64,000 nucleotides of DNA from a virus. Where the stretch lies: positions 7,911 through 71,910 of IMG/VR virus record IMGVR_UViG_3300012933_000221; one strand, given 5' to 3'. The position numbers were made by a program, and so were the translations under genes. The notes below the pieces were generated by a model that saw only the letters and a list, made by a program, of their open reading frames with translations, ran no database searches and had not been told where the DNA came from. Position 1 is the first letter of the stretch. The number at the start of each line of letters is the position of its first letter. Of this stretch, positions 1-64,000 are shown one piece after another.

Positions 1-1378
1 AGAAGACTTTACTGACACAGCCAAAGGCACACGCATTAACTTCTGGACAACTCCAGAAGGACAAATTACTCCTCAGAACGTAGCAAGTATCAATTCAGTA
101 GGCCTCATCGCTACTGGTATTCAATTTAGCGGTGATGACTCACTACAAACTACCGCCGGCATTCCCTTAACAGAAAAAGCTATCGCTGATGCTCCTTATG
201 TAGCTACACTAGGCGACGATGGCAAACTAGATGCTAGTCAAATCCCAACCAGCTTAACTGGTGCTGTGGTATTTAAGGGCGTATGGAACGCTAACACTAA
301 CACACCTACACTGAGCGACACATTGCCAGCAGGTGTTGAAACAGGTTGGGAATACGTAGTATCCGATACAGGAACACGTGACATTGGTGATGGCAGTCAA
401 ATATATACTCAAGGTGACTTTGTTATATTTGACGGCACACATTGGAAAGTTGTTCGTGGTGCTAATGCTTTCGTAAGTTTAACAGGTGGCGGCGGCATCA
501 CAGTTAGCCAATCAACTGGTGCTATCACATTAGGCAGCACAGCTACACCGTTGTCTAATGTCAGCACTATAGTCAGCCGTGATTCTAGTGGCAACTTTGC
601 TGCCAATGTAATTACAGCTAACTTAACTGGCGCAGTCACAGGCACAGTGTCGGGTAATGCTGGCACAGTGACTAACGGTGTTTACACCATTGGCTCACAA
701 AGTATTGGTGGCACTAAGACATTCACAAGCACTATTGTTGGTAGCATAAACGGTAATGCTGGTACAGTCACAAACGGCGTTTATACAACTGACACTGGCA
801 CAGTGACCAACACTATGCTTGCTGGATCAATTGCCAACGCAAAACTAACTAACAGCTCAGTCACAGTAAATGGAACCAGCATAGCATTAGGTGCTAGTGC
901 TACAGTTACAGCGGCTGCTGGCACATTAACTGGCACAACATTGAACGCAACTGTAGTCACTAGTAGTTTGACTACAGTAGGCACACTAACTAACTTGGCT
1001 ATTGCTACAGGCGGAACTATTACCACTCCGCGAGTTGTGATCAACGATGGTGGTATTAGAACAGTTAGTGGTGGCACAACATTAACTATTGACTTTGCTA
1101 CGGACAGTATCATATTATGGACAGCACCAACTGGCACCGCAGTTATCACACTGAGCAACTACACAGCAGGAGCACAGGTTAAACTGATTATTGCTCTAAC
1201 AACCACTCGTGATATTACATTTGGTGTAGCAGGTGTGGCTAATAGTTCAACAGGTTCTGACAACTGGAATGGAGCAGGCGGCGGAGCAATTGACATTGCC
1301 AACACCGCAGTTCATCTTGAATACACTTGTATCACAGCCTTGGCAGCAGGATGTTATGTTAAAGTCACAGCAAACTAA
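1..1378 (+). CDS. Tail fibre protein, C-terminal part (5' end lies outside the window)
   Basis: The frame is open from position 2 with no stop. The product is Gly/Thr/Asn-rich with repeated NAGTVTNGVYT-type segments typical of phage fibre shafts. It ends with TAA at 1376-1378. Confidence 0.6.
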   Translation, partial: EDFTDTAKGTRINFWTTPEGQITPQNVASINSVGLIATGIQFSGDDSLQTTAGIPLTEKAIADAPYVATLGDDGKLDASQIPTSLTGAVVFKGVWNANTNTPTLSDTLPAGVETGWEYVVSDTGTRDIGDGSQIYTQGDFVIFDGTHWKVVRGANAFVSLTGGGGITVSQSTGAITLGSTATPLSNVSTIVSRDSSGNFAANVITANLTGAVTGTVSGNAGTVTNGVYTIGSQSIGGTKTFTSTIVGSINGNAGTVTNGVYTTDTGTVTNTMLAGSIANAKLTNSSVTVNGTSIALGASATVTAAAGTLTGTTLNATVVTSSLTTVGTLTNLAIATGGTITTPRVVINDGGIRTVSGGTTLTIDFATDSIILWTAPTGTAVITLSNYTAGAQVKLIIALTTTRDITFGVAGVANSSTGSDNWNGAGGGAIDIANTAVHLEYTCITALAAGCYVKVTAN

Positions 1379-1390
1379 GATAAGTACAAT

Positions 1391-1795
1391 ATGAAAGTAA
1401 CAGAAATCTTAACAGAAGGCTTGCAAAAGCGTGATACCTATCAAATCCTGCTAGGGTTTATCGAGTTTGCCGCTCGTAGTCTTGAGCTTAACACATTACC
1501 AAAATTTGATTTTATTTTTAACAGCGACCGAAGTGTTGAGAATAAAAGCTTTGGTGGTTACGGGTCAGAACATATTATTATCACAGTTGCCAATCGTCAC
1601 ATTATGGATGTGTGCCGTACACTAGCTCACGAACTAGTTCACTTTAAACAAGACCTAAACGACCAACTAACGGGTGAAAATCCGGGCGCTACTGGTAGTC
1701 CTCAAGAGAATGAGGCTAATGCAGAAGCCGCAGTTATTATGCGTAACTGGGGCAAGAAGCACCCGGAGTTGTTTAGTAAAGAATCTATTAGTTAA
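1391..1795 (+). CDS. SprT-like / HExxH zinc metallopeptidase-like protein (134 aa)
   Basis: Motif TLAHELVHFKQD (HExxH). A same-length paralogue lies at 46034..46438 with motif TLAHEMVHVRQM. Confidence 0.4.
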   Translation: MKVTEILTEGLQKRDTYQILLGFIEFAARSLELNTLPKFDFIFNSDRSVENKSFGGYGSEHIIITVANRHIMDVCRTLAHELVHFKQDLNDQLTGENPGATGSPQENEANAEAAVIMRNWGKKHPELFSKESIS

Positions 1796-2151
1796 GCGTA
1801 CAGCTCTCGGTGCTTGAGCATTGCTAGCTGTCTAGCCAAAAACAATTTCCAACGAACTTCTTCACTGATATCGTCCTCGTGTTCTATCTTGTTTAGATCA
1901 CGTCGACGGTAGCCTGTAGCAATGTCATCTGTTTGTACAAAGTCATCGTCATTGTCGTCTATGCCAAATGGAACAGCACGTTGAACTTTACTTTTTACAA
2001 TCCGCTTGTTCTTTGCATGGACCCGAACGTTTTGTATCGCAGTCTGCGGTTGGGCAACGGAGACTGAATTCTTCGTAGTACTCTCTTTCCCATTTGCCTG
2101 GCTTAATGTTATCATTAGCATGACAATCAGGGTGCTTATAAAGCGTTTCAT
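1792..2151 (-). CDS. Secreted hypothetical protein
   Basis: N-terminus MKRFISTLIVMLMITLSQANG looks like a signal peptide. The overlapping ORFs 1988..2170 and 2006..2227 are less likely. Confidence 0.35.
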   Translation of the reverse strand: MKRFISTLIVMLMITLSQANGKESTTKNSVSVAQPQTAIQNVRVHAKNKRIVKSKVQRAVPFGIDDNDDDFVQTDDIATGYRRRDLNKIEHEDDISEEVRWKLFLARQLAMLKHRELYA

Positions 2152-2240
2152 TTCGTGTCCTCATCAACATAATATGTTCCTTTTAAAGGGCATATATATA
2201 CAACGCCTTAGCACAGCGTTTCGTTGACATACTTTGAACA

Positions 2241-2262
2241 AATAAAAAGGGCCCGTAGGCCC
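2241..2262 (-). terminator. Rho-independent terminator (minus strand)
   Basis: Hairpin GGGCC-cgta-GGCCC. On the minus strand it is followed by TTTTTATT. Confidence 0.5.
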
Positions 2263-2299
2263 TAGTGAATGTTACGCTATTCTGGCGAAAAAGCTATGC

Positions 2300-2566
2300 T
2301 TACTTCTTTGAGCCCGCATTTACGAACCCGTAGAACTTTTCAGCAGCTTCCAAGATTTTATCCATTCCTGGAAATTCTGGCATTGCTACTGTGCTAACAA
2401 TTTGACCGGTTTTCTCGTCCTTCTGAGCAGTCATCTGCCAACCTGCAACTTTGACTTGGTAGTCTTGCATAACAACATCTTTAGCCATAGCTAGGATGTC
2501 TGAACGGATTTCGTAGCCATTCTTGTTGAATTTAACTTCTGGTAGTTTTGGAGCTTCGTATGACAT
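2300..2566 (-). CDS. Hypothetical protein
   Basis: Internal ATG with an AAGG Shine-Dalgarno (SD). It sits 4 nt downstream of the stop of the upstream minus-strand gene. Confidence 0.35.
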   Translation of the reverse strand: MSYEAPKLPEVKFNKNGYEIRSDILAMAKDVVMQDYQVKVAGWQMTAQKDEKTGQIVSTVAMPEFPGMDKILEAAEKFYGFVNAGSKK

Positions 2567-2570
2567 GATA

Positions 2571-2777
2571 TTAAGCCTTCTTGTAAAATGCGTTCGATGC
2601 ATTCTTGGTGAATGCAGTAGCGATTGCAAGGCTTGCTTCGACCGCAGTCTTAGTAGCGGCTGCTTGTGCGTCAATTAGCTTGGTTAGCTCTGCTTTGAAC
2701 GTTGCGTCAACTGGCAATGCAGTAACGAATGTCTTTTTGCTAGTCTGGATAGCGTCGATAATTTGATTGTGAAACAT
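2571..2777 (-). CDS. Hypothetical Ala-rich protein
   Basis: ORF of 68 aa in tandem with 2300..2566 on the minus strand. Confidence 0.35.
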   Translation of the reverse strand: MFHNQIIDAIQTSKKTFVTALPVDATFKAELTKLIDAQAAATKTAVEASLAIATAFTKNASNAFYKKA

Positions 2778-2847
2778 TTTAATCTCCTGTGTGTTAATGT
2801 TTGTGTGTTACAATGTCTTTGCAACATTGTTTATTATATAGCCTCTT

Positions 2848-3408
2848 TCACTTAAAAGCAACAAATTTAGGCATTCTTTTGCCCCAATAGTCCATGACTG
2901 CTAGGTTGCTGTCAGTGGCTTCGTCTACGAAAGTTTTTATACTCGGGTTGCTCAACTCAATGCTAGCTTGTGTTTCTCCATACTCACTAGTCATCTGGAT
3001 ACCGTACTTCTTACATAGGTGTCGAATGACGCTGTTAGTGCTCAAACACACCATACTGCCATGAAGGAAGTCGTGTGTTCTGCACCATTGGATAGCACGT
3101 TTCATAAGGTAATTGCCCATGCCCTGCCCTTGGTAGCCCTTGAGTACACTGAATGCCAGTTCCATATTGTGCTCTTCGTCGATCGCAATATGACCAACGG
3201 CGATAAAGTCTAAGTCATCGTTTTCGATAGCAAACAGAATGTTATGCTCGTGATCCGCTTCCCACTTATCACATAAGTCATCAATGACTTCATCGCTTAG
3301 TGGATTGGCAAATCGCAACGTCTTACTGTCGCGATCCAATGCTTTCAAATGTTTACGGTACTTCGGATATTCGTGTGGAAGTACTCTACGAACCGTACTG
3401 TATGGCAT
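2848..3408 (-). CDS. GNAT family N-acetyltransferase
   Basis: GNAT motif A, QGQGMGNYLMKRAI, in a 186-aa ORF. Confidence 0.6.
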   Translation of the reverse strand: MPYSTVRRVLPHEYPKYRKHLKALDRDSKTLRFANPLSDEVIDDLCDKWEADHEHNILFAIENDDLDFIAVGHIAIDEEHNMELAFSVLKGYQGQGMGNYLMKRAIQWCRTHDFLHGSMVCLSTNSVIRHLCKKYGIQMTSEYGETQASIELSNPSIKTFVDEATDSNLAVMDYWGKRMPKFVAFK

Positions 3409-3612
3409 ATTAGTCTCTGATAGTTAGTTGGGCAGTTTTATAGTCGCCCATTCTAGCAAAATGACAAGCTAGTGAAGCCTTTTGCATTGACTGGAAAAAG
3501 TCTACGATAAATTTAAACATGTTGTGTCCTTGTATGTATGTTTGTAGTCACTCATGGTTTCTACTAAGTATTTATTTCATTGTATGCTGCTCTGCAACAA
3601 AAGTCAAGAGAG

Positions 3613-3641
3613 TTGATTTTCATAAGTATAGATTGTATACT
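3613..3641 (+). promoter_or_regulatory. Sigma70-like promoter (TTGATT-17-TATACT)
   Basis: -35/-10 hexamers with a 17-bp spacer, about 30 bp upstream of the 3671 ATG, in the divergent region. Confidence 0.35.
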
Positions 3642-3670
3642 ACGATAAATACATTTGGAATTAAACATAT

Positions 3671-3928
3671 ATGCGTAAAAGTACCAGAAGCATTTTACAA
3701 GAACTAAGTGACTTAGGAGTCAAGCGTGACACCGATTTAATTATCGAGAGTCGCGGCTCTAACCTCATCGACAGCGCAGTTAACCTACTTAATTTAATTA
3801 GAGAAAACTACGATGTTGAAACAGCAGCCGAATTAGAACGTAGATTTCTAAACTCTATTAAGAGTGGCGACGGTACTAAATTCAAACGTGGTATCAAGCG
3901 CATCCAAGAAGGTAAAGATAATGGCTGA
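3671..3928 (+). CDS. Hypothetical protein
   Basis: ORF of 85 aa. Its stop overlaps the next start (ATGGCTGA). Confidence 0.4.
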   Translation: MRKSTRSILQELSDLGVKRDTDLIIESRGSNLIDSAVNLLNLIRENYDVETAAELERRFLNSIKSGDGTKFKRGIKRIQEGKDNG

Positions 3929-4718
3929 GAAAGGTAGTAAGATCTTCGGCGATACGGTACCGTTTCAAAAGAAGCACGCCGATGAGCTTAAGGCAAAGGT
4001 AGACAAGTATCTACACAAGTTAGGACTAGAATCTACTCTAGTTGGATCTACAAGTGATCCCGGACGTGATCCAGAAGAAGTTGCCAGTGACTTAGATACC
4101 ATGGTCGACTTAGACAGTATCATCCAAGCTCTCAATCCACAACTAAATTCAGCAGATAAAAAAGACACTGTTGAAAAAGCAGCAAGACGTTCTCTAGCAG
4201 CCGCACTTCAAGAACTTGGATTGCAAACATCACAAGCAGGTGTTAATGTATTTGTTCGAGTACCGTACGGCGCACATGCACATCAAGTTGACTTAGAGTG
4301 TATCCGCAAAGTAGGCAAAGTCAGCAGATATCATCAGCATAAAATCCCAAGAGGTAGTCCTTACAAAGGTGTTAGCAAACAGCTTATGCTTGCAGTGCTA
4401 GCCAAGCAAAAAGGCTACATGTACTCTGCATGGGAAGGGTTGTATGTTCGTACACCAGAAAACAAGAAAGGCGATCTAGTTGCAGATGACTGGGACGAGA
4501 TGGCTAAAGTACTACTTGGACCTAACGCATCAGGCGAAAACCTAAGCAGTGTAGAAGCTATTCTGCAGAGCTTGCCCGCAGATGAAGGTCAAGCCTTGCT
4601 AGCACACGTACAGCAAGATAAGAACTGGGTACAAAAACCAGTAGCTGAAAGCGTGTATAAAAACGCAGGCAAGCTGCAAGAGTGGTTTAAGGATATCTCT
4701 AAAAAAATACCTGATTGA
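3921..4718 (+). CDS. Hypothetical protein
   Basis: Start chosen at the ATG overlapping the upstream stop. Product is 265 aa. Confidence 0.45.
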   Translation: MAEKGSKIFGDTVPFQKKHADELKAKVDKYLHKLGLESTLVGSTSDPGRDPEEVASDLDTMVDLDSIIQALNPQLNSADKKDTVEKAARRSLAAALQELGLQTSQAGVNVFVRVPYGAHAHQVDLECIRKVGKVSRYHQHKIPRGSPYKGVSKQLMLAVLAKQKGYMYSAWEGLYVRTPENKKGDLVADDWDEMAKVLLGPNASGENLSSVEAILQSLPADEGQALLAHVQQDKNWVQKPVAESVYKNAGKLQEWFKDISKKIPD

Positions 4719-4801
4719 GACGGATTTTTTTAGATAGAGCTAAATATTATTACAAAGGCCTGCAAAGGGTAGGCCGCAAAGCATATTGAGGAGACATTAT
4801 T

Positions 4802-5194
4802 ATGCCATCACTATTAGGTACAGACGTAGCAGCTAACTACTTGAAGACACTTCCAAGCACACAATTTGGAACACGTCAACTTAGCGTTTTAAACATTGCA
4901 ATCGACGGCGTATTCGTAAGCCACGCAGATGCAAACAGCTTGTTCAGCAAGGCAGTTCGTGCATTGCAACAAACTGCTGAAGTTTGGGCAGTATTCACCC
5001 CAGTTGACGCAGGAACAGATAGCTTCAACGTTATCATTTCCGCTGATTCACAAACAACTGGTGACACACACGTTACCGGCGGTACTGACACTGGTTCAGG
5101 CTACGGCATCTTAGAAGCATCTATTGAAGCTGGTTGCGGCGTTGCTGCAACAGTAACAGCAGTTGCTGGTTTCGTTGCTCCATTCCGCGGTTAA
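4802..5194 (+). CDS. Hypothetical (possibly virion) protein
   Basis: ORF of 130 aa with a GAGGAG SD. A TAAATATT late-type motif lies upstream and a terminator follows. Confidence 0.4.
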   Translation: MPSLLGTDVAANYLKTLPSTQFGTRQLSVLNIAIDGVFVSHADANSLFSKAVRALQQTAEVWAVFTPVDAGTDSFNVIISADSQTTGDTHVTGGTDTGSGYGILEASIEAGCGVAATVTAVAGFVAPFRG

Positions 5195-5223
5195 TTAGTT
5201 TATTCTCAGGGATGGGAAGGGAG

Positions 5224-5251
5224 AGCCTCACTTTTATAGTGGGGCTTTTTT
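5224..5251 (+). terminator. Rho-independent terminator
   Basis: Hairpin AGCCTCAC / GTGGGGCT followed by TTTTTT. Confidence 0.55.
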
Positions 5252-5269
5252 ACGGCTGTTAAATATGCG

Positions 5270-5674
5270 ATGGAATATAGATTGTACACGCTCGCAGACA
5301 TTACTAATACTGGACAGTTTAAAACAGGCACTGGTCGCGAGTTAGAGAAGAACCAAGAACAAAATTTTAAAACTATATTGCAAACAATTGGATTAAGATC
5401 TAATGTGATATACAGCAGACCTCCTAAGTTACTTACAGGGTTTGGAATAGACTACGGGTTCGAGATGAAGGATGAAGTTAACATTTGGTGCTTTGACTTT
5501 AGCACAGAACGAGACGATATCTGGTTAGAGAACGGTGATCAGTTAGCACTGCTACAGGTAGACTTTGAGTTAGTGCCTTTTATCACAGAACTTACTGAAA
5601 GCATTGCGCTACAGCCAGCAGTATTTCAACCATTAGGTGAAGGTAGAAATATTGTATTTGAAGTACTAACATAA
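5270..5674 (+). CDS. Hypothetical protein
   Basis: ORF of 134 aa. A TTAAATAT motif lies just upstream. Confidence 0.4.
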   Translation: MEYRLYTLADITNTGQFKTGTGRELEKNQEQNFKTILQTIGLRSNVIYSRPPKLLTGFGIDYGFEMKDEVNIWCFDFSTERDDIWLENGDQLALLQVDFELVPFITELTESIALQPAVFQPLGEGRNIVFEVLT

Positions 5675-5756
5675 ATATAATGTACAATTTTAGGCACATC
5701 ATTAAGGCATCTTTACACATTCGATTAAGTCGAATCATATCCTAAGGAATTGCCTC

Positions 5757-6029
5757 ATGGCCACATCAAACGAAAAAATAGCAGTATTAGAGACTGAGTT
5801 TAAGAATCTTAAAGACGACCTAAAAGACATCCGAGTTGATGTTAAAGAAATGTCAACTGCGCTAGTTGAGAAACTAGACGAAATGGAAAAAGGTGCTAAG
5901 GCAGCACACAAGGATCTAGGCGAGCGACTAGAAGTTATCGAAAGATGGCGCTGGTGGCTAATGGGCGTTGGTGTAGCAGTAGGCTACATTGCCAGTCACT
6001 TTAAAACAATACAATCAGTTTTCGGATAA
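5757..6029 (+). CDS. Coiled-coil protein with a C-terminal TM helix
   Basis: Charged heptad-like N-terminus and a hydrophobic WRWWLMGVGVAVGYIASHF C-terminus. Confidence 0.4.
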   Translation: MATSNEKIAVLETEFKNLKDDLKDIRVDVKEMSTALVEKLDEMEKGAKAAHKDLGERLEVIERWRWWLMGVGVAVGYIASHFKTIQSVFG

Positions 6030-6031
6030 TT

Positions 6032-6733
6032 ATGCGAGTTACAGAGCTGTCAGTAAAGCCTATATCATATCACGACACTCTAAATCCGGTTCTATGGAAC
6101 GGAAACAAGTTAGACACGCAAGTTCGCTATAAGCTAATGCTTATTGCCAAACACTTCGCAGATTTTCTCAACGTACCACAACTTAATCTAAGAGACATTA
6201 CACTTAGCGGATCAAATGCCAGCTACGGATACTCAGAGTATTCAGATGTTGACCTGCATCTAGTAGCAGACATTCCGGAAGATCGCCCTGAGATAGCAGA
6301 ACTATACGCTGCAAAGAAGAATCAATACAACACAACTTACGATATTAAAATCAAAGGTATCGATGTAGAATTATACGTACAAGACAGTACGCAAACACAT
6401 CACTCAGCAGGCATCTATTCTGTACTTAACGACACATGGATAAGCGAGCCAAAGCATTCAGCGCCGCGAGTAAGCGATCAAGAAGTTAAGAGCAAGGCTC
6501 GCAATTATGCAGGGCGTATCAATCAAGCCCTAAGATCAAAAGACTTAAATACTGCAAGAGAGACAATGGATAACATCCGTCGATTACGCCAAGCGGGATT
6601 AGAAGCTGGCGGTGAAAACTCCGTTGAGAACTTAGCATTTAAACTGTTAAGAAGTCGTGGACAGATTGACAAGTTATACAGTTTTATAAACAAATTACAA
6701 AGTGCTGAGTTAAGCATCGGAGAACAAAAATGA
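6032..6733 (+). CDS. Nucleotidyltransferase-fold protein
   Basis: LSGSNASYGYSEYSDVDLHLV fits the Pol-beta-type NTase motif GS-x9-DxD. Confidence 0.45.
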   Translation: MRVTELSVKPISYHDTLNPVLWNGNKLDTQVRYKLMLIAKHFADFLNVPQLNLRDITLSGSNASYGYSEYSDVDLHLVADIPEDRPEIAELYAAKKNQYNTTYDIKIKGIDVELYVQDSTQTHHSAGIYSVLNDTWISEPKHSAPRVSDQEVKSKARNYAGRINQALRSKDLNTARETMDNIRRLRQAGLEAGGENSVENLAFKLLRSRGQIDKLYSFINKLQSAELSIGEQK

Positions 6734-7770
6734 AAGTAAATCAAATCGTTAACGAACATAAGAAGGGCGTTCGTGCTATGAAATATGGCAAGAAGACTAA
6801 AGGTGCTGTTCCAGTATACGGTCCTGATGCTAACAACGCAAAACTAAAACCCGTTAAGCCAACGGGCACAATTAGCGAAGAAGCTAAGATTACTAAGACT
6901 GGCCCCGACGGTGTAGAAATTACAGCAGACACTGGAATTAAAACTACGTTGCCGGCAGACAAGGCGGCGGCATTGCAGCCGGATCCACAGAACCCTAACG
7001 AATATGATTTAAATCCAGCAGCAACTGCTCCGACAGGTGGAGACATGGCTGGCCCTAAAGTCGGCGCCAATGTAGAAATTAAGACAGCAGAAGATACAGG
7101 CAGTGTACAAACAATTCCTACACAAGAATTTGTTAAAGGTGTTTATAGCATTGCAGCAGAATACAAAGGCGAAGCTCCTAACCCAGAAGAAGTTAAGAAG
7201 TTAATGGTCTTAGCACCTAACGGCGAAGTCGACGTAGAGAAAACTTTTACTAAGATCTATGCTGCCTTCCAAGCTAGCATTCCGCAAATTGAACAAATGA
7301 TTAAAGAGATAGATGCTCTTATTAATAGTCCAGAGGGGCAAGCTGCAATGGCAAACCAAGCTCCAGAAGTTAACCCAGAATTAACACGTATCCGAGAGTT
7401 GTCTGGTATGACTGATGAAGATACAGTAAGCCCAAGATTCAACGGTTATCAGCAAACAGCGCACGACAACGGCGACACAACTGACGATTATTCAGCAGGT
7501 CCAGTGTCACTTAAAACTCGCAAGGATGCAAAAGGAAACACAGTATCGACAGATGCTCAATATGAGTTAGGCCCAAATACAATTAATATGAATCAGAACC
7601 AAGTTGGCGTTAAGACCATTGGTGCTACTGGTCCACAAGCAGATCAGTTTGTTGGCACTGATGCTAGTGCAAGACGTTTAGGTGTTGATCCATCTAAAGT
7701 ACAACGTCAACTTGCAGTTAAAGAAAATGCAGAACTTACTGCTATGTTAACTATCGCCGGTTTACGATGA
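6730..7770 (+). CDS. Hypothetical protein (possible virion-internal protein), C-terminus IAGLR
   Basis: Product of 346 aa, overlapping ATGA start/stop couplings. N-terminus MKVNQIVNE and C-terminus ...TIAGLR are shared with neighbouring ORFs. Confidence 0.5.
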   Translation: MKVNQIVNEHKKGVRAMKYGKKTKGAVPVYGPDANNAKLKPVKPTGTISEEAKITKTGPDGVEITADTGIKTTLPADKAAALQPDPQNPNEYDLNPAATAPTGGDMAGPKVGANVEIKTAEDTGSVQTIPTQEFVKGVYSIAAEYKGEAPNPEEVKKLMVLAPNGEVDVEKTFTKIYAAFQASIPQIEQMIKEIDALINSPEGQAAMANQAPEVNPELTRIRELSGMTDEDTVSPRFNGYQQTAHDNGDTTDDYSAGPVSLKTRKDAKGNTVSTDAQYELGPNTINMNQNQVGVKTIGATGPQADQFVGTDASARRLGVDPSKVQRQLAVKENAELTAMLTIAGLR

Positions 7771-8753
7771 AAGTATTTGAAGTAACTAGTCCAAGAAGCG
7801 GCGGCGATGTTCAATACCAGCCAGTAGTTGATAAGGGTCCTAAGACTCCTGAAGAACTAGCTGCTATTAATGCGCAACGTGCAGCATCGGGCGAACAAGC
7901 TGCTGATGTTGCTGACTATAATGCAAGACAGGCCAGCGGACTATATGCTCAATCGCCTAAGTCAGTTCAACAGACCACTGCACCAGTTACTCCTACTGCA
8001 CCAGTTACTCCAACTCCACTAGCAGCACCGCAAGTAGCAGCGCCTGCTAAACGACAATGGGGCACAGGGGTACTTGGTCTCGGCAGTCAAGGCCCAGAGG
8101 TAGAAGCATTGCAGCGCCGCCTTGGTATTCCTGCAGATGGCAAGTACGGACCACAAACAAAAGAAGCAGTTATTGCACTTCAAAAGAAGATTGGCGTTAC
8201 CCCTGACGGAGCTTACGGACCAAAGACTAAAGCTGCTGATAGTAAGCAGATGCCTGCCTTACCTGGCTCAAAGCCTGCACCAGAAATTGATCTAGCAGTA
8301 CAACCTAAACCTACAGTTAAACCTGCAAGAGATAACGTTGCTCAAGCAAATGCATATATGGATCAGCAAAGTGCAGCAGCTGATCAAAAATGGGCTGATA
8401 ATCGTGCAAGAAGATCAGCAGCACGACAACGATCAGATAACGCAAATGCAACTGTAGATGCAGAATTAGCAGCAATGGATAAAGCGACTGCTGGAATAAA
8501 AGCTGGAACACAGTTACCAACAGCTCCGAAGTTTAGAATAGAAAAATCTACGTATGCACCAATCCAAGGACAGGCTCAGCCACCAAGCTATACTGTCACT
8601 GACATCGAACGTGGTGTGCAAGTGTTTACAGGCAAAAGCGATAAGGAAGCTATGAATTATGTTAACCAGAATGACCCAGCCGGTGCTGCACAAACAGGCA
8701 TAACAGCTAACGAGTCGCTTGATAGAATACTACAAATAGCAGGCCTAAGATGA
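7767..8753 (+). CDS. Peptidoglycan-binding domain protein, C-terminus IAGLR
   Basis: Two PG_binding_1-like repeats: LQRRLGIPADGKYGPQTKEAV and LQKKIGVTPDGAYGPKTK. The C-terminus is ...QIAGLR. Confidence 0.55.
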   Translation: MKVFEVTSPRSGGDVQYQPVVDKGPKTPEELAAINAQRAASGEQAADVADYNARQASGLYAQSPKSVQQTTAPVTPTAPVTPTPLAAPQVAAPAKRQWGTGVLGLGSQGPEVEALQRRLGIPADGKYGPQTKEAVIALQKKIGVTPDGAYGPKTKAADSKQMPALPGSKPAPEIDLAVQPKPTVKPARDNVAQANAYMDQQSAAADQKWADNRARRSAARQRSDNANATVDAELAAMDKATAGIKAGTQLPTAPKFRIEKSTYAPIQGQAQPPSYTVTDIERGVQVFTGKSDKEAMNYVNQNDPAGAAQTGITANESLDRILQIAGLR

Positions 8754-8956
8754 AAATCAATGAATTGATCAACGAGTTCCAAATTTGGACTACTAATGAA
8801 GAAGCAGACTTGCTGAAGCGATTGAGCAAGCCTGTAAAGATCTCTCAACTTGACGAGCATGATCAGTTCAGGATTCAGGCCATGATCCGCAAGAGTTTGG
8901 TAACTAAAGTAGGACACATAGATCCTAGCGTAGTTGCAAATGACCAAACAAAATAA
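8750..8956 (+). CDS. Hypothetical protein
   Basis: Product of 68 aa with N-terminus MKINELINE. Translationally coupled to the upstream gene. Confidence 0.4.
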   Translation: MKINELINEFQIWTTNEEADLLKRLSKPVKISQLDEHDQFRIQAMIRKSLVTKVGHIDPSVVANDQTK

Positions 8957-9413
8957 AAATACTAAGAAAAAATTCGTACCTAAGCCTAAGCTAGCTGAAC
9001 TAGCAGGACAGTTTGATATAGAGTTTAAAAAGCACGTTCAAGTAACGCTGTTAAAAAACGGAGCTGTTGGGTACAAAGATTTTGTTATCAAACAGAACAC
9101 TAATGAAAACTGGTGCATTTTTCATATAAGAAACTTGCAAGATTCAATAGGTGAGTTTAAACTTAAGACCTGTGCGCTACTAGCTGCAAAAGCATACAGC
9201 ACAACAAGTATTAATCACTTCATTGAAATACAAGATTTAGACAATAGATACTGGGCAAGTCATAGCGATATGCTAGTCTACAAGCGCATAATTAAGAAAC
9301 AAGTACCTCTAGATAGATATATAATACTACTAAACAAACTAGAAGACAGCGAAGTCAAAGAGCGCGAGTTAAAGCGCAAAATAACTTCATTGTTTCATAT
9401 GTCGTTTGCATAA
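8940..9413 (+). CDS. Hypothetical protein
   Basis: The ATG at 8940 is preferred over the TTG at 8934. Confidence 0.4.
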   Translation: MTKQNKNTKKKFVPKPKLAELAGQFDIEFKKHVQVTLLKNGAVGYKDFVIKQNTNENWCIFHIRNLQDSIGEFKLKTCALLAAKAYSTTSINHFIEIQDLDNRYWASHSDMLVYKRIIKKQVPLDRYIILLNKLEDSEVKERELKRKITSLFHMSFA

Positions 9414-9441
9414 ATACATACAAATAGCTTAGGAAGCCATC

Positions 9442-10407
9442 ATGCAGATTAAAGAATTTTCACAACCAATTACAAGCAAGACGCTTAACGAAAACGTAGC
9501 CAAGACATTTGGCGTTAAATTAAACCTTGAACAATTTTCAGATGTTCAACTAGAAGATGTTCGTAACAAACTACGTACTGAAGTTAGCCAGTTTGAAATG
9601 AGCGAAAGCTATGATGCTGTCCACGAAAGCGGCAAGTATCAGAAGACTCGTGCATTGTTAGACGTTATCAATCAAGCAATCTTAGAACGTGAAGAGTCGT
9701 CAGAAGACGAAGAAGAAGTAGACGAAGACTTCGAAGAAGAAGAACAAACTAACGAAAGTAGAAATACTTACTACGCAACGTTGCGTCAAAAGGCTAGAGA
9801 GCAATCAGTTCCAGAAAGCTGGATCAAGAGTGCTATCCACCGCATTGAATTAGGCGAATCAGATCAAGAAGAATTAGCAAGTGAATTAACTATTCGTTAC
9901 GAGCTAACAGAATCACAAGCAGAACATATTGTATATCTAAGCGAAAGCGAACAATCAAAAGCAGAGATTATCATGGCCACCAAGGACATGGTTGATCGTA
10001 TCACTGGCTGGCTAGAAGATGTGGCAACCATGAAGGCAGAACAGCTCCTTGAACTATTAGACTCTATAAGAGATGAACTAGGAAGTGATGTTGCAGAACA
10101 ATACTCACAGGCAATTAAGCCAGCATTAGAAAACATTTATTCAACACTAGAATCAGCACGTCAATCACTAAGCTCAGGCTTATCAATTGTATCAGGCGGT
10201 GAAGCTCCTACAATGGGCGCTCCAGTAGGTGGAACTCCAGACTTAGGTGGCGCACCTGATATGGGTGGCGACATGGGAGCACCAGAAGGTGAACCAGCAG
10301 GCGAGCCAATGGCAGACTTAGGCGGCGATGCCGGACGTATGAAGCGTGAAAGCGTTGACTACAGCCGTAGACTTAGCCAACTTTTAAACACACCAAAAAA
10401 AAAGTAA
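9442..10407 (+). CDS. Acidic hypothetical protein with a Gly/Pro-rich tail
   Basis: Product of 321 aa with poly-acidic stretches and a GGxPD repeat tail. An ATAAATAC motif lies upstream. Confidence 0.45.
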   Translation: MQIKEFSQPITSKTLNENVAKTFGVKLNLEQFSDVQLEDVRNKLRTEVSQFEMSESYDAVHESGKYQKTRALLDVINQAILEREESSEDEEEVDEDFEEEEQTNESRNTYYATLRQKAREQSVPESWIKSAIHRIELGESDQEELASELTIRYELTESQAEHIVYLSESEQSKAEIIMATKDMVDRITGWLEDVATMKAEQLLELLDSIRDELGSDVAEQYSQAIKPALENIYSTLESARQSLSSGLSIVSGGEAPTMGAPVGGTPDLGGAPDMGGDMGAPEGEPAGEPMADLGGDAGRMKRESVDYSRRLSQLLNTPKKK

Positions 10408-10436
10408 ATGAAAATATAGATCCCCTGGTTAACTTA

Positions 10437-10733
10437 TTGCAATCGGTTTTATCCAATGCAAATTTTGACCAGGCGACTAGCTCTCTAACTTGGAGAGCGT
10501 TAAACGCCCTAGCATCTCAACAAGGTGCACCAGCAGTCGATTACAAACGTTTTGACAAACGCTGGCAAGATGAAGGCGAAGAAGGTATCCTACACCAATT
10601 AGTTGATCGCTATGACGGACAAGGATTAGTACTTAAAACCGACGAACACGAACACCCAGAAGTGCAAGGCAAGCCAAAGCAAGGTCAGATTTCTGCTATG
10701 GCAAAACGAGCAACCGCAAAAGCTAGACGTTGA
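10437..10733 (+). CDS. Hypothetical protein
   Basis: ORF of 98 aa. Confidence 0.35.
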   Translation: MQSVLSNANFDQATSSLTWRALNALASQQGAPAVDYKRFDKRWQDEGEEGILHQLVDRYDGQGLVLKTDEHEHPEVQGKPKQGQISAMAKRATAKARR

Positions 10734-10758
10734 CATTTTAAAACAAAGGTGTTATACT
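10730..10758 (+). promoter_or_regulatory. Sigma70-like promoter (TTGACA-17-TATACT)
   Basis: Consensus hexamers 8 bp upstream of the 10766 ATG. Confidence 0.45.
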
Positions 10759-10765
10759 AGGCTAT

Positions 10766-11452
10766 ATGAGTCTATTAATCCCTAAATTTGAATATAAACC
10801 AGTTGTCCGCGAGCAGGTAGAAGGTAAGCGATTATATGCTACCCCTGGCGGCAACAAAGTTCCTAGTGTTACTACAATCCTAGATAAAACTAAAAGTGCA
10901 GAAAGCCGAATGGCACTTGCCAATTGGCGTAAAGCTGTTGGCGAGAAGAAAGCACAAGATATTACAACTGAAGCAGCTAATCGAGGTACGCGAATGCACA
11001 AGTACCTTGAGGACTATGTTACTAACGGTGTAATGAATGAGCCGGGCACTAATCCGTTCTCACAGCAAAGCAATAAGATGGCGAACATCATTCGCGAACA
11101 AGGTCTTATCAACGTCGATGAGTTTTGGGGACTAGAAGTTCCATTATACTACGAAGGACTGTACGCAGGTACAACTGACTGTGTAGGACAATGGAAGGGC
11201 AAGCCTGCTATCATCGACTACAAGCAGACCAACAAACCCAAGAAGCGTGAGTACATTGATGATTACTTTGTACAGCTAACAGCATACGCACAAGCTCACA
11301 ATAACATGCACGGTACAGACATTCGTACTGGTGTTATTCTTATGTGTTCAAAGGACTTTGAATATCAAGAGTTTGTTATCGAACTAGACGAGTTTGACAT
11401 GTGGGCAGATCGTTGGTGGGATCGAGTTTCTCAGTACTACAAAGAGAACTGA
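10766..11452 (+). CDS. PD-(D/E)XK-type nuclease-like protein
   Basis: Spacing of D...(D/E)xK: TTDCVG ... IIDYKQ. Confidence 0.45.
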   Translation: MSLLIPKFEYKPVVREQVEGKRLYATPGGNKVPSVTTILDKTKSAESRMALANWRKAVGEKKAQDITTEAANRGTRMHKYLEDYVTNGVMNEPGTNPFSQQSNKMANIIREQGLINVDEFWGLEVPLYYEGLYAGTTDCVGQWKGKPAIIDYKQTNKPKKREYIDDYFVQLTAYAQAHNNMHGTDIRTGVILMCSKDFEYQEFVIELDEFDMWADRWWDRVSQYYKEN

Positions 11453-11463
11453 GTAAATACTCC

Positions 11464-12945
11464 ATGATCCAGAAACCGCATTTAATTCTACTAACCTCAA
11501 CACGAGGTTCTGTTTGGCAACGTTCTATTGGTGCATACCAAATTGCACACAACTGTCGTCAGAACGGATTCCGTGTTCAAGTACTTGACTTCACTGACTT
11601 CTTTAGCGAAGCAGAGTTGAATCAAGTATTTGATGCGTTAGTAAGTCCAGAGCTTATCGCCATAGGAGTTAGTAGCACATTCTACTCAAGACCTAGCGAT
11701 GCAGCAGATGTCGACCCTGCGTGGATACCTGTGGCAAACTCTGACATCCGCGGTGATGCAAGACCTGATCCAAAACTACGCAAAGCAATTGAGAGAGTAA
11801 AAGAACTACATCCACAAGTCAAGCTGATTGCTGGTGGCGCCAATAGTTGGCAGATGCTAGATGATCCATTGTTTGATACTGTATTCCACGGATACAGTGA
11901 TGAAGCAGTTGTTGACTTCCTTAAAGGTTCGAAGCGTATCTGGCCTAAGGAGCACGGCAAGACTATCATTGACGGAGACCAGTACGAGTTTAATATTGAA
12001 AAGCTAAGTCATCGTTGGTTGCCAGAAGATGTTGTACTGCACGGCGAAACACTACCAATCGAAATTGCTCGTGGATGTATCTTTAAGTGCCGGTTCTGTA
12101 GCTATCCGTTAAACGGTAAGAAGAAGCTAGACTACCTACGTGATGTAGAAGAGATCAAGCAAGAGCTAATCGACAACTATAACAACTACGGTACAACTAA
12201 CTACTTCTTCACTGATGACACATTTAACGACAGCACTTTTAAGTTAGAGCAGCTACACAAAGCATTCACTAGCTTGCCGTTTAAGATACGATTTGTCTGT
12301 TACTTGCGAGCAGACTTGCTACACAGATTCCCTGAACAGATACCATTGTTATTAGAAATGGGTCTAGGTGCTGTAGTATTTGGTATCGAGTCGCTGCACC
12401 CTAAAGCTGCTAAAGCAATTGGCAAGGGCATGGACCCAGAGAAGCTAAAGCCGTTCCTGCTAGACTTATACTATAAGCACTGGCAAGAACGTGTGAGTAT
12501 CACTTGTTCGATGATCGTAGGCTTGCCAGGCGAAAGCAAAGAACATCTAAGAGCTAGCCATCAATGGTTTAGGGATCAGGGCGTTATCTTTAACGACAAC
12601 TGGTGGCCATTAAAGATCACTACAAAAGGGCACTACAAAGCTGAGTTTGACAAGGACTGGGACAAGTGGGGTTACACTATGGATGAAGACGGTGAGTGGA
12701 CTTCTGAGTTCATGACTCATCGCGAAGCATTTGCCCTTAGTGAAGAGTTTAACGATCAAGGCTTGTACGGCGGCAATGCTCCAGGCAGTTGGCTAATGTT
12801 TGCATTGCTTAGTTTCGGATACCCGTTTGAAGAGCTACAAAAGTGGGAAAATAAGAACTTGCCCTGGAAGAGTCTGATTAAGAAGAAACTTAGAATGGTG
12901 CAAGATTACAAGAAAACCCTGTTTAATCTGCTACAGACGCCGTAA
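11464..12945 (+). CDS. B12-binding-domain radical SAM protein
   Basis: CIFKCRFCSY CxxxCxxC motif, with an N-terminal flavodoxin/B12-like region. The ATG at 11464 follows the upstream stop. Confidence 0.6.
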   Translation: MIQKPHLILLTSTRGSVWQRSIGAYQIAHNCRQNGFRVQVLDFTDFFSEAELNQVFDALVSPELIAIGVSSTFYSRPSDAADVDPAWIPVANSDIRGDARPDPKLRKAIERVKELHPQVKLIAGGANSWQMLDDPLFDTVFHGYSDEAVVDFLKGSKRIWPKEHGKTIIDGDQYEFNIEKLSHRWLPEDVVLHGETLPIEIARGCIFKCRFCSYPLNGKKKLDYLRDVEEIKQELIDNYNNYGTTNYFFTDDTFNDSTFKLEQLHKAFTSLPFKIRFVCYLRADLLHRFPEQIPLLLEMGLGAVVFGIESLHPKAAKAIGKGMDPEKLKPFLLDLYYKHWQERVSITCSMIVGLPGESKEHLRASHQWFRDQGVIFNDNWWPLKITTKGHYKAEFDKDWDKWGYTMDEDGEWTSEFMTHREAFALSEEFNDQGLYGGNAPGSWLMFALLSFGYPFEELQKWENKNLPWKSLIKKKLRMVQDYKKTLFNLLQTP

Positions 12946-12994
12946 ATGCATTTATGTTTAGTACGATAAATACTAGACATTAAGGATACACGTT

Positions 12995-14617
12995 ATGGCT
13001 GTGGTGCAAATCTCCAGAATTCAAGTCCGTAGAGGACGTAAACAACAAGGTACAGGATTACCTCAATTAGCTTCGGGCGAAATTGCATGGGCAATTGATA
13101 CCCAAGAACTTTACATCGGTAACGGCGCAGTAAGTGAAGGTGCACCGGAAGTTAACAATACAAAGATCCTAACAGAACACGACAGCTTGCTAGACCTAGC
13201 TGGTCAGTACGAATACAAAGCAGGTGATGATAGCATCGTTACAGGCGTTGAGCAAAACTATCCGGTCATCCGTTCACTACAGCAAAGACTAGATGAGAGT
13301 GTAACAGCTTTTAGCTTTGGTGTAGTAGGAGACGGCATTGTTGACGATACTGCTGCCCTACAACGAGCTATTGATCAACTATACATGACTGCTACAGCTC
13401 GAGCAAACACTGCAACCCGCATGGTGTTAGAACTACCTGCCGGCACATATACCTTAACTGACACCCTGTACATTCCTAGCTATGCAACCATTGTTGGCGC
13501 TGGAGTCGGTAATACTGTTATTAACTACATTGGAAACGATGTGGTGTTTAAAGCAGTTAACGACAGCTCTCGCCCTGGAGATATTGATCCAGACGGTATC
13601 AGTGATAGTAATCAACCTAAGTTCATTACTATCCGTGGATTAACTATTAATTCTGCAACTACAAACAAAACAGTTCTACACCTTGACTCGGTGTTAGACA
13701 GCACATTTGAACAGCTTAATATTACTGGTGAGTGGGCAGACACCGTAGACTTAGCAACTACTGGTGCAATCTACTTAGGATATTTCAGCGGTGTAGTTAC
13801 ATGCGAGCGTAACAAGTTTGAAAACGTAACAGTTGACGGATTTACATACGGTGTGTTTGCCAAGGGTGATGTAACAAATAATAAATTTATCGACAACGAC
13901 TTTAGCAACTGTTATCAAGGCTTCCGTTTAGGAAGAGGTATTAACGGTGTTCCTTCATCTGGACAGGCAACTGGACCACAAGGCACATTGATTATCAATT
14001 GCAGATTTACTGACATTAAACGCCAAGCTGTATACGTTGATAACGGATTTGGTACTAGTGTAACCAAGTGTACATTTACTAACGTTGGCAATAACGGTGG
14101 TGGATCAGCAGGTGCATTATACACTCAGGTACAGTTCCAAGTTGGCAATAACTCTGCAACAAATAACTTCTCTGACAGAGCTAGTACGCTGGCAACTGAC
14201 AACCTAGGTGCGCCGTATGCGGGCGAAGCAGGTGGTGTTGTTGCTACTGCTGCGTTTGGCGCAAAGCAAATTGAGTTGCAAACAACCGGCAGTTCGCTTC
14301 TTGCGTTCCGCTTGCCAATTGCAACAGGTGTAACTGGTTATGCAATTAACTATACCTACCAAAGTACTACTAGAGCACAATCTAGACAAGGTACTATCAC
14401 AGTCGCAATTGATGCACTTAACGATGCAGTTCAATTGAGTGACGACTACAACTTCGTTGGCGCAGCCGGTGATGCAGATACATTGGACTTCAGTGCTCAA
14501 TTATTAGCAATCCATAACGGCAGCATTAACGATACTATCGGCATCTACTACAAAAACACCAGCGTAGGCGATGTAGCCGTTTTCACATATTCATACTCTG
14601 CCGTCCAAGGCTTATAA
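12995..14617 (+). CDS. Tailspike / depolymerase (pectate-lyase-like beta-helix)
   Basis: AFSFGVVGDGIVDDTAALQRAIDQ matches the pectate_lyase_3 signature. The protein is Asn/Gly/Thr-rich. An ATAAATAC motif lies upstream. Confidence 0.6.
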   Translation: MAVVQISRIQVRRGRKQQGTGLPQLASGEIAWAIDTQELYIGNGAVSEGAPEVNNTKILTEHDSLLDLAGQYEYKAGDDSIVTGVEQNYPVIRSLQQRLDESVTAFSFGVVGDGIVDDTAALQRAIDQLYMTATARANTATRMVLELPAGTYTLTDTLYIPSYATIVGAGVGNTVINYIGNDVVFKAVNDSSRPGDIDPDGISDSNQPKFITIRGLTINSATTNKTVLHLDSVLDSTFEQLNITGEWADTVDLATTGAIYLGYFSGVVTCERNKFENVTVDGFTYGVFAKGDVTNNKFIDNDFSNCYQGFRLGRGINGVPSSGQATGPQGTLIINCRFTDIKRQAVYVDNGFGTSVTKCTFTNVGNNGGGSAGALYTQVQFQVGNNSATNNFSDRASTLATDNLGAPYAGEAGGVVATAAFGAKQIELQTTGSSLLAFRLPIATGVTGYAINYTYQSTTRAQSRQGTITVAIDALNDAVQLSDDYNFVGAAGDADTLDFSAQLLAIHNGSINDTIGIYYKNTSVGDVAVFTYSYSAVQGL

Positions 14618-14664
14618 CCGTTTAACTAGACAAAGCTAAAATATACGTGTATTATTAGCTTTGT

Positions 14665-14684
14665 CACAATGATATATCATTGTG
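14665..14684. promoter_or_regulatory. Perfect 20-bp palindrome CACAATGATATATCATTGTG upstream of nrdA
   Basis: Perfect inverted repeat with an ATATAT core, about 150 bp upstream of the nrdA ATG. It resembles an NrdR-box-type operator. Confidence 0.4.
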
Positions 14685-14834
14685 CATGTTTATACGGCAA
14701 TAAATCATCACGAAATCAAGCATAAGTCGTTGACTTTCAAGAAGAATTTGGATAGAGTTTCTGCTCACTAAATACTTCCTAATTAGATTGTTCGGATGTT
14801 AATTAAAGATACAACTGTATAAAAAGCGGAAGAA

Positions 14835-17159
14835 ATGAATAAAATAACAGTAATAAAAAGAAGCGGTATTAAAGAGCCGTTGAACTTGGATAAGTGGCAA
14901 ACTCAGATTGCAAAAATTTGTAGCGGCATTGCAGATGTTAGTCAATCAATGATTGAAATTAAAGCACAGCTACACTTCTACGACGGCATCACTACTAAAG
15001 AAATTGACGGCATCACTTTACGTGCTATTGTAGATTTAATTGATGTAGAATCAAACCCAGATGTTGGACACGTTAACTATCAATACGTTGCAGGCAAACA
15101 ACGATTGTCAATGTTGCGCAAAGATGTGTATGGCGACTACGAAGTCCCTAGTCTATACAACATTGTGGTTAAGAACGTTGCCATTGGTTTATATACTCCT
15201 GAACTACTTGAGTGGTATACTAAAGAAGATTGGGATAGAATGGACTCGATGCTCGAGCACGAGAAGGATGAAGAATACAGTTACGCAGCAATCGAACAGC
15301 TAATTGAAAAGTATCTTGTAAAGAATCGTTCAACAAAAGAAATTTATGAAACACCACAGATCCGATACATGGTCGCTGCGGCGACGGTATTCCACAAGGA
15401 AGAACCAAACAGCGCACGTATGCGATACATCAAAGAGTACTACAATGCGGCATCGGATGGTCTCTTTACTTTGGCTACACCTGTTTTGGCTGGCTTGGGG
15501 ACTCCTACAAAACAATTTAGCAGTTGCGTTCTTATCCGCTCTGATGACGACCTCGATTCTATCTTCGCTAGCGGAGAAATGATGGCCAAGTATGCTAGCA
15601 AGCGAGCTGGCATTGGTTTAGAGATCGGTCGATTACGTAGTTTAGGTTCTCCCATCAGAGGTGGCGAAATCCAACACACTGGTATGATCCCATTCCTAAA
15701 GAAGTGGTTTGGTGATTTACGTTCATGTTCACAAGGCGGTATCCGTAATGCAAGTGCTACAGTATTTTACCCAATTTGGCATCACCAGTTTGATGACCTT
15801 ATTGTGCTTAAGAACAATCAAGGTACAGAAGAAACTCGAGTCCGACACATGGACTACGGAGTGGTCTTATCCGCCTTCTTCTGGAGACGATTTAAGAACA
15901 AAGAAAACATAACATTCTTTGATCCTAACGAGGTTCCGGACTTGTATGAAGCGTTCTATAAAAACACTGCATTGTTCGAAGAACTCTATGTCAAATACGA
16001 ACAGCGTAAAGACTTGAGAACTAAGACTATGGCAGCTGAGGAAGTATTCAAGTCTGGCATATTGAAAGAGCGTACTGATACAGGACGTATCTATCTAGTG
16101 TTCATTGACAACGTAATGAACCAGGGTCCGTTCGACCCAGAGTACCATACAATTTACCAAAGTAACCTTTGCTGTGAAATTCTTTTACCTACTAAGTCCT
16201 TTAAACGTCTGGATGACAGCGATGGTCGTATCGCACTTTGCACATTGGGCTCAATCAATTGGGGTGCGTTCCGTAACCCAGAAGATATGCGCCGCGCTTG
16301 TCGTATATTGCATCGTAGCCTCAACAACATTCTTGACTATCAAGACTTTCTTTCCATCCAGTCTAAACTATCCAACGACGAAATTAGACCGCTCGGAATC
16401 GGTATCACCAACCTCGCCTACTGGCACGCCAAGCGTGGGCTCAAGTACGGTGAGAAGGATGCTCTAGCTGAAGTTAAGACTTGGCAAGAGCACCAGTCAT
16501 TCTACTTAACAGAGATGTCAGTTGAGTTAGCTAAGGAACGCGGCAAGTGTCTAGGATCAGACCAAACACGTTACGGTCAAGGGAAGTTTCCTTGGGAACT
16601 ACGTGCTAAAGGTGTTAACGAGTTAGCAGACTTCAGTCCTGAATTAGATTGGGAAACGCTACGTGCTGCTATGATCCAATACGGTGTTCGTAATGCCACT
16701 AACGGTGCTGTTGCTCCTGTAGAGTCTAGCTCAGTTGTTATCGGATCGACTAACGGTATTGAAATGCCGATGAGTTTGATCTCTGTTAAAGAATCTAAGG
16801 CAGGATCGTTTGTTCAGGTTGTACCTGAGTATCACAAGTTGAAGAACAAGTATCAACTGATGTGGGATCAAACAGACTGCGAAGGCTACTTGAAGACTGC
16901 GGCTGTTATTGCAGCCTACACTGATCAATCAATTAGTACTAACACATTCTACAATCCAGCACACTTCCCGGATCGTAAAGTTCCAACTACATTGATCGCC
17001 AAGAACTTGATGCAAGCTCACTTATGGGGGTTAAAAACTTTCTATTACAGTTTGATTAATAAGAAAGGTAGTAAGGCAGTTGACGAAGAAGCTCCGGTGC
17101 AAGCACTAGCTGCTATTGACTTCGACGATGTAGATGATTGTGAGAGTTGTAAACTATGA
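14835..17159 (+). CDS. nrdA: Ribonucleoside-diphosphate reductase alpha subunit
   Basis: N-terminal ATP-cone followed by a class Ia RNR catalytic core. Product is 774 aa. Confidence 0.9.
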   Translation: MNKITVIKRSGIKEPLNLDKWQTQIAKICSGIADVSQSMIEIKAQLHFYDGITTKEIDGITLRAIVDLIDVESNPDVGHVNYQYVAGKQRLSMLRKDVYGDYEVPSLYNIVVKNVAIGLYTPELLEWYTKEDWDRMDSMLEHEKDEEYSYAAIEQLIEKYLVKNRSTKEIYETPQIRYMVAAATVFHKEEPNSARMRYIKEYYNAASDGLFTLATPVLAGLGTPTKQFSSCVLIRSDDDLDSIFASGEMMAKYASKRAGIGLEIGRLRSLGSPIRGGEIQHTGMIPFLKKWFGDLRSCSQGGIRNASATVFYPIWHHQFDDLIVLKNNQGTEETRVRHMDYGVVLSAFFWRRFKNKENITFFDPNEVPDLYEAFYKNTALFEELYVKYEQRKDLRTKTMAAEEVFKSGILKERTDTGRIYLVFIDNVMNQGPFDPEYHTIYQSNLCCEILLPTKSFKRLDDSDGRIALCTLGSINWGAFRNPEDMRRACRILHRSLNNILDYQDFLSIQSKLSNDEIRPLGIGITNLAYWHAKRGLKYGEKDALAEVKTWQEHQSFYLTEMSVELAKERGKCLGSDQTRYGQGKFPWELRAKGVNELADFSPELDWETLRAAMIQYGVRNATNGAVAPVESSSVVIGSTNGIEMPMSLISVKESKAGSFVQVVPEYHKLKNKYQLMWDQTDCEGYLKTAAVIAAYTDQSISTNTFYNPAHFPDRKVPTTLIAKNLMQAHLWGLKTFYYSLINKKGSKAVDEEAPVQALAAIDFDDVDDCESCKL

Positions 17160-17350
17160 TTAAATTAGACGCATATAATATAAGTTTTATGCTAATGGAT
17201 GCATGGCGCAAGTATGCTATGCAGTCTAGTGGCACTGGTGAGAAGTTAGGCAACGTACCTGTGTATGTTGAGCTAAATGGTAACCTAGTACGCATTAGTG
17301 ATGTAGATACTAGTGATGGTAAAATAATTTTAAAGACAGAAAATGAGTAA
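17156..17350 (+). CDS. Small hypothetical protein
   Basis: Product of 64 aa, coupled between nrdA and nrdB. Confidence 0.3.
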   Translation: MIKLDAYNISFMLMDAWRKYAMQSSGTGEKLGNVPVYVELNGNLVRISDVDTSDGKIILKTENE

Positions 17351-18443
17351 AGCACAATATAACCTAACAACAAAAACAGACTATTTGAATCGCAAGATGT
17401 TTCTGGATCCTGCAGGCCCAGTTACTATCCAACGCTTTGAAGAAGTTAAGTACAAGAAGATTGCAGACTATGATACTACTGCTCGTGGATTCTTTTGGCA
17501 ACCAGAAGAGATTAGCTTAACTAAAGACAGTGCCGACTTTAAAGATGCAAGTGACGCAGTTAAGCATATCTTCACAAGTAACTTGCTACGTCAAACAGCA
17601 TTAGATAGTTTGCAAGGTCGTGGACCTACACAAGTGTTTACACCTGTGTGTAGTATTCCAGAACTAGAGGCATTAATGTACAACTGGGGCTTCTTTGAAA
17701 CTAACATTCATAGCAAGAGTTACAGTCATATCATCCGCAATATCTACAACGTGCCTAAGGATGTGTTCAACACTATTCATGACACACAAGAAATTGTAGG
17801 CATGGCGTCAAGTGTAGGCAAGCACTATGACAAGCTACACCAAATTAACTGTGCTGTAGAATGTAATGGCGACATTAAGGAAGAGGATCACATTAGAGCA
17901 ATCTGGATGGCCTTACATGCTAGCTATGCGTTAGAAGCGTTCCGCTTTATGGTATCATTTGCTACCTCACTAGCAATGGTCGAGAACAAGATCTTTATTG
18001 GTAATGGTAACATTATTAGTTTGATTCTACAAGACGAGTTGTTACACAAAGGTTGGACTGCATACATCATTAACCAAGTTGTTAAAGAAGATCCACGCTT
18101 TGCGCAAGCTAAGATTGAATGTGAAGCTGAAGTGTACGAATTGTATATGGATGTTATTCGAGAAGAAAAAGAGTGGGCAAAGTATTTGTTTAAACTAGGT
18201 CCAGTTATTGGCCTTAACGCTAACATCTTGATCGACTTTGTTGACTACACCGCAGTTGGTGCATTGAAAGATATTGGCATCAAGTACCTAAGCACAGCGC
18301 CAAAGTCAACTCCTATTCCTTGGTTTAACAAGCATACAGATACTAGCAAAAAGCAAACAGCACTACAAGAAAACGAAAGCACTAACTATGTTATCGGAAT
18401 TATGGGAGAAGCACTTGACTACGATGCTCTCCCAGAACTATAA
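17343..18443 (+). CDS. nrdB: Ribonucleoside-diphosphate reductase beta subunit
   Basis: Ferritin-like R2 fold. It immediately follows nrdA. Confidence 0.85.
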   Translation: MSKAQYNLTTKTDYLNRKMFLDPAGPVTIQRFEEVKYKKIADYDTTARGFFWQPEEISLTKDSADFKDASDAVKHIFTSNLLRQTALDSLQGRGPTQVFTPVCSIPELEALMYNWGFFETNIHSKSYSHIIRNIYNVPKDVFNTIHDTQEIVGMASSVGKHYDKLHQINCAVECNGDIKEEDHIRAIWMALHASYALEAFRFMVSFATSLAMVENKIFIGNGNIISLILQDELLHKGWTAYIINQVVKEDPRFAQAKIECEAEVYELYMDVIREEKEWAKYLFKLGPVIGLNANILIDFVDYTAVGALKDIGIKYLSTAPKSTPIPWFNKHTDTSKKQTALQENESTNYVIGIMGEALDYDALPEL

Positions 18444-18451
18444 GGATTAAA

Positions 18452-18694
18452 ATGATTACAGTATATTCAAAAAATGATTGCCCGTTTTGCGACAGAGCAA
18501 AGGCATTATTGGAAAGCAAAGGCATTCCATTTAAAACAGTTATGATGGAAGAAACACCAGACGCACGTGAGTTCCTAATGGATCAAGGTCTGCGTAGTGT
18601 TCCACAGATTTTCAAGGACGGCGTTCTCCTTCCTGGCGGCTATCAAGGCCTTGCAGGTAAAGACGAAGAATTTTTTAACACACTAAAAGGATAA
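18452..18694 (+). CDS. Glutaredoxin
   Basis: CPFC active site and an SVPQIF motif. The product resembles GrxA/NrdC and sits downstream of nrdAB. Confidence 0.75.
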   Translation: MITVYSKNDCPFCDRAKALLESKGIPFKTVMMEETPDAREFLMDQGLRSVPQIFKDGVLLPGGYQGLAGKDEEFFNTLKG

Positions 18695-18695
18695 T

Positions 18696-18986
18696 ATGTT
18701 AATTGACAAAGGCGTAAGCGAAGGTGAAGTAATCACTTTAAAACTAACATCAGGCGAAGAACTAGTTGGAAAACTAACACAAGAGACAGACGCTTATTAC
18801 AAGCTATCACGTCCAATGGTAATTGGTATGGGCGAACAAGGTCCGGGACTAATGCCTTACCTATTCACAGTACATCCAGACAAGGAAGTAAAGTTGTCTA
18901 AGATTACAGTAACAGTAGCAGAAGCAACTGATGGTAACTTTGCTAAACAGTTCCTTGAATCTACATCAGGCATCAAGTTAGTCTAA
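18696..18986 (+). CDS. Hypothetical protein (baseplate neighbourhood)
   Basis: Product of 96 aa, coupled to flanking genes. Confidence 0.4.
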   Translation: MLIDKGVSEGEVITLKLTSGEELVGKLTQETDAYYKLSRPMVIGMGEQGPGLMPYLFTVHPDKEVKLSKITVTVAEATDGNFAKQFLESTSGIKLV

Positions 18987-19423
18987 TGTTAAGTGTAACG
19001 GCAGCAACTGTAGGAATGGCAACACCGTTTACGCAAGTAATCGATGTTCAAGTTGAGACCATAGATGAGCTAACAGGCGAAACTATTATTGGTCCTTCTG
19101 ACACTGTTCCTGTAGTCACTGCCAGCTTTACTGATCCAGGAGTTGTTATTACTACTGAAATTGGTAAGGTAACTATATCCGGACTTTATCGTAAGATTAT
19201 CGTTACTTCGTGGACATACATTAATTTGACAGGTACAATCGTAACTGAACAGATGGCTCCAGAAGTAGGAACATTTAAGATGATCACTAAGGTTGATAGT
19301 CCTGCTAACTTAAAAGAGATATGCACGTATACTATAGACGGCGATTCGTTTATACATACTGTGGACTTAGGTAGTTACTCATCAATTGGCACTACACTAA
19401 AATCATTACTAGCGACGGTATAA
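18986..19423 (+). CDS. Hypothetical protein
   Basis: Product of 145 aa, coupled to flanking genes. Confidence 0.4.
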   Translation: MLSVTAATVGMATPFTQVIDVQVETIDELTGETIIGPSDTVPVVTASFTDPGVVITTEIGKVTISGLYRKIIVTSWTYINLTGTIVTEQMAPEVGTFKMITKVDSPANLKEICTYTIDGDSFIHTVDLGSYSSIGTTLKSLLATV

Positions 19424-19424
19424 T

Positions 19425-19736
19425 ATGAGTGGAAAACCAATAACACGAGTCGGTGATAAGACAACGGGTCACGGCCCGTATAAGCCACGTCCTGCAACAG
19501 GCGGCAGTGGCAATGTATTTGTCAACGGTATTGCAGTTAACCGAGTAGGCGATGGATGGGCACCACATGGTGCAAGTCCCGCATACAACGGAGATCCGCA
19601 TCCCGGAGAAGGTAATCATACAACGTCAGCTGGATCCGGTACTGTGTTTGCTAATGGCAAAGCAGTTGCCCGAATTGGAGATCCAGTTGAAGGTGATACT
19701 ATTGCCGCAGGAAGTTCGAACGTATTCGCCGGTTGA
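19425..19736 (+). CDS. PAAR-repeat spike-tip protein
   Basis: PAAR-like repeats (RVGDKTTGHG, NRVGDGWAPHG, ARIGDPVEGD). T4 gp5.4-like. Confidence 0.6.
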   Translation: MSGKPITRVGDKTTGHGPYKPRPATGGSGNVFVNGIAVNRVGDGWAPHGASPAYNGDPHPGEGNHTTSAGSGTVFANGKAVARIGDPVEGDTIAAGSSNVFAG

Positions 19737-19760
19737 CATCTAGAATAAGTGTGTTATAAT
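19733..19760 (+). promoter_or_regulatory. Sigma70-like promoter (TTGACA-16-TATAAT)
   Basis: Consensus hexamers directly upstream of the 19766 ATG. Confidence 0.4.
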
Positions 19761-19765
19761 AACGT

Positions 19766-20263
19766 ATGAACATTTATTTAGATATGGATGACGTAGTTGC
19801 AGACTGGCACAGCTACGCACAAGACATCCTCAAACTACGCTGGGATCGGAATGGCGAACGCATTCCACAAGAACAATGGGATAAGATTAAAGAAGACTTG
19901 CGCTTCTATCGTAATCTTCCATTAATGGACGGAGCTCACGAGCTAGTTGACATGTGTAAAGAATATGTCGCTGCTAATCCGCAATACCACTTACGTTTCT
20001 TAACAGCACTACCGCATGATTATTCAATGCCGTTGGCAGTTAGTGATAAGGTATTGTGGGCAGCTGATCACTTCCCAGGTATTCCAGTTACAATTGGACC
20101 ATTTAGTTACGACAAGTGGCGCCATTGTAAAGTCAAGGGCGATATTCTAATCGACGACAGACATAGTAACTGTTCAGAATGGGAAGCTCAAGGCGGAGTA
20201 GCTCACGTCTTTACAACGTGGGAAAACTGCAAACCATGGTTAACGGCAACGTTAAAGCCATGA
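19766..20263 (+). CDS. 5'(3')-deoxyribonucleotidase (HAD family)
   Basis: N-terminal DMDDVVADW DxD motif, as in the NT5C family. Confidence 0.6.
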   Translation: MNIYLDMDDVVADWHSYAQDILKLRWDRNGERIPQEQWDKIKEDLRFYRNLPLMDGAHELVDMCKEYVAANPQYHLRFLTALPHDYSMPLAVSDKVLWAADHFPGIPVTIGPFSYDKWRHCKVKGDILIDDRHSNCSEWEAQGGVAHVFTTWENCKPWLTATLKP

Positions 20264-20322
20264 TTGCCCCTACAAAGAAAAACAAGCATTAAATATTAAC
20301 AGCATTACACAGGAGAAATCAA

Positions 20323-20523
20323 ATGGCTAAAAATAAATATCAAGAGTTTACAGCAATTGTTGAAGCAATGGAATCAGACTTCGAAAAGTTTTACGACAAA
20401 GAAGTTGGTGCCGCAGGTACTCGTGTTCGCAAAGCATGTCAAGATTTGGCAAAGCTATGCAAAGAAACACGTAACGATGTAACCGCAGTTAAGAACGAAC
20501 GTAAACCAGCAACGGCAAAATAA
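20323..20523 (+). CDS. Small basic DNA-binding-like protein (Hc1/histone-H1-like?)
   Basis: AAGTRVRKACQDLAKLCKETR resembles the Hc1-type motif. Product is 66 aa. Confidence 0.35.
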   Translation: MAKNKYQEFTAIVEAMESDFEKFYDKEVGAAGTRVRKACQDLAKLCKETRNDVTAVKNERKPATAK

Positions 20524-20760
<237 letters not shown>

Positions 20761-20766
20761 AGTAGT

Positions 20767-21108
20767 ATGCGTCCTTGGAATAGAGAGGATACACAAAATT
20801 GGATTTCCCAATTAGAGAATCGAATCTCTGACATTGAATATTACATCAATCGGACAACCGAGTGGTGTGATAATAATGGAGTTTGGGATACTCAAAAAAT
20901 ATTCGCTTGTTTAGCTATGACAGTCATTTGGGTTAGCCATATGCGCAATGAGCCTATTTCAAGACGCGAACTACTTGAGTTACTCGGGCAACCAGAAGCA
21001 TTAAATTGCGAAGATGCCGAGTACACTATGGATCCTTCTATGCTCGACAAGGATCTGAACGAAATACTTATTTTAATTGTTTTGAGTTTTGACGACGAAA
21101 CTAATTGA
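20767..21108 (+). CDS. Hypothetical protein
   Basis: Product of 113 aa, immediately downstream of the ACP. Confidence 0.4.
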   Translation: MRPWNREDTQNWISQLENRISDIEYYINRTTEWCDNNGVWDTQKIFACLAMTVIWVSHMRNEPISRRELLELLGQPEALNCEDAEYTMDPSMLDKDLNEILILIVLSFDDETN

Positions 21109-21133
21109 CATTACGCATTGCGTAGTGTATAAT
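21105..21133 (+). promoter_or_regulatory. Sigma70-like promoter (TTGACA-17-TATAAT) with a spacer hairpin
   Basis: Consensus hexamers. The spacer contains TACGC-att-GCGTA. Confidence 0.45.
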
Positions 21134-21164
21134 AGTCACATGTTGAATACATTAGGATAATTGT

Positions 21165-21560
21165 ATGAGTATGCATTTACATCACCCTAGTCTTAGCACC
21201 ACTGGCAAGAAGAAGGGCAAAGTAAAATGGGCAAGTGCTGAACACAAGCGCAAAGCTGAACAAGCTGATGCCGATTGGAAAGACCTCCAAAAACGTTGGG
21301 GTGTTGAAGCAGAAGAAAAGAAACGTACTCGAGCTCTAGCCGCACCAAGTTTGAGCAGTTCGTATAGTTTAAAAATCCCAGAAGGTCGTAATACTACGGC
21401 TCATCTCAAAAGTGTAGATACCGGCGGCAATGCTACATTGAAAGCTCCAAAAGTGTATACAGGTACTAAAGTTAAAGGCATTGCAACAATGCATAAGAGT
21501 AACGCAGTGCCAGTGTTTAGTGACGAAGAAGCAGTTGACATTTCAAGAATGAGACGTTAA
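21165..21560 (+). CDS. Hypothetical basic protein
   Basis: Product of 131 aa. Confidence 0.4.
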   Translation: MSMHLHHPSLSTTGKKKGKVKWASAEHKRKAEQADADWKDLQKRWGVEAEEKKRTRALAAPSLSSSYSLKIPEGRNTTAHLKSVDTGGNATLKAPKVYTGTKVKGIATMHKSNAVPVFSDEEAVDISRMRR

Positions 21561-21726
21561 ACTGTTACTAAGTAAAACTAGTACTTTTCCTTGAAAAAAT
21601 AAGGATAATTACTTATTGTGCCGATAGGTTTTGGCACACAAGCAGTAGGCTTTAACGCACAGGAGATGTATCGAGCCATTAATGACGGAACTAGCAATTC
21701 CTGATCCAGCGTAAAGGAGAAATAAC

Positions 21727-22257
21727 ATGATACGCATCATAAAATTTATAGTTTTTACCCTAGTTTTTCTAGCGGTATCATATGTAGGATACGAGACGGT
21801 TACTCATAAGTTAACCACACTAAAGGAATCTCAAGTCTACGCAAGCCCAATCACAGCCGATATGAGACAAAAGCAATTAGATTGCCTCGCTCGAAATATC
21901 TATCACGAAGCTGGCTACGAGCCATTTGAAGGTAAAGTAGCTGTCGCACAAGTCACAATCAACCGTACAGAATCTGGACAATTCCCAAGCGACATTTGTC
22001 AGGTTGTACATCAAAAGAACGTTGTATACGAAAAGGTCCTTTGCCAGTTCAGTTGGTATTGCGACACAGCAAGCCTAAAGAAACCAATAAACGGCCCTGT
22101 ATACACAGAAAGCATGGAAGTAGCAAAGAAGGTATTATTGGAAGGATTTAGATTGCCATCTATTAAAGATGCTCTTTATTTCCATGGGGATTATGTTAAC
22201 CCTAAATGGGGTAAGAAACCCATTGCCAAAATTGGCCGTCACATCTTTTATCGTTAA
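21727..22257 (+). CDS. Cell-wall hydrolase, SleB family (endolysin-like), N-terminal anchor
   Basis: Hydrolase_2 signature CLARNIYHEAGYEP...VAQVTINR...ICQVVHQ...HIFY. An N-terminal hydrophobic segment is present. Confidence 0.7.
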   Translation: MIRIIKFIVFTLVFLAVSYVGYETVTHKLTTLKESQVYASPITADMRQKQLDCLARNIYHEAGYEPFEGKVAVAQVTINRTESGQFPSDICQVVHQKNVVYEKVLCQFSWYCDTASLKKPINGPVYTESMEVAKKVLLEGFRLPSIKDALYFHGDYVNPKWGKKPIAKIGRHIFYR

Positions 22258-22265
22258 GGACTAGC

Positions 22266-22601
22266 ATGAATACTACTCAAGTTAAAAAAATTGCACAAGA
22301 CATGTTTGACATGGACCTTTGGGTTAAAACAATTAAAGAACATGCATCACATATGAGCGCAGAGACAATGGGATGGACTGCTATCATCCTAATGCATCTA
22401 GCTACAATCCCAACTATGGTAGCTGTACTAACAGGGCTAACTGAAAAAATGCCGCCTGTTGATATGGTTCTGTTTAGTTGGGCAGGATTATTTTGCTTTT
22501 TTGTAAAAGCTGTGATCCAAAAGGACTTGCTAAACATTGTTACTATCGGGTTTGGTTTCTTTATTCAAGCTTCGTTGTTGGCACTGATCGTCTTCAAGTA
22601 A
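22266..22601 (+). CDS. Three-TM membrane protein (holin-like)
   Basis: Three hydrophobic helices in 111 aa, directly downstream of the hydrolase. Confidence 0.4.
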   Translation: MNTTQVKKIAQDMFDMDLWVKTIKEHASHMSAETMGWTAIILMHLATIPTMVAVLTGLTEKMPPVDMVLFSWAGLFCFFVKAVIQKDLLNIVTIGFGFFIQASLLALIVFK

Positions 22602-22631
22602 CGATAAATATTAGATATTAAGGAGCATATC

Positions 22632-23201
22632 ATGCCATCAGGATTTCAACAAGATCTAAACCAACTACAACCAGTATTCTACCGCGTTGTAATCACAATG
22701 AGTAACTCAACTTATTACCCTACTACAGACGGTAATGACAACGGTGGAGTTACACCAACTAGCGCAGACAGCTTTGCTGTTAAGCCTGCTACCCTAGCAA
22801 TTTCGCAACAACGTGCCCGTGGAAATATGCGTTTCCGCAACATCGTTAACGCTCTTACTGGATTAGCAGATTGCCAAATCATGGACATTACTATTACTGA
22901 AGCAACAGTTGATGTTCAAGCAACTAGTTTAGCATTTACTGTCAAGTACGACCGTGACGGATTTATTCCAGTTACCGGTACAGCTATTGACGGTTCAACT
23001 GCTATCACAACTACTGCTATTGCATTGAAAAATGAAATTGCAAAAGCAATTCGTTTATCTACTTCAGCTACTGCTAGAACTCCAGTTACAACAGAAGACG
23101 GTCAAACTACTGTTACTGTTACACATACCGGTGCAACTGCCGCACAAACATACGGCACAGTTGCAGTTTCATTAATTGACGAAACAACATTGTTAGACTA
23201 A
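22632..23201 (+). CDS. Hypothetical (likely structural) protein
   Basis: Product of 189 aa with an AAGGAG SD. An ATAAATAT motif lies upstream. Confidence 0.45.
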   Translation: MPSGFQQDLNQLQPVFYRVVITMSNSTYYPTTDGNDNGGVTPTSADSFAVKPATLAISQQRARGNMRFRNIVNALTGLADCQIMDITITEATVDVQATSLAFTVKYDRDGFIPVTGTAIDGSTAITTTAIALKNEIAKAIRLSTSATARTPVTTEDGQTTVTVTHTGATAAQTYGTVAVSLIDETTLLD

Positions 23202-23202
23202 T

Positions 23203-24465
23203 ATGATCTTAGCTTGGTTACTCCTACTTACAGGCTTAACAATTTCAGCAGTCGCGATCTACTACTCAGTAGTAGGCCTGGCTGCTATTTTCTCAGCCGC
23301 AGTTATTCCCATCATTGTTATGGGTTCAGCATTGGAAGTAGCCAAGTTAGTATGCGCTAGCTGGTTAAAAGCAAACTGGACGCAAGCACCCCGACTAATG
23401 AAAATATACATGACTACCGCAGTCATTGTATTAATGATTATTACGTCAATGGGTATCTTTGGATTCTTGTCAAAAGCACACAGCGATCAAAGTTTAGTCT
23501 CTGGCGATGTAATGGCTAAGATTAGTGTTTACGACGAAAAAATCAAAACAGCAAAAGACAACATAGATGCAAACCGCAAAGCTCTTAAACAAATGGATGA
23601 AGCTGTCGACCAGGTTATGGGTCGCAGTAATGATGAAAAGGGTGCCGACAAAGCTGTGGCAATCCGCAGAGGTCAGCAAAAAGAACGTAGTCGTCTTCAA
23701 TCCGAGATTGCGGCCGAGCAAAAAATCATTGCTCAAATCAATGAAGAACGTGCGCCGATCGCTGCCGAGGTCCGTAAAGTAGAAGCAGAAGTTGGCCCGT
23801 TAAAATACATTGCAGCCTTTGTATATGGCGCAACAGATGAAAGTATTTTAGAGAAAGCAGTTACTTGGGTTATCATTACAATTATTGTAGTGTTCGATCC
23901 GTTAGCAGTTATCATGTTACTAGCTGCACAGATGACATTCGGTTGGAAGAAAGAAGAAGAAGCGGCTGCTGCTCCTGTTTATGTCGCCGATGTTACTATG
24001 CCAGACTATGAACCTGATGACGGTCCATTAACTGAAGAGCAAGTTGAACAGATTAAAGAAGATGCACAACCATTTCTACCAACAGGTGAAGTAGTTAGCA
24101 CTAGCACACTGTTTGTCGATGCAGGCGAGCATCCACAAGATACGTTTGAACATGAAATTGAACAAGAAGAAGTTATCGTTGATCAGGCACCGACAGTAAC
24201 GTTGCCCGATACACTAGCACCAGCAGAGATCGCTGAGCCAGTCAAAGTAGAGTCTGAGTTAGATAAGTGGAATAAGATGATCGAGCAAGCGGAAGCAGAG
24301 CTTGAAAAAGAAAAGAAACAACTTATCGAAGCCGAGGCTGAAAAGTATCAACCAATTCCAGAAGTAGAACGTCCAGGCGACTACTTACCAGAAGAAGAAT
24401 CAAAAAAAAAAACTTACATGACGAAGGATCAAACAGGGACAATTCAGTTGAAGAGTCGGGAGTAA
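23203..24465 (+). CDS. Membrane-anchored coiled-coil acidic protein
   Basis: Multiple N-terminal TM helices, a coiled coil and an acidic C-terminal half. An A10 run precedes the stop (see findings). Confidence 0.5.
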   Translation: MILAWLLLLTGLTISAVAIYYSVVGLAAIFSAAVIPIIVMGSALEVAKLVCASWLKANWTQAPRLMKIYMTTAVIVLMIITSMGIFGFLSKAHSDQSLVSGDVMAKISVYDEKIKTAKDNIDANRKALKQMDEAVDQVMGRSNDEKGADKAVAIRRGQQKERSRLQSEIAAEQKIIAQINEERAPIAAEVRKVEAEVGPLKYIAAFVYGATDESILEKAVTWVIITIIVVFDPLAVIMLLAAQMTFGWKKEEEAAAAPVYVADVTMPDYEPDDGPLTEEQVEQIKEDAQPFLPTGEVVSTSTLFVDAGEHPQDTFEHEIEQEEVIVDQAPTVTLPDTLAPAEIAEPVKVESELDKWNKMIEQAEAELEKEKKQLIEAEAEKYQPIPEVERPGDYLPEEESKKKTYMTKDQTGTIQLKSRE

Positions 24466-24708
24466 TCGGTTATGTACAAAATTCCGAACAAGCAAGTCCT
24501 AGCTCGCTATGGTCTGCAATAAACGGAAGAGAGAACATTAAAACAATTGACGAATTATATAAACTATACTCCGAAGACCAATTTAACAACGTAATAGTTG
24601 ACCCAACTACTGATCCAGAGTTATATAACTTTGTAGAAGAAACCAAAACTAAACCTCGTTTTAACGATTACCAGAAAGAACAACTAGCAAACTTTGTAAG
24701 CAGGATAT

Positions 24709-25128
24709 ATGAACTTAGGAAAAATTAATCTCATCACCCCACCGGATAAATTGTTTAACTTGAATTTAAACTACTTGTTAGTTAAACCATCAACTCATGT
24801 TAAACAGCAGTTCCAGACTATCTTAAGTCACTCAATTGAAGAAGTAAACGTATTCATTTACGATCAAGAAGAAACTGATGTCAGCTGGCTACTAAGTGTA
24901 GCAATGCAAAGCGATGTTGTTATTATTGACGTTGACAGTTGTGATCCTACTACACAGAAGTTTATCACATTCTTGTTAGCACAACCAAATACGCACTACA
25001 TTACTAACGACGAGCTTACTCCTTACAACTTGATTAGCAAGAATCGAATCTATGATTTGGACTTCATTGTGAAACAGTTGATGGAAGAGGATGACGAAGA
25101 AGGCGAATTGGACGATGACGAACAGTAA
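24709..25128 (+). CDS. Hypothetical protein with an acidic C-terminus
   Basis: Product of 139 aa with a poly-D/E tail. Confidence 0.4.
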
Positions 25129-25348
25129 GCGAACCGGTACTGGTATTGTTATAAAAGATACCGAGAATATCAACGTAGCACTTCGCCGATTCAAACGTAA
25201 AGTGGAAGAAGGTGGAAAATTGGACGAACTAAGAGCTCGTGAATTTTACGAAAAACCGACTACTGAACGAAAACGAAAAGCCGCTTCGGCAAAGCAGCGT
25301 TATAAGAAAAAACTCCAAAACGAGCAACTTCCCCCAAAATTATATTGA
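25115..25348 (+). CDS. rpsU: Ribosomal protein S21 homologue
   Basis: VALRRFKR ... [14 protein letters not shown] ... LY closely matches bacterial S21. The internal ATG overlaps the upstream gene end. Confidence 0.8.
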
Positions 25349-25400
25349 CAGTTGCTATAATATCTGTTATACTTAATGTTACTTTTAAAGAAAGAACTTT

Positions 25401-25985
25401 ATGGCTAAAACAGATATTATGATTGACTTGGAAACATTGGCGACATCTCCGGATGCCGCCATTCTTACGATTGGCGCAGTAAGATTTGATCCATTCGGTC
25501 GAGAACTAACAGATCCAGAAATGGATAGCTTTTACGTAAGAGTTGACCTAGATAGTTGTGACGAGCTTGGACTAGTTACAAATGACGATACAATCGAGTG
25601 GTGGTCAAAGCAGACCCCGGAAGCAAAGTATGAAGCATTTGAAAATCCAGATCGATTGCATATTCGCGAAGCAATGGATCAACTGTATAAATTTTGTTGG
25701 GGTGCGCAACGTGTATGGTCAAACGGTAGCGGCTTTGACATTGTCATCTGTGAAGTAGTTTACAAACGTCTACAAAAAGCAGTACCGTGGCAGTTCTGGC
25801 AGTCACGTGATTGCCGCACTGCATATGATTTGGGCATTAATCCGCAAAAGCCAAAAGAAACTGCTCACAATGCGTTAGCCGATGCGTACCAGCAAGCAAT
25901 TTGTATTCAGAACGTATACAATACATTGCGATTAAGTACCACATCAGATGGTTCTTACATTACCCCATTTATTAAAACAAAATGA
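25401..25985 (+). CDS. DEDD 3'-5' exonuclease (T4 DexA-like)
   Basis: IMIDLETLATSPDAAILTIGAVRFDP resembles the DexA/DnaQ Exo I region. Confidence 0.6.
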   Translation: MAKTDIMIDLETLATSPDAAILTIGAVRFDPFGRELTDPEMDSFYVRVDLDSCDELGLVTNDDTIEWWSKQTPEAKYEAFENPDRLHIREAMDQLYKFCWGAQRVWSNGSGFDIVICEVVYKRLQKAVPWQFWQSRDCRTAYDLGINPQKPKETAHNALADAYQQAICIQNVYNTLRLSTTSDGSYITPFIKTK

Positions 25986-26275
25986 ACGAACTAAACGAAG
26001 ATAGTAACGAAGTAATGGACATCCTCCAAGAGGAGGCTGCTGAAGTTATTCAAGCAGTAAGTAAGATTAGACGCTTTGGAATTGATAACGAAAAGCCGGG
26101 CGCTGATCAAAGTAACCGTGAACATTTGGAAGAAGAGCTTGGCGACATGCTAGCTATGATTGATATCCTAATGGTTAACGGTCTAGTTGATTGGGCAAAC
26201 TTGCATTCTGCAAAACGGGCCAAAGTTGAGAAACTAAAAAAGTGGTCAAATATCCCAAATCTTGATAAGATCTGA
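25982..26275 (+). CDS. MazG-like nucleotide pyrophosphohydrolase
   Basis: EEAAEVIQA ... EELGDMLAMIDIL EExxE/D motifs. Confidence 0.55.
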   Translation: MNELNEDSNEVMDILQEEAAEVIQAVSKIRRFGIDNEKPGADQSNREHLEEELGDMLAMIDILMVNGLVDWANLHSAKRAKVEKLKKWSNIPNLDKI

Positions 26276-26341
26276 GATAAATAATTTTGTAGACGCCGTA
26301 AAGGGTTTACATTATTCTTGCTTAATTAAAGGAGAAAAGAT

Positions 26342-28243
26342 ATGAGCAAAATCATCGGTATCGACTTAGGTACAACAAATAGCTGTGTAGCGATTCTAGA
26401 AAACGGAATTGCTAAAGTAATTGAAAACAGCGAAGGTGCTAGAACAACACCCTCAATCATTGCATATACTAAAGACGAAGTTCTTGTAGGTGCAACAGCA
26501 AAACGACAAGCAGTCACAAACCCAAAGAATACAATCTACGCAAGCAAGCGACTTATCGGTCGTAAGTTTGACGAAGCCGCAGTACAGAAAGACATTGACC
26601 TAATGCCTTACTCAATCATCAAAGCTGACAACGGCGATGCATGGATTGAAGCTAATGGCGAAAAACTTGCTCCACCGCAAGTGTCAGCTGAAGTACTACG
26701 CAAAATGAAAAAGACTGCCGAAGACTATTTAGGTCATTCAGTAACACAGGCAGTTATTACAGTACCAGCTTACTTTAATGATAGTCAACGTCAAGCAACT
26801 AAGGATGCAGGTAAGATTGCGGGCTTGGAAGTATTGCGTATTATCAACGAGCCAACAGCGGCTGCTCTTGCCTACGGCGTAGACAAAGCTGACAAGAAGG
26901 ATCGTAAGATTGCAGTGTTCGACTTAGGTGGTGGTACATTCGACGTATCCATTATCGAAATTGCCAACATTGATGGCGACAAGCAAATTGAAGTATTGTC
27001 AACTAACGGCGATACATTCCTAGGCGGTGAAGACTTTGACCAAGCCATCATGGACTACTTGGTTGCAGAGTTTAAGAAAGACAACGGCGTTGACTTGAAG
27101 AGCGATATGCTTGCTCTACAACGTTTGAAAGAAGCTGCTGAAAAGGCCAAGATCGAATTGTCAACAGCCGCAAGCACAAGTGTTAACTTGCCATACGTAA
27201 CAGCAGATGCAAGTGGACCTAAGCACTTGAACGTTACCATTAGCCGTGCTAAGTTTGAAGGTCTAGTAGATGGATTGATCCAGCGTACACTAGCACCATG
27301 TAAGACTGCTATGCAGGATGCTAAGGTTACAGCCGCTGACATTGACGAAGTTATTCTAGTCGGTGGTCAGACACGTATGCCTAAAGTACAAGAAGCAGTT
27401 GAGAAGTTGTTTGGTAAGACTCCACGCAAGGACGTTAACCCAGACGAAGCAGTTGCCGCAGGTGCAGCTATCCAAGGTGCTGTTCTAGGTGGCGATAAGA
27501 CAGACGTTCTATTGCTAGACGTTACTCCATTGTCGCTAGGTATCGAAACAATGGGCGGTGTGTTTACCAAGTTGATTGGTAAGAATACGACTATCCCAAC
27601 TAAGCATTCACAAATATTCTCTACAGCCGATGACAATCAACCAGCAGTTACTATTAAAGTAGCACAAGGTGAACGTGAACTATTCAAGTACAACAAAGCA
27701 CTAGGCGAGTTTAACTTGGAAGGTATTGCTCCTGCAATGCGCGGCACACCACAGATTGAAGTTACCCTTGATATCGACGCCAACGGTATTATGCATGTAA
27801 GTGCTAAGGATAAGAACACTGGCAAAGAAAACAAGATCACAATTAAGTCCGATTCAGGCTTAACTGATGCAGAGATTCAACGTATGGTACGTGAAGCTGA
27901 AGAAAACGCAGAGTCTGATAAAAAGGCAAAAGAGTTAATCGAAGCACGTAATACAGCTGAAGCTCAAAGTCACACACTTAATAAAGACTTTGAAACATAC
28001 AAAGATCAATTGAGTGAAGAAGAAAAGACCACTTACGAAACAGCTAAAACTGCTTTGAACGAAGCAGTCAAAGGCGAAGACGTAACAGCAATCAACGACT
28101 CTATTACCAAGCTATTCGAATCGGCTAGCCCAGTAATGGCAAAGAAACAAGCAGCTGACCAAGCTAAGGAACAGAGCGCTCAATCTGGCGAGCAAACTGT
28201 AGATGCGAGTTTCACAGAAGTTGACAAAACAGACACACAGTAA
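26342..28243 (+). CDS. dnaK: Chaperone DnaK (Hsp70)
   Basis: N-terminus [22 protein letters not shown] and a full substrate-binding domain. Product is 633 aa. Confidence 0.95.
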
Positions 28244-28255
28244 TATAATAAACAC

Positions 28256-28278
28256 GTAGGGCGCCTTCGGGGCCCTAC
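28256..28278 (+). promoter_or_regulatory. Stable hairpin between dnaK and ibpA
   Basis: GTAGGGCGCC-ttcg-GGGCCCTAC stem-loop with no T-run. Possible processing or attenuation site. Confidence 0.3.
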
Positions 28279-28308
28279 AAAGTTCTTGCTTAATATAAGG
28301 AGATAATT

Positions 28309-28728
28309 ATGACACAACTAAGAACTATTAATGCGGCAGACCTTGCCCAACTAAGCAGAGCCCTAGTCGGCTTTGATCGATACTTTAGCTCACAAGCTAC
28401 CAACAGCAATTACCCACCACACAACATCGTTAAGTATAGTGACGATACGTATGCTATCGAAGTTGCGGTTGCAGGCTTTACAAAAGATGAAATTAGTGTT
28501 AGTATTGATCAAGACCAGTTAACTATCCGTGGTGTAATGAATCGCCCAAATAAAGGTGATATCGAATACCTACATCGTGGACTAGCTGCTCGAGATTTTG
28601 AACAGACATTTACTCTTGCTGAGTATATGGAAGTTCGAGGTGCTAAGGTTGCAGATGGAATGTTACAAATTGACATCCAGCGCATTGTTCCTGAGGCACT
28701 CAAACCTCGTCAAATCACAATTAACTAA
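28309..28728 (+). CDS. ibpA: Small heat-shock protein IbpA/IbpB-like (Hsp20)
   Basis: GFDRYF ... YPPHNIVKYSDDTYAIEVAVAGF ... IDIQRIVPEALKPRQITIN aligns along the whole length with enterobacterial IbpA. Confidence 0.85.
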   Translation: MTQLRTINAADLAQLSRALVGFDRYFSSQATNSNYPPHNIVKYSDDTYAIEVAVAGFTKDEISVSIDQDQLTIRGVMNRPNKGDIEYLHRGLAARDFEQTFTLAEYMEVRGAKVADGMLQIDIQRIVPEALKPRQITIN

Positions 28729-28742
28729 GTGTAAATAAACCC

Positions 28743-28760
28743 GGGGGAGGAAACTCCCCC
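28743..28760 (+). promoter_or_regulatory. GGGGGAG-GAAA-CTCCCCC hairpin (GNRA tetraloop)
   Basis: Perfect 7-bp stem with a GAAA loop, between ibpA and clpS. No T-run follows. Confidence 0.3.
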
Positions 28761-28764
28761 ACTC

Positions 28765-29079
28765 ATGGAGAATATAATGCCAGGTACCGATATCCAAATC
28801 GACGAAAAGATCAAATCTACAGTTTCCGAGCCAAAGCGCTGGAAAGTAGTATTCCTAAATGATGATGCTACACCAATGGAATTTGTAATTGAATTGCTAA
28901 CTCAAGTATTCAAACACACAGCTGATTCTGCAAAGGATATCACTATGCAAGTTCACGAAACAGGTTCGGGCATTGCTGGCGTGTACAGTTTTGAAATCGC
29001 AGAAGCTAAGGCTGTTGAAGCAACTAGTCTTGCTCGTGCAAACGGATTTCCGTTACAAATTAAAATGGAAGAAGAATGA
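28765..29079 (+). CDS. clpS: ClpS ClpAP adaptor
   Basis: KVVFLNDDATPMEFVIELLTQVF matches the ClpS core. Confidence 0.8.
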   Translation: MENIMPGTDIQIDEKIKSTVSEPKRWKVVFLNDDATPMEFVIELLTQVFKHTADSAKDITMQVHETGSGIAGVYSFEIAEAKAVEATSLARANGFPLQIKMEEE

Positions 29080-29618
29080 GTTTAAAAGACCTAACACACG
29101 CAGCCCACAAAAGTGCTGAAACACAGCCGTTCGTAAAAGTATTGTTCTCAGGTAGAATCGATCCGTTGTTGTATGCACAGTACTTGAAAAATCAGCATCC
29201 TATCTACGAAGTACTAGAAGTATGCGCAATGGCAAATGGTCTTCTAAATGGTATGCCCGACATTCGTCGTGCTCCTGCTATCTTAGATGACTTTGCAGAG
29301 CTATGGGGTGATGAACCAATCCCAGAACTCCGTCCAGTTGTAGGACGCTACATGGACTATATCATGAGCATCAAGGACGATCCTAAGAAGCTCATGGCAC
29401 ACTTGTATGTTCGCCACATGGGTGACTTGGCAGGTGGACAAATGATTGCTAAACGAGTTCCTGGCTTAGGCAAGTACTATCAGTTCAAAGACCCAGAAGG
29501 ACTAAAAGCAGCTATTCGCGAAAAACTTAGCGATGATATGGCAGACGAAGCTATTGTATGCTTTAAGTTTGCAGAAGAGCTTTTCCAAGAAATGCAAGAG
29601 TTAGTTGATGAAAAGTAA
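29076..29618 (+). CDS. Heme oxygenase
   Basis: HLYVRHMGDLAGGQMI matches the HO signature YxRYxGDLSGGQ. The N-terminus carries the proximal His. Confidence 0.65.
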   Translation: MSLKDLTHAAHKSAETQPFVKVLFSGRIDPLLYAQYLKNQHPIYEVLEVCAMANGLLNGMPDIRRAPAILDDFAELWGDEPIPELRPVVGRYMDYIMSIKDDPKKLMAHLYVRHMGDLAGGQMIAKRVPGLGKYYQFKDPEGLKAAIREKLSDDMADEAIVCFKFAEELFQEMQELVDEK

Positions 29619-30291
29619 TGTTTGGGACACGCTGATCGGAATTCAGCATCTTTTAGAAAGTAAATTTGATGAAACAGGAACAGAAGTCTTTGAGCCGGGT
29701 ATGGATCGCTTTAATAGCCCTGGTTGGGTTAATCGTGTTTGGTCCAGTGACAGTTATCGTAGGGCTCACGTTGATGTTGTGGATGCTAGGGAGACCAAAG
29801 GCCTCTGGATGATGCATTGTTGTATCTTCCCGCATATACACAATCCAGCCCCAATCTTTGGGTTTGATGTTATTGCAGGTAAGAACAAGATCACCGGTTG
29901 CTTCTACGACTTTAGTGCCGCAGGTGATCCTGAGCATCCTATGATGGACTGGTTTGCTGATGAAGCACAGAAGCTTGAGTGGGTTAAGACTCGCAAACTA
30001 CCTGACTGGGCAGAGCGTATCTTTAGTTCAAACATGGTAGCAGCGGCTAACGTAAGCGACGAGTCTGAACTAGAACAGATTACACAGATGGCCAAGCGTG
30101 GAATTTCGCATTATCTTGCCAGTGTAGGCGAAACTAATAATACTGCTAATAACACCACACTAGCACAGAACTACTACTGTGAAAATCAAAAGCAAAACCC
30201 GCATACACCGCGTGTAATGGTTAGTTTGGGGCTAAGTGAAGAGGATGTTGCAGTCTTCATTCAGGAATGTTTGTTCCCGGAAATACGATAA
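29605..30291 (+). CDS. Ferredoxin-dependent bilin reductase (PcyA/PebS/PcyX family)
   Basis: WMMHCCIFPH and GFDVIAG regions are typical of FDBRs. The gene immediately follows the heme oxygenase and overlaps it. Confidence 0.6.
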   Translation: MMKSNVWDTLIGIQHLLESKFDETGTEVFEPGMDRFNSPGWVNRVWSSDSYRRAHVDVVDARETKGLWMMHCCIFPHIHNPAPIFGFDVIAGKNKITGCFYDFSAAGDPEHPMMDWFADEAQKLEWVKTRKLPDWAERIFSSNMVAAANVSDESELEQITQMAKRGISHYLASVGETNNTANNTTLAQNYYCENQKQNPHTPRVMVSLGLSEEDVAVFIQECLFPEIR

Positions 30292-30301
30292 ATACTCTAC
30301 T

Positions 30302-32161
30302 ATGAGATTTACTGAATTTAAAACCACTTTACTAGAATCTGCAATAAACAGAGAGTTATCTACATCTACAATGATGTACGATTTACGCACTATTGCTAAC
30401 CTTTCTTCGCAAATTGACCCAGCAGAAGAAAAAGTATTAGACAACGTTCTAAATACATTACTTTCATCTGAAGCAAAGGTAACTAAAGATCTAGCTAGAC
30501 TTGGAATTGAATTACCAGCTACTGATATTGCTCCAGAAGAACCAGTAGCAGAACCTGCACCAGTAGCCGAGCCGGTAGCAGAGCCTGTTGCAGCACCAGT
30601 AGCAGCACCAGTTGACGAACCTGCTCCTGTAGAGCCGACTGAAACAGAGCCTGAGCCGACAGAGCCAGTAGAAGACGAAGCAGAACAATTAGCAGAAGCT
30701 AAAGCAGAAGCTGTTCCTACTGCATCTGAAATTCAAGCTACAGCCGAACGTATTATGGGACACATTCAATTCTTGTTAGGACTGCCGATCTCTAAGGCAT
30801 TTCCACATAACAAGAAGATGGAAATGGTACACGACTTTGAACTGTCAATTAAACATTCGAAGGCGCTTATCAAGCAAGTAAAGAGCTTAACAGGTAAACT
30901 TAAACTATCTGAAGCTGAAAAAGAAATTGCAAAATCGTTCCTACGTGAAGTTAACGGTTTACTAGAAAAGTTAGGTGACAAGGTACAGAACTACAATGAA
31001 ACCTCTGCTGAACACAAAGCAGCAATTGGTTCAAAAGAACGTAGTCAGCTAGTTAAAAAAGAATTCAATGCTAAAGCGTTTACTAACAACCTAAAGCATT
31101 TTATGTTTGGATTGATTATTGACATTACGTTGAAGCCAGAGATACACCAAACTAACGAAGACGAAATCAAAGCTTTCTTAGAAGCATGTGTAGCAGGTAA
31201 TGTAATTGACATGATTACCTTGATCTCAGAATCAAACGGCAACGTAGAAGAACACGTAAACGAAGAGTTTATGAAGTTGTTTACTATCTTCAAGACACAG
31301 AAGATTTTCTCTTACAACCCGGGTAAAACATCGGGTGCTATCGGACCAGGTGAAATGGCATTATCAATGATGGGTAGCCCAGTACGTAAGGCTGAACAAC
31401 GTGGTGACTTGATTGTGGGTGATAAAGAAATCGAAGTTAAAGCAGGATCTTCATCAGGTGGTCGCTTAAACAGTAAGAAAATTACCAAGCCTGGCGCTGC
31501 ATGGAAAGAAGCATGGACTCCGGGTATTGAAAAGATTCTAAAATCTATTCCTCAGGGCACACCTGTTAGAATGAAAGATCCAGAGACTGGGCAAGTTGTA
31601 GGTGTTCCAAAAGAGCAGTTTACTCCTAACGTAAAGAACTACAAAAAAGCTGAAGACGGTAGTAAGACAGGCGCAGCTAAAGTCGGCGCACGTTATAACT
31701 TTAACCAGCAAGGTCTTAATGCGCTAAACGATGATTTGCTTACACCGTTTAGTACAAGAGCACTGACTACTGAATTGTTCTGGAATACATTTAACAAGAT
31801 CATCCTTAACTTAGAAGAAGTTGAAGAAAGCCTTGGTCAAACCGCAGCTGAAATGATTGATGCTGCTATCCCAGCAGAAGGCGGACGTGATGGCGGCATT
31901 GACGTTGATGCACTTATCGCAGCCTATACTAAACTAGCATACGAAAGTTATCACTTAGCAGACGGCATTACTACTATTATGTACTTGAATACAGAATCGT
32001 TAGACTATGCGCTAATTGAAAACGGCGACGATCTAGTTAGTCGTATTGGACAGGACATTAAGATCACCGGTGGATTTAACTTCAACGACGATCAGCAAAC
32101 TCCAACACCAGCTTACCTTGTTATGACACAAGCACAAGCAGCAAAAGCAGCAAACGGTTAA
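30302..32161 (+). CDS. Large hypothetical protein with a Pro/Ala/Glu-rich linker
   Basis: Product of 619 aa with a (PVAEP)n linker. An ATAAATAC motif lies upstream. Confidence 0.5.
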   Translation: MRFTEFKTTLLESAINRELSTSTMMYDLRTIANLSSQIDPAEEKVLDNVLNTLLSSEAKVTKDLARLGIELPATDIAPEEPVAEPAPVAEPVAEPVAAPVAAPVDEPAPVEPTETEPEPTEPVEDEAEQLAEAKAEAVPTASEIQATAERIMGHIQFLLGLPISKAFPHNKKMEMVHDFELSIKHSKALIKQVKSLTGKLKLSEAEKEIAKSFLREVNGLLEKLGDKVQNYNETSAEHKAAIGSKERSQLVKKEFNAKAFTNNLKHFMFGLIIDITLKPEIHQTNEDEIKAFLEACVAGNVIDMITLISESNGNVEEHVNEEFMKLFTIFKTQKIFSYNPGKTSGAIGPGEMALSMMGSPVRKAEQRGDLIVGDKEIEVKAGSSSGGRLNSKKITKPGAAWKEAWTPGIEKILKSIPQGTPVRMKDPETGQVVGVPKEQFTPNVKNYKKAEDGSKTGAAKVGARYNFNQQGLNALNDDLLTPFSTRALTTELFWNTFNKIILNLEEVEESLGQTAAEMIDAAIPAEGGRDGGIDVDALIAAYTKLAYESYHLADGITTIMYLNTESLDYALIENGDDLVSRIGQDIKITGGFNFNDDQQTPTPAYLVMTQAQAAKAANG

Positions 32162-32187
32162 CAGACTAGTTAATTTAACTCGCTTTC

Positions 32188-32218
32188 GGTAAATACAATG
32201 TAAATTACCGGGAGCGAA
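32188..32218 (+). promoter_or_regulatory. Repeated element GGTAAATACAATGTAAATTACCGGGAGCGAA (copy 1)
   Basis: Near-identical to the copy at 36158..36187. It contains a late-type TAAATA motif and CCGGGAGCGAA. Confidence 0.45.
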
Positions 32219-32287
32219 TCCGTTAAATTTTACACTAGTTTAATCTAGAGCAATTAAACTGCTCATTTAATTCAGCCCGACTATACC

Positions 32288-32320
32288 GTAAATACAATAC
32301 GGATACTAACCGGGAGCGAA
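32288..32320 (+). promoter_or_regulatory. Repeated element, copy 2 (CGTAAATACAAT...CCGGGAGCGAA)
   Basis: Ends 3 nt before the 32324 ATG. Confidence 0.45.
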
Positions 32321-32323
32321 TAC

Positions 32324-32794
32324 ATGAAAAAATTAATTATAGCCTCTATCGTGACGGCGTTTGTAACAACGAACGCCTTCGCCGTGGACCCTATTGTCAC
32401 CGATTCAACAGCAAGAAGTACAACAGAGTCAACCTCTACTACTACCGTTAAATCTCCACCACCAACGGCAGTAGCACCAGCCATTACAGTTATTAATAGT
32501 GACGTTTGTGCAGTTGCCGCATCTGGTGCGGTGCAGACACAAATTCTCGGTATTAGTATGGGCGGTACTATGACAGACTATAACTGCGAGCGAATTAAGT
32601 TAGCTCGTGGTGTATATGACATGGGCATGAAAGTTGCCGCTGTTGCAATTATGTGTCAAGACGAGCGTGTGTTCTCAGCAATGATGAACGCAGGTACACC
32701 TTGTCCAGTTGATGGTAAAATTGGCGAACAGGCAAAAGCAATCTGGGATCAAGAACCAGAACGTAAGCCACAAAAAGTTAAGAGTAAAAACTAA
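32324..32794 (+). CDS. Secreted hypothetical protein
   Basis: Signal peptide MKKLIIASIVTAFVTTNAFA. Product is 156 aa. Confidence 0.5.
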   Translation: MKKLIIASIVTAFVTTNAFAVDPIVTDSTARSTTESTSTTTVKSPPPTAVAPAITVINSDVCAVAASGAVQTQILGISMGGTMTDYNCERIKLARGVYDMGMKVAAVAIMCQDERVFSAMMNAGTPCPVDGKIGEQAKAIWDQEPERKPQKVKSKN

Positions 32795-35358
32795 TGAAGA
32801 AATTCCTAGCAATTTTATTGTTAGGGTTATCTAGTTTAGTTACTGCTCAAACAGTACAGACAACACCTAACTTGATTAAATCAGGTACTAATCACACCTG
32901 GTACGGCGTTACTACGGGTACATTACCTGGCGGGTGTTCCGCAGGCGGGTCTGGTGCTCCGTGTAGTGGCGGCCCGGCACCCATATATGACCCTGCTACA
33001 AACACCGTTAGTTTCAGTTACAATTCTAACGCAAGTGTAGGACAAACGTATGCAGTTAATCAAGCGTTAGCTAGTGTCGGCGCAGGTGTTAAAGTTAACG
33101 GTTACACTTATAGTTACGATGTTCGTAATATGAACGGTGACGATAGACAGCCGGGCATTGATACTTTTACCGTTTCACAACTTTTAAGAGGCCCTCAGAA
33201 CTCAGTACTGTTATCAAGTAATCAATTCTACAATACCAAGTTTGAGTGGAAGACAGTTACTGGAAATAAGGTAGCAACTACACCGTACAACATAGCTGAT
33301 ACTAGTTACATACAATTTGGTATATCAGGCGGCGACAACGGCTATTGGGGAGGTTACTTTGGTCCTCAGGTTCGAAACGTCAGTATGAGTCTAAACTACA
33401 GTGTCGACCCGTGTGCTACTAATCCTGCGTATAGTCCGACATGTGCAAATTATAATACTGTAGCGATCAGTGAGAACTTACTGCCTGGAATTACAGGTCC
33501 ACAAGCATACGCAATCAATCAAGCCCTAGCAGCAGCAGGTGCAGGTGCCACTATACACGGATTTAATTATGGTTACAACTATAATGCAGACGGACGTACC
33601 TGTGCAGTATGGGACTTGTTTGGTTTATGTATCACAGGATTTAACTATTCTAGTGCAGGTGTTGATACTAGTATAACGAATAGTGCAGGCACAACTGTTT
33701 ACAATGAAAGCAATACACACAATGGCGGCAATAATGGAGTGAGCGGAACATTCGCTAAGGAGTATAGATTTTCAAGTTCAGTACCAATAGCAACATTAGG
33801 TACATTTAGTATGACTCCTTGGACTCAAGGTAGTGCTAGCATTACAAACATGTACAGTAAAGCTGTCTACACAGCAGACCCTTGCTTAGACCCGTTTTTT
33901 AGTACAAGTTGTCCAGGATATCAACAAGCATTCATGACTCAACAATGTACTGCTAATCCTTTATATAACTCTGCTTGTCCGGGCTATGCACAGGCATTGT
34001 TTACACAACAGTGTAACGCTAATCAGTTGAGTAATCCTAGTTGCACAGGGTATGCTGCTGCGTACCTAGTTCAGCAATGCACAATTAATCCTTTGTACAG
34101 TACTACCTGCTCCGGATACGAAACAGCTTACTTTAATCAACAATGTACTGCTGATCCGTTATATAACAGTAGATGCACTGGATACGCTACAGCATATCAC
34201 GATCAACAATGTAGTATTAATCCTTTATATGCAACAGACTGTACCGGGTACGGTGCTGCTTACTTAACACAACAATGTAACGCTAATCCGTTGTATAGTA
34301 CACAATGCAGCGGTTATGCAGCGGCATATAAAACACAACAATGTACAGCAAACCCATTGTATGCAACAGACTGCCCAGGGTATGCAGTTGCTTACAAGAA
34401 TCAACAGTGTGCCGCAAGCGCACTATATGCATCTGATTGTCCAGGATACGATGTTGCATACAAGGCTCAACAATGTTCTGCAAACCCATTGTATGCAACA
34501 GACTGCCCTGGATATGCCGCTGCGTATAAAAATCAGCAGTGTAGTTTAAATGCATTATATGCAACAGACTGTGCTGGATATCAACAAGCATACTTTAGTC
34601 AACAATGTACATTAAACGGATTGTACGATAGAACATGTCCTAACTACTCAGAAGCGTATGCTAAAAAGATGTTGCTTGAGCAACAAGGTCTTGCTTCTAC
34701 TATAGCTACTGCCGGAGTTATTGCTCAGACAGCGCCCACAGTTGCTACTGTTAGTTCAGAAGGTACAGTGTCAGCTACTCCTTCGTCTACAGGTAATGCT
34801 ACAGTAGATAAGGCAATCACTAATACAACTACAACAGCTAATAGTGCAGCGTCCCCTGCTGCTCCAGTTCAGTTAGCACCACCACCTGCACCAATGGCTC
34901 CTACTGCTCCACAGGAAAGAAAGCCAGAAGGTAAACCCGATGGCGGCAGTCCAGCACCACAAATGGCACAAGGTGGACCTGGTGGTGATAAGCCGGCAGC
35001 ACCAACAGCACGTCAAGCACTAGCGGAACGTAGAGCCGATGCAGCAAGAAAAGAAGCAGTGGCTAAAGGATCAAATTTAGCTAATGAAATGGGCAAAGCA
35101 GCAGACATGGAGGCACAAAAGGCAATCCAGAATGTTGTTATTGCAGCAATGGGGTTTACGCCTGGATTTGATACGTATAACAAAAGTACAATTCCAGACG
35201 CAAATATCTTCTATAAGCCGTTTACGGTTTACGGAGGCCAATTAAACGTTGATAATAAAAATATAAACAGACGTTTAATGGGAGGGAGTGATATTACTCA
35301 TCAGATGATGATAGAATCACAGTTTACAAAAGGAAACTATTATGACACAAGAAAATAA
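32794..35358 (+). CDS. Secreted 854-aa protein with about 12 tandem 21-aa Cys-containing repeats
   Basis: Signal peptide MKKFLAILLLGLSSLVTAQT. Repeats are QQCxxNPLYxxxCxGYxxAYxx. The C-terminus is Ala/Pro-rich. Confidence 0.6.
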   Translation: MKKFLAILLLGLSSLVTAQTVQTTPNLIKSGTNHTWYGVTTGTLPGGCSAGGSGAPCSGGPAPIYDPATNTVSFSYNSNASVGQTYAVNQALASVGAGVKVNGYTYSYDVRNMNGDDRQPGIDTFTVSQLLRGPQNSVLLSSNQFYNTKFEWKTVTGNKVATTPYNIADTSYIQFGISGGDNGYWGGYFGPQVRNVSMSLNYSVDPCATNPAYSPTCANYNTVAISENLLPGITGPQAYAINQALAAAGAGATIHGFNYGYNYNADGRTCAVWDLFGLCITGFNYSSAGVDTSITNSAGTTVYNESNTHNGGNNGVSGTFAKEYRFSSSVPIATLGTFSMTPWTQGSASITNMYSKAVYTADPCLDPFFSTSCPGYQQAFMTQQCTANPLYNSACPGYAQALFTQQCNANQLSNPSCTGYAAAYLVQQCTINPLYSTTCSGYETAYFNQQCTADPLYNSRCTGYATAYHDQQCSINPLYATDCTGYGAAYLTQQCNANPLYSTQCSGYAAAYKTQQCTANPLYATDCPGYAVAYKNQQCAASALYASDCPGYDVAYKAQQCSANPLYATDCPGYAAAYKNQQCSLNALYATDCAGYQQAYFSQQCTLNGLYDRTCPNYSEAYAKKMLLEQQGLASTIATAGVIAQTAPTVATVSSEGTVSATPSSTGNATVDKAITNTTTTANSAASPAAPVQLAPPPAPMAPTAPQERKPEGKPDGGSPAPQMAQGGPGGDKPAAPTARQALAERRADAARKEAVAKGSNLANEMGKAADMEAQKAIQNVVIAAMGFTPGFDTYNKSTIPDANIFYKPFTVYGGQLNVDNKNINRRLMGGSDITHQMMIESQFTKGNYYDTRK
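33877..34668 (+). repeat. Tandem 63-bp (21-aa) repeats, about 12.5 copies, inside the CDS
   Basis: Periodic QQC...NPLY...C.GY..AY units. Spurious ORFs appear on both strands inside them. Confidence 0.7.
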
Positions 35359-36166
35359 ACCGGAAGACGACGAGTTAGACGACGTTGAGGGAAATGAAGA
35401 CGAAAATGTCGAAGAAAACGAAGAAGACATCGAGGATGACGAGCAACAAGACGAAGAGCAACAGGACGAAGAGAACGAGTCTAGCTCAAGTACATTAGCA
35501 GGCTTAGCCGGCGCTGCTGCTGCAAGTGCTCTAGCTAAGAAAAGTTCTAAGAAGCCAGTCAAAGGTAAAGCAGTTGCAAAGCCTAAGAAAGGCGCAAAGC
35601 CTGCTGCTAAACCTACGGCTAAACCTGCTGCTGCACCTTCTATTTCCAAGGACGGTTCAGTTGATGTAAATGCAAAGATTGACGAGATACAAAAACTTAC
35701 TGATAAAAACACAGTATGGACAGTAGCTGGCTACAGCTTTACTCCAGCAAAGCTAATGATCCTTGGTACAATCTTATCAACTGCATTAGGCGGATTGTAC
35801 GGGTCATTTGAAGTCTACAAAGACTATCAAGATATGAAGGGTAAAATCTCTAAGTACATTGCTCCTGACTTGTCTGAATTGTATAAGAAAATGGAACTTG
35901 CACAGCAAAACTCTGAGAAATCTGTACAGTACACGCAGGACATTAAAAATGACTTAAAGAGCGATATCCGTCGTTTAGAAAGCACAGTTGAACAAGTTGA
36001 ACGTGGTACGAAACAAAGTCAACGTGAAACAGATATTTCTGTAAAAGAAGTGCAATCTGAACTACGACAAACACGAAAAGAGCTTGATGTTGCAATTAAA
36101 GACATTAATTCTAGTGTAGATAAGAAGATTCAACGAGCACTAGATAATCCATTAGCCGGTAAATAA
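35342..36166 (+). CDS. Hypothetical protein: poly-acidic N-terminus, Lys/Ala-rich middle, coiled-coil C-terminus
   Basis: Product of 274 aa with an EDDELDDVEGNEDENVEENEED tract and a KPAAKP repeat. Confidence 0.5.
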   Translation: MTQENKPEDDELDDVEGNEDENVEENEEDIEDDEQQDEEQQDEENESSSSTLAGLAGAAAASALAKKSSKKPVKGKAVAKPKKGAKPAAKPTAKPAAAPSISKDGSVDVNAKIDEIQKLTDKNTVWTVAGYSFTPAKLMILGTILSTALGGLYGSFEVYKDYQDMKGKISKYIAPDLSELYKKMELAQQNSEKSVQYTQDIKNDLKSDIRRLESTVEQVERGTKQSQRETDISVKEVQSELRQTRKELDVAIKDINSSVDKKIQRALDNPLAGK

Positions 36167-36187
36167 TGTAGTAAATCCGGGAGCGAA
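36158..36187 (+). promoter_or_regulatory. Repeated element, copy 3 (GGTAAATAATGTAGTAAATCCGGGAGCGAA)
   Basis: Ends 2 nt before the 36190 ATG. Confidence 0.45.
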
Positions 36188-36189
36188 CC

Positions 36190-36972
36190 ATGGATCCATT
36201 AACCCTCTTTGCCTTAGCCAACGGAGCAGTCTCCGCGGTTAAGGCTGGGTGTAAACTCTATAAGGACATTAAAGGCGCCGCAGGCGAAGTTAAAGATGTC
36301 CTTAAAGATATGGACGAACAGTTTAAGAAACTGCATCCCCCAGAAAAGCCTGCTAGCAACGAAGCTAAGAAACAGTTCATTGAAGAAAAAGAGCGTGTTA
36401 AAGAGCTTAATCGAAAAGCTAATGATGGTTCAGAGCTGGGCATTTATCAAGAAATTGGTGAAAAGCTAGGTGAGTATTACGACAACTTCTACAAGTGCAT
36501 GGCTATCATGGAAGCTGAAGAAGACCGTGCTGAACACGAAGTTTACGAAGGCGATGCTAGCTTAGGGAAACGTGCCCTACAGCGTGTGCTAATGCGTAAA
36601 CAGTTAGAGCAGATGAGCAAAGATCTGCGTGAACTAATGGTATATCAAAGCCCACCTGAACTAGGTGCGTTATACACTGAAGTAGAAGCCATGATGAAGC
36701 ACATGGGTGCTACTCAGCGTACACTTATCCAGCAAAAGATGATGTCTGATCGTGCTAATCGTGCTCGTAGGAAAAAACGTATGGAACACTTACGTACTGA
36801 AATAGCTTTAGGCATTAGTGGTTTACTTGTGGCAGCATTTATTGGATGTACGATGGTATATGTAATACAGGATAGAATTGCCAAGTATCCGCATTTAGGT
36901 ACAGGAGTGATACCTAAGACTGAAGAGCAGCGACGATTGGACGCTGCACCAAAAACATGGACGGGTAGATAA
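36190..36972 (+). CDS. Hypothetical protein with a C-terminal TM helix
   Basis: Product of 260 aa with a hydrophobic segment near the C-terminus. Confidence 0.5.
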   Translation: MDPLTLFALANGAVSAVKAGCKLYKDIKGAAGEVKDVLKDMDEQFKKLHPPEKPASNEAKKQFIEEKERVKELNRKANDGSELGIYQEIGEKLGEYYDNFYKCMAIMEAEEDRAEHEVYEGDASLGKRALQRVLMRKQLEQMSKDLRELMVYQSPPELGALYTEVEAMMKHMGATQRTLIQQKMMSDRANRARRKKRMEHLRTEIALGISGLLVAAFIGCTMVYVIQDRIAKYPHLGTGVIPKTEEQRRLDAAPKTWTGR

Positions 36973-37112
36973 TGAAGACACCGTGGAGTGGATTATTGCA
37001 ATACGGAACTGCGATAGCAGCGATTGTGGTAATCTCTATCGCCGGATTACTATTAATGACAGTAGTAGGTGCAGCAATAGTAGTGTCCAAATTGTTAGTG
37101 ATTATTCGTTAA
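36972..37112 (+). CDS. Small TM peptide (46 aa)
   Basis: The ATG overlaps the upstream stop (TAATG). The product is strongly hydrophobic. Confidence 0.3.
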   Translation: MKTPWSGLLQYGTAIAAIVVISIAGLLLMTVVGAAIVVSKLLVIIR

Positions 37113-37196
37113 ATAAACATGACTGAAACAAAGGCCATCCGTGAAAGAATACCAAACACTATTTACAAACCACCTAGCAAGTTGTACAATAGATAA

Positions 37197-37925
37197 ATGC
37201 GTAGAATACTATCTGCTTTGGCACTTTTTGCCATTCTTTATAATTGCCAAGCAGCCGCTGCCAAAACTCTGCCCATAACTGCAACTACCTGGCTAGTTGC
37301 TGACGAACACGGCAAAATTTTACAAAGTGAGAACATAGAGCAAGTGCGGCCAATTGCCAGCATTAGTAAACTAATGACTGCTATGGTTGTACTCGATGCT
37401 AAACAAGATCTCAACGAGCAGATTGGCCCATATACTAGACACGAGTTAATACAACTAGCATTGGTTAAAAGCGATAATAAAGCAGCTCAAGACTTATGTA
37501 CTTACTATGAAGGCGGCAAAGAAAAGTGTGTCACCGCAATGAATTTAAAAGCCAAGCTATTAGGTTTGCCTAATACTAAATTTATCGAGCCCACCGGACT
37601 AAGTGTATTCAATGTTAGCACTGCAAGAGAATTAATTGTGCTAGTTCAAGAAGCACAAAAGTATGAACAAATTACCAATGCCAGTAAGAGTTCACAAGTA
37701 AAGATTAAACTGAAAAAGAAGTGGTTAATCTTTAATAACACAAATCCAATTATTGGTAAGACTCATAGTGTCATTGTCAGTAAGACAGGATTTATCAATG
37801 CCTCGGGCGGCTGCATTGTTATGATGTTAGATACAGAAGTTGGCAGACGAATAGTAGTTGTACTTGGCAGCAAGAATACTCGCACACGTATTCCCGAAGC
37901 AGAGTTTATTGCCTCGAAGAATTAA
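37197..37925 (+). CDS. pbpG: D-alanyl-D-alanine endopeptidase/carboxypeptidase (PBP7/PbpG-like)
   Basis: Signal peptide, SxxK (ASISKLMTAMVVLDA), SDN and KTG motifs. Long collinear similarity to enterobacterial PbpG. Confidence 0.75.
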   Translation: MRRILSALALFAILYNCQAAAAKTLPITATTWLVADEHGKILQSENIEQVRPIASISKLMTAMVVLDAKQDLNEQIGPYTRHELIQLALVKSDNKAAQDLCTYYEGGKEKCVTAMNLKAKLLGLPNTKFIEPTGLSVFNVSTARELIVLVQEAQKYEQITNASKSSQVKIKLKKKWLIFNNTNPIIGKTHSVIVSKTGFINASGGCIVMMLDTEVGRRIVVVLGSKNTRTRIPEAEFIASKN

Positions 37926-38627
37926 TTACCTGATCTTAGCAAGACCTAACATCCTAAAGACTGTTAGATAAAACCATCCAGCATCAAACTCCCACCACTT
38001 GTGACTTAGCTTAGGATTGGCTGGTTCTGCATGATGATTGTTGTGCAACTCTTCTCCGCCAATAATGATGCCCCAGGGTACAATATTTGTACTTTTATCT
38101 TTAGTCGTAGTGTTGCGATAGCCAAACCAATGACCAACTCCGTTTACTACGCCAGCGGCCCAAAAGGGAATCCACAACATTTGGACACCCCACACTAACA
38201 GTCCAATTGGGCCAAGTAACACAAGATTTATAACCAACATTAAGAGAATCCCAATGCGACTATGTGGGGTGTATAGTTTACGCTCGATCCAGTCATCAGG
38301 AGTACCAACTCCGTAGACTTGAATCATGCCAGTATCTTTACTAGCAGTATGATATAGCCCGGCACCTTTGAACAGTACTCGGAAAATGCCGTAGACATGC
38401 GGGCTGTGTGGATCGCCAGGTAAGTCAGTATTTTGGTGATGCTTGCGATGAATTGCAACCCATTGCTTAGTAACCATGCCTGTTGTTAGCCATAGCCAGC
38501 AGCGCATAAAATGACTAAGAATAGGGTGGAATTGAATGCCTCTATGGGCTTGTCCTCTATGAAGAAATAGAGTAACGCAGACGATAGTAATGTGTGTTAC
38601 TACCAGGGTGTATATTAGTGTGTTCAT
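37926..38627 (-). CDS. Membrane fatty-acid desaturase (delta-9 acyl-lipid/CoA desaturase family)
   Basis: His boxes HRGQAH, HRKHH and the GGEELHNNHHAEP motif. Multiple TM helices. Confidence 0.7.
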   Translation of the reverse strand: MNTLIYTLVVTHITIVCVTLFLHRGQAHRGIQFHPILSHFMRCWLWLTTGMVTKQWVAIHRKHHQNTDLPGDPHSPHVYGIFRVLFKGAGLYHTASKDTGMIQVYGVGTPDDWIERKLYTPHSRIGILLMLVINLVLLGPIGLLVWGVQMLWIPFWAAGVVNGVGHWFGYRNTTTKDKSTNIVPWGIIIGGEELHNNHHAEPANPKLSHKWWEFDAGWFYLTVFRMLGLAKIR

Positions 38628-38653
38628 AATATACTTATCGCAACTTTTAACAA

Positions 38654-38953
38654 TTGAATAAAAAGCTGGTTACTTTATCCAGCGCTGACTTTATTATGGC
38701 TCAGCAGTGTAATTACGCCGGCAATTTACGTTTGCTAGACGGACGCCTGCCCGGTGGGCTAACCGTTACGACAACGGCCCTAAGGTGGGTTCTTAAAATC
38801 TTCAATGTATTTAACCATTTAACTTGCAATTCTTTTGTAATTATGTTTAAATACAACATGTACTATTTGTTCTGGTTAATTGTCCTTGCTGTAATAGGCG
38901 GAGCAATCTACTGGCTTATGGATTGGAAGAAACATCACCCGGACGGTGAATAA
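38654..38953 (+). CDS. Hypothetical protein with a C-terminal TM helix
   Basis: Product of 99 aa. Confidence 0.35.
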   Translation: MNKKLVTLSSADFIMAQQCNYAGNLRLLDGRLPGGLTVTTTALRWVLKIFNVFNHLTCNSFVIMFKYNMYYLFWLIVLAVIGGAIYWLMDWKKHHPDGE

Positions 38954-38967
38954 TCAAGGAGTCTATC

Positions 38968-39036
38968 ATGACACGACCTATTGCAAAGAAGCGCCTAAGA
39001 GAAGCAGCAAAACGAGCTACTAAGAAGAGCCGTTAA
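38968..39036 (+). CDS. Small highly basic peptide (22 aa)
   Basis: AAGGAG SD 7 nt upstream. Sequence MTRPIAKKRLREAAKRATKKSR. Confidence 0.3.
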   Translation: MTRPIAKKRLREAAKRATKKSR

Positions 39037-39038
39037 TC

Positions 39039-39109
39039 ATGGCAAAATTTAAAGCACACCACCCTCGCTCAGTTCGTGCAACTGCACGTCGAGTTTTGAA
39101 AAAGAAATA
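39039..39109 (+). CDS. Small highly basic peptide (23 aa)
   Basis: Sequence MAKFKAHHPRSVRATARRVLKKK. Its stop overlaps the next ATG. Confidence 0.25.
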
Positions 39110-39724
39110 ATGCACGTAATTCCATTATTTGCAAATCCGTTAGGATGGGATATGCTTGATTTGGATAATGATGCTCTAGCAGAGTATTGTTATCAACAAG
39201 AGCATACTTCACTCGATCCAAGGACTGCACTTGGTTGGCAAAGTAACTTAGTTGATACGTCAGCTGAACAGTTAGCTCCACTAGTTGAAGAAATAAAAAT
39301 CAAGTTGCAAGATGCAACTCATTTGTTTCCGGTCCTAGAAGAACATGCTCCTCAGATCACAACCAGTTGGATTAATGTTAATAAGCCAAACGGAATTTCT
39401 TTGCAGAATAATGTTGCACATTTGCATCCTGGAAGATTTTGGACATTTGTATACTATGTCAAAGCTGCTCCAGGTTGCGGAGATTTAACTTTAACTTCAC
39501 CTCTTAAAAACATGTTAAGTTATGCTATTCCAAATCAGGTTTATAGCAGATTAACTCCGTTTAATGCGCTCCAATGGACAGTAACTCCAGAGCCTGGCAA
39601 ACTAATTATGTTTCCAGGCTGGATTGAACACCAAGCGCAAGAGAACCGAAGTGATAGTGACAGAATAAGTATTGCTATAAACGCAGACTTACAAAATTTA
39701 AGTAAGATCCAGTATCCGACTTAA
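39110..39724 (+). CDS. 2OG-Fe(II) oxygenase superfamily protein (marine-phage-type)
   Basis: C-terminus LIMFPGWIEHQAQENRSDSDRISIAIN matches the FPSWLxHxV...RISxSFN pattern. Confidence 0.5.
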   Translation: MHVIPLFANPLGWDMLDLDNDALAEYCYQQEHTSLDPRTALGWQSNLVDTSAEQLAPLVEEIKIKLQDATHLFPVLEEHAPQITTSWINVNKPNGISLQNNVAHLHPGRFWTFVYYVKAAPGCGDLTLTSPLKNMLSYAIPNQVYSRLTPFNALQWTVTPEPGKLIMFPGWIEHQAQENRSDSDRISIAINADLQNLSKIQYPT

Positions 39725-39734
39725 ATACAAGATA

Positions 39735-40105
39735 GTTGTAATTCCTTTGGATAGAAGGCATTTTGGACGCGGGTTCGACTCCCGCCAGGTCCACCATTAA
39801 ACATACTCTTCCCTACCCTGGCTGGAACGGCTGTGCGGGGATAGGAGAACAGACCCGTTTGAGTATGTTTAATAATGGGCCTGCCATGGTTTCGACAGGG
39901 TGAGATATTGAAGACGGCAACTGAGTAGGCGATGACTCTAAATCAAGCAAATTAAAGTAAATGCTAACACATCTACATTCAAGCGTATCGAAGTTAACGT
40001 CGCCTTAAACGACGCTGAGTTCGCTCTAGCAGCCTAAGAAACTGCACTTGCGAGGTAGGACTTACCTTGTCATCCAAACAACCAGAACCCGCTTAGGCGG
40101 GTTTC
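39735..40105 (+). ncRNA. ssrA: tmRNA (ssrA), circularly permuted two-piece type
   Basis: Acceptor piece: T-arm GCGGG-TTCGACT-CCCGC, 3' strand CAGGTCC, ACCA (39769..39796). Coding piece starts GGGCCTGCCATGGTTTCGACAGGG at 39877, giving a 7-bp acceptor stem with G3:U. The tag ORF ANTSTFKRIEVNVALNDAEFALAA ends with TAA at 40035..40037. A terminal hairpin lies at 40087..40102. Confidence 0.7.
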
Positions 40106-40165
40106 TTTATGGTTGACACATTCTTCAAAATCGCTTATACTGTAGTTACACAGAAGGAGAAGTAT

Positions 40166-40372
40166 ATGGCCCAAGTTAAGTTCAATACAGTGTATCAAGT
40201 AGACATTATTGAAAGCGAGCGTGGTTGGGGCAGTAAAGTTGACGAAACACTTTACTTTGACAATCAAGCAGAAGCTGTCAAATATGCTGAAGACTACAAC
40301 AAAAAATATAACACCGCAACTGAAGTACCTGATTGGTATATGTATGCTCGTTACGCAGGTAAAGTTGGGTAA
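40166..40372 (+). CDS. Hypothetical protein
   Basis: AAGGAG SD before the ATG at 40166. Product is 68 aa. Confidence 0.4.
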   Translation: MAQVKFNTVYQVDIIESERGWGSKVDETLYFDNQAEAVKYAEDYNKKYNTATEVPDWYMYARYAGKVG

Positions 40373-40379
40373 ATACAAG

Positions 40380-40886
40380 ATGAAAATATACGAACTAAAC
40401 CAATCCGCAGATATTGTGCATAGAGCCAAAACTCTAGCTTCAAAATTACATGCTAACCAAAGATATGGAGTACATCCGTATATTGTTCACCTTGCGGCAG
40501 TTGCTCGAAAAGTACAAGAAGCGGGCGGATCTCCCGAACTGATTGCAGCAGCATGGCTTCATGATAGTTTGGAAGATACGCCGATTACACAAGACGAACT
40601 TCGTGACCAATTTGGCAATACTGTAGCAGATGTAGTTTGGGCAGTTACTGGTGAAGGTCACAATCGTAAAGCCAAATTGGCTAGCGTAATTGGAAAGATT
40701 GCAAATACGCCTGGTGCCGATCTAGTCAAAAGTGCAGATCGTTTGTGTAACACACAAGCATGTATCGACGACAAATTGGTTGACAAGGCTAGAATGTACA
40801 AAGGTGAACACGATCAATTGGGCCCTGTATTGGGAACTAATCCATTAGCCAGACAATTATATAAAATATTTGTCCAAATGGATTGA
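40380..40886 (+). CDS. Small alarmone hydrolase (RelA/SpoT-type HD domain)
   Basis: HANQRYGVHPYIVHLAAVARKV...AAAWLHDSLEDT matches the SpoT hydrolase motif AHxxQxRxSGEPYIxHP...AALLHDxxEDT. Confidence 0.55.
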   Translation: MKIYELNQSADIVHRAKTLASKLHANQRYGVHPYIVHLAAVARKVQEAGGSPELIAAAWLHDSLEDTPITQDELRDQFGNTVADVVWAVTGEGHNRKAKLASVIGKIANTPGADLVKSADRLCNTQACIDDKLVDKARMYKGEHDQLGPVLGTNPLARQLYKIFVQMD

Positions 40887-40975
40887 CTCAGGACTGTTTC
40901 GACGTTATAATTAACACATAAATAAAAAAGCAATGCGATAGACGCAAAGCTGACATACTTAGAAAGGATTTTTCT

Positions 40976-41995
40976 ATGTCAAAAGAATATGGTACCCTTG
41001 TCCTTATTGGACGTTTTCAACCCTTACACAATGCTCACTTAGAGATTATCAAACGTGCAACCGCACTGACAGATAACTTAGTGATTATTACAGGTTCGGC
41101 TGCTCAACCCCGCACTTACAAAAACCCGTTCACTAGTGCCGAACGGGCGCAAATGATTAAAGCCGCAACAGGCGGTCTTGCAATGCAAATTCACATTGAA
41201 GAAAATGTGGACACTATCTACAATGACCAAGCATGGGCAGTTCGTGTTCAAGGCATTGTAAGCAAATATCGAATCCTTGGCACAAAGACTGCTGTCATTG
41301 GTCACAAGAAGGATGAAAGCTCATTCTACTTAGACATGTTCCCTCAATGGGGCTATGTTGATATTGAAGAAATCGAGCCATTGAGTGCCGTTAACATTCG
41401 CGACCTGTACTTCCGTCGTGATGCTAACATGAACTTCATTAAGGCAGTTGTGCCGCAAAGTACATTTGTCTACTTAGATGCTTTTAAAGATACTGCTGAG
41501 TACGAACAAATTATCCGCGAACGTGAGTTCGTTGAAACTTACAAGAAGCAATATGCCTCATTGCCTTACCCACCGATCTTCAGTACTGCTGACGCAGTTG
41601 TAATCCAAAGCGGACACATCTTGCTGATCAAACGCCGCGCTGAGCCCGGTAAAGGCTTGTGGGCACTGCCCGGCGGTTACGTCAACGCTAACACTGACAA
41701 GTCAGTTGAAGATGCTGCCATTCGTGAGTTGCGTGAAGAAACTATGATTAAGGTTCCTGCTCCTGTGTTGCGTGGTAGCATTGTGCGCAGTAAGGTGTTT
41801 GACGCAGTTGATCGTAGTCCACGTGGACGTATTATTACACACGCCTTTTACATTCAACTGCCCGACGGCGAGTTGCCTAAAGTAAAAGGTAGCGACGATG
41901 CAGAGAAAGCCCGTTGGGTTCCTATTGCAGAGGTCAAGAGCGAAGAGTGCTTTGAAGACCACTACGAAATTATTCAACACTTCTTAGGTGCGTAA
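40976..41995 (+). CDS. nadM: Bifunctional NMN adenylyltransferase / Nudix hydrolase (NadM-Nudix, NatV-like)
   Basis: N-terminal GRFQPLHNAH nucleotidyltransferase motif. C-terminal Nudix box GLWALPGGYV...AIRELREETMI. Confidence 0.75.
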   Translation: MSKEYGTLVLIGRFQPLHNAHLEIIKRATALTDNLVIITGSAAQPRTYKNPFTSAERAQMIKAATGGLAMQIHIEENVDTIYNDQAWAVRVQGIVSKYRILGTKTAVIGHKKDESSFYLDMFPQWGYVDIEEIEPLSAVNIRDLYFRRDANMNFIKAVVPQSTFVYLDAFKDTAEYEQIIREREFVETYKKQYASLPYPPIFSTADAVVIQSGHILLIKRRAEPGKGLWALPGGYVNANTDKSVEDAAIRELREETMIKVPAPVLRGSIVRSKVFDAVDRSPRGRIITHAFYIQLPDGELPKVKGSDDAEKARWVPIAEVKSEECFEDHYEIIQHFLGA

Positions 41996-42173
41996 AATGA
42001 GTCAATATGATATCACAGTTAAGATACGTGTTACTGTTGACAATGGCGGCGGCATGACAGCAGCAGAGTGGGCCAACTACATTGCCAAGTCATACGCTGA
42101 AATGGCACTGAAGTATAAAAGTATTGGCGCTGATGAAGTTGTTCATGTTGATGTGGAGGCTGTATGCAAATAA
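41988..42173 (+). CDS. Small hypothetical protein
   Basis: Product of 61 aa. Confidence 0.35.
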   Translation: MRKMSQYDITVKIRVTVDNGGGMTAAEWANYIAKSYAEMALKYKSIGADEVVHVDVEAVCK

Positions 42174-42415
42174 TTAAATGTTGGGACATTCAAACGTGGG
42201 ATGGTGGTGACCGCCACAATCACAAGTACTATGTCAAGACTGAAGAAGACGCTCGTGCATGGTTGGAAAAGAACAAGTATGATGCGATTTACGAACGCGA
42301 GTTTGTTATCCTTGATGACTTAACCGAAGTCGAAGCGTTCAAGAATGGCCAGCTTCGTAAGCAAGCATTGGCTAAACTAACTGATGCTGAAAAAGTTGTA
42401 CTGGGGTTAAAGTGA
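42164..42415 (+). CDS. Small hypothetical protein
   Basis: Product of 83 aa. Confidence 0.35.
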   Translation: MQIIKCWDIQTWDGGDRHNHKYYVKTEEDARAWLEKNKYDAIYEREFVILDDLTEVEAFKNGQLRKQALAKLTDAEKVVLGLK

Positions 42416-42609
42416 TGGTAACAGTTGTAAGCACAGTTCCGCATCCAAGTGTAGTCAAAGAAACTATCTGCAAGAACTGCGGTGCTACATTACAATATGT
42501 GCCCGTGGATATCAAGCGTGAAGAAAGTAGAGACTACACTGGCGGACTAGATGTGTATCATTATATCAAGTGTCCCCCATGTGGTGATAAAGTTTATGTT
42601 AAAAGGTAA
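42412..42609 (+). CDS. Zinc-ribbon protein
   Basis: CKNCG ... CPPCG in 65 aa. Confidence 0.4.
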   Translation: MMVTVVSTVPHPSVVKETICKNCGATLQYVPVDIKREESRDYTGGLDVYHYIKCPPCGDKVYVKR

Positions 42610-42614
42610 TTAAA

Positions 42615-43076
42615 ATGAAGACAGTAAAAGGTGATTTGTTAGCAATGGCTAAAGCAGGAGACTTTGACATTATTGTTCAAGGTTGTAATTGTCACAACGT
42701 GATGGGCAGTGGTATTGCTCGTCAAATTCGAGATCAGTTTCCCGATGCATGGCTTGCTGATCAAGAAACATTGTCAGGTGATCGTAACAAGTTGGGCCGT
42801 TATACTATTGGTATGGGCGGACGCTTGGTTGTAATTAATGCCTATACACAGTATAATACTGCTAAGTTCCCAGGGCAGGATGTTTTTGAATACAACAGTT
42901 TTGAAAACATTTTGGAAAATCTAGTTGCCCGTTTTGGTAAATATCGAATCGGTTTGCCAATGATTGGAATGGGTTTGGCAGGAGGAGATCCTGCTCGAAT
43001 TATGCCCATGTTGGAAAAGTTCGCAGAGCAAATGGCTGAAAATGGCGGCTCTGCTACATTGGTTGAATTTGGTTAA
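42615..43076 (+). CDS. Macro-domain-like (ADP-ribose binding/processing) protein
   Basis: GDLLAMAKAGDFDIIVQGCNCHNVMGSGIA ... IGLPMIGMGLAGGDP fits macro-domain topology. Confidence 0.5.
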   Translation: MKTVKGDLLAMAKAGDFDIIVQGCNCHNVMGSGIARQIRDQFPDAWLADQETLSGDRNKLGRYTIGMGGRLVVINAYTQYNTAKFPGQDVFEYNSFENILENLVARFGKYRIGLPMIGMGLAGGDPARIMPMLEKFAEQMAENGGSATLVEFG

Positions 43077-43090
43077 TATAGGAAAATAAA

Positions 43091-43291
43091 ATGGCTGATT
43101 TTTTGGAAGACGCAGAAGCAACAACCAATTTGCTACTGCAAGAGGCATTGCGTAACAGAGCAAAAGTACCAGATAAAACTGGCTTCTGTTTGGCTTGTGA
43201 TGAGCCGACTGAAGGTGCATTTTGCTCAGGTGAATGCCGAGAAGATTACGAACGAATTGCCCGATTGAAGGCAATTAGTGGTAAGAAATAG
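43091..43291 (+). CDS. Small C4 zinc-finger protein
   Basis: CLAC-x9-CSGEC. Ends with one of the rare TAG stops. Confidence 0.4.
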   Translation: MADFLEDAEATTNLLLQEALRNRAKVPDKTGFCLACDEPTEGAFCSGECREDYERIARLKAISGKK

Positions 43292-43320
43292 TTGACGTAG
43301 AAACGGTTTTACGTTATACT
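43292..43320 (+). promoter_or_regulatory. Sigma70-like promoter (TTGACG-17-TATACT)
   Basis: Upstream of nadV. Confidence 0.45.
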
Positions 43321-43373
43321 ATAAACAAGTCCAAGCGATAGACGCCTGGCAATTTAAATAAAGGAACTTTATT

Positions 43374-44777
43374 ATGAAACTCGCTCAAAACATTATCTTA
43401 AACACTGACTCTTACAAAGTGTCGATGTTCAAACAATACCCAGCAGGTACTACAGGTGTATACTCGTATATCGAGAGTCGCGGGGGCCGTTACGATCGAA
43501 CAGTTATGTTCGGACTCCAGGCTTTTATCAAAGAATACTTACTCGAACCAATCACTCAATCAGACATTGATATTGCTGACGAAATCCTTACCGCACACGG
43601 TGAGCCTTTCCCTCGAGCCATGTGGCAACACATTCTTGACAAGCACAATGGATACCTCCCAGTTGTTATCCGAGCAGTTGCTGAAGGTACGGTTGTACCA
43701 GTTTCAAACGTTCTCGCAACTATTGAAAACACAGACCCAGAATGCTTCGCGTTAACTACATGGTTAGAAACAGCCTTGCTTCGTGCAGTTTGGTATGGTA
43801 CTACTGTAGCCACACAAAGCTGGACTATTAAACAAGTCATTAAAGACTATTTGGAGAAATCAGGTGACGTTACTGGGCTCGATTTTAAGTTGCACGATTT
43901 CGGTGCTCGTGGTGTTTCTAGCATGGAATCAGCGGGTATCGGAGGTGCGGCACACTTGGTTAACTTCATGGGTAGTGATACTATTACTGGTGTTCTGTAT
44001 GCTCGCGAATACTATGGTGCTGGGGTTGCAGGTTTTTCTATCCCTGCCGCTGAACACTCAACAATCACTAGTTGGGGCCGTGATGGTGAAGTAAAAGCCT
44101 ATAGCAACATGGTTGCACAGTTCGGCAAGCCCGGCGCTATTGTTGCAGTTGTGTCTGATAGCTACGACATCTACGAAGCATGTAAAATGTGGAGTACCGG
44201 TGACTTGAAACAACAAGTTATCGATTCGGGTGCTACTGTTGTTATCCGTCCTGACTCTGGCGATCCTGTTGATGTGTTGCCTAAGATGATTGCTATCCTT
44301 GGACAAGGCTTTGGTTTTACTAAGAACAGCAAAGGCTACAAAGTACTCAACAATGTGCGTTTGATCTGGGGTGATGGTATTAACATCCAAAGCATCCAAG
44401 CTATTATGCGTATTGTAGTAGACTTGAATGGCTGGAGTGCTGATAACCTTGCGTTTGGTATGGGCGGTGCATTGCTCCAACAAGTGGACCGCGATACTCA
44501 AAAGTTCGCTATGAAATGTTCGAGTGCGGAAATTAACGGTAAATGGGTCGATGTAATGAAAGATCCAGTTACTGACACTGGCAAGCGAAGCAAGGCAGGT
44601 CGTGTTCAACTTTGGACTAACAGTGGTGGTGAGTTTGCTTCTAGCGTAACTGCTCCTACTGGTTGGACTGATAAAGGCATTGGTGGTTGGGTTCCTGCAC
44701 TGCAAGAAGTCTACCGCGATGGTAAACTTGTCAAAGAAATGTCCTTTGATGAAGTTCGAGCAAACGCTCGCAAATAA
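43374..44777 (+). CDS. nadV: Nicotinamide phosphoribosyltransferase (NadV/NAMPT)
   Basis: Full-length NAPRTase-family type II fold. Product is 467 aa. Confidence 0.85.
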   Translation: MKLAQNIILNTDSYKVSMFKQYPAGTTGVYSYIESRGGRYDRTVMFGLQAFIKEYLLEPITQSDIDIADEILTAHGEPFPRAMWQHILDKHNGYLPVVIRAVAEGTVVPVSNVLATIENTDPECFALTTWLETALLRAVWYGTTVATQSWTIKQVIKDYLEKSGDVTGLDFKLHDFGARGVSSMESAGIGGAAHLVNFMGSDTITGVLYAREYYGAGVAGFSIPAAEHSTITSWGRDGEVKAYSNMVAQFGKPGAIVAVVSDSYDIYEACKMWSTGDLKQQVIDSGATVVIRPDSGDPVDVLPKMIAILGQGFGFTKNSKGYKVLNNVRLIWGDGINIQSIQAIMRIVVDLNGWSADNLAFGMGGALLQQVDRDTQKFAMKCSSAEINGKWVDVMKDPVTDTGKRSKAGRVQLWTNSGGEFASSVTAPTGWTDKGIGGWVPALQEVYRDGKLVKEMSFDEVRANARK

Positions 44778-44791
44778 GTTATAAAGACTTA

Positions 44792-44820
44792 TTGACAGGA
44801 CCTCCGGGTCCTGTTATAAT
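44792..44820 (+). promoter_or_regulatory. Sigma70-like promoter (TTGACA-17-TATAAT) with a spacer hairpin CAGGACC-tccg-GGTCCTG
   Basis: Consensus hexamers. A perfect 7-bp hairpin fills the spacer. Confidence 0.5.
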
Positions 44821-44858
44821 TAACGCACTTAGAAACACAGTATTGAAAGAGAATTTTA

Positions 44859-45950
44859 ATGTCATACTTTTTGAAATCAGGTAACACTTTCCGAGTCTCT
44901 GCTAAAGAGGCAATGGACATCCGTGAGCAACTGCCTGCTGGCAACTATGTTGTCAAAGAGATGCCTATGGATGGCCCACTTTACCTTGAAATGATTGATA
45001 GCTTCGAAGTCAAGGGCAAGAAGTACGGTGACTTGAATAAGAACACAGATCGTATTCTTAATACATTTATGAGCCGTCCTGCTAGTACTGGCGTAATGCT
45101 TGCTGGCGAAAAAGGTTCTGGTAAGAGCTTGCTGGCAAAGAACTTGTCAATTGAAGCGGCTGCTCGAATGGGCATTCCTACTATTGTTATCAACGCACCT
45201 TGGGTCGGTGACAAGTTCAACAGCTTTATCCAAAGCATTGAACAGCCTGTTGTGATCTTGTTTGACGAGTTCGAAAAGGTCTATGATTCCGACGATCAAG
45301 AAAAGGCACTAACATTGCTTGACGGTGTATTCCCAAGCAAGAAGTTGTTTGTCCTTACTTGTAACGACAAGTGGCGTGTGGATCAACACATGCGCAACCG
45401 TCCAGGCCGTATCTTCTACATGTTGGACTACAAAGGTCTTGACTCAGCGTTCATTACTGAATACTGTAATGACAACCTCAAGCCAGCCTTGTTGAAGCAC
45501 ACAGAGAAGCTGTGCCAAATTGCCAGCTTGTTTGCTCAGTTTAACTTTGACATGTTGAAAGCCACTGTCGAAGAAATGAACCGCTACGATGAAGAACCAC
45601 AAGACGCTCTGCGTATGTTGAACGTCAAGCCAGAGTTCGACGGTGGCAACAAATTCGACATCAAGGTTATCCGAAACGGTGAAGAACTGAAGGACGACGA
45701 ATTGGAAAGCAACCAATGGAGTGGTAACCCACTTCAGAGCAATGTTCGTATCCACTACAAGGACTACGAAGATGAAAAGGATTCTGACGGCGACTACCCT
45801 TGGGATTGGACAAATGTCACTTTCAGTGCCGCAGACTTGACCAAGATTGACAGCAACGCTGGCAAGTTCGTGTTCGTGGCAAAGGACGGAACTACTTTGG
45901 TCCTTAACAAGGTCAAAGAAAAGTCTTTTAGCTACTACGATGCATTTTAA
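44859..45950 (+). CDS. AAA+ ATPase
   Basis: Walker A LAGEKGSGKSLLAKNL, Walker B VVILFDEFEK and sensor region CNDKW. Confidence 0.6.
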   Translation: MSYFLKSGNTFRVSAKEAMDIREQLPAGNYVVKEMPMDGPLYLEMIDSFEVKGKKYGDLNKNTDRILNTFMSRPASTGVMLAGEKGSGKSLLAKNLSIEAAARMGIPTIVINAPWVGDKFNSFIQSIEQPVVILFDEFEKVYDSDDQEKALTLLDGVFPSKKLFVLTCNDKWRVDQHMRNRPGRIFYMLDYKGLDSAFITEYCNDNLKPALLKHTEKLCQIASLFAQFNFDMLKATVEEMNRYDEEPQDALRMLNVKPEFDGGNKFDIKVIRNGEELKDDELESNQWSGNPLQSNVRIHYKDYEDEKDSDGDYPWDWTNVTFSAADLTKIDSNAGKFVFVAKDGTTLVLNKVKEKSFSYYDAF

Positions 45951-45976
45951 CCCAAAATGCTAATCAAAACCCGGTG

Positions 45977-46005
45977 TTGACACATCGGGTTTTTTCTTGT
46001 ATAAT
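45977..46005 (+). promoter_or_regulatory. Sigma70-like promoter (TTGACA-17-TATAAT) overlapping an upstream terminator hairpin
   Basis: CCCGGTG-ttgaca-CATCGGG hairpin plus a T-run, with the -35 hexamer in the loop. The conserved leader ATACATAGAAACAAAGAAAG follows. Confidence 0.5.
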
Positions 46006-46033
46006 TAATACATAGAAACAAAGAAAGTCCAAA

Positions 46034-46438
46034 ATGGAATTCCTAGTCAAGGGCAGTAAACGAAACAAGAAGTTTGTTGAAGCGATCCTTCCTAGTTTAA
46101 TTGATCAATTGAATTTGGCTAATAGCCGAAAAGCAGTAGTAGTCCAAATTGAAGACGACGGCACTGATAATATGGGTTCAACTATTCCTGTAGATGCACT
46201 TGACTCCTATATTGTTGTTATTAAACCACATCGTAAACTTAAAGATATTGGATTTACCCTTGCCCACGAAATGGTGCATGTGCGCCAAATGGCAAAGGGA
46301 ATTTTGAAGCCAGCTAAAAATGGCACGATTTGGGCAGGCAAACACTACGGTAAGAAAACCAAATATTTGGAAATGCCGTGGGAATTAGATGCTTTCGCCA
46401 AACAAGAAATTCTTTTTAGAAAAGCTATTGACGCATAA
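46034..46438 (+). CDS. SprT-like / HExxH zinc metallopeptidase-like protein (paralogue of 1391..1795)
   Basis: TLAHEMVHVRQM. Same 134-aa length as the paralogue. Confidence 0.4.
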   Translation: MEFLVKGSKRNKKFVEAILPSLIDQLNLANSRKAVVVQIEDDGTDNMGSTIPVDALDSYIVVIKPHRKLKDIGFTLAHEMVHVRQMAKGILKPAKNGTIWAGKHYGKKTKYLEMPWELDAFAKQEILFRKAIDA

Positions 46439-46456
46439 GTCAAAAGACGTTATAAT
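46428..46456 (+). promoter_or_regulatory. Sigma70-like promoter (TTGACG-17-TATAAT)
   Basis: The -35 lies within the end of the upstream CDS. The leader ACATACAGACACACAATAGAAAG precedes rIIA. Confidence 0.45.
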
Positions 46457-46491
46457 ACTAACATACAGACACACAATAGAAAGACTTTTAC

Positions 46492-48660
46492 ATGGCTATC
46501 ATTGCAAGCGCACCACAAGACCAAGCAGTTTTGAGCAACGTTGGTGAAATTGGCGAGTTCCGTATCCGCAACTCTGCTAAAGCATTCAGTATTTTGAGCT
46601 CGGGCTTGTATGCAAACAAGATCCGTGCTATCGTTCGCGAATTGTCCTGCAACGCAGTTGACTCGCACATCGCCGCAAGAAAACAAGAAACACCCTTTGA
46701 TGTCCATTTGCCTAACCAATTGGAACCTTGGTTTTCTATTCGCGACTACGGCACAGGATTGACACATGAACAAGTTACCCAAATCTACACCACTTACTTC
46801 GAGTCCACAAAAACCAACTCCAATGAGTTTATCGGAGCTCTCGGCCTCGGCTCAAAGAGTCCTTTCAGTTACACGGATAACTTTACCGTCACCGCCATCC
46901 GTGACGGTGTTAAAGGCATTTACTCCGCCTTCATCAACGGAGATGGAGTACCGAGTATTGCGCAAATGATGACTGAAGAAACTGACGAGCCTGCTGGCGT
47001 TGAAGTAAAGTTCAGCGTTAACGATCGTTATGACTTCGACAAGTTCCGTCAGGAAGCTCGATTTGTTTACAAGTATTTCAAGTTGCAACCTGTTGTGACT
47101 GGCTATGCTGATTTTAAAATCGAAACAGTTGAATACGAAAGCAAGGACATCGTTCCAGGCGTTCACCAAGCTAAGAGCGGACATCGTAGTGTTGCCATTA
47201 TGGGCAATATTGCTTATCCTATTGACATTCCGCAAGCTGACCAAACGTTGGGCGAACTGACTCGATTGCTCCAATGCAGTTTGGAAATCCACTTTGGTAT
47301 CGGTGAATTGGACTTCCAAGCGTCACGTGAAGGCTTGAGCTACATTCCACAAACTGTGAACGCTATTAAAGCCAAGCTGGAATCATTGAACGCAGTATTG
47401 GCTGGCAAGTTGGCTGAAGAAGCAGATGTGATCCCTAACTTGTGGGATCGTGCTATCTTCTTGCAAAAGCGTAAGGACAACTACTTGTGGGGTGCCGCAG
47501 TTAAGAAATATGTTGCCGACACTAATCTGGTAACATACGATGACGGCCGTTATGGTGGTACTAAGACTTTTAAGATGGGTGTTGAAGACCTGGCTAAAAA
47601 GTATAATATCACAGTTCGTGGTTTCAATTACAACAAGCACAGCAAAGCCTACAACAACAAGAAGAGTGAAATCGACTACGGTAACGTGCGTAATGCTAGT
47701 GGCAGCTACGACATGTTCCACTACTGGGGCTTCACTGTTAGCGACTATGTCAACTTTGTTGTAAACGACACTAAGATCGGTGCTGTTGAACGTGCTAAGT
47801 ATCACTACCGCGAAACTAAGCCAGATCAAAACAATATCTCTGTCTACGTGTTGGACCCTGCTGACAAGACTAAGCCAATGAAAACTGCGGCTTTCTTCAA
47901 AGCAATCCATAATCCAGGTGATAACAAGCGTTTTGTGGCGAGTGCGTTTTTGAAGAAAGAACGTGAAGCAGGCAACTTGAAGAACGTGACTATCCTGTCA
48001 TTGCAAGAACGCGGCTTCGGCGGCTACTATCGTCAGAAAGAGATGGTTTGGCGTGATGCAGGTAAAGCTGACTCGTTTGATAAGACCCATACTTTCTACT
48101 ACTTGCCTTTGAGCGGATTCAATCCGATCAGCAAAGTAGTTGGCGGCTTCAACGTTAAGAACTTGTTCACTGATTTGAAAGAGTGCGGTGTTGCTGGTTT
48201 GCGTAATCAAACTATCTACGGTGTGCGTAAAGGTGACATTGAGTTTATTAAAACTCAAAAGAACTGGGTAAACATCGAAGACCACATTGCTAAGGAGTTG
48301 TCGACGATTGACAATAAATTAGTTATGAGTTTGGTGTTGCAGGCTGTTGACAAATTTAACTTGATGTCGTATAATTACAGTATTGTCAGCGATGTAACGT
48401 ATGCTAACAGTCCTTATTTGGCGTTAGTAACACAGTTCAAAGACTTTAGCAAAGTTGAGTACAGTGAACAGAGCTTGAAAAACTTGTGCCGTATGTATGC
48501 TACTAACGTAACATTCAATCCACAAGCTACAGTAGATCAGTTTGTTGAACAATGCAAGGCAGTCGGAGAGCGTTATCCGTTGTTGGCTTACTTGCGCAGT
48601 GCTCCAAGCGCAGAAGTGGCAAATTATATTAACATGGTTGATACACAGAAAGGTATTTAA
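46492..48660 (+). CDS. rIIA: rIIA-like protein (GHKL ATPase N-terminal domain)
   Basis: Product of 722 aa. KAFSILSSGLYANKIRAIVRELSCNAVDSH (N box), IRDYGTGL (G1) and FIGALGLGSKSPFSYTDNFTVTA match the T4 rIIA N-terminal region as recalled. Confidence 0.65.
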   Translation: MAIIASAPQDQAVLSNVGEIGEFRIRNSAKAFSILSSGLYANKIRAIVRELSCNAVDSHIAARKQETPFDVHLPNQLEPWFSIRDYGTGLTHEQVTQIYTTYFESTKTNSNEFIGALGLGSKSPFSYTDNFTVTAIRDGVKGIYSAFINGDGVPSIAQMMTEETDEPAGVEVKFSVNDRYDFDKFRQEARFVYKYFKLQPVVTGYADFKIETVEYESKDIVPGVHQAKSGHRSVAIMGNIAYPIDIPQADQTLGELTRLLQCSLEIHFGIGELDFQASREGLSYIPQTVNAIKAKLESLNAVLAGKLAEEADVIPNLWDRAIFLQKRKDNYLWGAAVKKYVADTNLVTYDDGRYGGTKTFKMGVEDLAKKYNITVRGFNYNKHSKAYNNKKSEIDYGNVRNASGSYDMFHYWGFTVSDYVNFVVNDTKIGAVERAKYHYRETKPDQNNISVYVLDPADKTKPMKTAAFFKAIHNPGDNKRFVASAFLKKEREAGNLKNVTILSLQERGFGGYYRQKEMVWRDAGKADSFDKTHTFYYLPLSGFNPISKVVGGFNVKNLFTDLKECGVAGLRNQTIYGVRKGDIEFIKTQKNWVNIEDHIAKELSTIDNKLVMSLVLQAVDKFNLMSYNYSIVSDVTYANSPYLALVTQFKDFSKVEYSEQSLKNLCRMYATNVTFNPQATVDQFVEQCKAVGERYPLLAYLRSAPSAEVANYINMVDTQKGI

Positions 48661-48661
48661 A

Positions 48662-49684
48662 ATGAGTTATCCATATTTGATTCAGGGCAGTAACATTGTT
48701 GTCGTTATCGGCAATAAGAGTCACACAATTAGCAAGACCCACATTACCTATAATAAGGTACTGGAAGCTATCAAAGCTAACGATTGGGATTCGTTGCCCG
48801 ATATTATCGAACCTAAAAAGGTTGTGTTGAACTTTGGCAAGGGCAATGTGTCAATCCAAGGCGAAACATTGTTCTGGAAAGGCAAGGAACTTAACACTGG
48901 CTTGTCAGTGCGTATGATCCAAATGTTGCAAGAAGGCTTCCCTGTTGAACCTATGGTTAACTTCATGGAAAACTTGTACGCTAACCCTAGCAAACGTGCT
49001 GTCACTGAATTGTATGGCTTCTTGGAAAAGAACAACTTGCCAATCACTCCAGATGGTCACTTCTTGGCTTACAAGAAAGTGCGCAACAACTTCTTGGACA
49101 TCCACAGTGGTACAATGGATAACTCCGTTGGTACTGTTGTTGAAATGGAACGACACGAAGTTGATGACAACAAGGATGTAACTTGTTCAACTGGTTTGCA
49201 CTTCTGCGGTATGAGCTACTTGCCACACTTTGGTGGCGGTGATAGCCGTACAGTTATCGTTAAGATTAACCCAGCTGACGTTGTAAGCATTCCAAGTGAC
49301 TACAACGATGCTAAGGGTCGTGCATGCCGTTATGAAGTCATCGGTGAGTTGAACGTTAATCCAGAAGATGCGTTTACTAAGCCAGTGCAAGACAATGCTG
49401 TTGGTACTAAGACGTTTACTCGTCCAGTGCCAACTGGTCCAAAGACTGGTGACACTGTGTTCAAGCGTGGCTACACTGATGGCTTTACTTGTTCAGCTTA
49501 TGCTAACCCTTACAACTATGGTTCAAAGCAACATAAGGACTATAGCGAAGGATTTAACATGGGCCAAGGCGACTATGATGCTGGCAATGCAGAACGTTAT
49601 CGTTATGCGAAGACGCTGGCAGCTGGTTACGGTGCAGTGCCGCTAGATAATGGTGTTTGGCCTTTTCCTCCTAAATCTAATTAA
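48662..49684 (+). CDS. rIIB: rIIB-like protein
   Basis: CSTGLHFCGMSYLPHFGGGDSRTVIVKINPADVVSIPSDYNDAKGRACRYEV matches the conserved rIIB core. The gene immediately follows rIIA. Confidence 0.6.
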   Translation: MSYPYLIQGSNIVVVIGNKSHTISKTHITYNKVLEAIKANDWDSLPDIIEPKKVVLNFGKGNVSIQGETLFWKGKELNTGLSVRMIQMLQEGFPVEPMVNFMENLYANPSKRAVTELYGFLEKNNLPITPDGHFLAYKKVRNNFLDIHSGTMDNSVGTVVEMERHEVDDNKDVTCSTGLHFCGMSYLPHFGGGDSRTVIVKINPADVVSIPSDYNDAKGRACRYEVIGELNVNPEDAFTKPVQDNAVGTKTFTRPVPTGPKTGDTVFKRGYTDGFTCSAYANPYNYGSKQHKDYSEGFNMGQGDYDAGNAERYRYAKTLAAGYGAVPLDNGVWPFPPKSN

Positions 49685-49699
49685 TCAAGGAACATAAAA

Positions 49700-50548
49700 A
49701 TGTTTACTATTGTATTTTTTCTATTGCTGGCTATTGTAGCCGCTGGTGCTATTGCTCTGTTGCTTAAACAGACAGCATTAGGTATTTTGTCAGGACTTAT
49801 CATCTTCATCGGTGGTATTGGATTTAGTTCGTTCACTGTTATCAGTGCAGGACACACAGGTGTTATTGTTACTTTGGGTGAGGTTAATCCTGTAACACTT
49901 ACTGAAGGTTGGCACTTTGTTAATCCAGTAAGTCAAGTTAAAGACGTTAACGTTCAACTTCAGCGTACTCAACTAGCAGGTGCTAATGCATCCACTAAGG
50001 ACTTGCAGGTTGTACACACTGACATCGTTGTCCAGTATCGTTTACACGCAGACAAGGTACCGCACATCTACAAAGAGTATGGCTTGAACGTAGATGACAA
50101 GGTTCTTGGTCCAGCTATTAACGAAGCGTTCAAATCAATTACTGCCAAGTACACAAGTGAGGAATTGGTTACTAAGCGTCAAATTGTTTCAGATGAAATC
50201 CAAACTATGTTGAAAAGCAAAGTTGCTCCGTTTGACATTGATGTAAGTGGTATTAGTTTGGTTAACTTTGGCTTTAGTGCTGAATACCAAAAGGCCATTG
50301 AACAGAAGGTTATTGCTACACAACAAACAGCCAAAGCTGAACAAGACTTGGCACGTATCAAAGTTGAAGCTGCAAGCCGTATTGCTCAAGCCGAAGGTGA
50401 AGCCAAAGCTATCGCTATCCAGGCAAGTGCTATCCAAAGCCAAGGTGGACAGAACTATGTTCAACTGCAATGGATTGAAAAATGGGATGGTAAGTTGCCA
50501 ACTCATATGTTGCAAGGTGGACAAACGCTAATGAATATTGGCAAGTAA
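49700..50548 (+). CDS. SPFH/band-7 (HflK/C-, prohibitin-like) membrane protein
   Basis: N-terminal TM segment, then GHTGVIVTLGEVNPVTLTEGWHFVNPVSQVKDV SPFH core and a coiled-coil tail. Confidence 0.65.
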   Translation: MFTIVFFLLLAIVAAGAIALLLKQTALGILSGLIIFIGGIGFSSFTVISAGHTGVIVTLGEVNPVTLTEGWHFVNPVSQVKDVNVQLQRTQLAGANASTKDLQVVHTDIVVQYRLHADKVPHIYKEYGLNVDDKVLGPAINEAFKSITAKYTSEELVTKRQIVSDEIQTMLKSKVAPFDIDVSGISLVNFGFSAEYQKAIEQKVIATQQTAKAEQDLARIKVEAASRIAQAEGEAKAIAIQASAIQSQGGQNYVQLQWIEKWDGKLPTHMLQGGQTLMNIGK

Positions 50549-50566
50549 TCCAAACTAGTTTGGTTA

Positions 50567-50590
50567 GAAAGGGTCTTGACGGACCCTTTC
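50567..50590 (+). terminator. Terminator hairpin GAAAGGGTC / GACCCTTTC with the -35 hexamer in its loop
   Basis: Perfect 9-bp stem followed by GTTTTGTG. A CCAAACTAGTTTGG palindrome lies at 50550..50563. Confidence 0.5.
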
Positions 50591-50604
50591 GTTTTGTGTA
50601 TAAT
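50576..50604 (+). promoter_or_regulatory. Sigma70-like promoter (TTGACG-17-TATAAT) plus conserved leader
   Basis: Followed by ATACACATAGCAACAAAGAAAG. Confidence 0.5.
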
Positions 50605-50632
50605 ATACACATAGCAACAAAGAAAGCAGTCG

Positions 50633-50974
50633 ATGATTTTTGAACGAGCAGTATATCCAGAAGGCATCAAGCCCGGCGATTTCATTCAAACTACCAAACA
50701 TTTTGGCGACATCTTCTTTGAAGTTAAGAGTTGTTACAATTCAGGCGATTACTGGAGTATTACCTACATCACTTATGACAAGTATGGGTCAACTCCACGA
50801 ACTGAATCGGCCAACGGTGTAACTGCTATTCGCCGAGTTATTCCTGCTGAAATGGCAGTGCCAACTATCATGATGAAGCGCGAGCGTTTCAAAGCATCGT
50901 TTGGACAGTATGATCCATTCTACGGTTTTGCACCTGTGGGCACACCACTTCGCAACAAAGAAAGCGTATTATGA
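50633..50974 (+). CDS. Hypothetical early protein
   Basis: Product of 113 aa. Confidence 0.4.
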   Translation: MIFERAVYPEGIKPGDFIQTTKHFGDIFFEVKSCYNSGDYWSITYITYDKYGSTPRTESANGVTAIRRVIPAEMAVPTIMMKRERFKASFGQYDPFYGFAPVGTPLRNKESVL

Positions 50975-51300
50975 TTACCGCAAAAGAAGCCAAAGAACTG
51001 TACGACCAAAGTGGGCAAGAGGTTGCTGACTACTTGAAGCACAGTGTTGAGCAACGAGTGAAGGCTGCTGCCGAAGGTGGTAAGCGTCAAGTGTTTATCG
51101 ATATGGGTAGCGTGAAGCAGTTTGAGTACTTACAGAGCACTATTACACCTTTGCAAAAGGCTGTAGAATGGAGACTCAAAGAGTTGGGTTATCGTGTTGA
51201 GATTAGGTTAGACGGGGCATCTTATGTGCCACGAGGTCTAGCAGACGACAATGGCAACGGCCCGACAATTCAAAACTACGGCATTGTCATTAGTTGGTAA
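50971..51300 (+). CDS. Hypothetical early protein
   Basis: Product of 109 aa, coupled by ATGA. Confidence 0.4.
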   Translation: MITAKEAKELYDQSGQEVADYLKHSVEQRVKAAAEGGKRQVFIDMGSVKQFEYLQSTITPLQKAVEWRLKELGYRVEIRLDGASYVPRGLADDNGNGPTIQNYGIVISW

Positions 51301-51304
51301 AGAC

Positions 51305-51333
51305 TTGACAGCATACCAAAATCATTGTATAAT
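51305..51333 (+). promoter_or_regulatory. Sigma70-like promoter (TTGACA-17-TATAAT) plus conserved leader
   Basis: Followed by TAACACATAGCAACACACAGAAAG. Confidence 0.5.
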
Positions 51334-51363
51334 TAACACATAGCAACACACAGAAAGCATCAA

Positions 51364-51612
51364 ATGCGTAATATTGAAAACGTGGTAGACTTCGCAGACC
51401 TTTGTATTTTTGCACAAGAAATTGGCGTAGCACACTACAATGCGGCACACAGCATTTTGGACAAGGACTTTTATCCGTCAAGCGATATGGGTCCAAGTAT
51501 TGAACTTTACAAAGGTGAAGTAGCTCAATACACTGACAACACACAAGCAATCGAGATCCTGACCAGGTTCATGGAATCTAAGAACGTCGATTTTATCAAC
51601 ATCACAGCCTAA
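51364..51612 (+). CDS. Hypothetical early protein
   Basis: Product of 82 aa. Confidence 0.4.
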   Translation: MRNIENVVDFADLCIFAQEIGVAHYNAAHSILDKDFYPSSDMGPSIELYKGEVAQYTDNTQAIEILTRFMESKNVDFINITA

Positions 51613-51623
51613 GGTAGTACAAA

Positions 51624-52583
51624 ATGGGTTCATGGTATAAAACATGCGGTCTTAGCCAAATGGCTGTTCGTGACGATGATGAAGTAATGGTGTTCGTTCT
51701 TGAGAAGAACTTGGACGAAACAGATCGTTGCTACAGCACAGCATTTTGGGCTCCTAGCCTACTTCCGTTCTACTCCAAATACGGCGACTATGGTCGTGGT
51801 GCTGATGACTCAGGCATTGCACTTCCTTACATTATGGAAGGTATTAAACAGAGCCTTGTAGAAATGGAACTCGGTGATAACGAATATCACGACATTGAAA
51901 TCAAACGCGACAGGTTTGACATTGAACTGTTTTACGAAGCTGTTCACGAAGGCCGCTTGTTCAAATCAGACTGGCGTGGCGACAAACAAATGATTGACTT
52001 CGTTATGATCCGTAAGGACATTGCAGACGACATCCTTGCCAACTTCCAGCGTGAAGAATATGTGGGCGAAGGCGGTGAGTGCGGTTACAATAATAACTAC
52101 AAGATGGTCACCTTTGCCAAGATCCTTGAGGACTTGCCAGACTTTATGGTCAAGCTAGCAGAATTTGTCAAACCTGAAGATGAGCTTGATGACCGTGCTA
52201 ATGACGCATTGCTCCGTATGAAGTTTGGGGGCGGATTGAGCACAGTCTTCAAATACGAAGACAATAACCTTGTGGGCAAATGGGTGCGTGGCGATGGGTA
52301 TCGTTTCAGCCGCTTGGCTAATCCAAACGAAATCGTCCTCGACTTGATGGAAGCAGGTAAGGTTAAAGAAGCTACTGAAGTTATGGTCGAGTTGCTCAAA
52401 GGCATGTACCTCAACTGCTTCATGGAAATGACACGCCGCAACTGGGCACCAGGTGGCCACGAAGGTTCGCAAGGTAACGAGGCACACGGCTATCGCATTA
52501 TGGCAGAAGCTACCCTTCGAGCACTTGATCGTGCAAAGGCAGAGTATTTGAAAGAAGTAGACGACGAGTATTCAGAGTTTTAA
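51624..52583 (+). CDS. Hypothetical protein
   Basis: Product of 319 aa. Confidence 0.45.
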   Translation: MGSWYKTCGLSQMAVRDDDEVMVFVLEKNLDETDRCYSTAFWAPSLLPFYSKYGDYGRGADDSGIALPYIMEGIKQSLVEMELGDNEYHDIEIKRDRFDIELFYEAVHEGRLFKSDWRGDKQMIDFVMIRKDIADDILANFQREEYVGEGGECGYNNNYKMVTFAKILEDLPDFMVKLAEFVKPEDELDDRANDALLRMKFGGGLSTVFKYEDNNLVGKWVRGDGYRFSRLANPNEIVLDLMEAGKVKEATEVMVELLKGMYLNCFMEMTRRNWAPGGHEGSQGNEAHGYRIMAEATLRALDRAKAEYLKEVDDEYSEF

Positions 52584-52793
52584 ATGAACACCCGATTTAA
52601 ACAACTTGCTGAAAAGGCCGGCTATCATCCAGATGTATATGAACTATGCAAACCCGGCATGGAAAAGTTCGCCGAGTTGATTGTGCAGGAATGTGCTAAT
52701 TTTGTTGAGAACATATTTGATGACGATGGCGGACACGCCCCTTGTGAAGATTACGCAAAGGGGATTAAGAAACATTTCGGAGTTGAAGAATGA
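52584..52793 (+). CDS. Small hypothetical protein (paralogue A)
   Basis: KQLAEKAG ... FAELIVQECA ... IKKHFGVEE. Paralogous to 52987..53193. Confidence 0.45.
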   Translation: MNTRFKQLAEKAGYHPDVYELCKPGMEKFAELIVQECANFVENIFDDDGGHAPCEDYAKGIKKHFGVEE

Positions 52794-52990
52794 ACGAAGA
52801 ATTAAAACCGTTTTTAGCAGGATTTGACCTTGCTGGTCAGCGTTTGCCAAACGGAAAACTACAATCATATGGACTCCAAGAAGGTCTAATGGATGACTGG
52901 CCCGAAGAAGTTGAGTTGTTTGGCATTACATACGTGCTGGAAAAAGTTATCAAAGGCGAAGAAGGATACGAATCAGGAGTATATGTATGA
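52790..52990 (+). CDS. Small hypothetical protein
   Basis: Product of 66 aa, coupled on both sides. Confidence 0.4.
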   Translation: MNEELKPFLAGFDLAGQRLPNGKLQSYGLQEGLMDDWPEEVELFGITYVLEKVIKGEEGYESGVYV

Positions 52991-53193
52991 ACGAACGAAT
53001 TAAACAACTTGCCGAACAGGCTAAGGAGTATGCTCGTGGTTTCACTTACCAACATGAGGTTTTTGAGAAAAAGTTTGCTGAGTTGATTGTTCGGGAATGT
53101 GCTGAGGTTATAACAGAAACACGCTGGCATCTTCCACCAACACAACAACAAATTGCTATTGGTATCAAAGAACATTTCGGAGTGAAAGAATGA
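52987..53193 (+). CDS. Small hypothetical protein (paralogue B)
   Basis: KQLAEQAK ... FAELIVRECA ... IKEHFGVKE. Confidence 0.45.
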   Translation: MNERIKQLAEQAKEYARGFTYQHEVFEKKFAELIVRECAEVITETRWHLPPTQQQIAIGIKEHFGVKE

Positions 53194-53426
53194 TTACAGA
53201 TATTATCAATCGTGAGATCAAGATAGATGACTTTGTGGTATTCTACAGCAACATCTACCAAGTTAAAGCACTGGGCAAAGCTCGTGAAGGCGGCAGAGGA
53301 AATGTTAAAATGCTAATTTGGAACGGTGGACACACTTCACGCCCAGTAACCAAATTCTCAAAAGATATTGCCGTTTTGGATAAGAATCATGTGATGCTTT
53401 GGCAAATTAGCCAAGGTGCTGCTTGA
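53190..53426 (+). CDS. Small hypothetical protein
   Basis: Product of 78 aa. Confidence 0.4.
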   Translation: MITDIINREIKIDDFVVFYSNIYQVKALGKAREGGRGNVKMLIWNGGHTSRPVTKFSKDIAVLDKNHVMLWQISQGAA

Positions 53427-53451
53427 CATCTATTCGCAATCGCTGTATAAT
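53423..53451 (+). promoter_or_regulatory. Sigma70-like promoter (TTGACA-17-TATAAT) plus leader
   Basis: Followed by ACACACATCAACAACAAAGG. Confidence 0.45.
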
Positions 53452-53477
53452 ACACACATCAACAACAAAGGTTATCT

Positions 53478-54575
53478 ATGAAAAAGATTCTAGTAGCAGT
53501 CATGTTTGGCTTAATGGCTATTGCCGCACAAGCTGAGGCAACATTTGAACAAGTCCAAACGCTAATTCAGCAACGTGAATACCAGGCGGCTGCAAGTGGC
53601 TTGGAAACAATCATCCAAAATCATCCAAAGTCCGCTAAAGCGTTCTACGCAATGGCGCAAGCACAAGCAGGACTTGGCAATTTGGATAAGGCGCAAAAGG
53701 CATTAAACATTGCAACCGGCCTGAACCCAACACTAGACTTTGCTCCAGCTAGCTCTGTGGCAAGTTTGAAACAAGCAATTACTCCGCAAACTGCAAAGAT
53801 CGAAACCATTGAGGAATCACACTTCTGGCGAAACACAATTATGGCGCTGATCCTAGCATGTGCTATTGGTTTTGCATTCATGCTGTATATGCGTAAAGAA
53901 CAAGAAGCTGAAGAAAAAGCTGAAGCAGAACGTGAAGCTGAATTGGATCGTATCCGCACAGAGCGTGATGCAAAGCGTAAGCAAGAACACATGGAAATGC
54001 TTGCTCAACAAGATGCACAACGCAAAGCTGAATTGGCTGCTGAGGCTGCATTGAAGGCGCACAAGAATTACGGTCATGAACGTTTCGACCCAGCTAACCC
54101 TGACAAGTTAAAGACTGTTAAACAAGTGAAAGACGAAGCCGCAGAAAAGCAACGCTTGTTCCTTGAGGCAGAAGCACGTCGTGAACGTTTGCGAGCAGAA
54201 GCCGCAGAAGATGAAGCTCGCCGAGCACGTATGACATACTCTGCTCCAGCGCCAACTGTTGTGCATACTAACTCTGGCAGCAACGACATGTTGACTGGTG
54301 TGTTAATTGGTAACATGTTGAGTGGCTCACATCACGATCATAGCTCACATGATACCACTATCATCCGTGAAACTGTACGTGAAACTCCAAGTCGCTCTAG
54401 CACATGGGATGACACTCCAAGTAAGCCATCACGTAGCTCAAGCTGGGATGATGACAGTTCTTCTAGCTCAAGCAAGAGTAGCTCAAGCTGGTCAGACAGT
54501 TCAAGCTCATCTAGCTCAAGCTGGGACAGTGGTTCAAGCTCAAGCGATAGTTCAAGTTCATCAAGCTGGGATTAA
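53478..54575 (+). CDS. Membrane protein: signal peptide, TPR-like region, TM, charged coiled coil, Ser-rich SSSWD-repeat tail
   Basis: MKKILVAVMFGLMAIAAQA signal, a mid TM helix, a (KAEAEREAEL) charged helix and a C-terminal (S)nWD repeat. Confidence 0.5.
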   Translation: MKKILVAVMFGLMAIAAQAEATFEQVQTLIQQREYQAAASGLETIIQNHPKSAKAFYAMAQAQAGLGNLDKAQKALNIATGLNPTLDFAPASSVASLKQAITPQTAKIETIEESHFWRNTIMALILACAIGFAFMLYMRKEQEAEEKAEAEREAELDRIRTERDAKRKQEHMEMLAQQDAQRKAELAAEAALKAHKNYGHERFDPANPDKLKTVKQVKDEAAEKQRLFLEAEARRERLRAEAAEDEARRARMTYSAPAPTVVHTNSGSNDMLTGVLIGNMLSGSHHDHSSHDTTIIRETVRETPSRSSTWDDTPSKPSRSSSWDDDSSSSSSKSSSSWSDSSSSSSSSWDSGSSSSDSSSSSSWD

Positions 54576-54577
54576 TT

Positions 54578-54718
54578 ATGCTAATGTCTAACATTATCAT
54601 GCTGGTGTTTATGGCAATTTTTTTGGTGATGATATTCTTCATGTTTGATGATATTATCCTTAAAGGATACTTTGCTACTAAACTTCGTAAACGTTTTAAT
54701 GTAGAGAGTTTGAAATGA
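54578..54718 (+). CDS. Small TM peptide (46 aa)
   Basis: Hydrophobic core IIMLVFMAIFLVMIFFMF. Confidence 0.3.
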   Translation: MLMSNIIMLVFMAIFLVMIFFMFDDIILKGYFATKLRKRFNVESLK

Positions 54719-54825
54719 TTATAATTGTAGAATTTTTAATGGCATGCGGTTTGGTAGCTATTGTAGGTAGTTTAATCTACACAGGCTACCGTGCTGGCAA
54801 GGCAGAAAAGAAAGAAGAAAAATGA
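54715..54825 (+). CDS. Small TM peptide (36 aa)
   Basis: ATGA overlaps on both sides. Hydrophobic core FLMACGLVAIVGSLIY. Confidence 0.3.
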   Translation: MIIIVEFLMACGLVAIVGSLIYTGYRAGKAEKKEEK

Positions 54826-55004
54826 ACTCCATTGTGTTTGTTCTAATCGCACTAGTCAACAACGGGCACTTTAATAATGCTGTTGTTCCTACATTGGAAT
54901 TTAGTACTCGTGAAAAGTGTGAACGTGCTATTAACACATTTAAGAACGAAAGCGACGGACGTGACGGTAGTGTTCGTATGCGATGCGTGGCGATTGAAAA
55001 ATGA
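54822..55004 (+). CDS. Small hypothetical protein
   Basis: Product of 60 aa with a hydrophobic N-terminus. Confidence 0.35.
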   Translation: MNSIVFVLIALVNNGHFNNAVVPTLEFSTREKCERAINTFKNESDGRDGSVRMRCVAIEK

Positions 55005-55122
55005 TGTTAACTAAAATCTTGCTAGACAAAGACGACCGTATGCTACGAATCGGCTTTGGTAAGAACAAAGGCCTTTGGTTTGCTCGTATTGATTTGTGGT
55101 GCGTTGGTTATAGGATTTCAAA

Positions 55123-55371
55123 ATGAAAACAGTTTTAATGCTCGTTATGGCGAGTGCGGTTTTAGTAGGTTGTGACAATCGTCCACTGGATCAACGTGAA
55201 TACTCTAAGACAACTATGAGTAACATTCCGGAACTTGCGGATTGCGTCTACATTAGGATCGACGATGTGCGTATCATGCGCTGTCCGAAGAGCGACACTA
55301 CTGCAACTTACACAGTGCCGAGCGGCAAGTCACGTAAGACAGTGACAACTATTGTGAGCGACGACAAATGA
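55123..55371 (+). CDS. Lipoprotein
   Basis: Lipobox LVGC after a signal peptide. Product is 82 aa with 3 further Cys. Confidence 0.5.
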   Translation: MKTVLMLVMASAVLVGCDNRPLDQREYSKTTMSNIPELADCVYIRIDDVRIMRCPKSDTTATYTVPSGKSRKTVTTIVSDDK

Positions 55372-55862
55372 AACTGTTCGGACGCTCAAGCGGTTACTAC
55401 TTATTCTGGACTGGTGCAGTTTACCTGACAACAGGTATAACATTATCATTGTCCGAGTATAGCGAATATACTACATTCATTGCTCCTGTTTGGATTGCAG
55501 TATTAGGATTACCATTTGCAATTCCAGCATTTGGCAGATGGCTTAACATGGACATTACTTGGGACAAGAATATGTTTAATTGGTTTAGAACTTACAAAAA
55601 ATCCGAAGGCTCTGTTGCTGAGGATATGAATAAAGTTATGCACGATATGAATAACGTAGTTAAATTGCCAGTGCCGAAGTTAGTTCCGCCAGTACCAGAA
55701 GTAACTGAGCCAGCTAAAATCTTTTACCGTATTGGCGCAACTGATCAGAATCGTGTTGCCTTTAGTATGGGGCAAATGGAAATCACTATGAATCGAGAAG
55801 GATGCCAACAACTGATCGATCAGATAACAGTGTTCATGAACCAAATCAAGGACGAAGAATGA
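55368..55862 (+). CDS. Membrane protein
   Basis: Two N-terminal TM helices. Coupled to the lipoprotein gene. Confidence 0.45.
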   Translation: MKLFGRSSGYYLFWTGAVYLTTGITLSLSEYSEYTTFIAPVWIAVLGLPFAIPAFGRWLNMDITWDKNMFNWFRTYKKSEGSVAEDMNKVMHDMNNVVKLPVPKLVPPVPEVTEPAKIFYRIGATDQNRVAFSMGQMEITMNREGCQQLIDQITVFMNQIKDEE

Positions 55863-56149
55863 TTAGCCTAAACGTTAATCTACGCAACCCGTGGAGCCAA
55901 CAGTTTAAGAACTTGTGGAGTCATGTTTGGTATGTGCTTGAACACAAGTACCTTGAGCTAGAGTTTTACAAAGACTCTAGCATCCTATCATTTAATTTTA
56001 ATTGGACCTTACGCCAAAGTCATGCAGGGGTAGATGTTGAATTTGGCTTGCTTGGCTATTGTGTTCACGTTAACTTATATGACACTCGTCATTGGAATCA
56101 TAAAGAAGGCCGTTGGATGATTTACACAGAAGAACTAGGAGAACACTAA
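55859..56149 (+). CDS. Hypothetical protein
   Basis: The internal ATG overlapping the upstream stop is preferred over the ORF at 55802. Confidence 0.4.
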   Translation: MISLNVNLRNPWSQQFKNLWSHVWYVLEHKYLELEFYKDSSILSFNFNWTLRQSHAGVDVEFGLLGYCVHVNLYDTRHWNHKEGRWMIYTEELGEH

Positions 56150-56355
56150 TGAAAATTGAACTTAGTGATGAAGCGATCGAAGATATCATGTGTGCTACAC
56201 TTAACGAGCACATGAAGTACATGAAAAAGAATATTAAAGAACTCAAGAAGAAAAAAGGCGCTCTAGAACCGTATCAAGCACAGGACTTAGGCCATGACGT
56301 CAAGATGCTTGCAGCCATGGAAGAAGTATATGGATACTTCGGAGGTAACTTATGA
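56149..56355 (+). CDS. Hypothetical protein
   Basis: TAATG overlap. Product is 68 aa. Confidence 0.4.
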   Translation: MKIELSDEAIEDIMCATLNEHMKYMKKNIKELKKKKGALEPYQAQDLGHDVKMLAAMEEVYGYFGGNL

Positions 56356-56534
56356 GTAGCCTAGGTGTAATTCAAGAACAACCTCCTGAGTGTTGTGAAA
56401 TGTGTGGCAAGATCGATGAGTGTAGACCTTACGGACCAAACAATGAGAACATCTGTTTCGAATGTGCAACTACCAAGTGCGATCCTGCCCAAGTTGAAAA
56501 ACGCATGGCCCAGCACATTTTTGGGGAACAGTAA
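56352..56534 (+). CDS. Small Cys-rich (zinc-ribbon-like) protein
   Basis: CCEMCG ... CFECATTKC. Confidence 0.4.
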   Translation: MSSLGVIQEQPPECCEMCGKIDECRPYGPNNENICFECATTKCDPAQVEKRMAQHIFGEQ

Positions 56535-56851
56535 TGGGTACGCAAACTGACTACTTCAACAAGATCGGTTATAAGCACAAGTATGATATCGGTGACAGAG
56601 TCATCGGTACATACAAAAAGATCCCCGTAGTAGGTACAGTTGGAAACGATCGTTTGATTAATCATACTGATGGCCCAGAAATAACACTACACTTAGATCT
56701 GCCAATAAAGGTTGACAATGTGTATACATCGTTTATAATAGTTAAACATAAAGATATAAGGCGCTTGAAGTCTTTGGAAGACACTGAGCCTCTAAAACTC
56801 AAGGAAGCGGGTTCGATTCCCGCCAAGCGCACCAAACAAGGAAAGAAGTAA
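56534..56851 (+). CDS. Hypothetical protein (3' end overlaps a tRNA-like gene)
   Basis: Product of 105 aa. Confidence 0.4.
   Translation: MGTQTDYFNKIGYKHKYDIGDRVIGTYKKIPVVGTVGNDRLINHTDGPEITLHLDLPIKVDNVYTSFIIVKHKDIRRLKSLEDTEPLKLKEAGSIPAKRTKQGKK
56761..56834 (+). tRNA. Putative suppressor tRNA, anticodon CUA (reads UAG)
   Basis: Acceptor GCGCTTG/CAAGCGC + A + CCA. D-arm GTCT/AGAC (short loop). Anticodon stem TGAGC/ACTCA with loop CTCTAAA (U33, CUA, A37). T-arm GCGGG-TTCGATT-CCCGC. Confidence 0.45.
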
Positions 56852-56852
56852 T

Positions 56853-57080
56853 ATGGACATGGACAACGCCGCAGTATTTTTAGCTGGCACAATTTTATAC
56901 GCACTGGGATTTATTATCATATTAGCTGGCGTCATCGTTGCTAATAATCTGATTCACAAGTTCTGGAAATCATTCGGGTGGTCATTGTTCCCAGCATTCT
57001 TGCAACACGATGCTCCAAGATTCATGTCCCCAGAGGAAGCTGCCAGAGTTGCGCCTACTATGGATAAGCAGACTAAATAA
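56853..57080 (+). CDS. Small membrane protein
   Basis: Two hydrophobic helices in 75 aa. Confidence 0.4.
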   Translation: MDMDNAAVFLAGTILYALGFIIILAGVIVANNLIHKFWKSFGWSLFPAFLQHDAPRFMSPEEAARVAPTMDKQTK

Positions 57081-57158
57081 ATTTGTAGCAGGGTTGCTAC
57101 ACACCAACAGACTTTAAATTAACATGTGTTTAGTCTGTACACAGTAAAAGGAGATACC

Positions 57159-58055
57159 ATGATGTATCAATCAAAACTCGTTGCGAGTCTAAAAGCTAAC
57201 GGCAAAATTCTTCGCGAATTCAAAGACACAGTATACATTCCATTCGGCAGTGAATACTCATTCCTAATTAAAAACCTCCATACCCAACGAGCTTGCGTTA
57301 ATATCTTTATTGACGGTGAAAGCGTAGTTGAGGGTGGACTCGTAGTTAACGCAGGTCAAGAAATTGATCTAGAGCGTTATGTCAAAGAGGGTAGCCTTAA
57401 TGCAGGTAACAAGTTCAAGTTCATTGAACGTACATCTAGCATTGAGGAACACCGTGGAACTAAACTAGAAGACGGACTGGTGCGTATTGAGTTTCAATAC
57501 GAGAAGCAACCATTGCAAGACTGGTTTACTATGAATCGCGGATTCAACAATAATATCTACGCTAAGTCTAGCGAGTATCGCGGTGTTACTGACAAGTTTA
57601 GTGCAGGTGATGCAAATACTTGGTTACAGGCTAGTGGTTCTACTTATGCTACTACTAACGTTAGCCAAATGAATGTAGGCGGTGCGCTACGTGGTGTTGA
57701 CTACAGCAAAGGCGAGGCTGTTAAAGCTGCTGCCGCTAGTGCTATCGATCAAGTTGTGCCGCAGTCTATGAACGTACACGATGGCATGGCCACTATGGAT
57801 AGCTACAACGATGTCGGTATTACTGTTCCTGGCAGCAAGTCAACACAGAAGTTTCAGACAGTAACAATGGGTGTAATGGAAACTGAGAAGCATAGCATTG
57901 TTCTTAAACTGTTAGGCGAAACACCTGATAACAAGCCTGTACTAAAGCCTGTTACAGTTAAAGCTAAACAGAAGTGTGATACTTGCGGTAAGGTAAACAA
58001 AGCACACAGTAAGTTCTGTGTCGAGTGCGGAACTGCATTAGAAATCTTTGCGTAA
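57159..58055 (+). CDS. Hypothetical protein with a C-terminal zinc ribbon
   Basis: AAAGGAG SD before the ATG at 57159. C-terminus CDTCGKVNKAHSKFCVECG. Confidence 0.45.
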   Translation: MMYQSKLVASLKANGKILREFKDTVYIPFGSEYSFLIKNLHTQRACVNIFIDGESVVEGGLVVNAGQEIDLERYVKEGSLNAGNKFKFIERTSSIEEHRGTKLEDGLVRIEFQYEKQPLQDWFTMNRGFNNNIYAKSSEYRGVTDKFSAGDANTWLQASGSTYATTNVSQMNVGGALRGVDYSKGEAVKAAAASAIDQVVPQSMNVHDGMATMDSYNDVGITVPGSKSTQKFQTVTMGVMETEKHSIVLKLLGETPDNKPVLKPVTVKAKQKCDTCGKVNKAHSKFCVECGTALEIFA

Positions 58056-58059
58056 AGAG

Positions 58060-58089
58060 TTGACCGATGTGTCTATTTGAAAGTATAAT
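58060..58089 (+). promoter_or_regulatory. Sigma70-like promoter (TTGACC-18-TATAAT) flanked by an 11-bp inverted repeat GATGTGTCTAT/ATAGACACATC
   Basis: The inverted repeat spans the -10. Leader CTTAACACAGAAAG. Confidence 0.45.
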
Positions 58090-58117
58090 AGACACATCTT
58101 AACACAGAAAGATTTAC

Positions 58118-58654
58118 ATGGCAACTACTGATCAGACTATTGATGCACAGCGCCCACTTGCAGAGTATGCATATTCCTTGAAAAAGAAATATAACGTTAC
58201 GCACGGAATTTCTAAAAAGAAATTCATGATGTTATATGACTTAGGCGAAGTAGAACTAAGTACAGTCTGGGAAAATTTGTTTGTTACCGTACGCAACAAA
58301 TTAGGCATGCCAACAAGAAAAGAAAGTGGAGACAATTATGATTTTGTCAAAGTATTTCCTACACAAACAAGAGTGTTAGGAGATATGAAAACTACAGTCT
58401 TGCAAAAGGACGGCGATAAACGTAGGTTTGTAGTAGCAGGCGTTGAAAATAAAATTGGAATTATTTACATTGTCTGTTGGAATTGGATGACAAAGCAAGT
58501 TAACTTTTTTGCTATCCCGCCTGACGACAACGGCAATCATCCAAAATGTGGATATAAAATTCCAGTGTGTCCTAAAACTGGGGAAAGAACTGGTGGCTGG
58601 TATAATGACAACTGTGCATGTGAAAGCTTTGAAGAGTTAGTAAAAGCTGACTAA
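58118..58654 (+). CDS. Hypothetical protein
   Basis: Product of 178 aa with a Cys-containing C-terminus. Confidence 0.45.
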   Translation: MATTDQTIDAQRPLAEYAYSLKKKYNVTHGISKKKFMMLYDLGEVELSTVWENLFVTVRNKLGMPTRKESGDNYDFVKVFPTQTRVLGDMKTTVLQKDGDKRRFVVAGVENKIGIIYIVCWNWMTKQVNFFAIPPDDNGNHPKCGYKIPVCPKTGERTGGWYNDNCACESFEELVKAD

Positions 58655-58660
58655 TCCTGC

Positions 58661-59509
58661 TTACGGTGGATTGTCAGAATGTGTAACTTCGGTTGCAATT
58701 AGATTTTTAATAACCCAACCAGTTAAGTCCCACTCACCGGATTTAACTTTAGTTGTATAGTTCCACGGCTGGGCGTGATGATTGTTATGCAGGCCTGCTC
58801 CCTTAACCCACATGTTAACCCAAACGTTATTAGTAGATTTGTCAGTAGTATCAAAATTTCGATAGCCGTATCGATGACATAGCACGTTTACTAGTGCAGA
58901 CGAATGTATACTTAACGCTCCTGTAAGAACTACAAAGTACAAGCAAAATTTAAATCCAAACAAGATTGCAACTACAAATATCCCTGCCCAATAAATTTTG
59001 AAATAGTTATCTCGAATAAACTTGTGTATGGGATTCTTTAGCATATCTTTTACAATGCTTGGATTAACTGTAAAAGAAGACTTCGGCTCTAACCAAAGCC
59101 AAGATCGTAACCAATCTTTAGCCGGGTGCGGATCAAGATTCAAATCAGAGTTTTTGTGATGCGATCGATGTCGAGCAACCCAGCCTAGGCTATTTCCAGT
59201 CAGTGCCCAGATAGACAATACTGCTAATGTATTTTCCATCCACGGTGTTGTTTTATAACTTCGATGACTAAAGTATCTATGCAACCCAGCTTCTTGGCCT
59301 ATGTTGACAAATACAAATGAACCTAATACATACACTAGGAACCAAACAGGATCCCAATAATAGAACAAGCCGACAATCGAAAGGATATGTACAGCAATGA
59401 TCGATAAATGTAGTCGTCTGTGAAATGTCATCTTGTATTTATAGTAGCATTTTGGAGCCAAAAAATTTGGCCAATTTTGGCTAATCGTGTATACTAGCAA
59501 CTTAGGCAC
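58661..59509 (-). CDS. Membrane fatty-acid desaturase (second copy, delta-9 family)
   Basis: His boxes HRYFSH, HRSHH and AGLHNNHHAQP. Four TM segments. Confidence 0.65.
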   Translation of the reverse strand: MPKLLVYTISQNWPNFLAPKCYYKYKMTFHRRLHLSIIAVHILSIVGLFYYWDPVWFLVYVLGSFVFVNIGQEAGLHRYFSHRSYKTTPWMENTLAVLSIWALTGNSLGWVARHRSHHKNSDLNLDPHPAKDWLRSWLWLEPKSSFTVNPSIVKDMLKNPIHKFIRDNYFKIYWAGIFVVAILFGFKFCLYFVVLTGALSIHSSALVNVLCHRYGYRNFDTTDKSTNNVWVNMWVKGAGLHNNHHAQPWNYTTKVKSGEWDLTGWVIKNLIATEVTHSDNPP

Positions 59510-59965
59510 ACCAGGCTCATAGGCAAATCAGCGTGACATAAGGCGAGACAGCGCCAGTTAACTCTCTGTTGGGCAAGGTTCTGATGTGTGACCCACTACC
59601 CCGCCTCATCGCGCAGGCAATTTCTATTCACTACCCGAAAGGATGCTTAAACGTCTTACCACTGTAAGAAACGTTTGGATAGTCATAACAGTTGCAGGAA
59701 TTTCCAATACGCTCATTCTGACACCGGCACCGAGGTCAGATTAAAAATCGTAGAGAGTGGGGTAAGGTACAGAGCCCAGAAGCGTGGAATCCAAATACTC
59801 TCTGCCTCAGTGTGTACGAGCAACTCAACAAACATTTTTACGGCGCTCCAAAAGTGGGTGCCGTATGACTTCACAATCTAACAAAACTTAATAAAGAAAA
59901 ATAATGTGAGTGAAAACGAACATTAGGTCTCTAGACCTTTCATCACAGAGGCATTATAATAAGCT

Positions 59966-60286
59966 ATGGATTACATTTTAAGATATGAACTAACACCTGA
60001 GGATATTGAATTCCTCAATATGACTACGATTGAATACGATCTTCATAATCATACTGTAGGTGCTAATGATTCTGGATGGTGTGACATGACTACTGGTGGC
60101 AGAATTGTTGATTGTAAAGATCGAGCTATCTTTAAGGCACCTTCTGCGCAACAAATTACATTCCTACAAATTAAGTTTGGGGACCGCCTAAGAGTATTGC
60201 ACAACGGTCTAAGAGAAATATATAATATAGCTGAACAGCACAATACCAGCCCGGAAGCTGTTATTGATAACCAAGGGGATGCATAA
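59966..60286 (+). CDS. Hypothetical protein
   Basis: Product of 106 aa. Confidence 0.35.
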   Translation: MDYILRYELTPEDIEFLNMTTIEYDLHNHTVGANDSGWCDMTTGGRIVDCKDRAIFKAPSAQQITFLQIKFGDRLRVLHNGLREIYNIAEQHNTSPEAVIDNQGDA

Positions 60287-60531
60287 TGGGATTAGGACCT
60301 TGCGTTTGCCAACATTGCCAAGTGTTAGCAAGTTACTCTGAAAAACCTATTCGTGTAGTGCGAAATGCTAGTACGAGAACTGTTGGTAAATGGACAAACT
60401 GGTATTGTGAGTTCTGTGGAGAAACAGATCCAAATGATTATGCCGGGTTCGGCAGTTATGATAAGTACTTTGAGAATGAAAAAGTTCTTAGATTTTTACT
60501 AAACAAAAAGGAGAAAAGTAAAATGAAATAG
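60286..60531 (+). CDS. Small Cys-rich protein
   Basis: CVCQHCQ ... YCEFCGE. Confidence 0.35.
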   Translation: MGLGPCVCQHCQVLASYSEKPIRVVRNASTRTVGKWTNWYCEFCGETDPNDYAGFGSYDKYFENEKVLRFLLNKKEKSKMK

Positions 60532-60555
60532 ATTGAATATGCTTGTAAGGACGTA

Positions 60556-61095
60556 GTGTTCCATTTTAATAAAAAACACTTAGAAGATCAGACCATTCCT
60601 ATGTGGGTCTTAAAATTTCATGGGGAGACGTTATACGTCAATCATGTAGACTGTCAGCTACCTTGGAGTACTAAGGAAACGCCTGACAATCCGTCTACAA
60701 AAGGTAGCATCAAAGTTAAGAACGCACTACTGCGTATCAGTGATGATAACGAAGCTACACTAACAGAACTCACCTTAATAGATAAATTTCGCCTGCGTAA
60801 TCAAAAGCTAGGCATTACTCGTATCATAGCCCCGTATGGATGCGCTACGCACAAAGCTCTTTTAGCTAATGAGTACAAACACTCTCCTATTAAAACTATT
60901 AGCGGACGTTGCTCTAGTTCGTTTATCGTATGTGACTTACTCAGCAAGAATGAAGTATTGTTGGCCCAAATCAAGTACGATGACTGGCGTGAATTAAAAC
61001 CCAATGAGTCGTATTATACAGAGTATGATAATGTCAAGGAAGAAAACATAAAGGTAGATTATGGACATCCAAGTACACCATTTGAATACTCTTAA
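60556..61095 (+). CDS. Hypothetical protein
   Basis: Product of 179 aa. Confidence 0.4.
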   Translation: MFHFNKKHLEDQTIPMWVLKFHGETLYVNHVDCQLPWSTKETPDNPSTKGSIKVKNALLRISDDNEATLTELTLIDKFRLRNQKLGITRIIAPYGCATHKALLANEYKHSPIKTISGRCSSSFIVCDLLSKNEVLLAQIKYDDWRELKPNESYYTEYDNVKEENIKVDYGHPSTPFEYS

Positions 61096-61382
61096 AATTA
61101 AGCGAAGCCAGGTAAGAGAACTTATAGCTGATTTGAAACGAATGAAAATCAGACATCGTCCGTTTAATTGGCACGGTGACGAACTACATGTTCCAATATA
61201 TTCTTCAACCAAATATACTTGGCTAGCATTAAAATATTCTTAATCGTTATTGAAAAAACCTATTACGCTTATTAGAATAATTATAGCTAAAACCTATTAA
61301 AATGCTTGCATAATAGATTAAATAAAAGTACAATACATACAAGGAACAAAAGTTCTTAACATTTTTAACAAAGGAAATCAAA

Positions 61383-61922
61383 ATGAAAACAATCGGTGAT
61401 AAACTAACAGCATTCGCAGTAACAGGTGTTAAGCCAGGACAACCAGCTGACCCATACTTCACAATTACAGACCAAAGCTTCGAAGGCAAGTGGAAAGTAA
61501 TCGTGTTCTATCCAAAGGACTTTACATTCGTTTGCCCAACTGAAATCGTAGCCTACGACAAGTTGACCGGTGACTTTGCAGATCGTGATGCAGTATTGCT
61601 AACAGGTAGCACAGACAATGAGTTTTGTAAGACAGCATGGCAAATGGCACACGCTGATTTGAAGAAAATCACTCACACTCAGTTTGCTGATACACAGCGT
61701 GGTGAGTTGAGCTTGGTTGAACAACTTGGTGTGTTCTATGCTCCAGCAGGCGCAGCACTTCGTGCTACATTCATCGTTGACCCAGAAAACGTTATCCAAC
61801 ACGTTACAGTTAACAACTTGGATGTAGGTCGTAGCCCAGAAGAAACCTTGCGTATTCTTGACGCATTGCAAACTGGCGAACTTTGTGCATGTAACCGTAC
61901 CATCGGTGGCGAAACACTTTAA
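61383..61922 (+). CDS. ahpC: Peroxiredoxin (AhpC/TSA family)
   Basis: FYPKDFTFVCPTEI peroxidatic-Cys motif and RATFIVDPENVIQ. Confidence 0.8.
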   Translation: MKTIGDKLTAFAVTGVKPGQPADPYFTITDQSFEGKWKVIVFYPKDFTFVCPTEIVAYDKLTGDFADRDAVLLTGSTDNEFCKTAWQMAHADLKKITHTQFADTQRGELSLVEQLGVFYAPAGAALRATFIVDPENVIQHVTVNNLDVGRSPEETLRILDALQTGELCACNRTIGGETL

Positions 61923-61937
61923 TTAAGGAGAAGGGCA

Positions 61938-62021
61938 ATGAATAGCGAATATCAAGATTATGTAGATTATTGCAATGGGCTTGGTCGTAAAGATTGCCCT
62001 TGCCAAGGAGAAACTAGATGA
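61938..62021 (+). CDS. Small Cys-containing peptide (27 aa)
   Basis: AAGGAGAA SD. Sequence MNSEYQDYVDYCNGLGRKDCPCQGETR. ATGA overlap with ahpD. Confidence 0.3.
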   Translation: MNSEYQDYVDYCNGLGRKDCPCQGETR

Positions 62022-62524
62022 GTTTTAATGAAACAATCAAAGGTGCGTTGCCAGAATACGCAAAGGACACTAAGTTAAACTTAGACGCAGTCCTTGTGCG
62101 TAGTACATTAGATGCTGATGTTGCTATGGGTTGTGCGGTAGCAGCATTGGCTGCAACTGGTAACGGCAAAGTATTAAGTATCTTGTTAGCTGATGGGCCA
62201 GTACATGCTGACTCGGCAATGACAGCCGCTAGCATCATGGCTCAAAACAACGTATGGTATCCATACGTTGAAATGGCAGATGATGAACAGCTAAAGGGCT
62301 TGCCAGCACAGTTACGTATGAATGCAATTGCAAGTCATGGAGGAACTACAAAGGCAAACTTTGAAGCATTTAGTTTGGCTGCAAGTATTGTGGGCAAGTG
62401 TCACTTCTGTGTTAAGGCACATTATGAAACATTGAAAGCAGAAGGCTACACAGTAGAGAACCTACGTGACATTGGGCGTATTGCCAGTGTTATGAATTCA
62501 GTTGCAAAAGTTTTGAATTCGTAA
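62018..62524 (+). CDS. ahpD: AhpD-like alkylhydroperoxidase (carboxymuconolactone decarboxylase family)
   Basis: GKCHFCVKAH CxxC-H core motif. Product is 168 aa. Confidence 0.65.
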   Translation: MSFNETIKGALPEYAKDTKLNLDAVLVRSTLDADVAMGCAVAALAATGNGKVLSILLADGPVHADSAMTAASIMAQNNVWYPYVEMADDEQLKGLPAQLRMNAIASHGGTTKANFEAFSLAASIVGKCHFCVKAHYETLKAEGYTVENLRDIGRIASVMNSVAKVLNS

Positions 62525-62645
62525 TCGTTTTGTAACACTTTTGTTTGTAAATAAGAGTGCGGGCACAAGATAAGGTGTCGCTGGAACCCGTAACCAGCAC
62601 TAGATTTTCAAAATGTAGCAAAAATGCCACATTATCGCCATGGTC

Positions 62646-62674
62646 TTGACAAGAAGAACTATATACTATACAAT
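62646..62674 (+). promoter_or_regulatory. Tandem promoter 1 (TTGACA-17-TACAAT)
   Basis: Consensus hexamers in an ORF-free region. Confidence 0.45.
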
Positions 62675-62727
62675 CATGGCTAGTTAGGAAGCAGTAAATT
62701 CTTTTTGCTCAATTTTGCAAATAGGGG

Positions 62728-62756
62728 TTGACACAGATGCTAAATAACTATACAAT
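62728..62756 (+). promoter_or_regulatory. Tandem promoter 2 (TTGACA-17-TACAAT)
   Basis: Consensus hexamers. Confidence 0.45.
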
Positions 62757-62826
62757 AGAGACATGTTAACAAAAGAGGTGTTCAACAGTGTTGTAGAAAT
62801 ACAACAAAGTAGATAACCAAAAGTTG

Positions 62827-62855
62827 TTGACAGTAGAGCTGAAAGGCACTACAAT
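62827..62855 (+). promoter_or_regulatory. Tandem promoter 3 (TTGACA-17-TACAAT)
   Basis: Consensus hexamers. Confidence 0.45.
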
Positions 62856-62920
62856 AGAAACATAGCAAGCAGTAGAAGCAAGCCAGCTAAAAGTAATTTT
62901 AGCAAGTTAGCCAAAACAGT

Positions 62921-62949
62921 TTGACAGTAACGTAGAAAGACGTTATAAT
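62921..62949 (+). promoter_or_regulatory. Tandem promoter 4 (TTGACA-17-TATAAT)
   Basis: Consensus hexamers. Leader AAACACATGTTAGCAGC. Confidence 0.45.
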
Positions 62950-63610
62950 AAACACATGTTAGCAGCAATGGTGCTGTTAGCAAACCAAGTTAAAGAAAAA
63001 CAAAATGAAAGCAATTTGTAATTTTAGACAATTTAATACGATGACTAAACAGTCAGGCTCAGTAGCCTCTGTATGGTTAGCGGTGAATAGTCTAGGACAT
63101 TCAGATCGCACACCGGAGGGCTATATTAGCTCAGGGTTCTTGGAGGGAAGTGGTTATGCTTAATTAAGCAAAAACTACTAAAACTTTTAGAACCCTAGGA
63201 TTAAAAACCCTGGGGTTTTTTGTTTTCCGAGAAAGGAACAATGATTGTAAGAGATCAAAAAGAAAGTGACTGGGTAGCAATGCATACGCTATCTGAACAA
63301 GATGTTAGGAAACTAATTCTTGAAAAGATGGAACGTGCTAAGTTATTGCAGAAAGCGAATGAAAATCGCAGGCTCCAAGAGTTTGCGTAGTGTGAAGATA
63401 CAGGTAACGAGGACCTGGGGGCGCACTTTAAACATGCTTCAAACGGGCGGACTAGTGGATGGCATCTCCTTTTGTGGAGAGAAAATACTAGTTATTAAAG
63501 CGTATTGAGATCCTTTCTGGACAGTACGTTTTAATAAGCACATTCTTTATAAGCGAACATAGTTTGCTTATGGACTAGGGGTTCCTGGTTGTGAGTGTGT
63601 TAACAATTAT

Positions 63611-63696
63611 GGGTGCTCGGTCGGAGTTGGAGAGCCACGGCGAGCTGTAACCTCGTTCACATAGTGTAGTAAGTTCGAATCTTACAGCACCCACCA
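63611..63696 (+). tRNA. tRNA, long variable arm, anticodon GUA (Tyr)
   Basis: Acceptor GGGTGCT/AGCACCC + A + CCA. Anticodon stem GCGAG/CTCGT with loop CTGTAAC. Variable arm CAC-ata-GTG. T-arm GTAAG-TTCGAAT-CTTAC. Confidence 0.6.
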
Positions 63697-63701
63697 ATTA
63701 T

Positions 63702-63775
63702 TCCTGGATAGTTAAATGGTATAACAATCGGCTGATAACCGGTCATTACAAGTTCGATTCTTGTTCTAGGAACCA
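63702..63775 (+). tRNA. tRNA, anticodon GAU (Ile)
   Basis: Acceptor TCCTGGA/TCTAGGA. D-stem GTTA/TAAC. Anticodon stem ATCGG/CCGGT with loop CTGATAA. T-arm ACAAG-TTCGATT-CTTGT. Ends ACCA. Confidence 0.6.
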
Positions 63776-63847
63776 AGTTTAGGATGCTAACAGCAAAGTT
63801 AAAAACTTTTCTTTTGGTGAAAACAAAAATGCATCCTGTTTAATTAT

Positions 63848-63921
63848 ATAGCGTTGGACTTCTGGGAGGTCACCACCCTTTCAAGGTGGCTAGGCGGGTT
63901 CGATCCCCGTACGCTATACCA
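63848..63921 (+). tRNA. tRNA, anticodon UUC (Glu)
   Basis: Acceptor ATAGCGT/ACGCTAT. Anticodon stem CCACC/GGTGG with loop CTTTCAA. T-arm GCGGG-TTCGATC-CCCGT. Ends ACCA. Confidence 0.6.
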
Positions 63922-63925
63922 ATAT

Positions 63926-64000
63926 GCCGTTGTAGCTCTCTGGGAGGGTAACTGATTGTCTATCAGATTTAGGCGAGTTCGATTCTCGTCAGCGGCGCCA
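63926..64000 (+). tRNA. tRNA, probable anticodon GUC (Asp)
   Basis: Acceptor GCCGTTG/CAGCGGC + G + CCA. T-arm GCGAG-TTCGATT-CTCGT. Anticodon arm CTGA/TCAG with loop TTGTCTA. Identity is tentative. Confidence 0.5.

Follow-up and report, generated by a model that had tools for sequence, protein, structure and literature searches.

Does the gene at 23203..24465 of this viral DNA specify one protein or two? By standard decoding it gives a 420-aa membrane protein, and a run of A residues shortly before its stop codon opens onto a long -1 frame without a start of its own. The locus thus raises the question of whether the run is a recoding site and, if it is, whether the ribosome or RNA polymerase would do the slipping.

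Reading frames at the A run

The features described here all lie on the plus strand of the window, by which we mean the whole 64-kb stretch of DNA that was analysed. The 0-frame ORF of gene 1 (23203..24465), which would give the short isoform, ends SKKK-TYMTKDQTGTIQLKSRE-TAA. Its slippery run is an A11 at 24402..24412, the longest homopolymer of the window, rather than the A10 at 24401..24410 of the original prediction, and it is read in the 0 frame as TCA (24400-02) AAA AAA AAA (24409-11) ACT. From the end of the run to the 0-frame TAA at 24463..24465 is 50 nt, not 55 nt as first given. An X_XXY_YYZ heptamer of the kind expected for -1 ribosomal frameshifting occurs twice in phase with the upstream ORF, as overlapping A_AAA_AAA sequences at 24402-08 and 24405-11.

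The -1 frame is open from 24342 to 24725 (128 codons) and then closes with a TAA at 24726..24728; the predicted end was right, and the predicted start, at about 24390 (some 112 codons), lies too far downstream. The reported absence of ATG from this frame holds and extends to GTG and TTG, none of which occurs anywhere in the 128-codon ORF. The alternative frames of the window's genes carry 0.079 stops per codon, a rate at which 112 open codons would arise by chance with P ~1e-4, and 2 of 2552 alternative-frame open runs in these genes reach at least 100 codons; such openness is improbable by chance, as had been supposed.

A shift on the run would yield ...EEESKKK-NLHDEG...RKN, a product of 508 aa in total, whose extension of 105 codons plus TAA (24411..24728) contains an invariant Y-Q-N-E-Q...W motif and closes, in a helical domain at the C-terminus, with RIYELRKN; retranslation agrees with the appended peptide as originally quoted. 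Between run and stop the DNA would be dual-coding (24412..24465), with the 17-codon tail TYMTKDQTGTIQLKSRE and its TAA in the 0 frame and a tolerant linker in the -1 frame. The longer isoform would end, as foreseen, inside the start of the next gene (139 aa, 24709..25128), with an overlap of 20 nt counted from the ATG at 24709. The predicted junction peptides are SKKKNLHDEGSNR, which spans the two frames in this phage and becomes SKKKDLHDQG... in relatives, and KKKVNENIDPLVNLLQSVLSNANFDQATSSLTWR; the predicted peptide of the short tail is TYMTKDQTGTIQLK.

The 420-aa protein has N-terminal transmembrane helices, a coiled-coil hairpin, a further transmembrane helix and an acidic linker, and its gene belongs to a non-structural region, where a cell-wall hydrolase gene lies two genes upstream of it. 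Pfam returned only weak, sub-threshold matches (DUF4407 and Tetraspanin), PHROGs had no hit for the gene-1 protein, and a blastn comparison with 50,697 deposited phage genomes found nothing that matches the region. By tblastn, deposited phages contain homologues of the N-terminal part only, at no more than 45% identity (Pelagibacter phage Mosig and several jumbo phages); the extension is absent from all of those found, and the Mosig homologue has another C-terminus and no slippery run. A profile search of PDB sequences returned only a designed coiled coil (E = 0.8). The AF2 model of the homologue P0002 (pLDDT 58 overall) is confident only in the coiled-coil hairpin and the C-terminal helical domain, and Foldseek comparison of this model with the PDB gave generic coiled-coil matches only (E > 0.06).

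Conservation in relatives and at a sister site

Comparison with the homologous region in related phages, which the original prediction had proposed, finds both the A run and the two-frame arrangement conserved. Among related gene-1 loci drawn from many assemblies (JGI, ENA, Logan and IMG/VR), TC-A9-G stands at the same place in 163 of 171, read in the 0 frame as TCA AAA AAA AAG, and about 165 of the 171 share the two-frame layout. The 0 frame of the relatives stops 15–18 codons past the run, and their long C-terminus lies in the -1 frame, which encodes a conserved YVQNxEQ...W, usually followed by a helical domain of ~65 aa. A -1 ORF of 102–122 codons is intact in every A9 genome, and the +1 frame closes within 3–7 codons. 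The A9-G of the relatives supplies an A_AAA_AAA and an A_AAA_AAG heptamer; because A9-G in this phase makes two tandem X_XXY_YYZ heptamers, it accounts for the unvarying A with which the Ser/Pro codon before the run ends, at a fourfold-degenerate base. The window departs from the A9-G-A consensus by a single G-to-A substitution, with no indel and at equal length.

At the consensus level the run is A9 in 163 of the 171 loci, A10 in four and a compensated A8 in two (L007 and L290), and it is at least A9 in 169. Both A8 variants retain the AAA AAA AAG phase. Compared with the 99.7%-identical L220, L290 combines a 1-nt deletion in the run with a 1-nt insertion 20 nt upstream, a double indel that keeps the heptamer and the layout, in which frame 0 gives the short form and frame -1 the long one. 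The third, dead frame was never seen uncompensated. Some relatives (A10-G; TCT-A9-GAT) carry the long form in frame, and in the in-frame homologues P0002, P0003 and P0011 SKKK is read directly into the extension. Alignment with the rare single-ORF homologues covers 98% of the fused product, and its invariant positions comprise SKKK, Y, Q, N, E, Q and W together with three F. In-frame long forms amount to ~1–2% in unbiased DNA-pattern scans. They stand high in the protein search because the query was the fused protein, and the reading of 18 of 120 in-frame homologues as common A10 alleles was rejected since such a query ranks long proteins first. The order of the next genes is the same in L081-L083 and L171.

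Tail and hairpin counts were made on 62 unique gene-1 relatives of the -1 type. The 0-frame tail is 15–18 aa long in all 62, and the 44 sequences with a 17-aa tail stop at TAA in 22 cases, TAG in 21 and TGA in 1. Nucleotide entropy in the overlap, by 0-frame codon position, is 0.83/0.85/1.31, and this 0-frame pattern holds from the run to the stop and is replaced by a -1-frame pattern past the 0-frame stop. As coding evolution follows the 0 frame before the stop and the -1 frame after it, both isoforms are therefore under selection, and purifying selection on the 0-frame tail marks the short state as a product rather than an OFF state. Upstream of the run, conservation reflects Asp/Glu codons. 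As expected of programmed -1 frameshifting, the -1 ORF is coding, has no start of its own and, in homologues, continues the upstream protein without a break, and the site and two-frame layout are conserved across diverged homologues. The conserved layout, the end-to-end alignment and the coding-type conservation of both frames support the longer isoform originally proposed, by -1 frameshift or transcriptional slippage, and recoding of one kind or the other is very probably real. On these comparisons, the A run would be a conserved programmed -1 recoding site, and the gene families concerned have not previously been reported as recoded.

A sister site lies in gene 2 of the window, a 0-frame ORF of 321 aa (9442..10407) for a putative virion-associated protein, which ends ACA CCA AAA AAA AAG TAA. 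Its A9 run (10395..10403) would lead into a -1-frame extension of 109 codons plus stop (VNENIDPLVNLLQS..., 10404..10733), in which the conserved block V-x-E-x-[IV]-[DE]-P-L comes directly after KKK. The layout C-A9-[G/A/C]-TAA recurs in 79 of 79 relatives with 0 indel variants; in P0153/L373 one extra A puts the long form in frame. The slippery cassette stands at the exact junction, in identical phase, in two unrelated genes. A downstream stem-loop is present in most gene-2 relatives (median best hairpin -16.3 kcal/mol, against -6.5 for shuffles), and in a fixed-structure count 75% of cells pair, against 27–47% in slid controls, with compensatory changes present. The hairpin was recovered with a protein-anchored ungapped alignment and a named structure; the 0 pairs that RNAalifold gave on the gene-2 MAFFT alignment are a false negative caused by codon indels. 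The window's own gene-2 hairpin is weak (-9.3 kcal/mol), and the spacer to the stem-loop is ~11 nt and up to 23 nt in some relatives; a classic frameshift spacer is 5–9 nt. A single-protein IMG/VR scan found no close relatives of the gene-2 extension, but an alignment-based scan did. No third recoded family appeared in 2.5 Mb of related loci, a weak negative since all of these loci flank the two genes.

Ribosome, RNA polymerase and other explanations

We put the chance that ribosomal -1 slippage is the molecular step at close to even. By standard decoding, TCA AAA AAA AAA ACT... would be read to the stop 17 codons on, giving the 420-aa membrane protein with its conserved short tail. In a fraction of expression events, P- and A-site tRNA-Lys would re-pair one base back on the tandem A_AAA_AAA / A_AAA_AAR, and decoding would then continue in the -1 frame for 105 codons to give a 508-aa form, which gains a small C-terminal domain of helices besides the YVQNxEQ...W motif. 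We infer the occurrence and rate of shifting, and likewise that it is due in the main to the ribosome and not to RNA polymerase.

Several observations point to the ribosome. The A8 variants keep the heptamer in phase, and elsewhere in the window's genes the heptamer is absent: outside the two programmed sites, in-frame A_AAA_AAR was observed 0 times against 10.7 expected in 66 window genes, in which Lys codons divide into 591 AAA and 583 AAG. This purging from other genes suggests that the signal is potent in the host-phage system. The gene-2 stem-loop lies downstream, where it can act on a ribosome but not on a polymerase that has yet to transcribe it. A_AAA_AAG is the heptamer of dnaX and IS911 (PMC5009743).

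Against the ribosome stands the lack of a stimulator at gene 1. RNAalifold on the MAFFT alignment gave 0 pairs at the site, the window's fold has z = +1.5, and the best local hairpins of 62 relatives (median -5.15 kcal/mol, against -4.65 for shuffles) amount to no hairpin; no Shine-Dalgarno-like sequence was found upstream of the run, and Rfam identified no known frameshift element there. Such stimulators are common and not obligatory, and gene 2 has one in most relatives; some tailed-phage frameshifts operate without them (PMC4066793). The window also lacks the G of A_AAA_AAG, its run being A11, a length on which RNA polymerase has been shown to slip in C. rodentium tssM1 (PMC4256274). The long gene-2 spacer and the weak gene-2 hairpin of the window count against ribosomal slippage as well. 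A host tRNA-Lys(CUU), if present, would make AAG less slippery, as is established for dnaX; a tRNA-Lys(UUU) as the sole tRNA-Lys favours slipping there.

A serious, if lesser, possibility is that RNA polymerase realigns on the A9-A11, on an all-rA:dT hybrid, and adds one A to some transcripts; the same two isoforms would result, and the two kinds of slippage may act together. Bacterial RNA polymerase slips efficiently on runs of 9 A or T, its RNA-DNA hybrid being 9-10 bp (PMC5009743), and homopolymers of at least ~9 A or T are what this locus offers (A11 in the window, A9 in 163 of 171 relatives). Counting longer runs, 169 of 171 gene-1 loci and 79 of 79 gene-2 loci have at least A9, including the A at the fourfold-degenerate position, and the A9 is fixed where the base past it varies (G, A or C at gene 2; A in the window). 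Yet both genes have the run in one and the same phase, and the heptamer is kept in the two A8-G variants that persist. The extension frame corresponds to one added A, the commonest slippage product, and the +1 frame is soon shut. In the A10-G and TCT-A9-GAT variants the run is followed by an intact short-tail ORF in the +1 frame, a frame that the loss of one A could reach and a shift of the ribosome to -1 could not. The want of RNA structure and of a Shine-Dalgarno-like sequence at gene 1 fits a polymerase too, and there are precedents in the run of 9 of Thermus thermophilus dnaX, in Shigella spa13, with its 112-aa extension overlapping the next gene (PMC5009743), and in the A11 of C. rodentium tssM1, which gives ~20% shifted product with both forms required (PMC4256274). 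On the other side, insertion slippage of the E. coli enzyme on A runs is slight, with none detectable below 8 A's (PMC6260861), and the seven-base A_AAA_AAR, too short for bacterial polymerase slippage, is nevertheless purged from other genes. The conserved downstream stem-loop and abutting stop of gene 2 favour the ribosome because known slippage stimulators are upstream nascent-RNA hairpins (PMC5009743).

It is improbable that the run is solely a DNA-level contingency locus, at which DNA-polymerase slippage between A9 and A10, or A11 and A12, would make each virion heritably short or long. A single additional A does bring the long form into frame in rare variants of gene 1 (L081-L083 and L160) and of gene 2 (P0153/L373), such variants are scattered among A9 relatives, and T-even phages have A-run contingency loci, including an A9 in agt, with read-level indels at ~1e-3 (PMC12633550). 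At the consensus level, however, the run lengths given above are nearly fixed at gene 1 and show no indels in the 79 gene-2 loci, so that frequent length polymorphism with both ON and OFF states common was not found. Among isolates, genuine contingency loci occur in many lengths, both ON and OFF. The absence of an uncompensated dead frame, the purifying selection on the 0-frame tail and the intact -1 ORF in each A9 genome also argue against such a switch, as does the L290 double indel, which restored the two-frame layout and did not fuse the frames.

Two separate genes, with the extension translated alone by reinitiation or from a non-canonical start past the 0-frame stop, are very improbable. 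The strongest -1-frame conservation (GYVQNxEQ) does start right at the 0-frame stop, and a gene-2 ORF of 98 aa could begin at a TTG (10437); but the gene-1 -1 ORF of the window lacks all three start codons, SKKK is continuous with the extension in the in-frame homologues, the gene-2 block precedes the TTG and adjoins KKK, and the slippery cassette is conserved exactly at the junction in both genes. That a single 508-aa ORF has been split by an error of sequencing or assembly in the homopolymer, or by a frameshift that recently inactivated the gene, is hardly credible: long A runs are error-prone, single-ORF homologues of ~500 aa exist, and the only other assembly with the exact window sequence (L171, Logan ERR3489826) may share its source sample, but the run has the consensus length of more than 160 loci from many assemblies and is A11 by point substitution, single-ORF forms are a minority with one extra A, and the frame disruption is not unique to this assembly, the 0-frame tail and its stop being conserved with coding-type evolution and the downstream frame constrained as well.

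Significance and comparison with known systems

If recoding by slippage operates as proposed, two widespread phage gene families would be systematically mis-annotated, since gene callers give only the truncated proteins and leave uncalled conserved C-terminal domains of 100–120 aa in hundreds of metagenomic phage contigs. The two would be conserved -1 recoding sites, with comparatively good support, that fall under neither the tail-chaperone nor the transposase paradigm, and the dual-coded 17-aa tail of gene 1, selected for itself, makes the short form a product and no by-product. The position of the cell-wall hydrolase gene, two genes upstream, is a hint, and no proof, that the ratio of the isoforms could bear on envelope functions or on lysis. 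The relatives also offer a natural series (A8-G, A9-G, A9-A, A9-C, A10-G and A11, with or without a stem-loop, plus a compensated double indel) that could separate ribosomal from polymerase slippage and train frameshift predictors. It is tempting to speculate, as a long shot, that in this uncultured aquatic T4-like phage clade a portable 'YC-A9-N' cassette signals recoding generally, in several genes of unrelated kinds, two at the least, with the short:long ratio set or changed during infection by phage translation genes (ribosomal protein S21, tmRNA, tRNAs) or by a modified RNA polymerase; if so, the isoforms would be switched under regulation instead of leaking at a fixed rate.

Among known systems, E. 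coli dnaX (tau/gamma) has the same heptamer, A_AAA_AAG, in the same phase as the gene-1 relatives, two products that differ at the C-terminus, and a downstream stem-loop like that of the gene-2 site. It differs in that its shifted product is the shorter, whereas that of gene 1 is the longer, and in being driven to ~50% shifting by a Shine-Dalgarno-like element before the site and a stem-loop 6 nt after it, neither of which was found at gene 1; the A tract of gene 1 is 9–11 long, and in the window lacks the G. The OrfAB fusions of IS1 and the IS3 family (A_AAA_AAC, A_AAA_AAG) arise by -1 shifting, often with a stem-loop stimulator, on the heptamer variants seen at the gene-2 site, where the last base is G, A or C; genes 1 and 2 are not mobile elements, being single-copy and syntenic in phage genomes. 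The tail assembly chaperone G/GT of tailed phages provides a phage parallel: close to the 3' end of the gene, a conserved -1 shift, often without stimulators, appends a C-terminal domain and presumably fixes a short:long ratio. The chaperone genes have varied heptamers and are flanked by the genes for the tail tube and the tape measure, and gene 1 is not homologous to them (no PHROG hit).

On the side of the polymerase there is C. rodentium tssM1, a gene for an inner-membrane protein in which an A11 lies tens of nt before a premature stop and, as in gene 1, a C-terminal domain is reached only after the shift; two length variants are made, both needed, with no Shine-Dalgarno-like sequence or RNA structure nearby (PMC4256274). 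There, however, the extension is in the +1 frame and RNA heterogeneity of A10-A15 was measured, whereas gene 1 has an ancestral A9-G with the classic ribosomal heptamer, and belongs to an unrelated protein family. In T. thermophilus dnaX and Shigella spa13, mxiA and spa33, runs of 9 A or T are the slippage site, and the end of the 112-aa spa13 extension overlaps the next gene much as the 105-aa extension of gene 1 does, by 20 nt (PMC5009743); the genes that carry these sites, and their functions, are different ones, and the zero frame of T. thermophilus dnaX gives the long product. Finally, the contingency loci of T2 and T4 place an A9-type homopolymer in a T4-like phage gene, with rare extra-A variants as here (PMC12633550), but at the present sites the tract length is nearly invariant from lineage to lineage and both frames past it are under selection.

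Two reading frames at the gene 1 run

The longest homopolymer of the window is an A11 run at 24402..24412 (+ strand), which lies inside a membrane-protein ORF (gene 1; 23203..24465, + strand, 420 aa) and is read in the 0 frame as TCA AAA AAA AAA ACT, with the TAA at 24463..24465 following 50 nt past the run; the original prediction had placed an A10 at 24401..24410 and the stop 55 nt beyond it. It had also described the -1 frame as stop-free from about 24390 for about 112 codons. The closing TAA at 24726..24728 was correctly located, but the open stretch begins at 24342 and extends to 24725, or 128 codons. As predicted, it contains no ATG, and neither GTG nor TTG was found in it; its last 20 nt are shared with the next gene (ATG at 24709), so that the extension would indeed end inside the start of that gene. 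Its length was rightly called improbable by chance: since the stop rate in alternative frames of the window's genes is 0.079 per codon, 112 open codons have P ~ 1e-4, and 2 of 2552 alternative-frame open runs in these genes reach 100 codons.

A search with the hypothetical fused product (508 aa; the 0-frame protein up to the run joined to the -1-frame extension) returned two kinds of homologue, single ORFs of ~500 aa (98% query coverage) and a larger group of 390-490 aa, all of which terminate in SKKK[T/S/N]YMxKDxxGxIQxKxRE. The fused product aligns with the long homologues from end to end, with SKKK, Y-Q-N-E-Q, W and three F residues invariant. Single-ORF forms carry an extra A in the run (A10-G), and are over-represented in this search only because a fused query puts long proteins at the top. 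DNA was drawn from IMG/VR loci, an IMG/VR pattern scan allowing A8-A11, a metagenome scan and single-protein look-ups, four sources that represent many samples and assemblers and partly overlap, so that counts are not all independent: the 171 site-carrying loci comprise 163 with TC-A9-G, four with A10-G, two with A8-G and two with A11, the last being the window and an identical contig (L171). Comparison with related phages, proposed earlier as a check, finds the two-frame layout kept in 76 of the 77 A9 loci of the pattern scan and in 53 of 53 family matches of the metagenome scan. Relatives read TCA AAA AAA AAG ACT TAC ATG in the 0 frame and AAA AAA AAA GAC TTA CAT GAT in the -1 frame, and the window's TC-A9-A-A-CTTACATGA equals their TC-A9-G-A-CTTACATGA in length, with a single G to A change. 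On this comparison, the layout is ancestral and widespread, and not an error.

Across 62 unique -1-type sequences, the tail that the 0 frame adds after AAG spans 15-18 aa; 44 of them have a 17-aa tail, closed by TAA in 22, TAG in 21 and TGA in one. Nucleotide entropy in the overlap, taken at the three 0-frame codon positions, is 0.83/0.85/1.31, a pattern typical of coding in the 0 frame and not in the -1 frame; at the amino-acid level, entropy is lower in the 0 frame (1.40) than in the -1 frame (1.84). By its length, stop and entropy patterns, the short tail is a selected product. Past the 0-frame stop, the -1 frame has its own coding signature (1.00/0.70/1.15), so that the extension, too, is coding sequence under selection, reachable only from the run. 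Locus L290 (A8-G), 99.7% identical to L220 (A9-G), has lost one A from the run and gained one 20 nt upstream, recoding seven codons; this double indel restores the short form to frame 0 and the long form to frame -1, and AAA AAA AAG stays in phase.

More distant relatives either have the YxQNxEQ...W end in frame without a run or carry an unrelated C-terminal domain, which makes the recoding a derived feature of one clade. In three distant gene 1 relatives (L050, L079 and L015) an in-frame TCT AAA AAA AAA GAT or an A10 run leaves the long C-terminus in frame 0, and the +1 frame keeps an ORF of 17-19 codons, similar to the short tail, that could be reached by losing one A, not by a -1 ribosomal shift.

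A second site in gene 2

The only other run of at least eight A's in the window, an A9 at 10395..10403, lies at the end of the ORF 9442..10407 (gene 2; + strand), which closes with ACA CCA AAA AAA AAG TAA; its -1 frame is open for 109 codons, to 10733. Among the top 120 homologues of its fused product, 119 end at ...KKK; one homologue, P0153, is in frame, via A10. C-A9-N-TAA is present in all 79 evaluable IMG/VR loci (N being G in 56, A in 15 and C in 8), with -1 extensions of 102-122 codons that start, directly after KKK, on a conserved V-x-E-x-[IV]-[DE]-P-L upstream of the sole candidate start codon. A stem-loop lies shortly downstream in most relatives, where the best hairpin has a median of -16.3 kcal/mol versus -6.5 in shuffles. 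On a protein-anchored ungapped alignment, 75.4% of cells pair in a named 13-bp structure; the figure is 69.1% for shuffles, none of 500 attaining the real value, and 27-47% with slid partners. At pair 15-32 there are 13 compensatory double changes. Both sites occur together on many IMG/VR contigs, and the gene 2 protein weakly matches a PHROG annotated as virion structural protein. By these patterns, gene 2 carries a second conserved -1 recoding site.

Slippage by the ribosome or by RNA polymerase

We give close to an even chance to ribosomal slippage as the source of the -1 shift. A9-G in its phase amounts to two tandem X_XXY_YYZ heptamers, the heptamer stays in phase in A8 variants, and gene 2 combines an abutting stop with the downstream stem-loop. 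Moreover, in-frame A_AAA_AAR is missing from the other 64 genes although seven bases are too short for slippage by bacterial polymerase (PMC6260861): outside the two programmed sites, the window's 66 inferred genes contain none in the frameshift phase versus 10.7 expected, none in phase 1 versus 7.8 and five in phase 0 versus 11.7, with balanced lysine codons (591 AAA, 583 AAG).

Slippage of RNA polymerase on the run is a serious but less probable source. The run is at least 9 nearly everywhere, the length of the 9-10 bp hybrid, and in vivo, slippage on runs of 9 is efficient (PMC5009743); the base 3' of the run varies freely, and the A11 of the window matches that of C. rodentium tssM1, for which measurements gave A10-A15 transcripts and about 20% of long product (PMC4256274). 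Gene 1 is also without a detectable stimulator: RNAalifold predicts 0 pairs, shuffles fold more stably than the window's local sequence (z = +1.5), the median of a per-sequence hairpin scan is -5.15 versus -4.65 kcal/mol in shuffles, and no Shine-Dalgarno-like sequence lies upstream, where the conserved bases are Asp/Glu codons with variable third positions. Rfam had no known element at either site at gathering thresholds, nor at gene 1 in a permissive scan of 24250..24800. Both kinds of slippage may contribute.

A DNA-level contingency locus acting by itself, a reading modelled on a report on T-even phages (PMC12633550), is unlikely: consensus sequences show almost no variation in run length, and the short state is under selection. 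That the extension is initiated independently is very improbable. A sequencing error, the alternative originally offered, or a pseudogene is hardly credible for a widespread layout in which the window keeps the length of the A9-G-A consensus.

Genomic setting and known systems

Transmembrane helices and a coiled-coil hairpin, the latter predicted with confidence, occupy the N-terminal half of the gene 1 protein, and the C-terminal ~65 aa of the long form are confidently modelled as a small helical domain; family, sequence and fold searches gave no significant match for the protein. Gene 1 is preceded by a SleB-like cell-wall hydrolase (21727..22257), a 111-aa ORF without a family match and a 189-aa protein, and followed by a 139-aa protein, S21 and an exonuclease, an order that relatives keep; in Pelagibacter phage Mosig a distant gene 1 homologue directly follows a glucosaminidase gene. 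From this context we would guess that the gene 1 protein acts at the envelope or in lysis. Ribosomal protein S21 (25091..25348; Pfam E = 1.7e-16) lies two genes downstream of gene 1, as in loci L081-L083; tying it to recoding would be pure speculation.

The window is part of a T4-like phage, encoding rIIA, ribonucleotide reductase, nicotinamide phosphoribosyltransferase, a tmRNA and tRNAs. The tmRNA gene (39683..40128; ARAGORN tag peptide DAEFALAA) matches Rfam beta_tmRNA and tmRNA_permuted, a hint that the host may be betaproteobacterial. A tRNA carrying a CTA anticodon (56761..56834; labelled 'Pyl' by ARAGORN, 47 bits against the Rfam tRNA family) could be a putative amber suppressor; the window's ORFs appear intact with the standard code. 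A tRNA cluster (63611..64000; Tyr-GTA, Ile-GAT, Glu-TTC, Asp-GTC) continues past the window's end. Recognised by sequence alone are an acyl-carrier-protein-like ORF (20527..20760) and, in the region 26342..29079, a 633-aa DnaK-like ORF followed by small heat-shock protein-like (28309..28728) and ClpS-like (28765..29079) ORFs.

The gene 1 extension is absent from all deposited phage genomes in the collection searched, and literature searches turned up no account of either site. The device is of a known kind, -1 recoding on a slippery, A-rich run to append a C-terminal extension; what is new are the gene families that carry it and the double occurrence of one cassette in a single genome.

Follow-up and report, generated by a model that had tools for sequence, protein, structure and literature searches.

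The 64,000-nucleotide stretch of viral DNA analysed here (the window) contains, from ~39734 to ~40105 on the plus strand, a locus which is confirmed at the sequence level as a phage-borne, circularly permuted (two-piece) tmRNA gene, made up of a 63-nt acceptor piece, an 80-nt spacer and a coding piece. The region is very probably a functional ssrA gene with the circularly permuted architecture of the beta-proteobacterial type, carried by a lytic T4-like phage. Direct support comes from the anatomy of sequence and structure, conservation, covariation and expression signals, and the agreement among the sequence features is far beyond chance. The identification is based on two independent detectors, ARAGORN and Rfam, and on the comparison with ~100 viral homologues. 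An initial annotation of this DNA had described a circularly permuted phage tmRNA and had proposed ARAGORN and an Rfam covariance search as checks; both detectors and the homologues bear it out, and all of the sequence features that it had listed were found in place. Phage two-piece tmRNAs are not new as a kind, since they are already catalogued, that of the Xanthomonas phage XacN1 among them, and the gene, while correctly and usefully annotated, is not a discovery.

ARAGORN reports a permuted tmRNA (tmRNA*) at positions 39704-40128 of the window. The Rfam scan shows a match of 127.4 bits to RF04321 (tmRNA_permuted; E 1.5e-24, model positions 1-213 of 213) and a match of 111.4 bits to RF01850 (beta_tmRNA; E 4.5e-33, over the full model length), both above the gathering scores of 47 and 84, respectively. 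Within the clan, beta_tmRNA is the match retained, and the alpha and cyano models are out-competed. The beta-type call includes the subtype-specific 3' hairpin in the full-length match, and the same result was obtained for five relatives, including XacN1.

The gene order is permuted: the CCA ends at 39796 and is followed by the 80-nt spacer and then by GGGCCUG from 39877. The acceptor piece (39734-39796, 63 nt, defined by Rfam alignments and ARAGORN) contains the 5' strand of helix P2, the T-arm, the acceptor 3' strand, the discriminator A and the encoded CCA. The T-arm (39769-39785, seen in the sequence and in Rfam) shows the strands GCGGG (39769-73) and CCCGC (39781-85) around the loop TTCGACT (39774-80); its invariance across the viral relatives follows from the search, whose 32-mer includes it. 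The end of this piece (39786-39796) consists of the acceptor 3' strand CAGGTCC (39786-92), which pairs with 39877-39883, the discriminator A73 (39793) and CCA (39794-96). The coding piece (39877-40105, ~229 nt, defined by ARAGORN, Rfam and the fold) begins with GGGCCTGCCATGGTTTCGACAGGG at 39877 and contains the acceptor 5' strand, the SmpB-site region, the P2 3' strand, the PK1 hairpin, the tag ORF, two 3' hairpins and the terminator. RNase P would be expected to cleave at G+1 of the acceptor 5' strand GGGCCTG (39877-39883). This strand does not vary among the 74 viral homologues of the covariation set (74/74), though it is outside the search pattern. In the resulting stem, GGGCCUG and CAGGUCC form the pairs G-C, G-C, G-U (G3:U70), C-G, C-G, U-A and G-C, followed by A and CCA.

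The 3' strand of helix P2 (39896-39922, CAGGGTG ... GGCAACT) was located by the Rfam beta_tmRNA alignment and by covariation. The helix shows 20 pairs in the Rfam alignment, and the seven adjoining the tRNA-like domain are paired in all 74 viral homologues. Two variable pairs of P2 change while remaining 100% paired (TA 33, CG 29, AT 7 and GC 4 in one; AT 37, GC 29, CG 6 and GT 2 in the other), and its outer helix alternates between TA (41) and CG (30) among the homologues. The middle of P2 varies by subtype and is poorly aligned there, and MFE folding reproduces the comparative helix only partly. The PK1 hairpin (39923-39938, from the Rfam alignment) reads GAGT / AGGCGATG / ACTC, and its first stem covaries in the relatives (GAGU/ACUC, CAGU/ACUG, CGGU/ACCG); a second PK1 stem, sought by inspection of the window sequence, was not found. 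Downstream, a stop-codon hairpin with the tag UAA in its loop is predicted by the fold at 40029-40045, and the 3' hairpin of the coding piece (40050-40070), also predicted in the fold, matches the terminal hairpin of beta_tmRNA. An intrinsic terminator on the plus strand (40085-40108), with an 8-bp stem containing five GC pairs followed by a T run, closes the gene; the hairpin and T run themselves span 40085-40104. Three further points of the initial annotation, the 7-bp acceptor stem with the G3:U alanine identity element, the 80-nt intervening segment closed by an inverted repeat (39797-39876) and the GC-rich hairpin at the gene end, are all seen in this anatomy.

Upstream of the gene there is an ORF encoding a 2OG-Fe(II) oxygenase (39110-39724), whose stop codon is overlapped by a TAAATA box (39722-39727, plus strand), which may be a promoter element of the T4-late type (or a weak -10) and is located 7 nt before the first paired base. 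At an equal distance from the P2 start, the relatives show TAAATA boxes or full TTGACA-17-TATAAT promoters, which end ~6-7 nt before the RNA start. The TAAATA box of the window may play the same part as a promoter; no sigma-70 match was found upstream of its tmRNA.

From this anatomy we infer the processing, the charging, the dependence on host SmpB, a function in ribosome rescue and the benefit to the phage, along the following pathway. One precursor would run from ~39734 to the terminator at ~40105, starting at the TAAATA box or by read-through from the upstream gene. Host RNase P would cut 5' of G39877 and 3' processing would trim to the encoded CCA at 39796, and the spacer's long closing stem may be cut as well. 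The 80-nt spacer would be lost, and the 63-nt acceptor piece and a coding piece of ~200-230 nt would remain, joined by the 7-bp acceptor stem and helix P2. The acceptor end would be charged by host AlaRS via G3:U70 and A73, and a complex with host SmpB and EF-Tu would enter ribosomes stalled on broken mRNAs of the infected cell. Translation would resume at GCU 39963, adding ANTSTFKRIEVNVALNDAEFALAA, and the ...NDAEFALAA end would send the product to ClpXP/ClpAP-type proteases, with the ribosome recycled. In this way the phage would keep up translation capacity during host transcription shut-off and mRNA cleavage, and it may also cope with read-through due to its own amber-suppressor tRNA, the tRNA(CUA) at 56761-56834. 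Neither SmpB nor SspB was found by phmmer and tblastn in the window and the examined viral flanks, with E. coli sequences as queries and a bacterial locus as positive control, which argues that the function would depend on compatibility with the SmpB of the host. It is reasonable to infer that the phage would manipulate trans-translation and proteolytic tagging.

The phage origin and the gene content proposed initially also hold. The window contains genes encoding DnaK (26342-28243; Hsp70, 854 bits) and ClpS (28735-29076; PF02617, 98 bits), and rIIA and NrdAB support a T4-like phage. In the relatives, DnaK and ClpS are at most 10 kb from the tmRNA, and the tmRNA neighbourhood of the clade contains DnaK, ClpS, a cold-shock protein and a solo amber-suppressor tRNA. 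The tmRNA is located upstream of NMNAT-NadV-ATPase-rIIA at a conserved position in related phage contigs (77-84% amino-acid identity), and this conserved position argues for stable inheritance within the phage lineage.

The tag frame (39963-40037) opens with the resume codon GCT and shows 24 codons (ANTSTFKRIEVNVALNDAEFALAA), the last of which ends at 40034, and a TAA stop at 40035-37. Its C-terminus is ALAA, within a canonical ...NDAEFALAA end. The resume context, AAAGTAAAT before GCN (GTAAAT before GCN), is common to nearly all of the viral relatives and supports this frame, so that the 24-residue ...ALAA tag first read from the sequence stands. The shorter tag given by ARAGORN, DAEFALAA, is truncated and was rejected for the 24-residue frame given the conserved resume context; its tag for one relative (L001) is likewise a mis-call. 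In 35 distinct viral sequences the tag frame remains open for 22-33 codons and closes with (A/V)(L/I)AA and a stop. Tags of 22-33 residues are present in 46/100 viral homologues, whereas the commonest tag length across the tmRNA database is 10 residues (PMC11915505). These long tags consist of a conserved N-terminal block (AN/K-x-x-TF-E/D/K-Y/F...) followed by a complete canonical ...FALAA tag. A sister long-tag group shows the signature expected of coding sequence: 13 of its 18 third codon positions are variable, compared with 6 first and 5 second positions, and several codons (F, T, G, N) vary synonymously only. The pooled pN/pS is ~0.39, a value obtained from non-independent pairs preselected at 50% amino-acid identity or more. 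The tag subgroup of the window itself shows a flat codon-position signal (7/6/7 variable sites), so the case for peptide-level selection on its extension comes mainly from motif conservation.

The long tags, together with the coding signature of the sister group and the ClpS and DnaK genes of the phage, which are close to the tmRNA in the relatives, would also suit a modified tmRNA that subverts host trans-translation. Such an RNA would compete for SmpB and stalled ribosomes, and its 13-residue extension (ANTSTFKRIEVNV...) would alter the fate of tagged proteins, for example through recognition by a phage factor, altered handling by the SspB/ClpS adaptors or slower or faster degradation. We know of no binding partner of the extension, and this reading is unlikely: the gene retains both the degron end ...FALAA and the resume context in full, which makes normal tagging and degradation the simplest reading, and close relatives (L114) carry a short ANDEQFALAA tag at the same locus, which argues that the extension is dispensable for the basic role of the gene. 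There is a precedent in phage DS6A, whose tmRNA-like RNA, with a tRNA-like domain only and no tag frame, inhibits host tmRNA (PMC4131195), whereas the window gene contains a full tag frame. A decoy of the DS6A type, limited to the tRNA-like domain, was rejected for the window, where the gene has its whole mRNA-like domain and a 24-codon tag.

At least 119 IMG/VR viral contigs contain an exact copy of the 32-nt 3' half of the tRNA-like domain, and ~100 of the 119 that were fetched show the same domain order. A 32-mer specific to the window, taken from its tag, has no occurrence in IMG/VR. Among 185,579 bacterial species genomes (one per species), the exact 3' half is found in 11 contigs; according to ARAGORN, ten of these contain a standard one-piece tmRNA (Bacteroidota, Saprospiraceae and others) and the eleventh contains none. 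The permuted form is thus present in none of these species genomes by exact match, a search in which one-base variants would be missed. Blastn with the tmRNA region alone gave short matches to the tRNA-like domain only, mostly prophage attachment remnants, and megablast of 20 kb against INPHARED gave no cultured close relatives. Temperate phages often carry ssrA fragments, since ssrA serves as an integration site, and many of the blastn matches are 41-nt stretches at prophage ends, as would be expected if the locus were a passenger, that is, a host-derived ssrA copy or an attachment-site remnant gained by recombination and unused by the phage. This origin is very improbable, since the gene is full length with its own terminator, is conserved and covaries across ~100 viral contigs, is placed consistently within a lytic T4-like gene neighbourhood and shows a 3' half that occurs in no permuted bacterial tmRNA of the set by exact match; furthermore, no integrase is found in the annotated subset of the window ORFs. 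The initial annotation had also taken the tmRNA type as a clue to host range, and here it does not hold well: at least 119 viral contigs stand against no permuted bacterial gene (exact match), and the same beta-type gene in XacN1 makes it a poor guide to the host. A host assignment from the tmRNA was rejected, since no permuted bacterial tmRNA of the species representatives contains its exact 3' half. A mismatch between tmRNA type and host is documented for phage Melnitz (PMC9004378).

The window gene and the betaproteobacterial two-piece tmRNA (RF01850, full-length match of 111 bits) show the same order of acceptor piece, spacer and coding piece, the same layout of P2, PK1 hairpin and terminal hairpin, and the same ...FALAA tag end. 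They differ in the acceptor stem, GGGCCUG/CAGGUCC in the window and GGGggUG/CAccUCC in the RF01850 consensus, and in the tag, of 24 residues against a database mode of 10; moreover, the window gene is phage-borne and its exact 3' half is in no permuted bacterial gene of the species-representative set. The betaproteobacterial form is said to have been presented by Sharkady and Williams in 2004 as a 'third lineage' of permuted ssrA. The Xanthomonas jumbo phage XacN1 (AP018399) shows a permuted tmRNA near 37.2 kb, unannotated in the record and marked 'Permuted' in Table S1 of PMC9004378, which belongs to the same viral clade of beta-type permuted tmRNAs (123 and 108 bits in Rfam). Its acceptor piece is 80% identical to that of the window (blastn), its tag ANANTFDYALAA starts with the ANxxTF(D/E/K)(Y/F) motif as the window tag does, amber-suppressor tRNAs are located nearby, and among cultured phages its rIIA matches the window rIIA best (30% identity). 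However, the XacN1 tag has 12 residues, without a second ND..FALAA block, its spacer differs from that of the window, and the two genomes are only distantly related.

A survey of 2022 contains 53 phage two-piece tmRNA structures, mostly from aquatic phages (PMC9004378). Among marine phages, Methylophilales phage Melnitz, pelagimyophages and cyanophages show, like the window, a complete permuted ssrA in a lytic T4-like myophage, and the role proposed for it is the upkeep of hijacked translation or protein recycling (PMC9004378). The Melnitz gene is of the alpha type with a glutamine riboswitch at its 3' end (PMC9004378), whereas the window gene is of the beta type with an extended tag, and the Rfam scan gave no riboswitch at its tmRNA. 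The tmRNAs of the mycobacteriophage Bxz1 group are one-piece and non-permuted, and are alike only as phage-borne trans-translation RNAs (PMC4131195).

The intervening sequence (IVS) between the two pieces (39797-39876, 80 nt, from sequence and fold) is closed by TTAAACATACTC / GAGTATGTTTAA and is presumably removed on maturation. It folds as a long irregular hairpin (MFE -27.9 kcal/mol, z -3.66) with a closing stem reaching CCA..UGG, which is stacked on the acceptor stem in the predicted precursor fold. Its 72-nt core (39799-39870) is a recurrent structured RNA module with the frame AAACAYACT...AGTRTGTTT, present at 88-98% identity in 16 further contigs (5+3 IMG/VR contigs and seven metagenome contigs in the count), of which 14 are clearly phage tRNA arrays. 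Most copies immediately follow a tRNA-encoded CCA in these arrays, the others are inside the tmRNA IVS of three relatives (L071, L137 and L139), and compensatory changes are present in the core stem among the copies. The constant hairpin frame encloses many different cargos. In ~25/77 distinct spacers of the relatives there is a Shine-Dalgarno site with an ATG and a small ORF, which stops 1 nt short of the tmRNA +1; these micro-ORFs encode 22-84 residues, and a Pfam scan gave no family above threshold for them. Other relatives show spacers of just 53-62 nt without obvious cargo. A permissive Rfam scan of 39780-39890 (E up to 10) found no family for the window spacer, the only matches being the tmRNA model itself and noise (mir-7445 at 17.8 bits, gathering score 79), and a known ribozyme or RNA family was rejected on this basis. 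An HDV-like topology was also rejected, since the outermost helix pairs the extreme 5' and 3' ends, as was a protein-coding spacer, since the window sequence, unlike those of the relatives, shows neither a Shine-Dalgarno site nor a start codon.

The recurrence of the spacer core after tRNA CCA ends or within tmRNA spacers, the constant frame around many cargos and the ORF-bearing spacers would fit a locus in which the tRNA-like ends chiefly recruit RNase P and 3'-processing enzymes to free the cargo (the 72-nt structured RNA in the window, small mRNAs in the relatives), with the tmRNA function secondary, but this is extremely improbable, as the tmRNA parts are more conserved than any spacer, the tag is under constraint and 53-62-nt spacers without obvious cargo exist, and the two roles are not mutually exclusive.

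Within the preferred reading of a functional permuted ssrA gene, it is possible, though less likely than not, that these genes form a virus-restricted two-piece tmRNA lineage which diverged from the cellular tmRNAs by (i) an N-terminal tag extension, conserved at the peptide level, before the complete canonical degron and (ii) the use of the IVS as a cassette slot. If so, the extension would place a second signal on tagged proteins, readable by a phage or host factor, for example with the phage ClpS and DnaK. The slot would have a constant processing stem common to phage tRNA arrays, from which tRNA-processing enzymes would excise the cargo, a 72-nt structured RNA here and a micro-ORF of 22-84 residues with its stop abutting the RNase P site in the relatives.

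To our knowledge, no phage two-piece tmRNA has been studied functionally. The extended tags offer a directly testable handle, the fate of long-tag versus short-tag reporters, and the spacer cassettes suggest an undescribed route by which phages would use tRNA-like processing sites to express small RNAs and micro-proteins. The distribution of these genes is also a warning that the tmRNA type is unsafe for predicting phage hosts. Uncultivated T4-like and jumbo phages of a large clade retain a ribosome-rescue RNA at a fixed genomic position, and the neighbouring genes for DnaK, ClpS, a cold-shock protein and a suppressor tRNA suggest that ribosome rescue and proteostasis are limiting or contested resources during infection.

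The stretch at 39735-40105, taken in the initial annotation for a circularly permuted, two-piece phage tmRNA with a tag ending in ALAA, was correctly identified and is not a chance resemblance. Reading of 39500-40400 located each sequence element listed there, all on the plus strand: the T-arm GCGGG/TTCGACT/CCCGC (39769-39785), the acceptor 3' strand CAGGTCC (39786-39792), the discriminator A (39793) and then CCA (39794-39796), an 80-nt intervening segment or spacer (39797-39876) closed by TTAAACATACTC/GAGTATGTTTAA, GGGCCTGCCATGGTTTCGACAGGG beginning at 39877, a 24-codon tag frame, ANTSTFKRIEVNVALNDAEFALAA, from GCT at 39963 to TAA at 40035-40037, and a GC-rich hairpin followed by a run of T (40085-40104). 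The acceptor stem shows 7 bp, GGGCCUG with CAGGUCC, including G3:U70. Two detectors agree: ARAGORN calls a permuted tmRNA (39704-40128), and the Rfam models tmRNA_permuted (127.4 bits, gathering 47, E 1.5e-24) and beta_tmRNA (111.4 bits, gathering 84, E 4.5e-33) are covered in full, above gathering. The acceptor piece could also pair, through its 5' end (GUUG...UUUGGAU, 39734-39755), with the complementary 3' tail AUCCAAACAAC of the coding piece (40071-40083), and in the predicted MFE fold this pairing is favoured over part of the comparative P2 helix, which joins the tRNA-like and mRNA-like domains. The gene very probably encodes a working two-piece tmRNA: RNase P and 3'-end enzymes of the host would process the precursor and AlaRS would charge the product, which would then act with host SmpB to rescue ribosomes during infection, appending a 24-residue tag with a canonical degron end. 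No SmpB gene was found in the window or in the viral flanks.

GTAAAT stands right before the resume GCN, the first tag codon, in nearly all relatives, so the resume codon of the window is that at 39963; the tag called by ARAGORN, DAEFALAA, is a truncation, ruled out by this conserved GTAAAT. Tags of 22-33 residues are found in 46 of 100 viral genes, and 10 residues is the most common length in the tmRNA database (PMC11915505). The long viral tags show an N-terminal block, A-N/K-A/T-S/N-T-F-E/K-Y/F-...-V in the window group and ANADTFDFSAMSFTGNTV in a sister group, ahead of a canonical tag that is itself complete (...ANDxxFALAA). Such an extension could mean that the tmRNA subverts or re-targets the host system, which we consider unlikely; the canonical end is complete behind the block. 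In the sister group, 13 of the 18 third codon positions are variable, compared with 6 first and 5 second positions, and four successive codons (F, T, G, N) show synonymous variation only. Pooled tag pN/pS is about 0.39, from pairs that are non-independent and preselected by amino-acid identity. In the window subgroup codon-position variation is flat (7/6/7), and peptide-level constraint is suggested there by the conserved motif and the frame staying open.

The window is DNA of a T4-like phage: it encodes rIIA (46492-48660), NrdA/NrdB and tRNA genes (ARAGORN), together with the DnaK (Hsp70; 26342-28243) and ClpS (28735-29076) that had already been noticed. Megablast of 20 kb found no close cultured phage, and the top rIIA match is the Xanthomonas jumbo phage XacN1 (30% identity). 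The DnaK and ClpS genes adjoin in the window and lie less than 10 kb from the tmRNA in several relatives, this proteostasis neighbourhood recurring in the related contigs L043, L022, L009, L051 and L053 (L numbers denote fetched viral or metagenome contigs). A short way 3' of the tmRNA is an NAD salvage/ADP-ribose cluster containing an NMNAT-Nudix fusion (40976-41995), a macro-domain protein (42615-43076) and NadV (43374-44777); L114, L100 and L099 share this cluster, with 77-84% identity. A D-Ala-D-Ala carboxypeptidase (Peptidase_S11; 37197-37925) and a fatty-acid desaturase (37926-38627) are encoded on the minus strand, and related viral contigs encode homologues of both (58-73%).

At least 119 IMG/VR contigs match the 3' half of the tRNA-like domain exactly over 32 nt, about 100 of them with a permuted tmRNA (ARAGORN), and both tmRNA halves of the relatives can be aligned with those of the window, in the permuted order. 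Their flanks, in contigs many of which are 200-380 kb, match window proteins: rIIA at 54-71% identity, DnaK at 78-85%, ClpS at 57-66%, and NMNAT, NadV and an ATPase at 77-84%. These homologous flanks, with the order tmRNA, NMNAT, NadV, ATPase shared by L114 and the window, indicate one broad uncultivated phage clade, within which the tmRNA gene appears to be stably inherited. All 74 homologues examined have an identical acceptor 5' strand, a segment outside the search pattern; the seven P2 pairs beside the tRNA-like domain stay paired throughout, with up to four pair types, and the outer P2 helix alternates between TA and CG. That the gene is a non-functional passenger is highly improbable.

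The 2OG-Fe(II) oxygenase ORF of the window ends at 39724, 10 nt 5' of the tmRNA, and a strong sigma-70 promoter at 40113-40141 (11/12 matches) serves the gene after it. Relatives show three arrangements on the 5' side, each positioned for an RNA start at the first P2 base: a TTGACA-17-TATAAT promoter, a TAAATA box, or an abutting cold-shock-protein ORF. The window, with CTTAAATACAAGA followed by TAGTTG, is of the TAAATA type. In many relatives (L010, L009, L053, L003, L020, L023 and others) a cold-shock-domain gene (Pfam CSD, 106 bits) stops 5-6 nt 5' of the tmRNA, so that there the tmRNA and an RNA chaperone gene may share a transcript.

In the predicted fold the spacer forms an extended hairpin (-27.9 kcal/mol, z -3.66), stacked on the acceptor stem in the modelled precursor. 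Its 72-nt core (39799-39870) unexpectedly recurs elsewhere at 88-98% identity: between tRNA genes in five IMG/VR contigs, always starting 1-4 nt past an encoded CCA, in three more IMG/VR contigs, and in seven metagenome contigs, six of them with the core in or beside tRNA genes. In two of these three additional IMG/VR contigs, and also in L071, the copy is diverged and lies inside another tmRNA's spacer. Copies are located in L132 (898-969), L133 (10312-10384), L134 (522-593), L135 (8345-8416), L136 (4072-4143), L138 (about 225-296), L071 (6310-6350) and L140-L146. The closing stem varies by compensatory substitution (CATACTC/GAGTATG, CACACTC/GAGTGTG, AAGTAC/GTACTT), no Rfam family matched the spacer, and the core is a structured RNA module that has been conserved. 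These phage tRNA arrays contain further conserved non-tRNA sequences, such as GGTAACAAGGTTCGAAACTTGTCCTTCCGGTGGCGGAAA, after the module (L132 970-1010, L138, L140, L145), and a tRNA-like gene of 91 nt whose called 'anticodon' has 2 nt, 'tRNA-??? (ta)' (L132 1214-1304, L138 502-592, L140 439-529, L145 4456-4546).

In a wider pattern scan one constant frame, CCA-(TATA/TATTG)-AAAYAYAYT...ARTRTRTTT-(CTATA/CAATA)-TGG, enclosed numerous cargos unrelated to each other (52-202 nt), both in tmRNA spacers and in phage tRNA arrays: five within 1.6 kb in L144 (151-1642), and others in L136 (2296-2353 and 9492-9555), L050 (8834-8899), L061 (13923-14026), L118 (1760-1842), L142 (411-500) and many tmRNA spacers. 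Some framed cargos contain T-arm-like hairpins. The frame looks like a processing-stalk cassette system, in which the stem would be the stalk and the interior exchangeable cargo. Among 77 distinct spacers in relatives, about 25 (L009, L106, L027, L040/L116, L066 and L011/L016/L018/L075 among them) contain a small ORF with a Shine-Dalgarno site and ATG, and with a TGA stop ending exactly 1 nt before the tmRNA +1 in about 16. The encoded peptides, for example MDNEYSALVGFIVVIVVFALVLL and MNDNLGSLAIGVVVVLVVFALVLL, are mostly hydrophobic and of 22-26 residues, the longest having 83 residues, and no Pfam family matched these micro-ORFs. One CxxC...HKC frame stays open past the RNase P site and into the tmRNA, so that cleavage would leave a non-stop mRNA. 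That the locus is mainly a platform for such cargo is barely credible.

A working tmRNA may have a functional link with suppression. The window contains a solo amber-suppressor tRNA (anticodon CUA) with its own TTGACA-17-TATAAT promoter (56712-56834), and its long plus-strand ORFs end in TAA (50), TGA (16) and TAG (one). In all eight relatives with only one or two tRNA genes in the tmRNA flanks, these genes are amber suppressors (L120 319-477; L004, L046, L060, L074, L090, L109, L116). Read-through of host UAG stops would raise non-stop stalling, as in E. coli suppressor strains, and hence tmRNA demand.

Among 185,579 bacterial and archaeal species, one genome each, the exact 32-mer is present in 11 contigs: ten have a standard one-piece tmRNA (ARAGORN) and belong to Bacteroidota, Saprospiraceae and similar MAGs, and in the eleventh ARAGORN called no tmRNA. 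None of the 11 shows a permuted tmRNA, in an exact-match test that misses near-identical bacterial genes. XacN1 contains a beta-type permuted tmRNA of the same clade as the window gene (123 and 108 bits), and the genus it infects, Xanthomonas, has a one-piece tmRNA. The tmRNA type of the Methylophilales phage Melnitz is likewise mismatched to its host (PMC9004378). Together these results make tmRNA type a poor host indicator, and the host-range clue drawn from the permuted form was overstated.

Phage tmRNAs are known in mycobacteriophages and phage G (PMC4131195) and in huge phages (PMC7162821); a 2022 survey of 18,146 phage genomes listed 53 two-piece structures, mainly aquatic, XacN1 among the permuted ones (PMC9004378), and a 2025 tmRNA database holds 79 phage sequences (PMC11915505). 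In the literature searched, no phage two-piece tmRNA had been studied functionally, and neither extended tags nor coding spacers had been described. The two-piece phage tmRNA is thus already known as a kind, and the window gene adds some variant-level features. Its value would lie in three things that the sequence comparisons point to and that are worth experiment: a clade specific to viruses, the long tags and a spacer resembling a cassette.

Follow-up and report, generated by a model that had tools for sequence, protein, structure and literature searches.

A predicted NAD+ reconstitution operon with an embedded Adpp-like macro-domain gene, and a neighboring small alarmone hydrolase gene, in an uncultured phage

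Introduction

Do clustered phage genes for NAD+ synthesis, ADP-ribose processing, and alarmone hydrolysis form one counter-defense island, or do they merely lie close together? We addressed this question for a 64,000-nucleotide stretch (the window) of the IMG/VR record IMGVR_UViG_3300012933_000221 (positions 7,911 to 71,910). A reading of its sequence had proposed a four-gene island encoding an HD-type (p)ppGpp hydrolase, a NadM-Nudix protein, a macro-domain protein, and NadV. We find that the clustering is beyond chance for NadM-macro-NadV and much weaker for the HD gene.

Results

Gene identities and transcription units

All four enzymes were upheld at their positions on the plus strand by profile searches and, for the HD and macro-domain proteins, by AF2 models compared using Foldseek (Table 1). 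Pfam matched HD_4, CTP_transf_like with NUDIX, NAPRTase, and, marginally, Macro. The HD protein scored 46.9 bits with HD_4 (cut-off 27.2) and matched TIGR00691 (spoT_relA) over the hydrolase part, and its best PDB matches were Rel hydrolase domains and small alarmone hydrolases (SAHs). Its AF2 model (pLDDT 93.3) has a predicted fold resembling those of the Pseudomonas aeruginosa SAH and human MESH1 (TM 0.76-0.85). Across 44 homologues, the metal-binding and catalytic residues (H24, H61-D62, E65-D66, D120, and N124) do not vary. NadM-Nudix passed NF003786 (403.2, cut-off 397) and matched PDB entry 2qjo with 296 bits. NadV passed the NadV equivalog model NF006629 (628.5, cut-off 405), matched NAMPT_N in addition to NAPRTase, and reached 558 bits with the bacterial NAMPT structure 7yqo.

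Table 1. Genes and promoters at the locus (window positions).
Feature	Position	Strand	Remarks
Sigma-70-like promoter, TTGACA-17-TATACT, 11/12, for the 68-aa protein and SAH unit	40113..40141	+	Just past tmRNA terminator hairpin 40085-40104
68-aa protein, phrog_14410, no assigned function	40166..40372	+	Fifth small gene, precedes the HD gene
SAH, single-domain RelA/SpoT-type HD, 168 aa	40380..40886	+	Profiles, fold, invariant motifs
Sigma-70-like promoter, TTGACT-17-TATAAT, 11/12	40883..40911	+	89-bp gap ahead of NadM
NadM-Nudix, bifunctional NMN adenylyltransferase/ADP-ribose pyrophosphatase (NARP2 Nmnat), 339 aa	40976..41995	+	Profiles
61-aa protein, one Cys, not zinc ribbon	41988..42173	+	Overlaps NadM stop
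83-aa protein, phrog_5370, one Cys, not zinc ribbon	42164..42415	+	Conserved in 7 relatives
65-aa Cys4 zinc-ribbon protein, CKNC...CPPC, phrog_2834	42412..42609	+	
Adpp/Poa1p-like macro-domain protein, 153 aa	42615..43076	+	phrog_335, PDB profile, AF2 fold
66-aa DksA/TraR-type C4 zinc-finger protein, CLAC...C..SGEC, phrog_54	43091..43291	+	
Sigma-70-like promoter, TTGACG-17-TATACT, 10/12	43292..43320	+	Gap ahead of NadV
NadV, nicotinamide phosphoribosyltransferase (NARP2 Nampt), 467 aa	43374..44777	+	Profiles

The small genes differ from the original prediction of three interleaved zinc-ribbon proteins: four small ORFs (61, 83, 65, and 66 aa) are interleaved, of which two encode Cys4 proteins. 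The 61-aa protein is kept in six relatives, in which its gene precedes NadM, and the 65-aa zinc ribbon, present in 12 relatives, is encoded between NadM and NadV in each of them. The DksA-like gene has the same position in two relatives (L039 and L099). The gene preceding the SAH gene truly starts at ATG 40166, behind a GGAG ribosome-binding site, and not at the mechanically called 40109; relatives (L034, L099, L101, and the P0148 contig) carry it alongside the SAH gene as well.

Near-consensus sigma-70 promoters occupy every intergenic gap (40113, 40883, 43292, 44792, 45977, and 46428), which fits an early-gene region. The genes from NadM through the zinc-finger gene at 43091-43291 overlap or are at most 14 bp apart and hence form one operon. 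The SAH gene belongs to a separate transcription unit.

NadM and NadV form a NARP2 pair

As predicted originally, the combination of NadV/Nampt and a bifunctional NMNAT-Nudix protein is exactly the published NARP2 pathway (bioRxiv 10.1101/2024.02.11.579819). NadM-Nudix occurs in 487 of 50,697 phage records, consistent with the ∼1% reported for NARP2. NadV would convert nicotinamide and PRPP to NMN, from which the NMNAT half of NadM would produce NAD+ with ATP; the Nudix half would split free ADP-ribose (ADPR) into AMP and ribose-5-phosphate, which host Prs may recycle to PRPP. Nampt and Nmnat of phage KVP40 cancel type I Thoeris and DSR2 (bioRxiv 10.1101/2024.02.11.579819), and NARP2 was later tested against, and cancels, aRES and Nezha. 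Of the defenses listed as targets at the outset (Thoeris, DSR, SEFIR, and some CBASS effectors), type I Thoeris and DSR2 were tested with NARP2; the list as a whole was too broad and matches the data for NARP1 rather than NARP2.

The window shares both enzymes and their domain architecture with KVP40 (NadV/Nampt and NatV/Nmnat-Nudix; Lee et al. 2017; bioRxiv 10.1101/2024.02.11.579819), and its NadM is 38% identical to NatV. The gene order differs: NadM and NadV of the window are separated by the four small ORFs and the macro gene, whereas KVP40 has no macro homologue within ∼8 kb of natV. NadM and NadV are direct neighbors, with no macro gene, in ACP17 and Ps15, the nearest phages in culture.

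The macro gene is retained between NadM and NadV in relatives

Of the uncultured IMG/VR relatives, 53 of 68 carry the macro gene between NadM and NadV, as do 49 of 61 (∼80%) after dereplication. It is not universal; in the other 12 of the 61 dereplicated relatives NadM and NadV are directly adjacent and there is no macro gene. The same slot in relatives also holds a Nuc_deoxyri_tr2 gene and a gene that we read as SLOG-like from a sequence motif, for which Pfam gave no family. We count the NAD/ADPR theme seen in the slot contents of relatives in favor of our explanation of the locus. We found no description of a NARP2-plus-macro arrangement in the searchable literature. The feature is real and was for the most part interpreted correctly at the outset. 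Its parts are known counter-defense tools, and they make up a new variant, in which NARP2 encloses an Adpp-like macro domain with Gln in place of His.

The macro-domain protein resembles Adpp but has glutamine at a catalytic position

The match to Pfam Macro was marginal (23.6, cut-off 22), and the assignment was secured by phrog_335 (163 bits), a PDB profile search, and the AF2 model (pLDDT 90.8), whose predicted fold matches Poa1p, DarG, and TARG1. The protein is a Poa1p/TARG1-class macro domain. It aligns over its full length with the validated Adpp of Vibrio phage Gary and the PN09 macro (32-34% identity, E 1e-19 to 8e-21; 32% and 1e-19 for Gary Adpp; Osterman et al. 2026, bioRxiv 10.64898/2026.01.28.702374). 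Adpp is the ADPR-1''-phosphate phosphatase of NARP1-AP; it dephosphorylates ADPR-1''P, is required against aRES, and has been validated only in NARP1 operons, the only ones covered by the screen in that preprint (10.64898/2026.01.28.702374). Twenty-two alignment columns are invariant across the window-type macros and the Adpp group, and conserved elements include N25, Q79, an MGxGIA loop, and a P-x-IG-x-GL-x-GGD loop. Both proteins belong to the Poa1p-like fold class and are encoded inside an NAD+ reconstitution operon, but Gary Adpp partners Adps-Namat while the window macro partners the PRPP-based NARP2. Since ADPR is not a required substrate of NARP2, the macro cannot have the obligatory role of Adpp; it is dispensable in principle because NARP2 by itself already cancels aRES in E. 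coli.

Gln22 of the window macro stands where Gary Adpp has His24 and Poa1p has His23. H24A is the Adpp point mutant made in the aRES study, in which inactivating any of the three genes abolished the anti-aRES phenotype (10.64898/2026.01.28.702374). With Gln replacing the catalytic His, plain Adpp activity is not assured. NARP1-associated macros have the His within an H-x-[CA]-N-C motif in at least 119 of 129 cases and the QGCNC motif in none of the 129, and cultured homologues (phages B23, RSP15, and anhysbys) also carry His. However, Gln and His occur at a ratio of ∼88:12 within the window's clade and replace each other between closely related phages at one and the same slot, which softens this concern; the His-type macros of five relatives (L012, L013, L054, L064, and L072) likewise lie between NadM and NadV. 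The Gln-type clade has no nearby His that could compensate for Gln22.

The macro would most likely turn 1''-substituted ADPR into plain ADPR. The leading candidate substrate would be ADPR-1''-phosphate from RES-type NAD+ phosphorolysis, and O-acyl-ADPR may also serve. Such a step would detoxify the product and supply ADPR to the Nudix domain. The earlier suggestion of a possible role in removing ADP-ribose signals or products was reasonable and is sharpened here to homology with Adpp, with the caveat of a Gln at the position of the inactivating mutation.

The SAH gene is only loosely linked to NadM

Only the NadM-macro-NadV part of the proposed four-gene island proved to be a conserved module. 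The SAH gene is directly upstream of NadM in ∼8% of the 64 dereplicated clusters of relatives with upstream coverage and absent there in ∼92%, and in other relatives it belongs to the ribonucleotide reductase (RNR) cluster. A 54% identical orthologue lies in this cluster, between nrdA and nrdB. The SAH orthologues P0123, P0125, and P0148 and the one in L034 directly precede NadM, and in L020, L026, L039, and L089 this slot is taken by a second, non-orthologous SAH family of 147 aa. SAH genes also recur upstream of NadM in L136 and L166 and, at a distance of 2.6 kb, in phiCbK-like phages. NadM or NadV is within 5 kb in 7 of 80 diverse phage SAH loci.

The window SAH would strip the 3'-pyrophosphate off its substrate, be it (p)ppGpp, (p)ppApp, or toxSAS-modified tRNA, and could thereby blunt abortive infection based on the stringent response or toxSAS. 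This role, already proposed for the gene, agrees by analogy with the SAHs of phages PVP-SE1 (PbcSpo) and SSU5 (PaSpo), which neutralise all toxSAS toxins tested (Jimmy et al. 2020, PMC7229694). Like the window protein, these are stand-alone, single-domain RelA/SpoT-type HD hydrolases of lytic phages; the window-type SAH differs in being often located beside NAD salvage genes and preceded by the conserved 68-aa partner gene.

Discussion

Could the macro have a different function? It might be an orphan DarG2/AdfM-type antitoxin that de-ADP-ribosylates thymidines in DarT2-modified phage DNA, its location in an NAD operon being incidental. Phage macrodomain anti-DarT factors do exist, such as AdfM of chimalliviruses (PMC13309987), and the window macro has weak DarG matches (NCBIfam NF048014, 29 bits; PADLOC DarG, 27 bits), a predicted fold similar to the DarG macrodomains 5m3e, 5m31, and 5m3i (TM ∼0.7), and the active-site Asn (N25; N22 in DarG). 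However, the 29 bits are far below the cut-off of 250, the similarity to Adpp is much stronger, and the place between NadM and NadV is conserved. AdfM, DarG2, and human TARG1 share the fold class and the Asn with the window macro but not their catalytic Lys and Asp: an hhalign alignment with the verified TARG1 sequence pairs K84 of TARG1 (equivalent to DarG K80) with the invariant Q79 of the window macro, and D125 with A122. The window macro lacks this pair, it has no conserved counterpart of the Lys (K80 in TaqDarG, K78 in AdfM), and its only nearby Lys, its own K84, is not conserved. There is also no DarT-related gene near it, and we consider an antitoxin role very unlikely. A non-catalytic binder that sequesters a Thoeris-type gcADPR/His-ADPR signal, senses ADPR, or passes it to the Nudix domain would accord with the Gln in most of the clade at the position where H24A inactivates Adpp, and anti-Thoeris proteins of the sponge type are already known (PMC12043709). 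The alternation of His and Gln types in one slot argues instead for equivalent function, and the remaining active-site elements (N25 and both loops) are invariant. Many macrodomains use substrate-assisted catalysis, which also speaks against a mere binder, and we judge this role unlikely.

The remaining alternatives concern the SAH and the locus as a whole. The HD protein could serve the NAD economy as a Mesh1-like phosphatase that yields NAD(H) from NADP(H), or ADPR from 2'-phospho-ADPR, and thereby replenishes the pool rebuilt by NARP2. Its model superposes best on human MESH1, including the NADPH complex (TM 0.84-0.85, rmsd ∼2 Å), and NADPH hydrolysis, with control over NADH levels, is established for Mesh1 and the orphan SAH of Xanthomonas (PMC9765508). 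The recurrence of two SAH families upstream of NadM and the other SAH loci near NAD genes, including that of Pseudomonas phage Adele, point the same way. Yet the SAH gene has its own promoter, is missing from this place in most clusters, and has an orthologue in an RNR cluster, phage SAHs have been shown experimentally to neutralise toxSAS (PMC7229694), and co-location may merely reflect the clustering of early accessory genes; we find such a role rather improbable. It is possible, though still doubtful, that all these genes are auxiliary metabolic genes without a defense target, providing more NAD+, less stringent control, and faster replication, and that the island reflects the usual crowding of early regions. 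Indeed, NARP2 makes excess NAD+ with or without a defense present (bioRxiv 10.1101/2024.02.11.579819), regional neighbors are metabolic (2OG-Fe(II) oxygenase, fatty-acid desaturase, DD-carboxypeptidase, and RNR), the SAH shifts between NAD and RNR clusters, and the promoters separate the units. This explanation is compatible with counter-defense and does not exclude it. NARP2 genes demonstrably cancel four defenses, the retention, in 80% of relatives, of an operon-borne macro domain that processes ADPR derivatives is easiest to understand if NAD+ undergoes cleavage, and rIIA/rIIB, classical anti-exclusion genes, come directly after the island.

We therefore favor, as reasonably probable, an early-transcribed stretch for host takeover and counter-defense, made up of two functional units, in a large T4-like or jumbo phage that is uncultured. 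The conserved core would be NARP2-type NAD+ reconstitution with an embedded ADPR-processing macro domain, and the second unit, with its own promoter, would comprise the 68-aa protein and the SAH. A freshwater betaproteobacterium is the probable host. A comparable combination is present in the early region of a cultured phage, the Pakpunavirus Adele (macro 020, Namat 022, Adps 024, SAH 032; PMC12846349), where NAD+ reconstitution, a Poa1p-like macro, and an SAH fall within about a dozen genes; NARP1 and a macro gene lie ∼8 genes from the SAH. In contrast to the window, the Adele pathway is NARP1, its macro retains His23 and Asn26, and the gene order is not NadM-macro-NadV.

Gene content and organization of the NAD+ locus

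NAD+ depletion is among the commonest strategies of bacteria against phages, and the phage pathways that rebuild NAD+ (NARP1, NARP2 and NARP3) are a current focus of research. Within 4.4 kb of the window, the original prediction placed four counter-defence enzymes: a small alarmone hydrolase (SAH), a bifunctional NadM-Nudix, a macro-domain protein and NadV. All four are present, as judged from equivalog and Pfam scores, PDB matches and structure models, and the HMM searches proposed with the prediction (NAPRTase, CTP_transf_like plus NUDIX, Macro and HD_4) all scored above cut-off, that for Macro marginally (23.6 versus 22). The interpretation was largely right, including the assignment of NadV plus NMNAT to a NARP2-type route, but the three interleaved zinc ribbons did not hold up, as only two of the four interleaved small proteins are Cys4 zinc ribbons. 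Both NARP2 and the SAHs of phages were known before; the locus adds modest new variants, namely a NARP2-embedded, Adpp-like macro protein in which a His is mostly replaced by Gln, and a recurrent adjacency of SAH and NadM.

From NadM through the zinc-finger gene, neighbouring genes overlap or are spaced by at most 14 bp throughout. A near-consensus sigma-70 promoter is present in each of the 80-90 bp gaps (5' of NadM and on both sides of NadV), and also in the gap 5' of the 68-aa gene. This promoter-per-gap layout is the early-region pattern of a T4-like phage. The surroundings, with rIIA/rIIB at 46.5-49.7 kb and a ribonucleotide reductase at 14.8 kb, confirm the phage origin of the window. 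A megablast search with positions 40000-45000 against 50,697 phage records gave zero matches. No cultured phage is closely related to it; the closest NadV match, from Acidovorax phage ACP17, is 61% identical.

Features of the window and of other loci (L-numbers) compared with it
Locus	Feature	Position	Strand	Remarks
Window	DD-carboxypeptidase (Peptidase_S11)	37197-37925
Window	Fatty-acid desaturase	37926-38627	-
Window	2OG-Fe(II) oxygenase	39110-39724
Window	Two-piece (permuted) tmRNA, betaproteobacterial type	39683-40128	+	Rfam RF04321 127 bits, RF01850 111 bits
Window	68-aa protein	40166-40372	+	Real start downstream of promoter and GGAG ribosome-binding site
Window	168-aa HD protein (SAH)	40380-40886	+
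Window	NadM-Nudix	40976-41995	+
Window	Three small ORFs (61, 83, 65 aa)	Between NadM-Nudix and macro gene	+
Window	153-aa macro-domain protein	42615-43076	+
Window	66-aa DksA/TraR-type zinc-finger protein	43091-43291	+
Window	NadV	43374-44777	+
Window	AAA ATPase	44859-45950	+	phrog_2376, 295 bits; directly 3' of NadV
Window	rIIA	46492-48660	+
Window	rIIB	48542-49684	+
Window	SPFH/Band-7 protein	49700-50548	+	After rIIB
Window	tRNA, anticodon CTA (amber suppressor)	56761-56834	+	ARAGORN label 'Pyl'; Rfam tRNA 47 bits
Window	tRNA cluster Tyr-GTA, Ile-GAT, Glu-TTC, Asp-GTC	63611-64000	+	Up to window end
L011-L013, L028, L047, L052, L053, L055, L056, L075, L076	Variable slot			Extra genes between macro and NadV
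L041, L064, L077, L086	Variable slot			Further loci
L182 (Serratia phage BF)	Sir2-like protein and second Nudix	10130-11839		Beside NadM-NadV
L185 (Stenotrophomonas phage Ps15)	PARP-catalytic-domain protein and LOG-family protein	1-2674 and 10099-10602		Beside NadM-NadV
L020	147-aa SAH-like gene	7291-7734
L026	147-aa SAH-like gene	7467-7910
L039	147-aa SAH-like gene	338-781
L081	147-aa SAH-like gene	1312-1758
L089	147-aa SAH-like gene	7291-7734
L100	PTH2 peptidyl-tRNA hydrolase gene	111-500		5' of HD; freshwater contig
L090 (Caulobacter phage Karma)	Pth gene	6094-6525		Between HD and NadM; RtcB nearby

NadV and NadM-Nudix constitute a predicted NARP2 pathway

NadV scored 628.5 bits with the NCBIfam equivalog NF006629 (cut-off 405), contains the Pfam domains NAMPT_N and NAPRTase, and matched bacterial NAMPT (PDB 7yqo, 558 bits) and human NAMPT (423 bits) over its full length; a second set of PDB entries named nicotinamide phosphoribosyltransferase gave only 211-245 bits. 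NadM-Nudix passed the equivalog NF003786 (403.2 bits, cut-off 397), contains CTP_transf_like and NUDIX domains, matched PDB 2qjo (296 bits) and the bifunctional enzymes of Synechocystis and Francisella, and is 38% identical to NatV, the Nmnat-Nudix protein of phage KVP40. The two genes are on the same strand with 1.4 kb between them, and each of the 68 relatives whose locus covers both has them adjacent or nearly so; the paper that defined NARP2 reported a co-occurrence of 94% (10.1101/2024.02.11.579819). Judged by sequence, NadV and the NMNAT-Nudix protein are the already known NARP2 pathway, and the genes that were scanned, from 35.3 to 52.6 kb of the window, gave no match to a PRPS-like (Adps) domain.

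The KVP40 pair overcomes type I Thoeris and DSR2, and it increases NAD+ with or without defence (10.1101/2024.02.11.579819). Two further systems, Nezha and the RES-domain system aRES, are likewise cancelled by this pair. We found no macro or HD homologue within ~8 kb of natV in KVP40. A PADLOC scan gave no match indicating a defence system; all matches were weak, among them the Nudix part of NadM with the candidate family PDC-S07 (34 bits) and the AAA ATPase with mad8 (17 bits).

The macro protein is a homologue of Adpp within a NARP2 operon

The assignment of the macro protein is solid given its score with phrog_335 (163 bits), a profile search of the PDB and an AF2 model (pLDDT 90.8). The profile search retrieved SCO6735, Poa1p (E 1e-10), BT1257, DarG and TARG1, and the model superposed on the structures of these proteins with TM 0.7-0.77; Foldseek returned the Poa1p entries 6lfq, 6lfr and 6lft (TM 0.73-0.76). 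The predicted fold is Poa1p-like, as expected of Adpp. According to the preprint on aRES, this system converts NAD+ to nicotinamide and ADPR-1''-phosphate, which is unusable by NARP1, and Adpp, a Poa1p-like macro protein encoded in 15% of NARP1 operons, dephosphorylates ADPR-1''P and restores NARP1 function (10.64898/2026.01.28.702374). We compared the window macro with the sequences in Table S1 of that preprint. It shares 32% identity over 145 residues with Adpp of Vibrio phage Gary (E 1e-19) and 34% over the full length with the PN09 macro (E values for both ranging from 1e-19 to 8e-21), and 22 columns are invariant between window-type macros and the Adpp group.

This homology, together with the position of the gene, means that the window has an Adpp homologue within a NARP2 operon: Adpp sits in the Adps-Namat (NARP1) operon, whereas the window macro lies between NadM-Nudix and NadV. 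The Adpp screen of the preprint covered NARP1 operons only (10.64898/2026.01.28.702374), and our literature search found no earlier account of such a homologue in combination with NARP2. Iyer et al. (2022) reported ADPr-processing domains, specifically NADAR, adjoining NadM/NadV, and predicted soluble ADPr derivatives as the substrates of phage macro domains.

The window macro departs from Adpp at one catalytic position, as Gln22 aligns with H24 of Gary Adpp and H23 of Poa1p. [quoted passage not shown] This position is Gln in ~88% and His in ~12% of the homologues compared (120 from databases and 54 IMG/VR copies). The cultured homologues of B23, RSP15 and phage anhysbys likewise have His. The NARP1-associated macros in Table S1 have H-x-[CA]-N-C in at least 119 of 129 sequences and QGCNC in none of the 129. 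No neighbouring His that might compensate for Gln22 was found, and a compensating His at position 27 was rejected, Q22/F27 being the commonest combination. His-type and Gln-type macros alternate among close relatives, both located between NadM and NadV, suggesting that the two types are functionally interchangeable.

We also considered a DarG/TARG1-type mechanism, which depends on a catalytic Lys (K80 in TaqDarG, K78 in AdfM, K84 in TARG1) and, in TARG1, on D125. The pairwise phmmer alignment of the macro with DarG is gapless and its register unreliable near the catalytic Lys, and we therefore used an hhalign profile alignment to TARG1, with the TARG1 sequence checked against the PDB. This places K84 and D125 of TARG1 opposite the invariant Q79 and opposite A122, respectively. 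In the alternative phmmer register the DarG Lys falls opposite K84 of the window macro, the sole nearby Lys, which is not conserved. Both registers argue against a DarG/TARG1-type mechanism, and the scores with DarG models were low (NF048014, 29.2 bits versus a cut-off of 250; PADLOC DarG, 27 bits). By its sequence the macro is an Adpp/Poa1p-like homologue that differs from Adpp at one defining residue; it is a candidate rather than an established Adpp, and is not a DarG-type enzyme.

Conservation of the gene order in an uncultured clade

An IMG/VR scan with NadM identified 80 loci with 72-94% identity on contigs of up to 300 kb. NadM is followed by NadV in 68 of them; 53 of these have the macro gene between the two, one has it upstream of NadM, and it is missing from the locus in the other 14, in which NadM and NadV are 42-1,451 bp apart (11 within 91 bp). 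Dereplication at 97% NadM nucleotide identity left 61 loci, 49 with the macro gene between NadM and NadV and 12 without it. The closest full match to the window (relative locus L039) has the order tmRNA - HD - NadM - macro - zinc finger - NadV - AAA - rIIA - rIIB.

Among cultured NARP2 phages, the operons of ACP17, Ps15 and BF lack a macro gene; a 173-aa ORF between NadM and NadV of Serratia phage BF was examined as a candidate and rejected, as it is not homologous. Synechococcus phage B23 and Ralstonia phage RSP15 contain the NARP2 genes with macro genes 25-100 kb distant, and in IME-CF2 the macro is 3.2 kb from the NARP2 operon. With the macro absent or distant in these phages, the strict NadM-macro-NadV order appears to be restricted to this uncultured clade. 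It is a single inherited and retained arrangement rather than the outcome of many independent events.

The space between NadM and NadV is an NAD/ADPr-themed hotspot that is also variable in other relatives. In 10 loci the macro is directly followed by a Nuc_deoxyri_tr2 gene (PF15891, 120 bits); the space further contains a radical-SAM gene in 7 loci, the zinc-ribbon gene in 12, and in 4 loci a 140-aa protein that is SLOG-like by sequence and matches no Pfam family.

To our knowledge, the sole described role of a phage Poa1p-like macro is to enable NARP1 against RES-type NAD+ phosphorolysis. A homologous macro is kept within NARP2 operons across a large uncultured clade although NARP2 needs no ADP-ribose substrate. 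If this macro is active, ADPR-1''P or a related product would matter for detoxification or ribose recycling, beyond its use as a NARP1 substrate; an inactive macro, or one of other specificity, would point to another ADPR-derived molecule in phage-host conflict. Both the embedded Adpp-like macro and the adjacency of SAH and NadM merit a targeted experiment.

A predicted small alarmone hydrolase is encoded next to NadM

The HD protein scored 46.9 bits with Pfam HD_4 (cut-off 27.2) and matches the hydrolase part of RelA/SpoT models; PF13328 is found in all but one of the 120 homologues listed. Residues H24, H61, D62, E65, D66, D120 and N124 do not vary across 44 homologues and align with the Rel hydrolase motifs, so that the predicted Mn2+ ligands and ED diad (H..HD..ED..D..N) are in place. 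The model (pLDDT 93) consists of one all-helical domain that takes up the 168 residues, with no synthetase or regulatory domains, and superposes on P. aeruginosa SAH (PaSAH), RelH and human MESH1 with TM 0.75-0.85, the best superposition being with MESH1, including its NADPH complex. By all sequence and fold criteria the HD protein is a predicted small alarmone hydrolase. Its gene has its own promoter, and the 68-aa gene 5' of it travels with it.

An IMG/VR scan with the single HD protein sequence gave no matches, and an alignment-based scan was needed to find SAH loci. Orthologues of the window SAH with 78%, 73% and 52% identity are each encoded immediately 5' of NadM, and one with 54% identity lies between nrdA and an aldolase/nrdB pair. 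Within the 80 NadM-selected loci, an SAH gene is directly 5' of NadM in 5 of the 64 dereplicated clusters with upstream coverage. Four loci with an SAH 5' of NadM encode a 147-aa SAH-like family exactly between the tmRNA and NadM, with the motifs HxGQ...PYILH...GHDVIEDT...MADLRHN and a Pfam HD_4 score of 21 bits, below threshold; this family is distinct from the window SAH and replaces it at the same position in four relatives. NadM or NadV lies no more than 5 kb from the SAH gene in 7 of 80 diverse phage loci; these include L136, with the order HD, NadM, NadV, and the phiCbK-like phages. In Pakpunavirus phage Adele, an SAH is ~8 genes away from NARP1 and a macro gene (PMC12846349). Overall, the association of SAH and NadM is real but loose, and is consistent with accessory genes of the early region clustering together. 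In two phages unrelated to each other, the neighbourhood of SAH and NadM also contains a peptidyl-tRNA hydrolase gene.

Phage SAHs neutralise toxSAS toxins (PMC7229694), and by analogy an anti-toxSAS role is the default reading of the window SAH. Mesh1 and a Xanthomonas SAH hydrolyse NADPH (PMC9765508), which, with the best superposition on MESH1, leaves room for a functional link between SAH and NAD. The recurrence of SAH genes beside NadM offers a testable connection between phage NAD+ rescue and an NADPH phosphatase activity of the Mesh1 type.

Proposed roles of the locus during infection

The observed identities, folds, residues, gene order and promoters lead us to a mechanism for the whole locus that we consider the most likely, with moderate confidence; its activities and phenotypes are inferred. 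Early after infection, host RNA polymerase would transcribe three units. NadV and the NMNAT domain would make NAD+ from nicotinamide, PRPP and ATP, and the Nudix domain would recycle ADP-ribose, with AMP and ribose-5-phosphate as products. The macro protein would convert 1''-modified ADP-ribose to ADP-ribose, the leading candidate substrate being ADPR-1''P from RES-type defences; this step would remove a dead-end or toxic product and close a ribose loop. The SAH would act independently, by alarmone degradation or tRNA de-pyrophosphorylation, and prevent abortive infection of the growth-arrest type.

In an extended version, which we regard as improbable, the macro, Nudix, NadV/NMNAT and a Mesh1-like SAH would form a four-enzyme NAD(P) recovery network beyond NARP2. 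The His-to-Gln Adpp variant would release ADPR from ADPR-1''P or another 1''-substituted ADPR, the Nudix domain would turn this ADPR into ribose-5-phosphate that feeds PRPP, and NadV and NMNAT would then rebuild NAD+. The SAH would serve as an NADP(H) or 2'-phospho-ADPR phosphatase drawing on the NADP pool, a role that would explain why two non-orthologous SAH families recur directly 5' of NadM.

Genomic setting of the locus

The order NadV-AAA-rIIA-rIIB is found in the window and in most relatives. The AAA ATPase gene is equipped with a sigma-70 promoter that matches the consensus at 12/12 positions (44792-44820) and with a strong terminator (45966-45993), and could belong to the backbone or to the module. 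The rIIA, rIIB and SPFH/Band-7 genes form a further anti-exclusion or membrane-related block beside the NAD island, and auxiliary metabolic genes lie just 5' of the island (37197-39724). The tmRNA, with the tag DAEFALAA* according to ARAGORN, ends in a terminator hairpin (40085-40104) immediately 5' of the SAH unit; tmRNA-related sequence is also found 5' of NadM in L026, L039 and L063 and adjoining the macro in L008, with short matches in L038 and L057. Its type hints at a betaproteobacterial host, with freshwater Betaproteobacteria as suggested candidates, and its location hints at a translation-rescue theme beside the SAH. The tRNA with anticodon CTA could point to readthrough or recoding of TAG in some portion of the genome.
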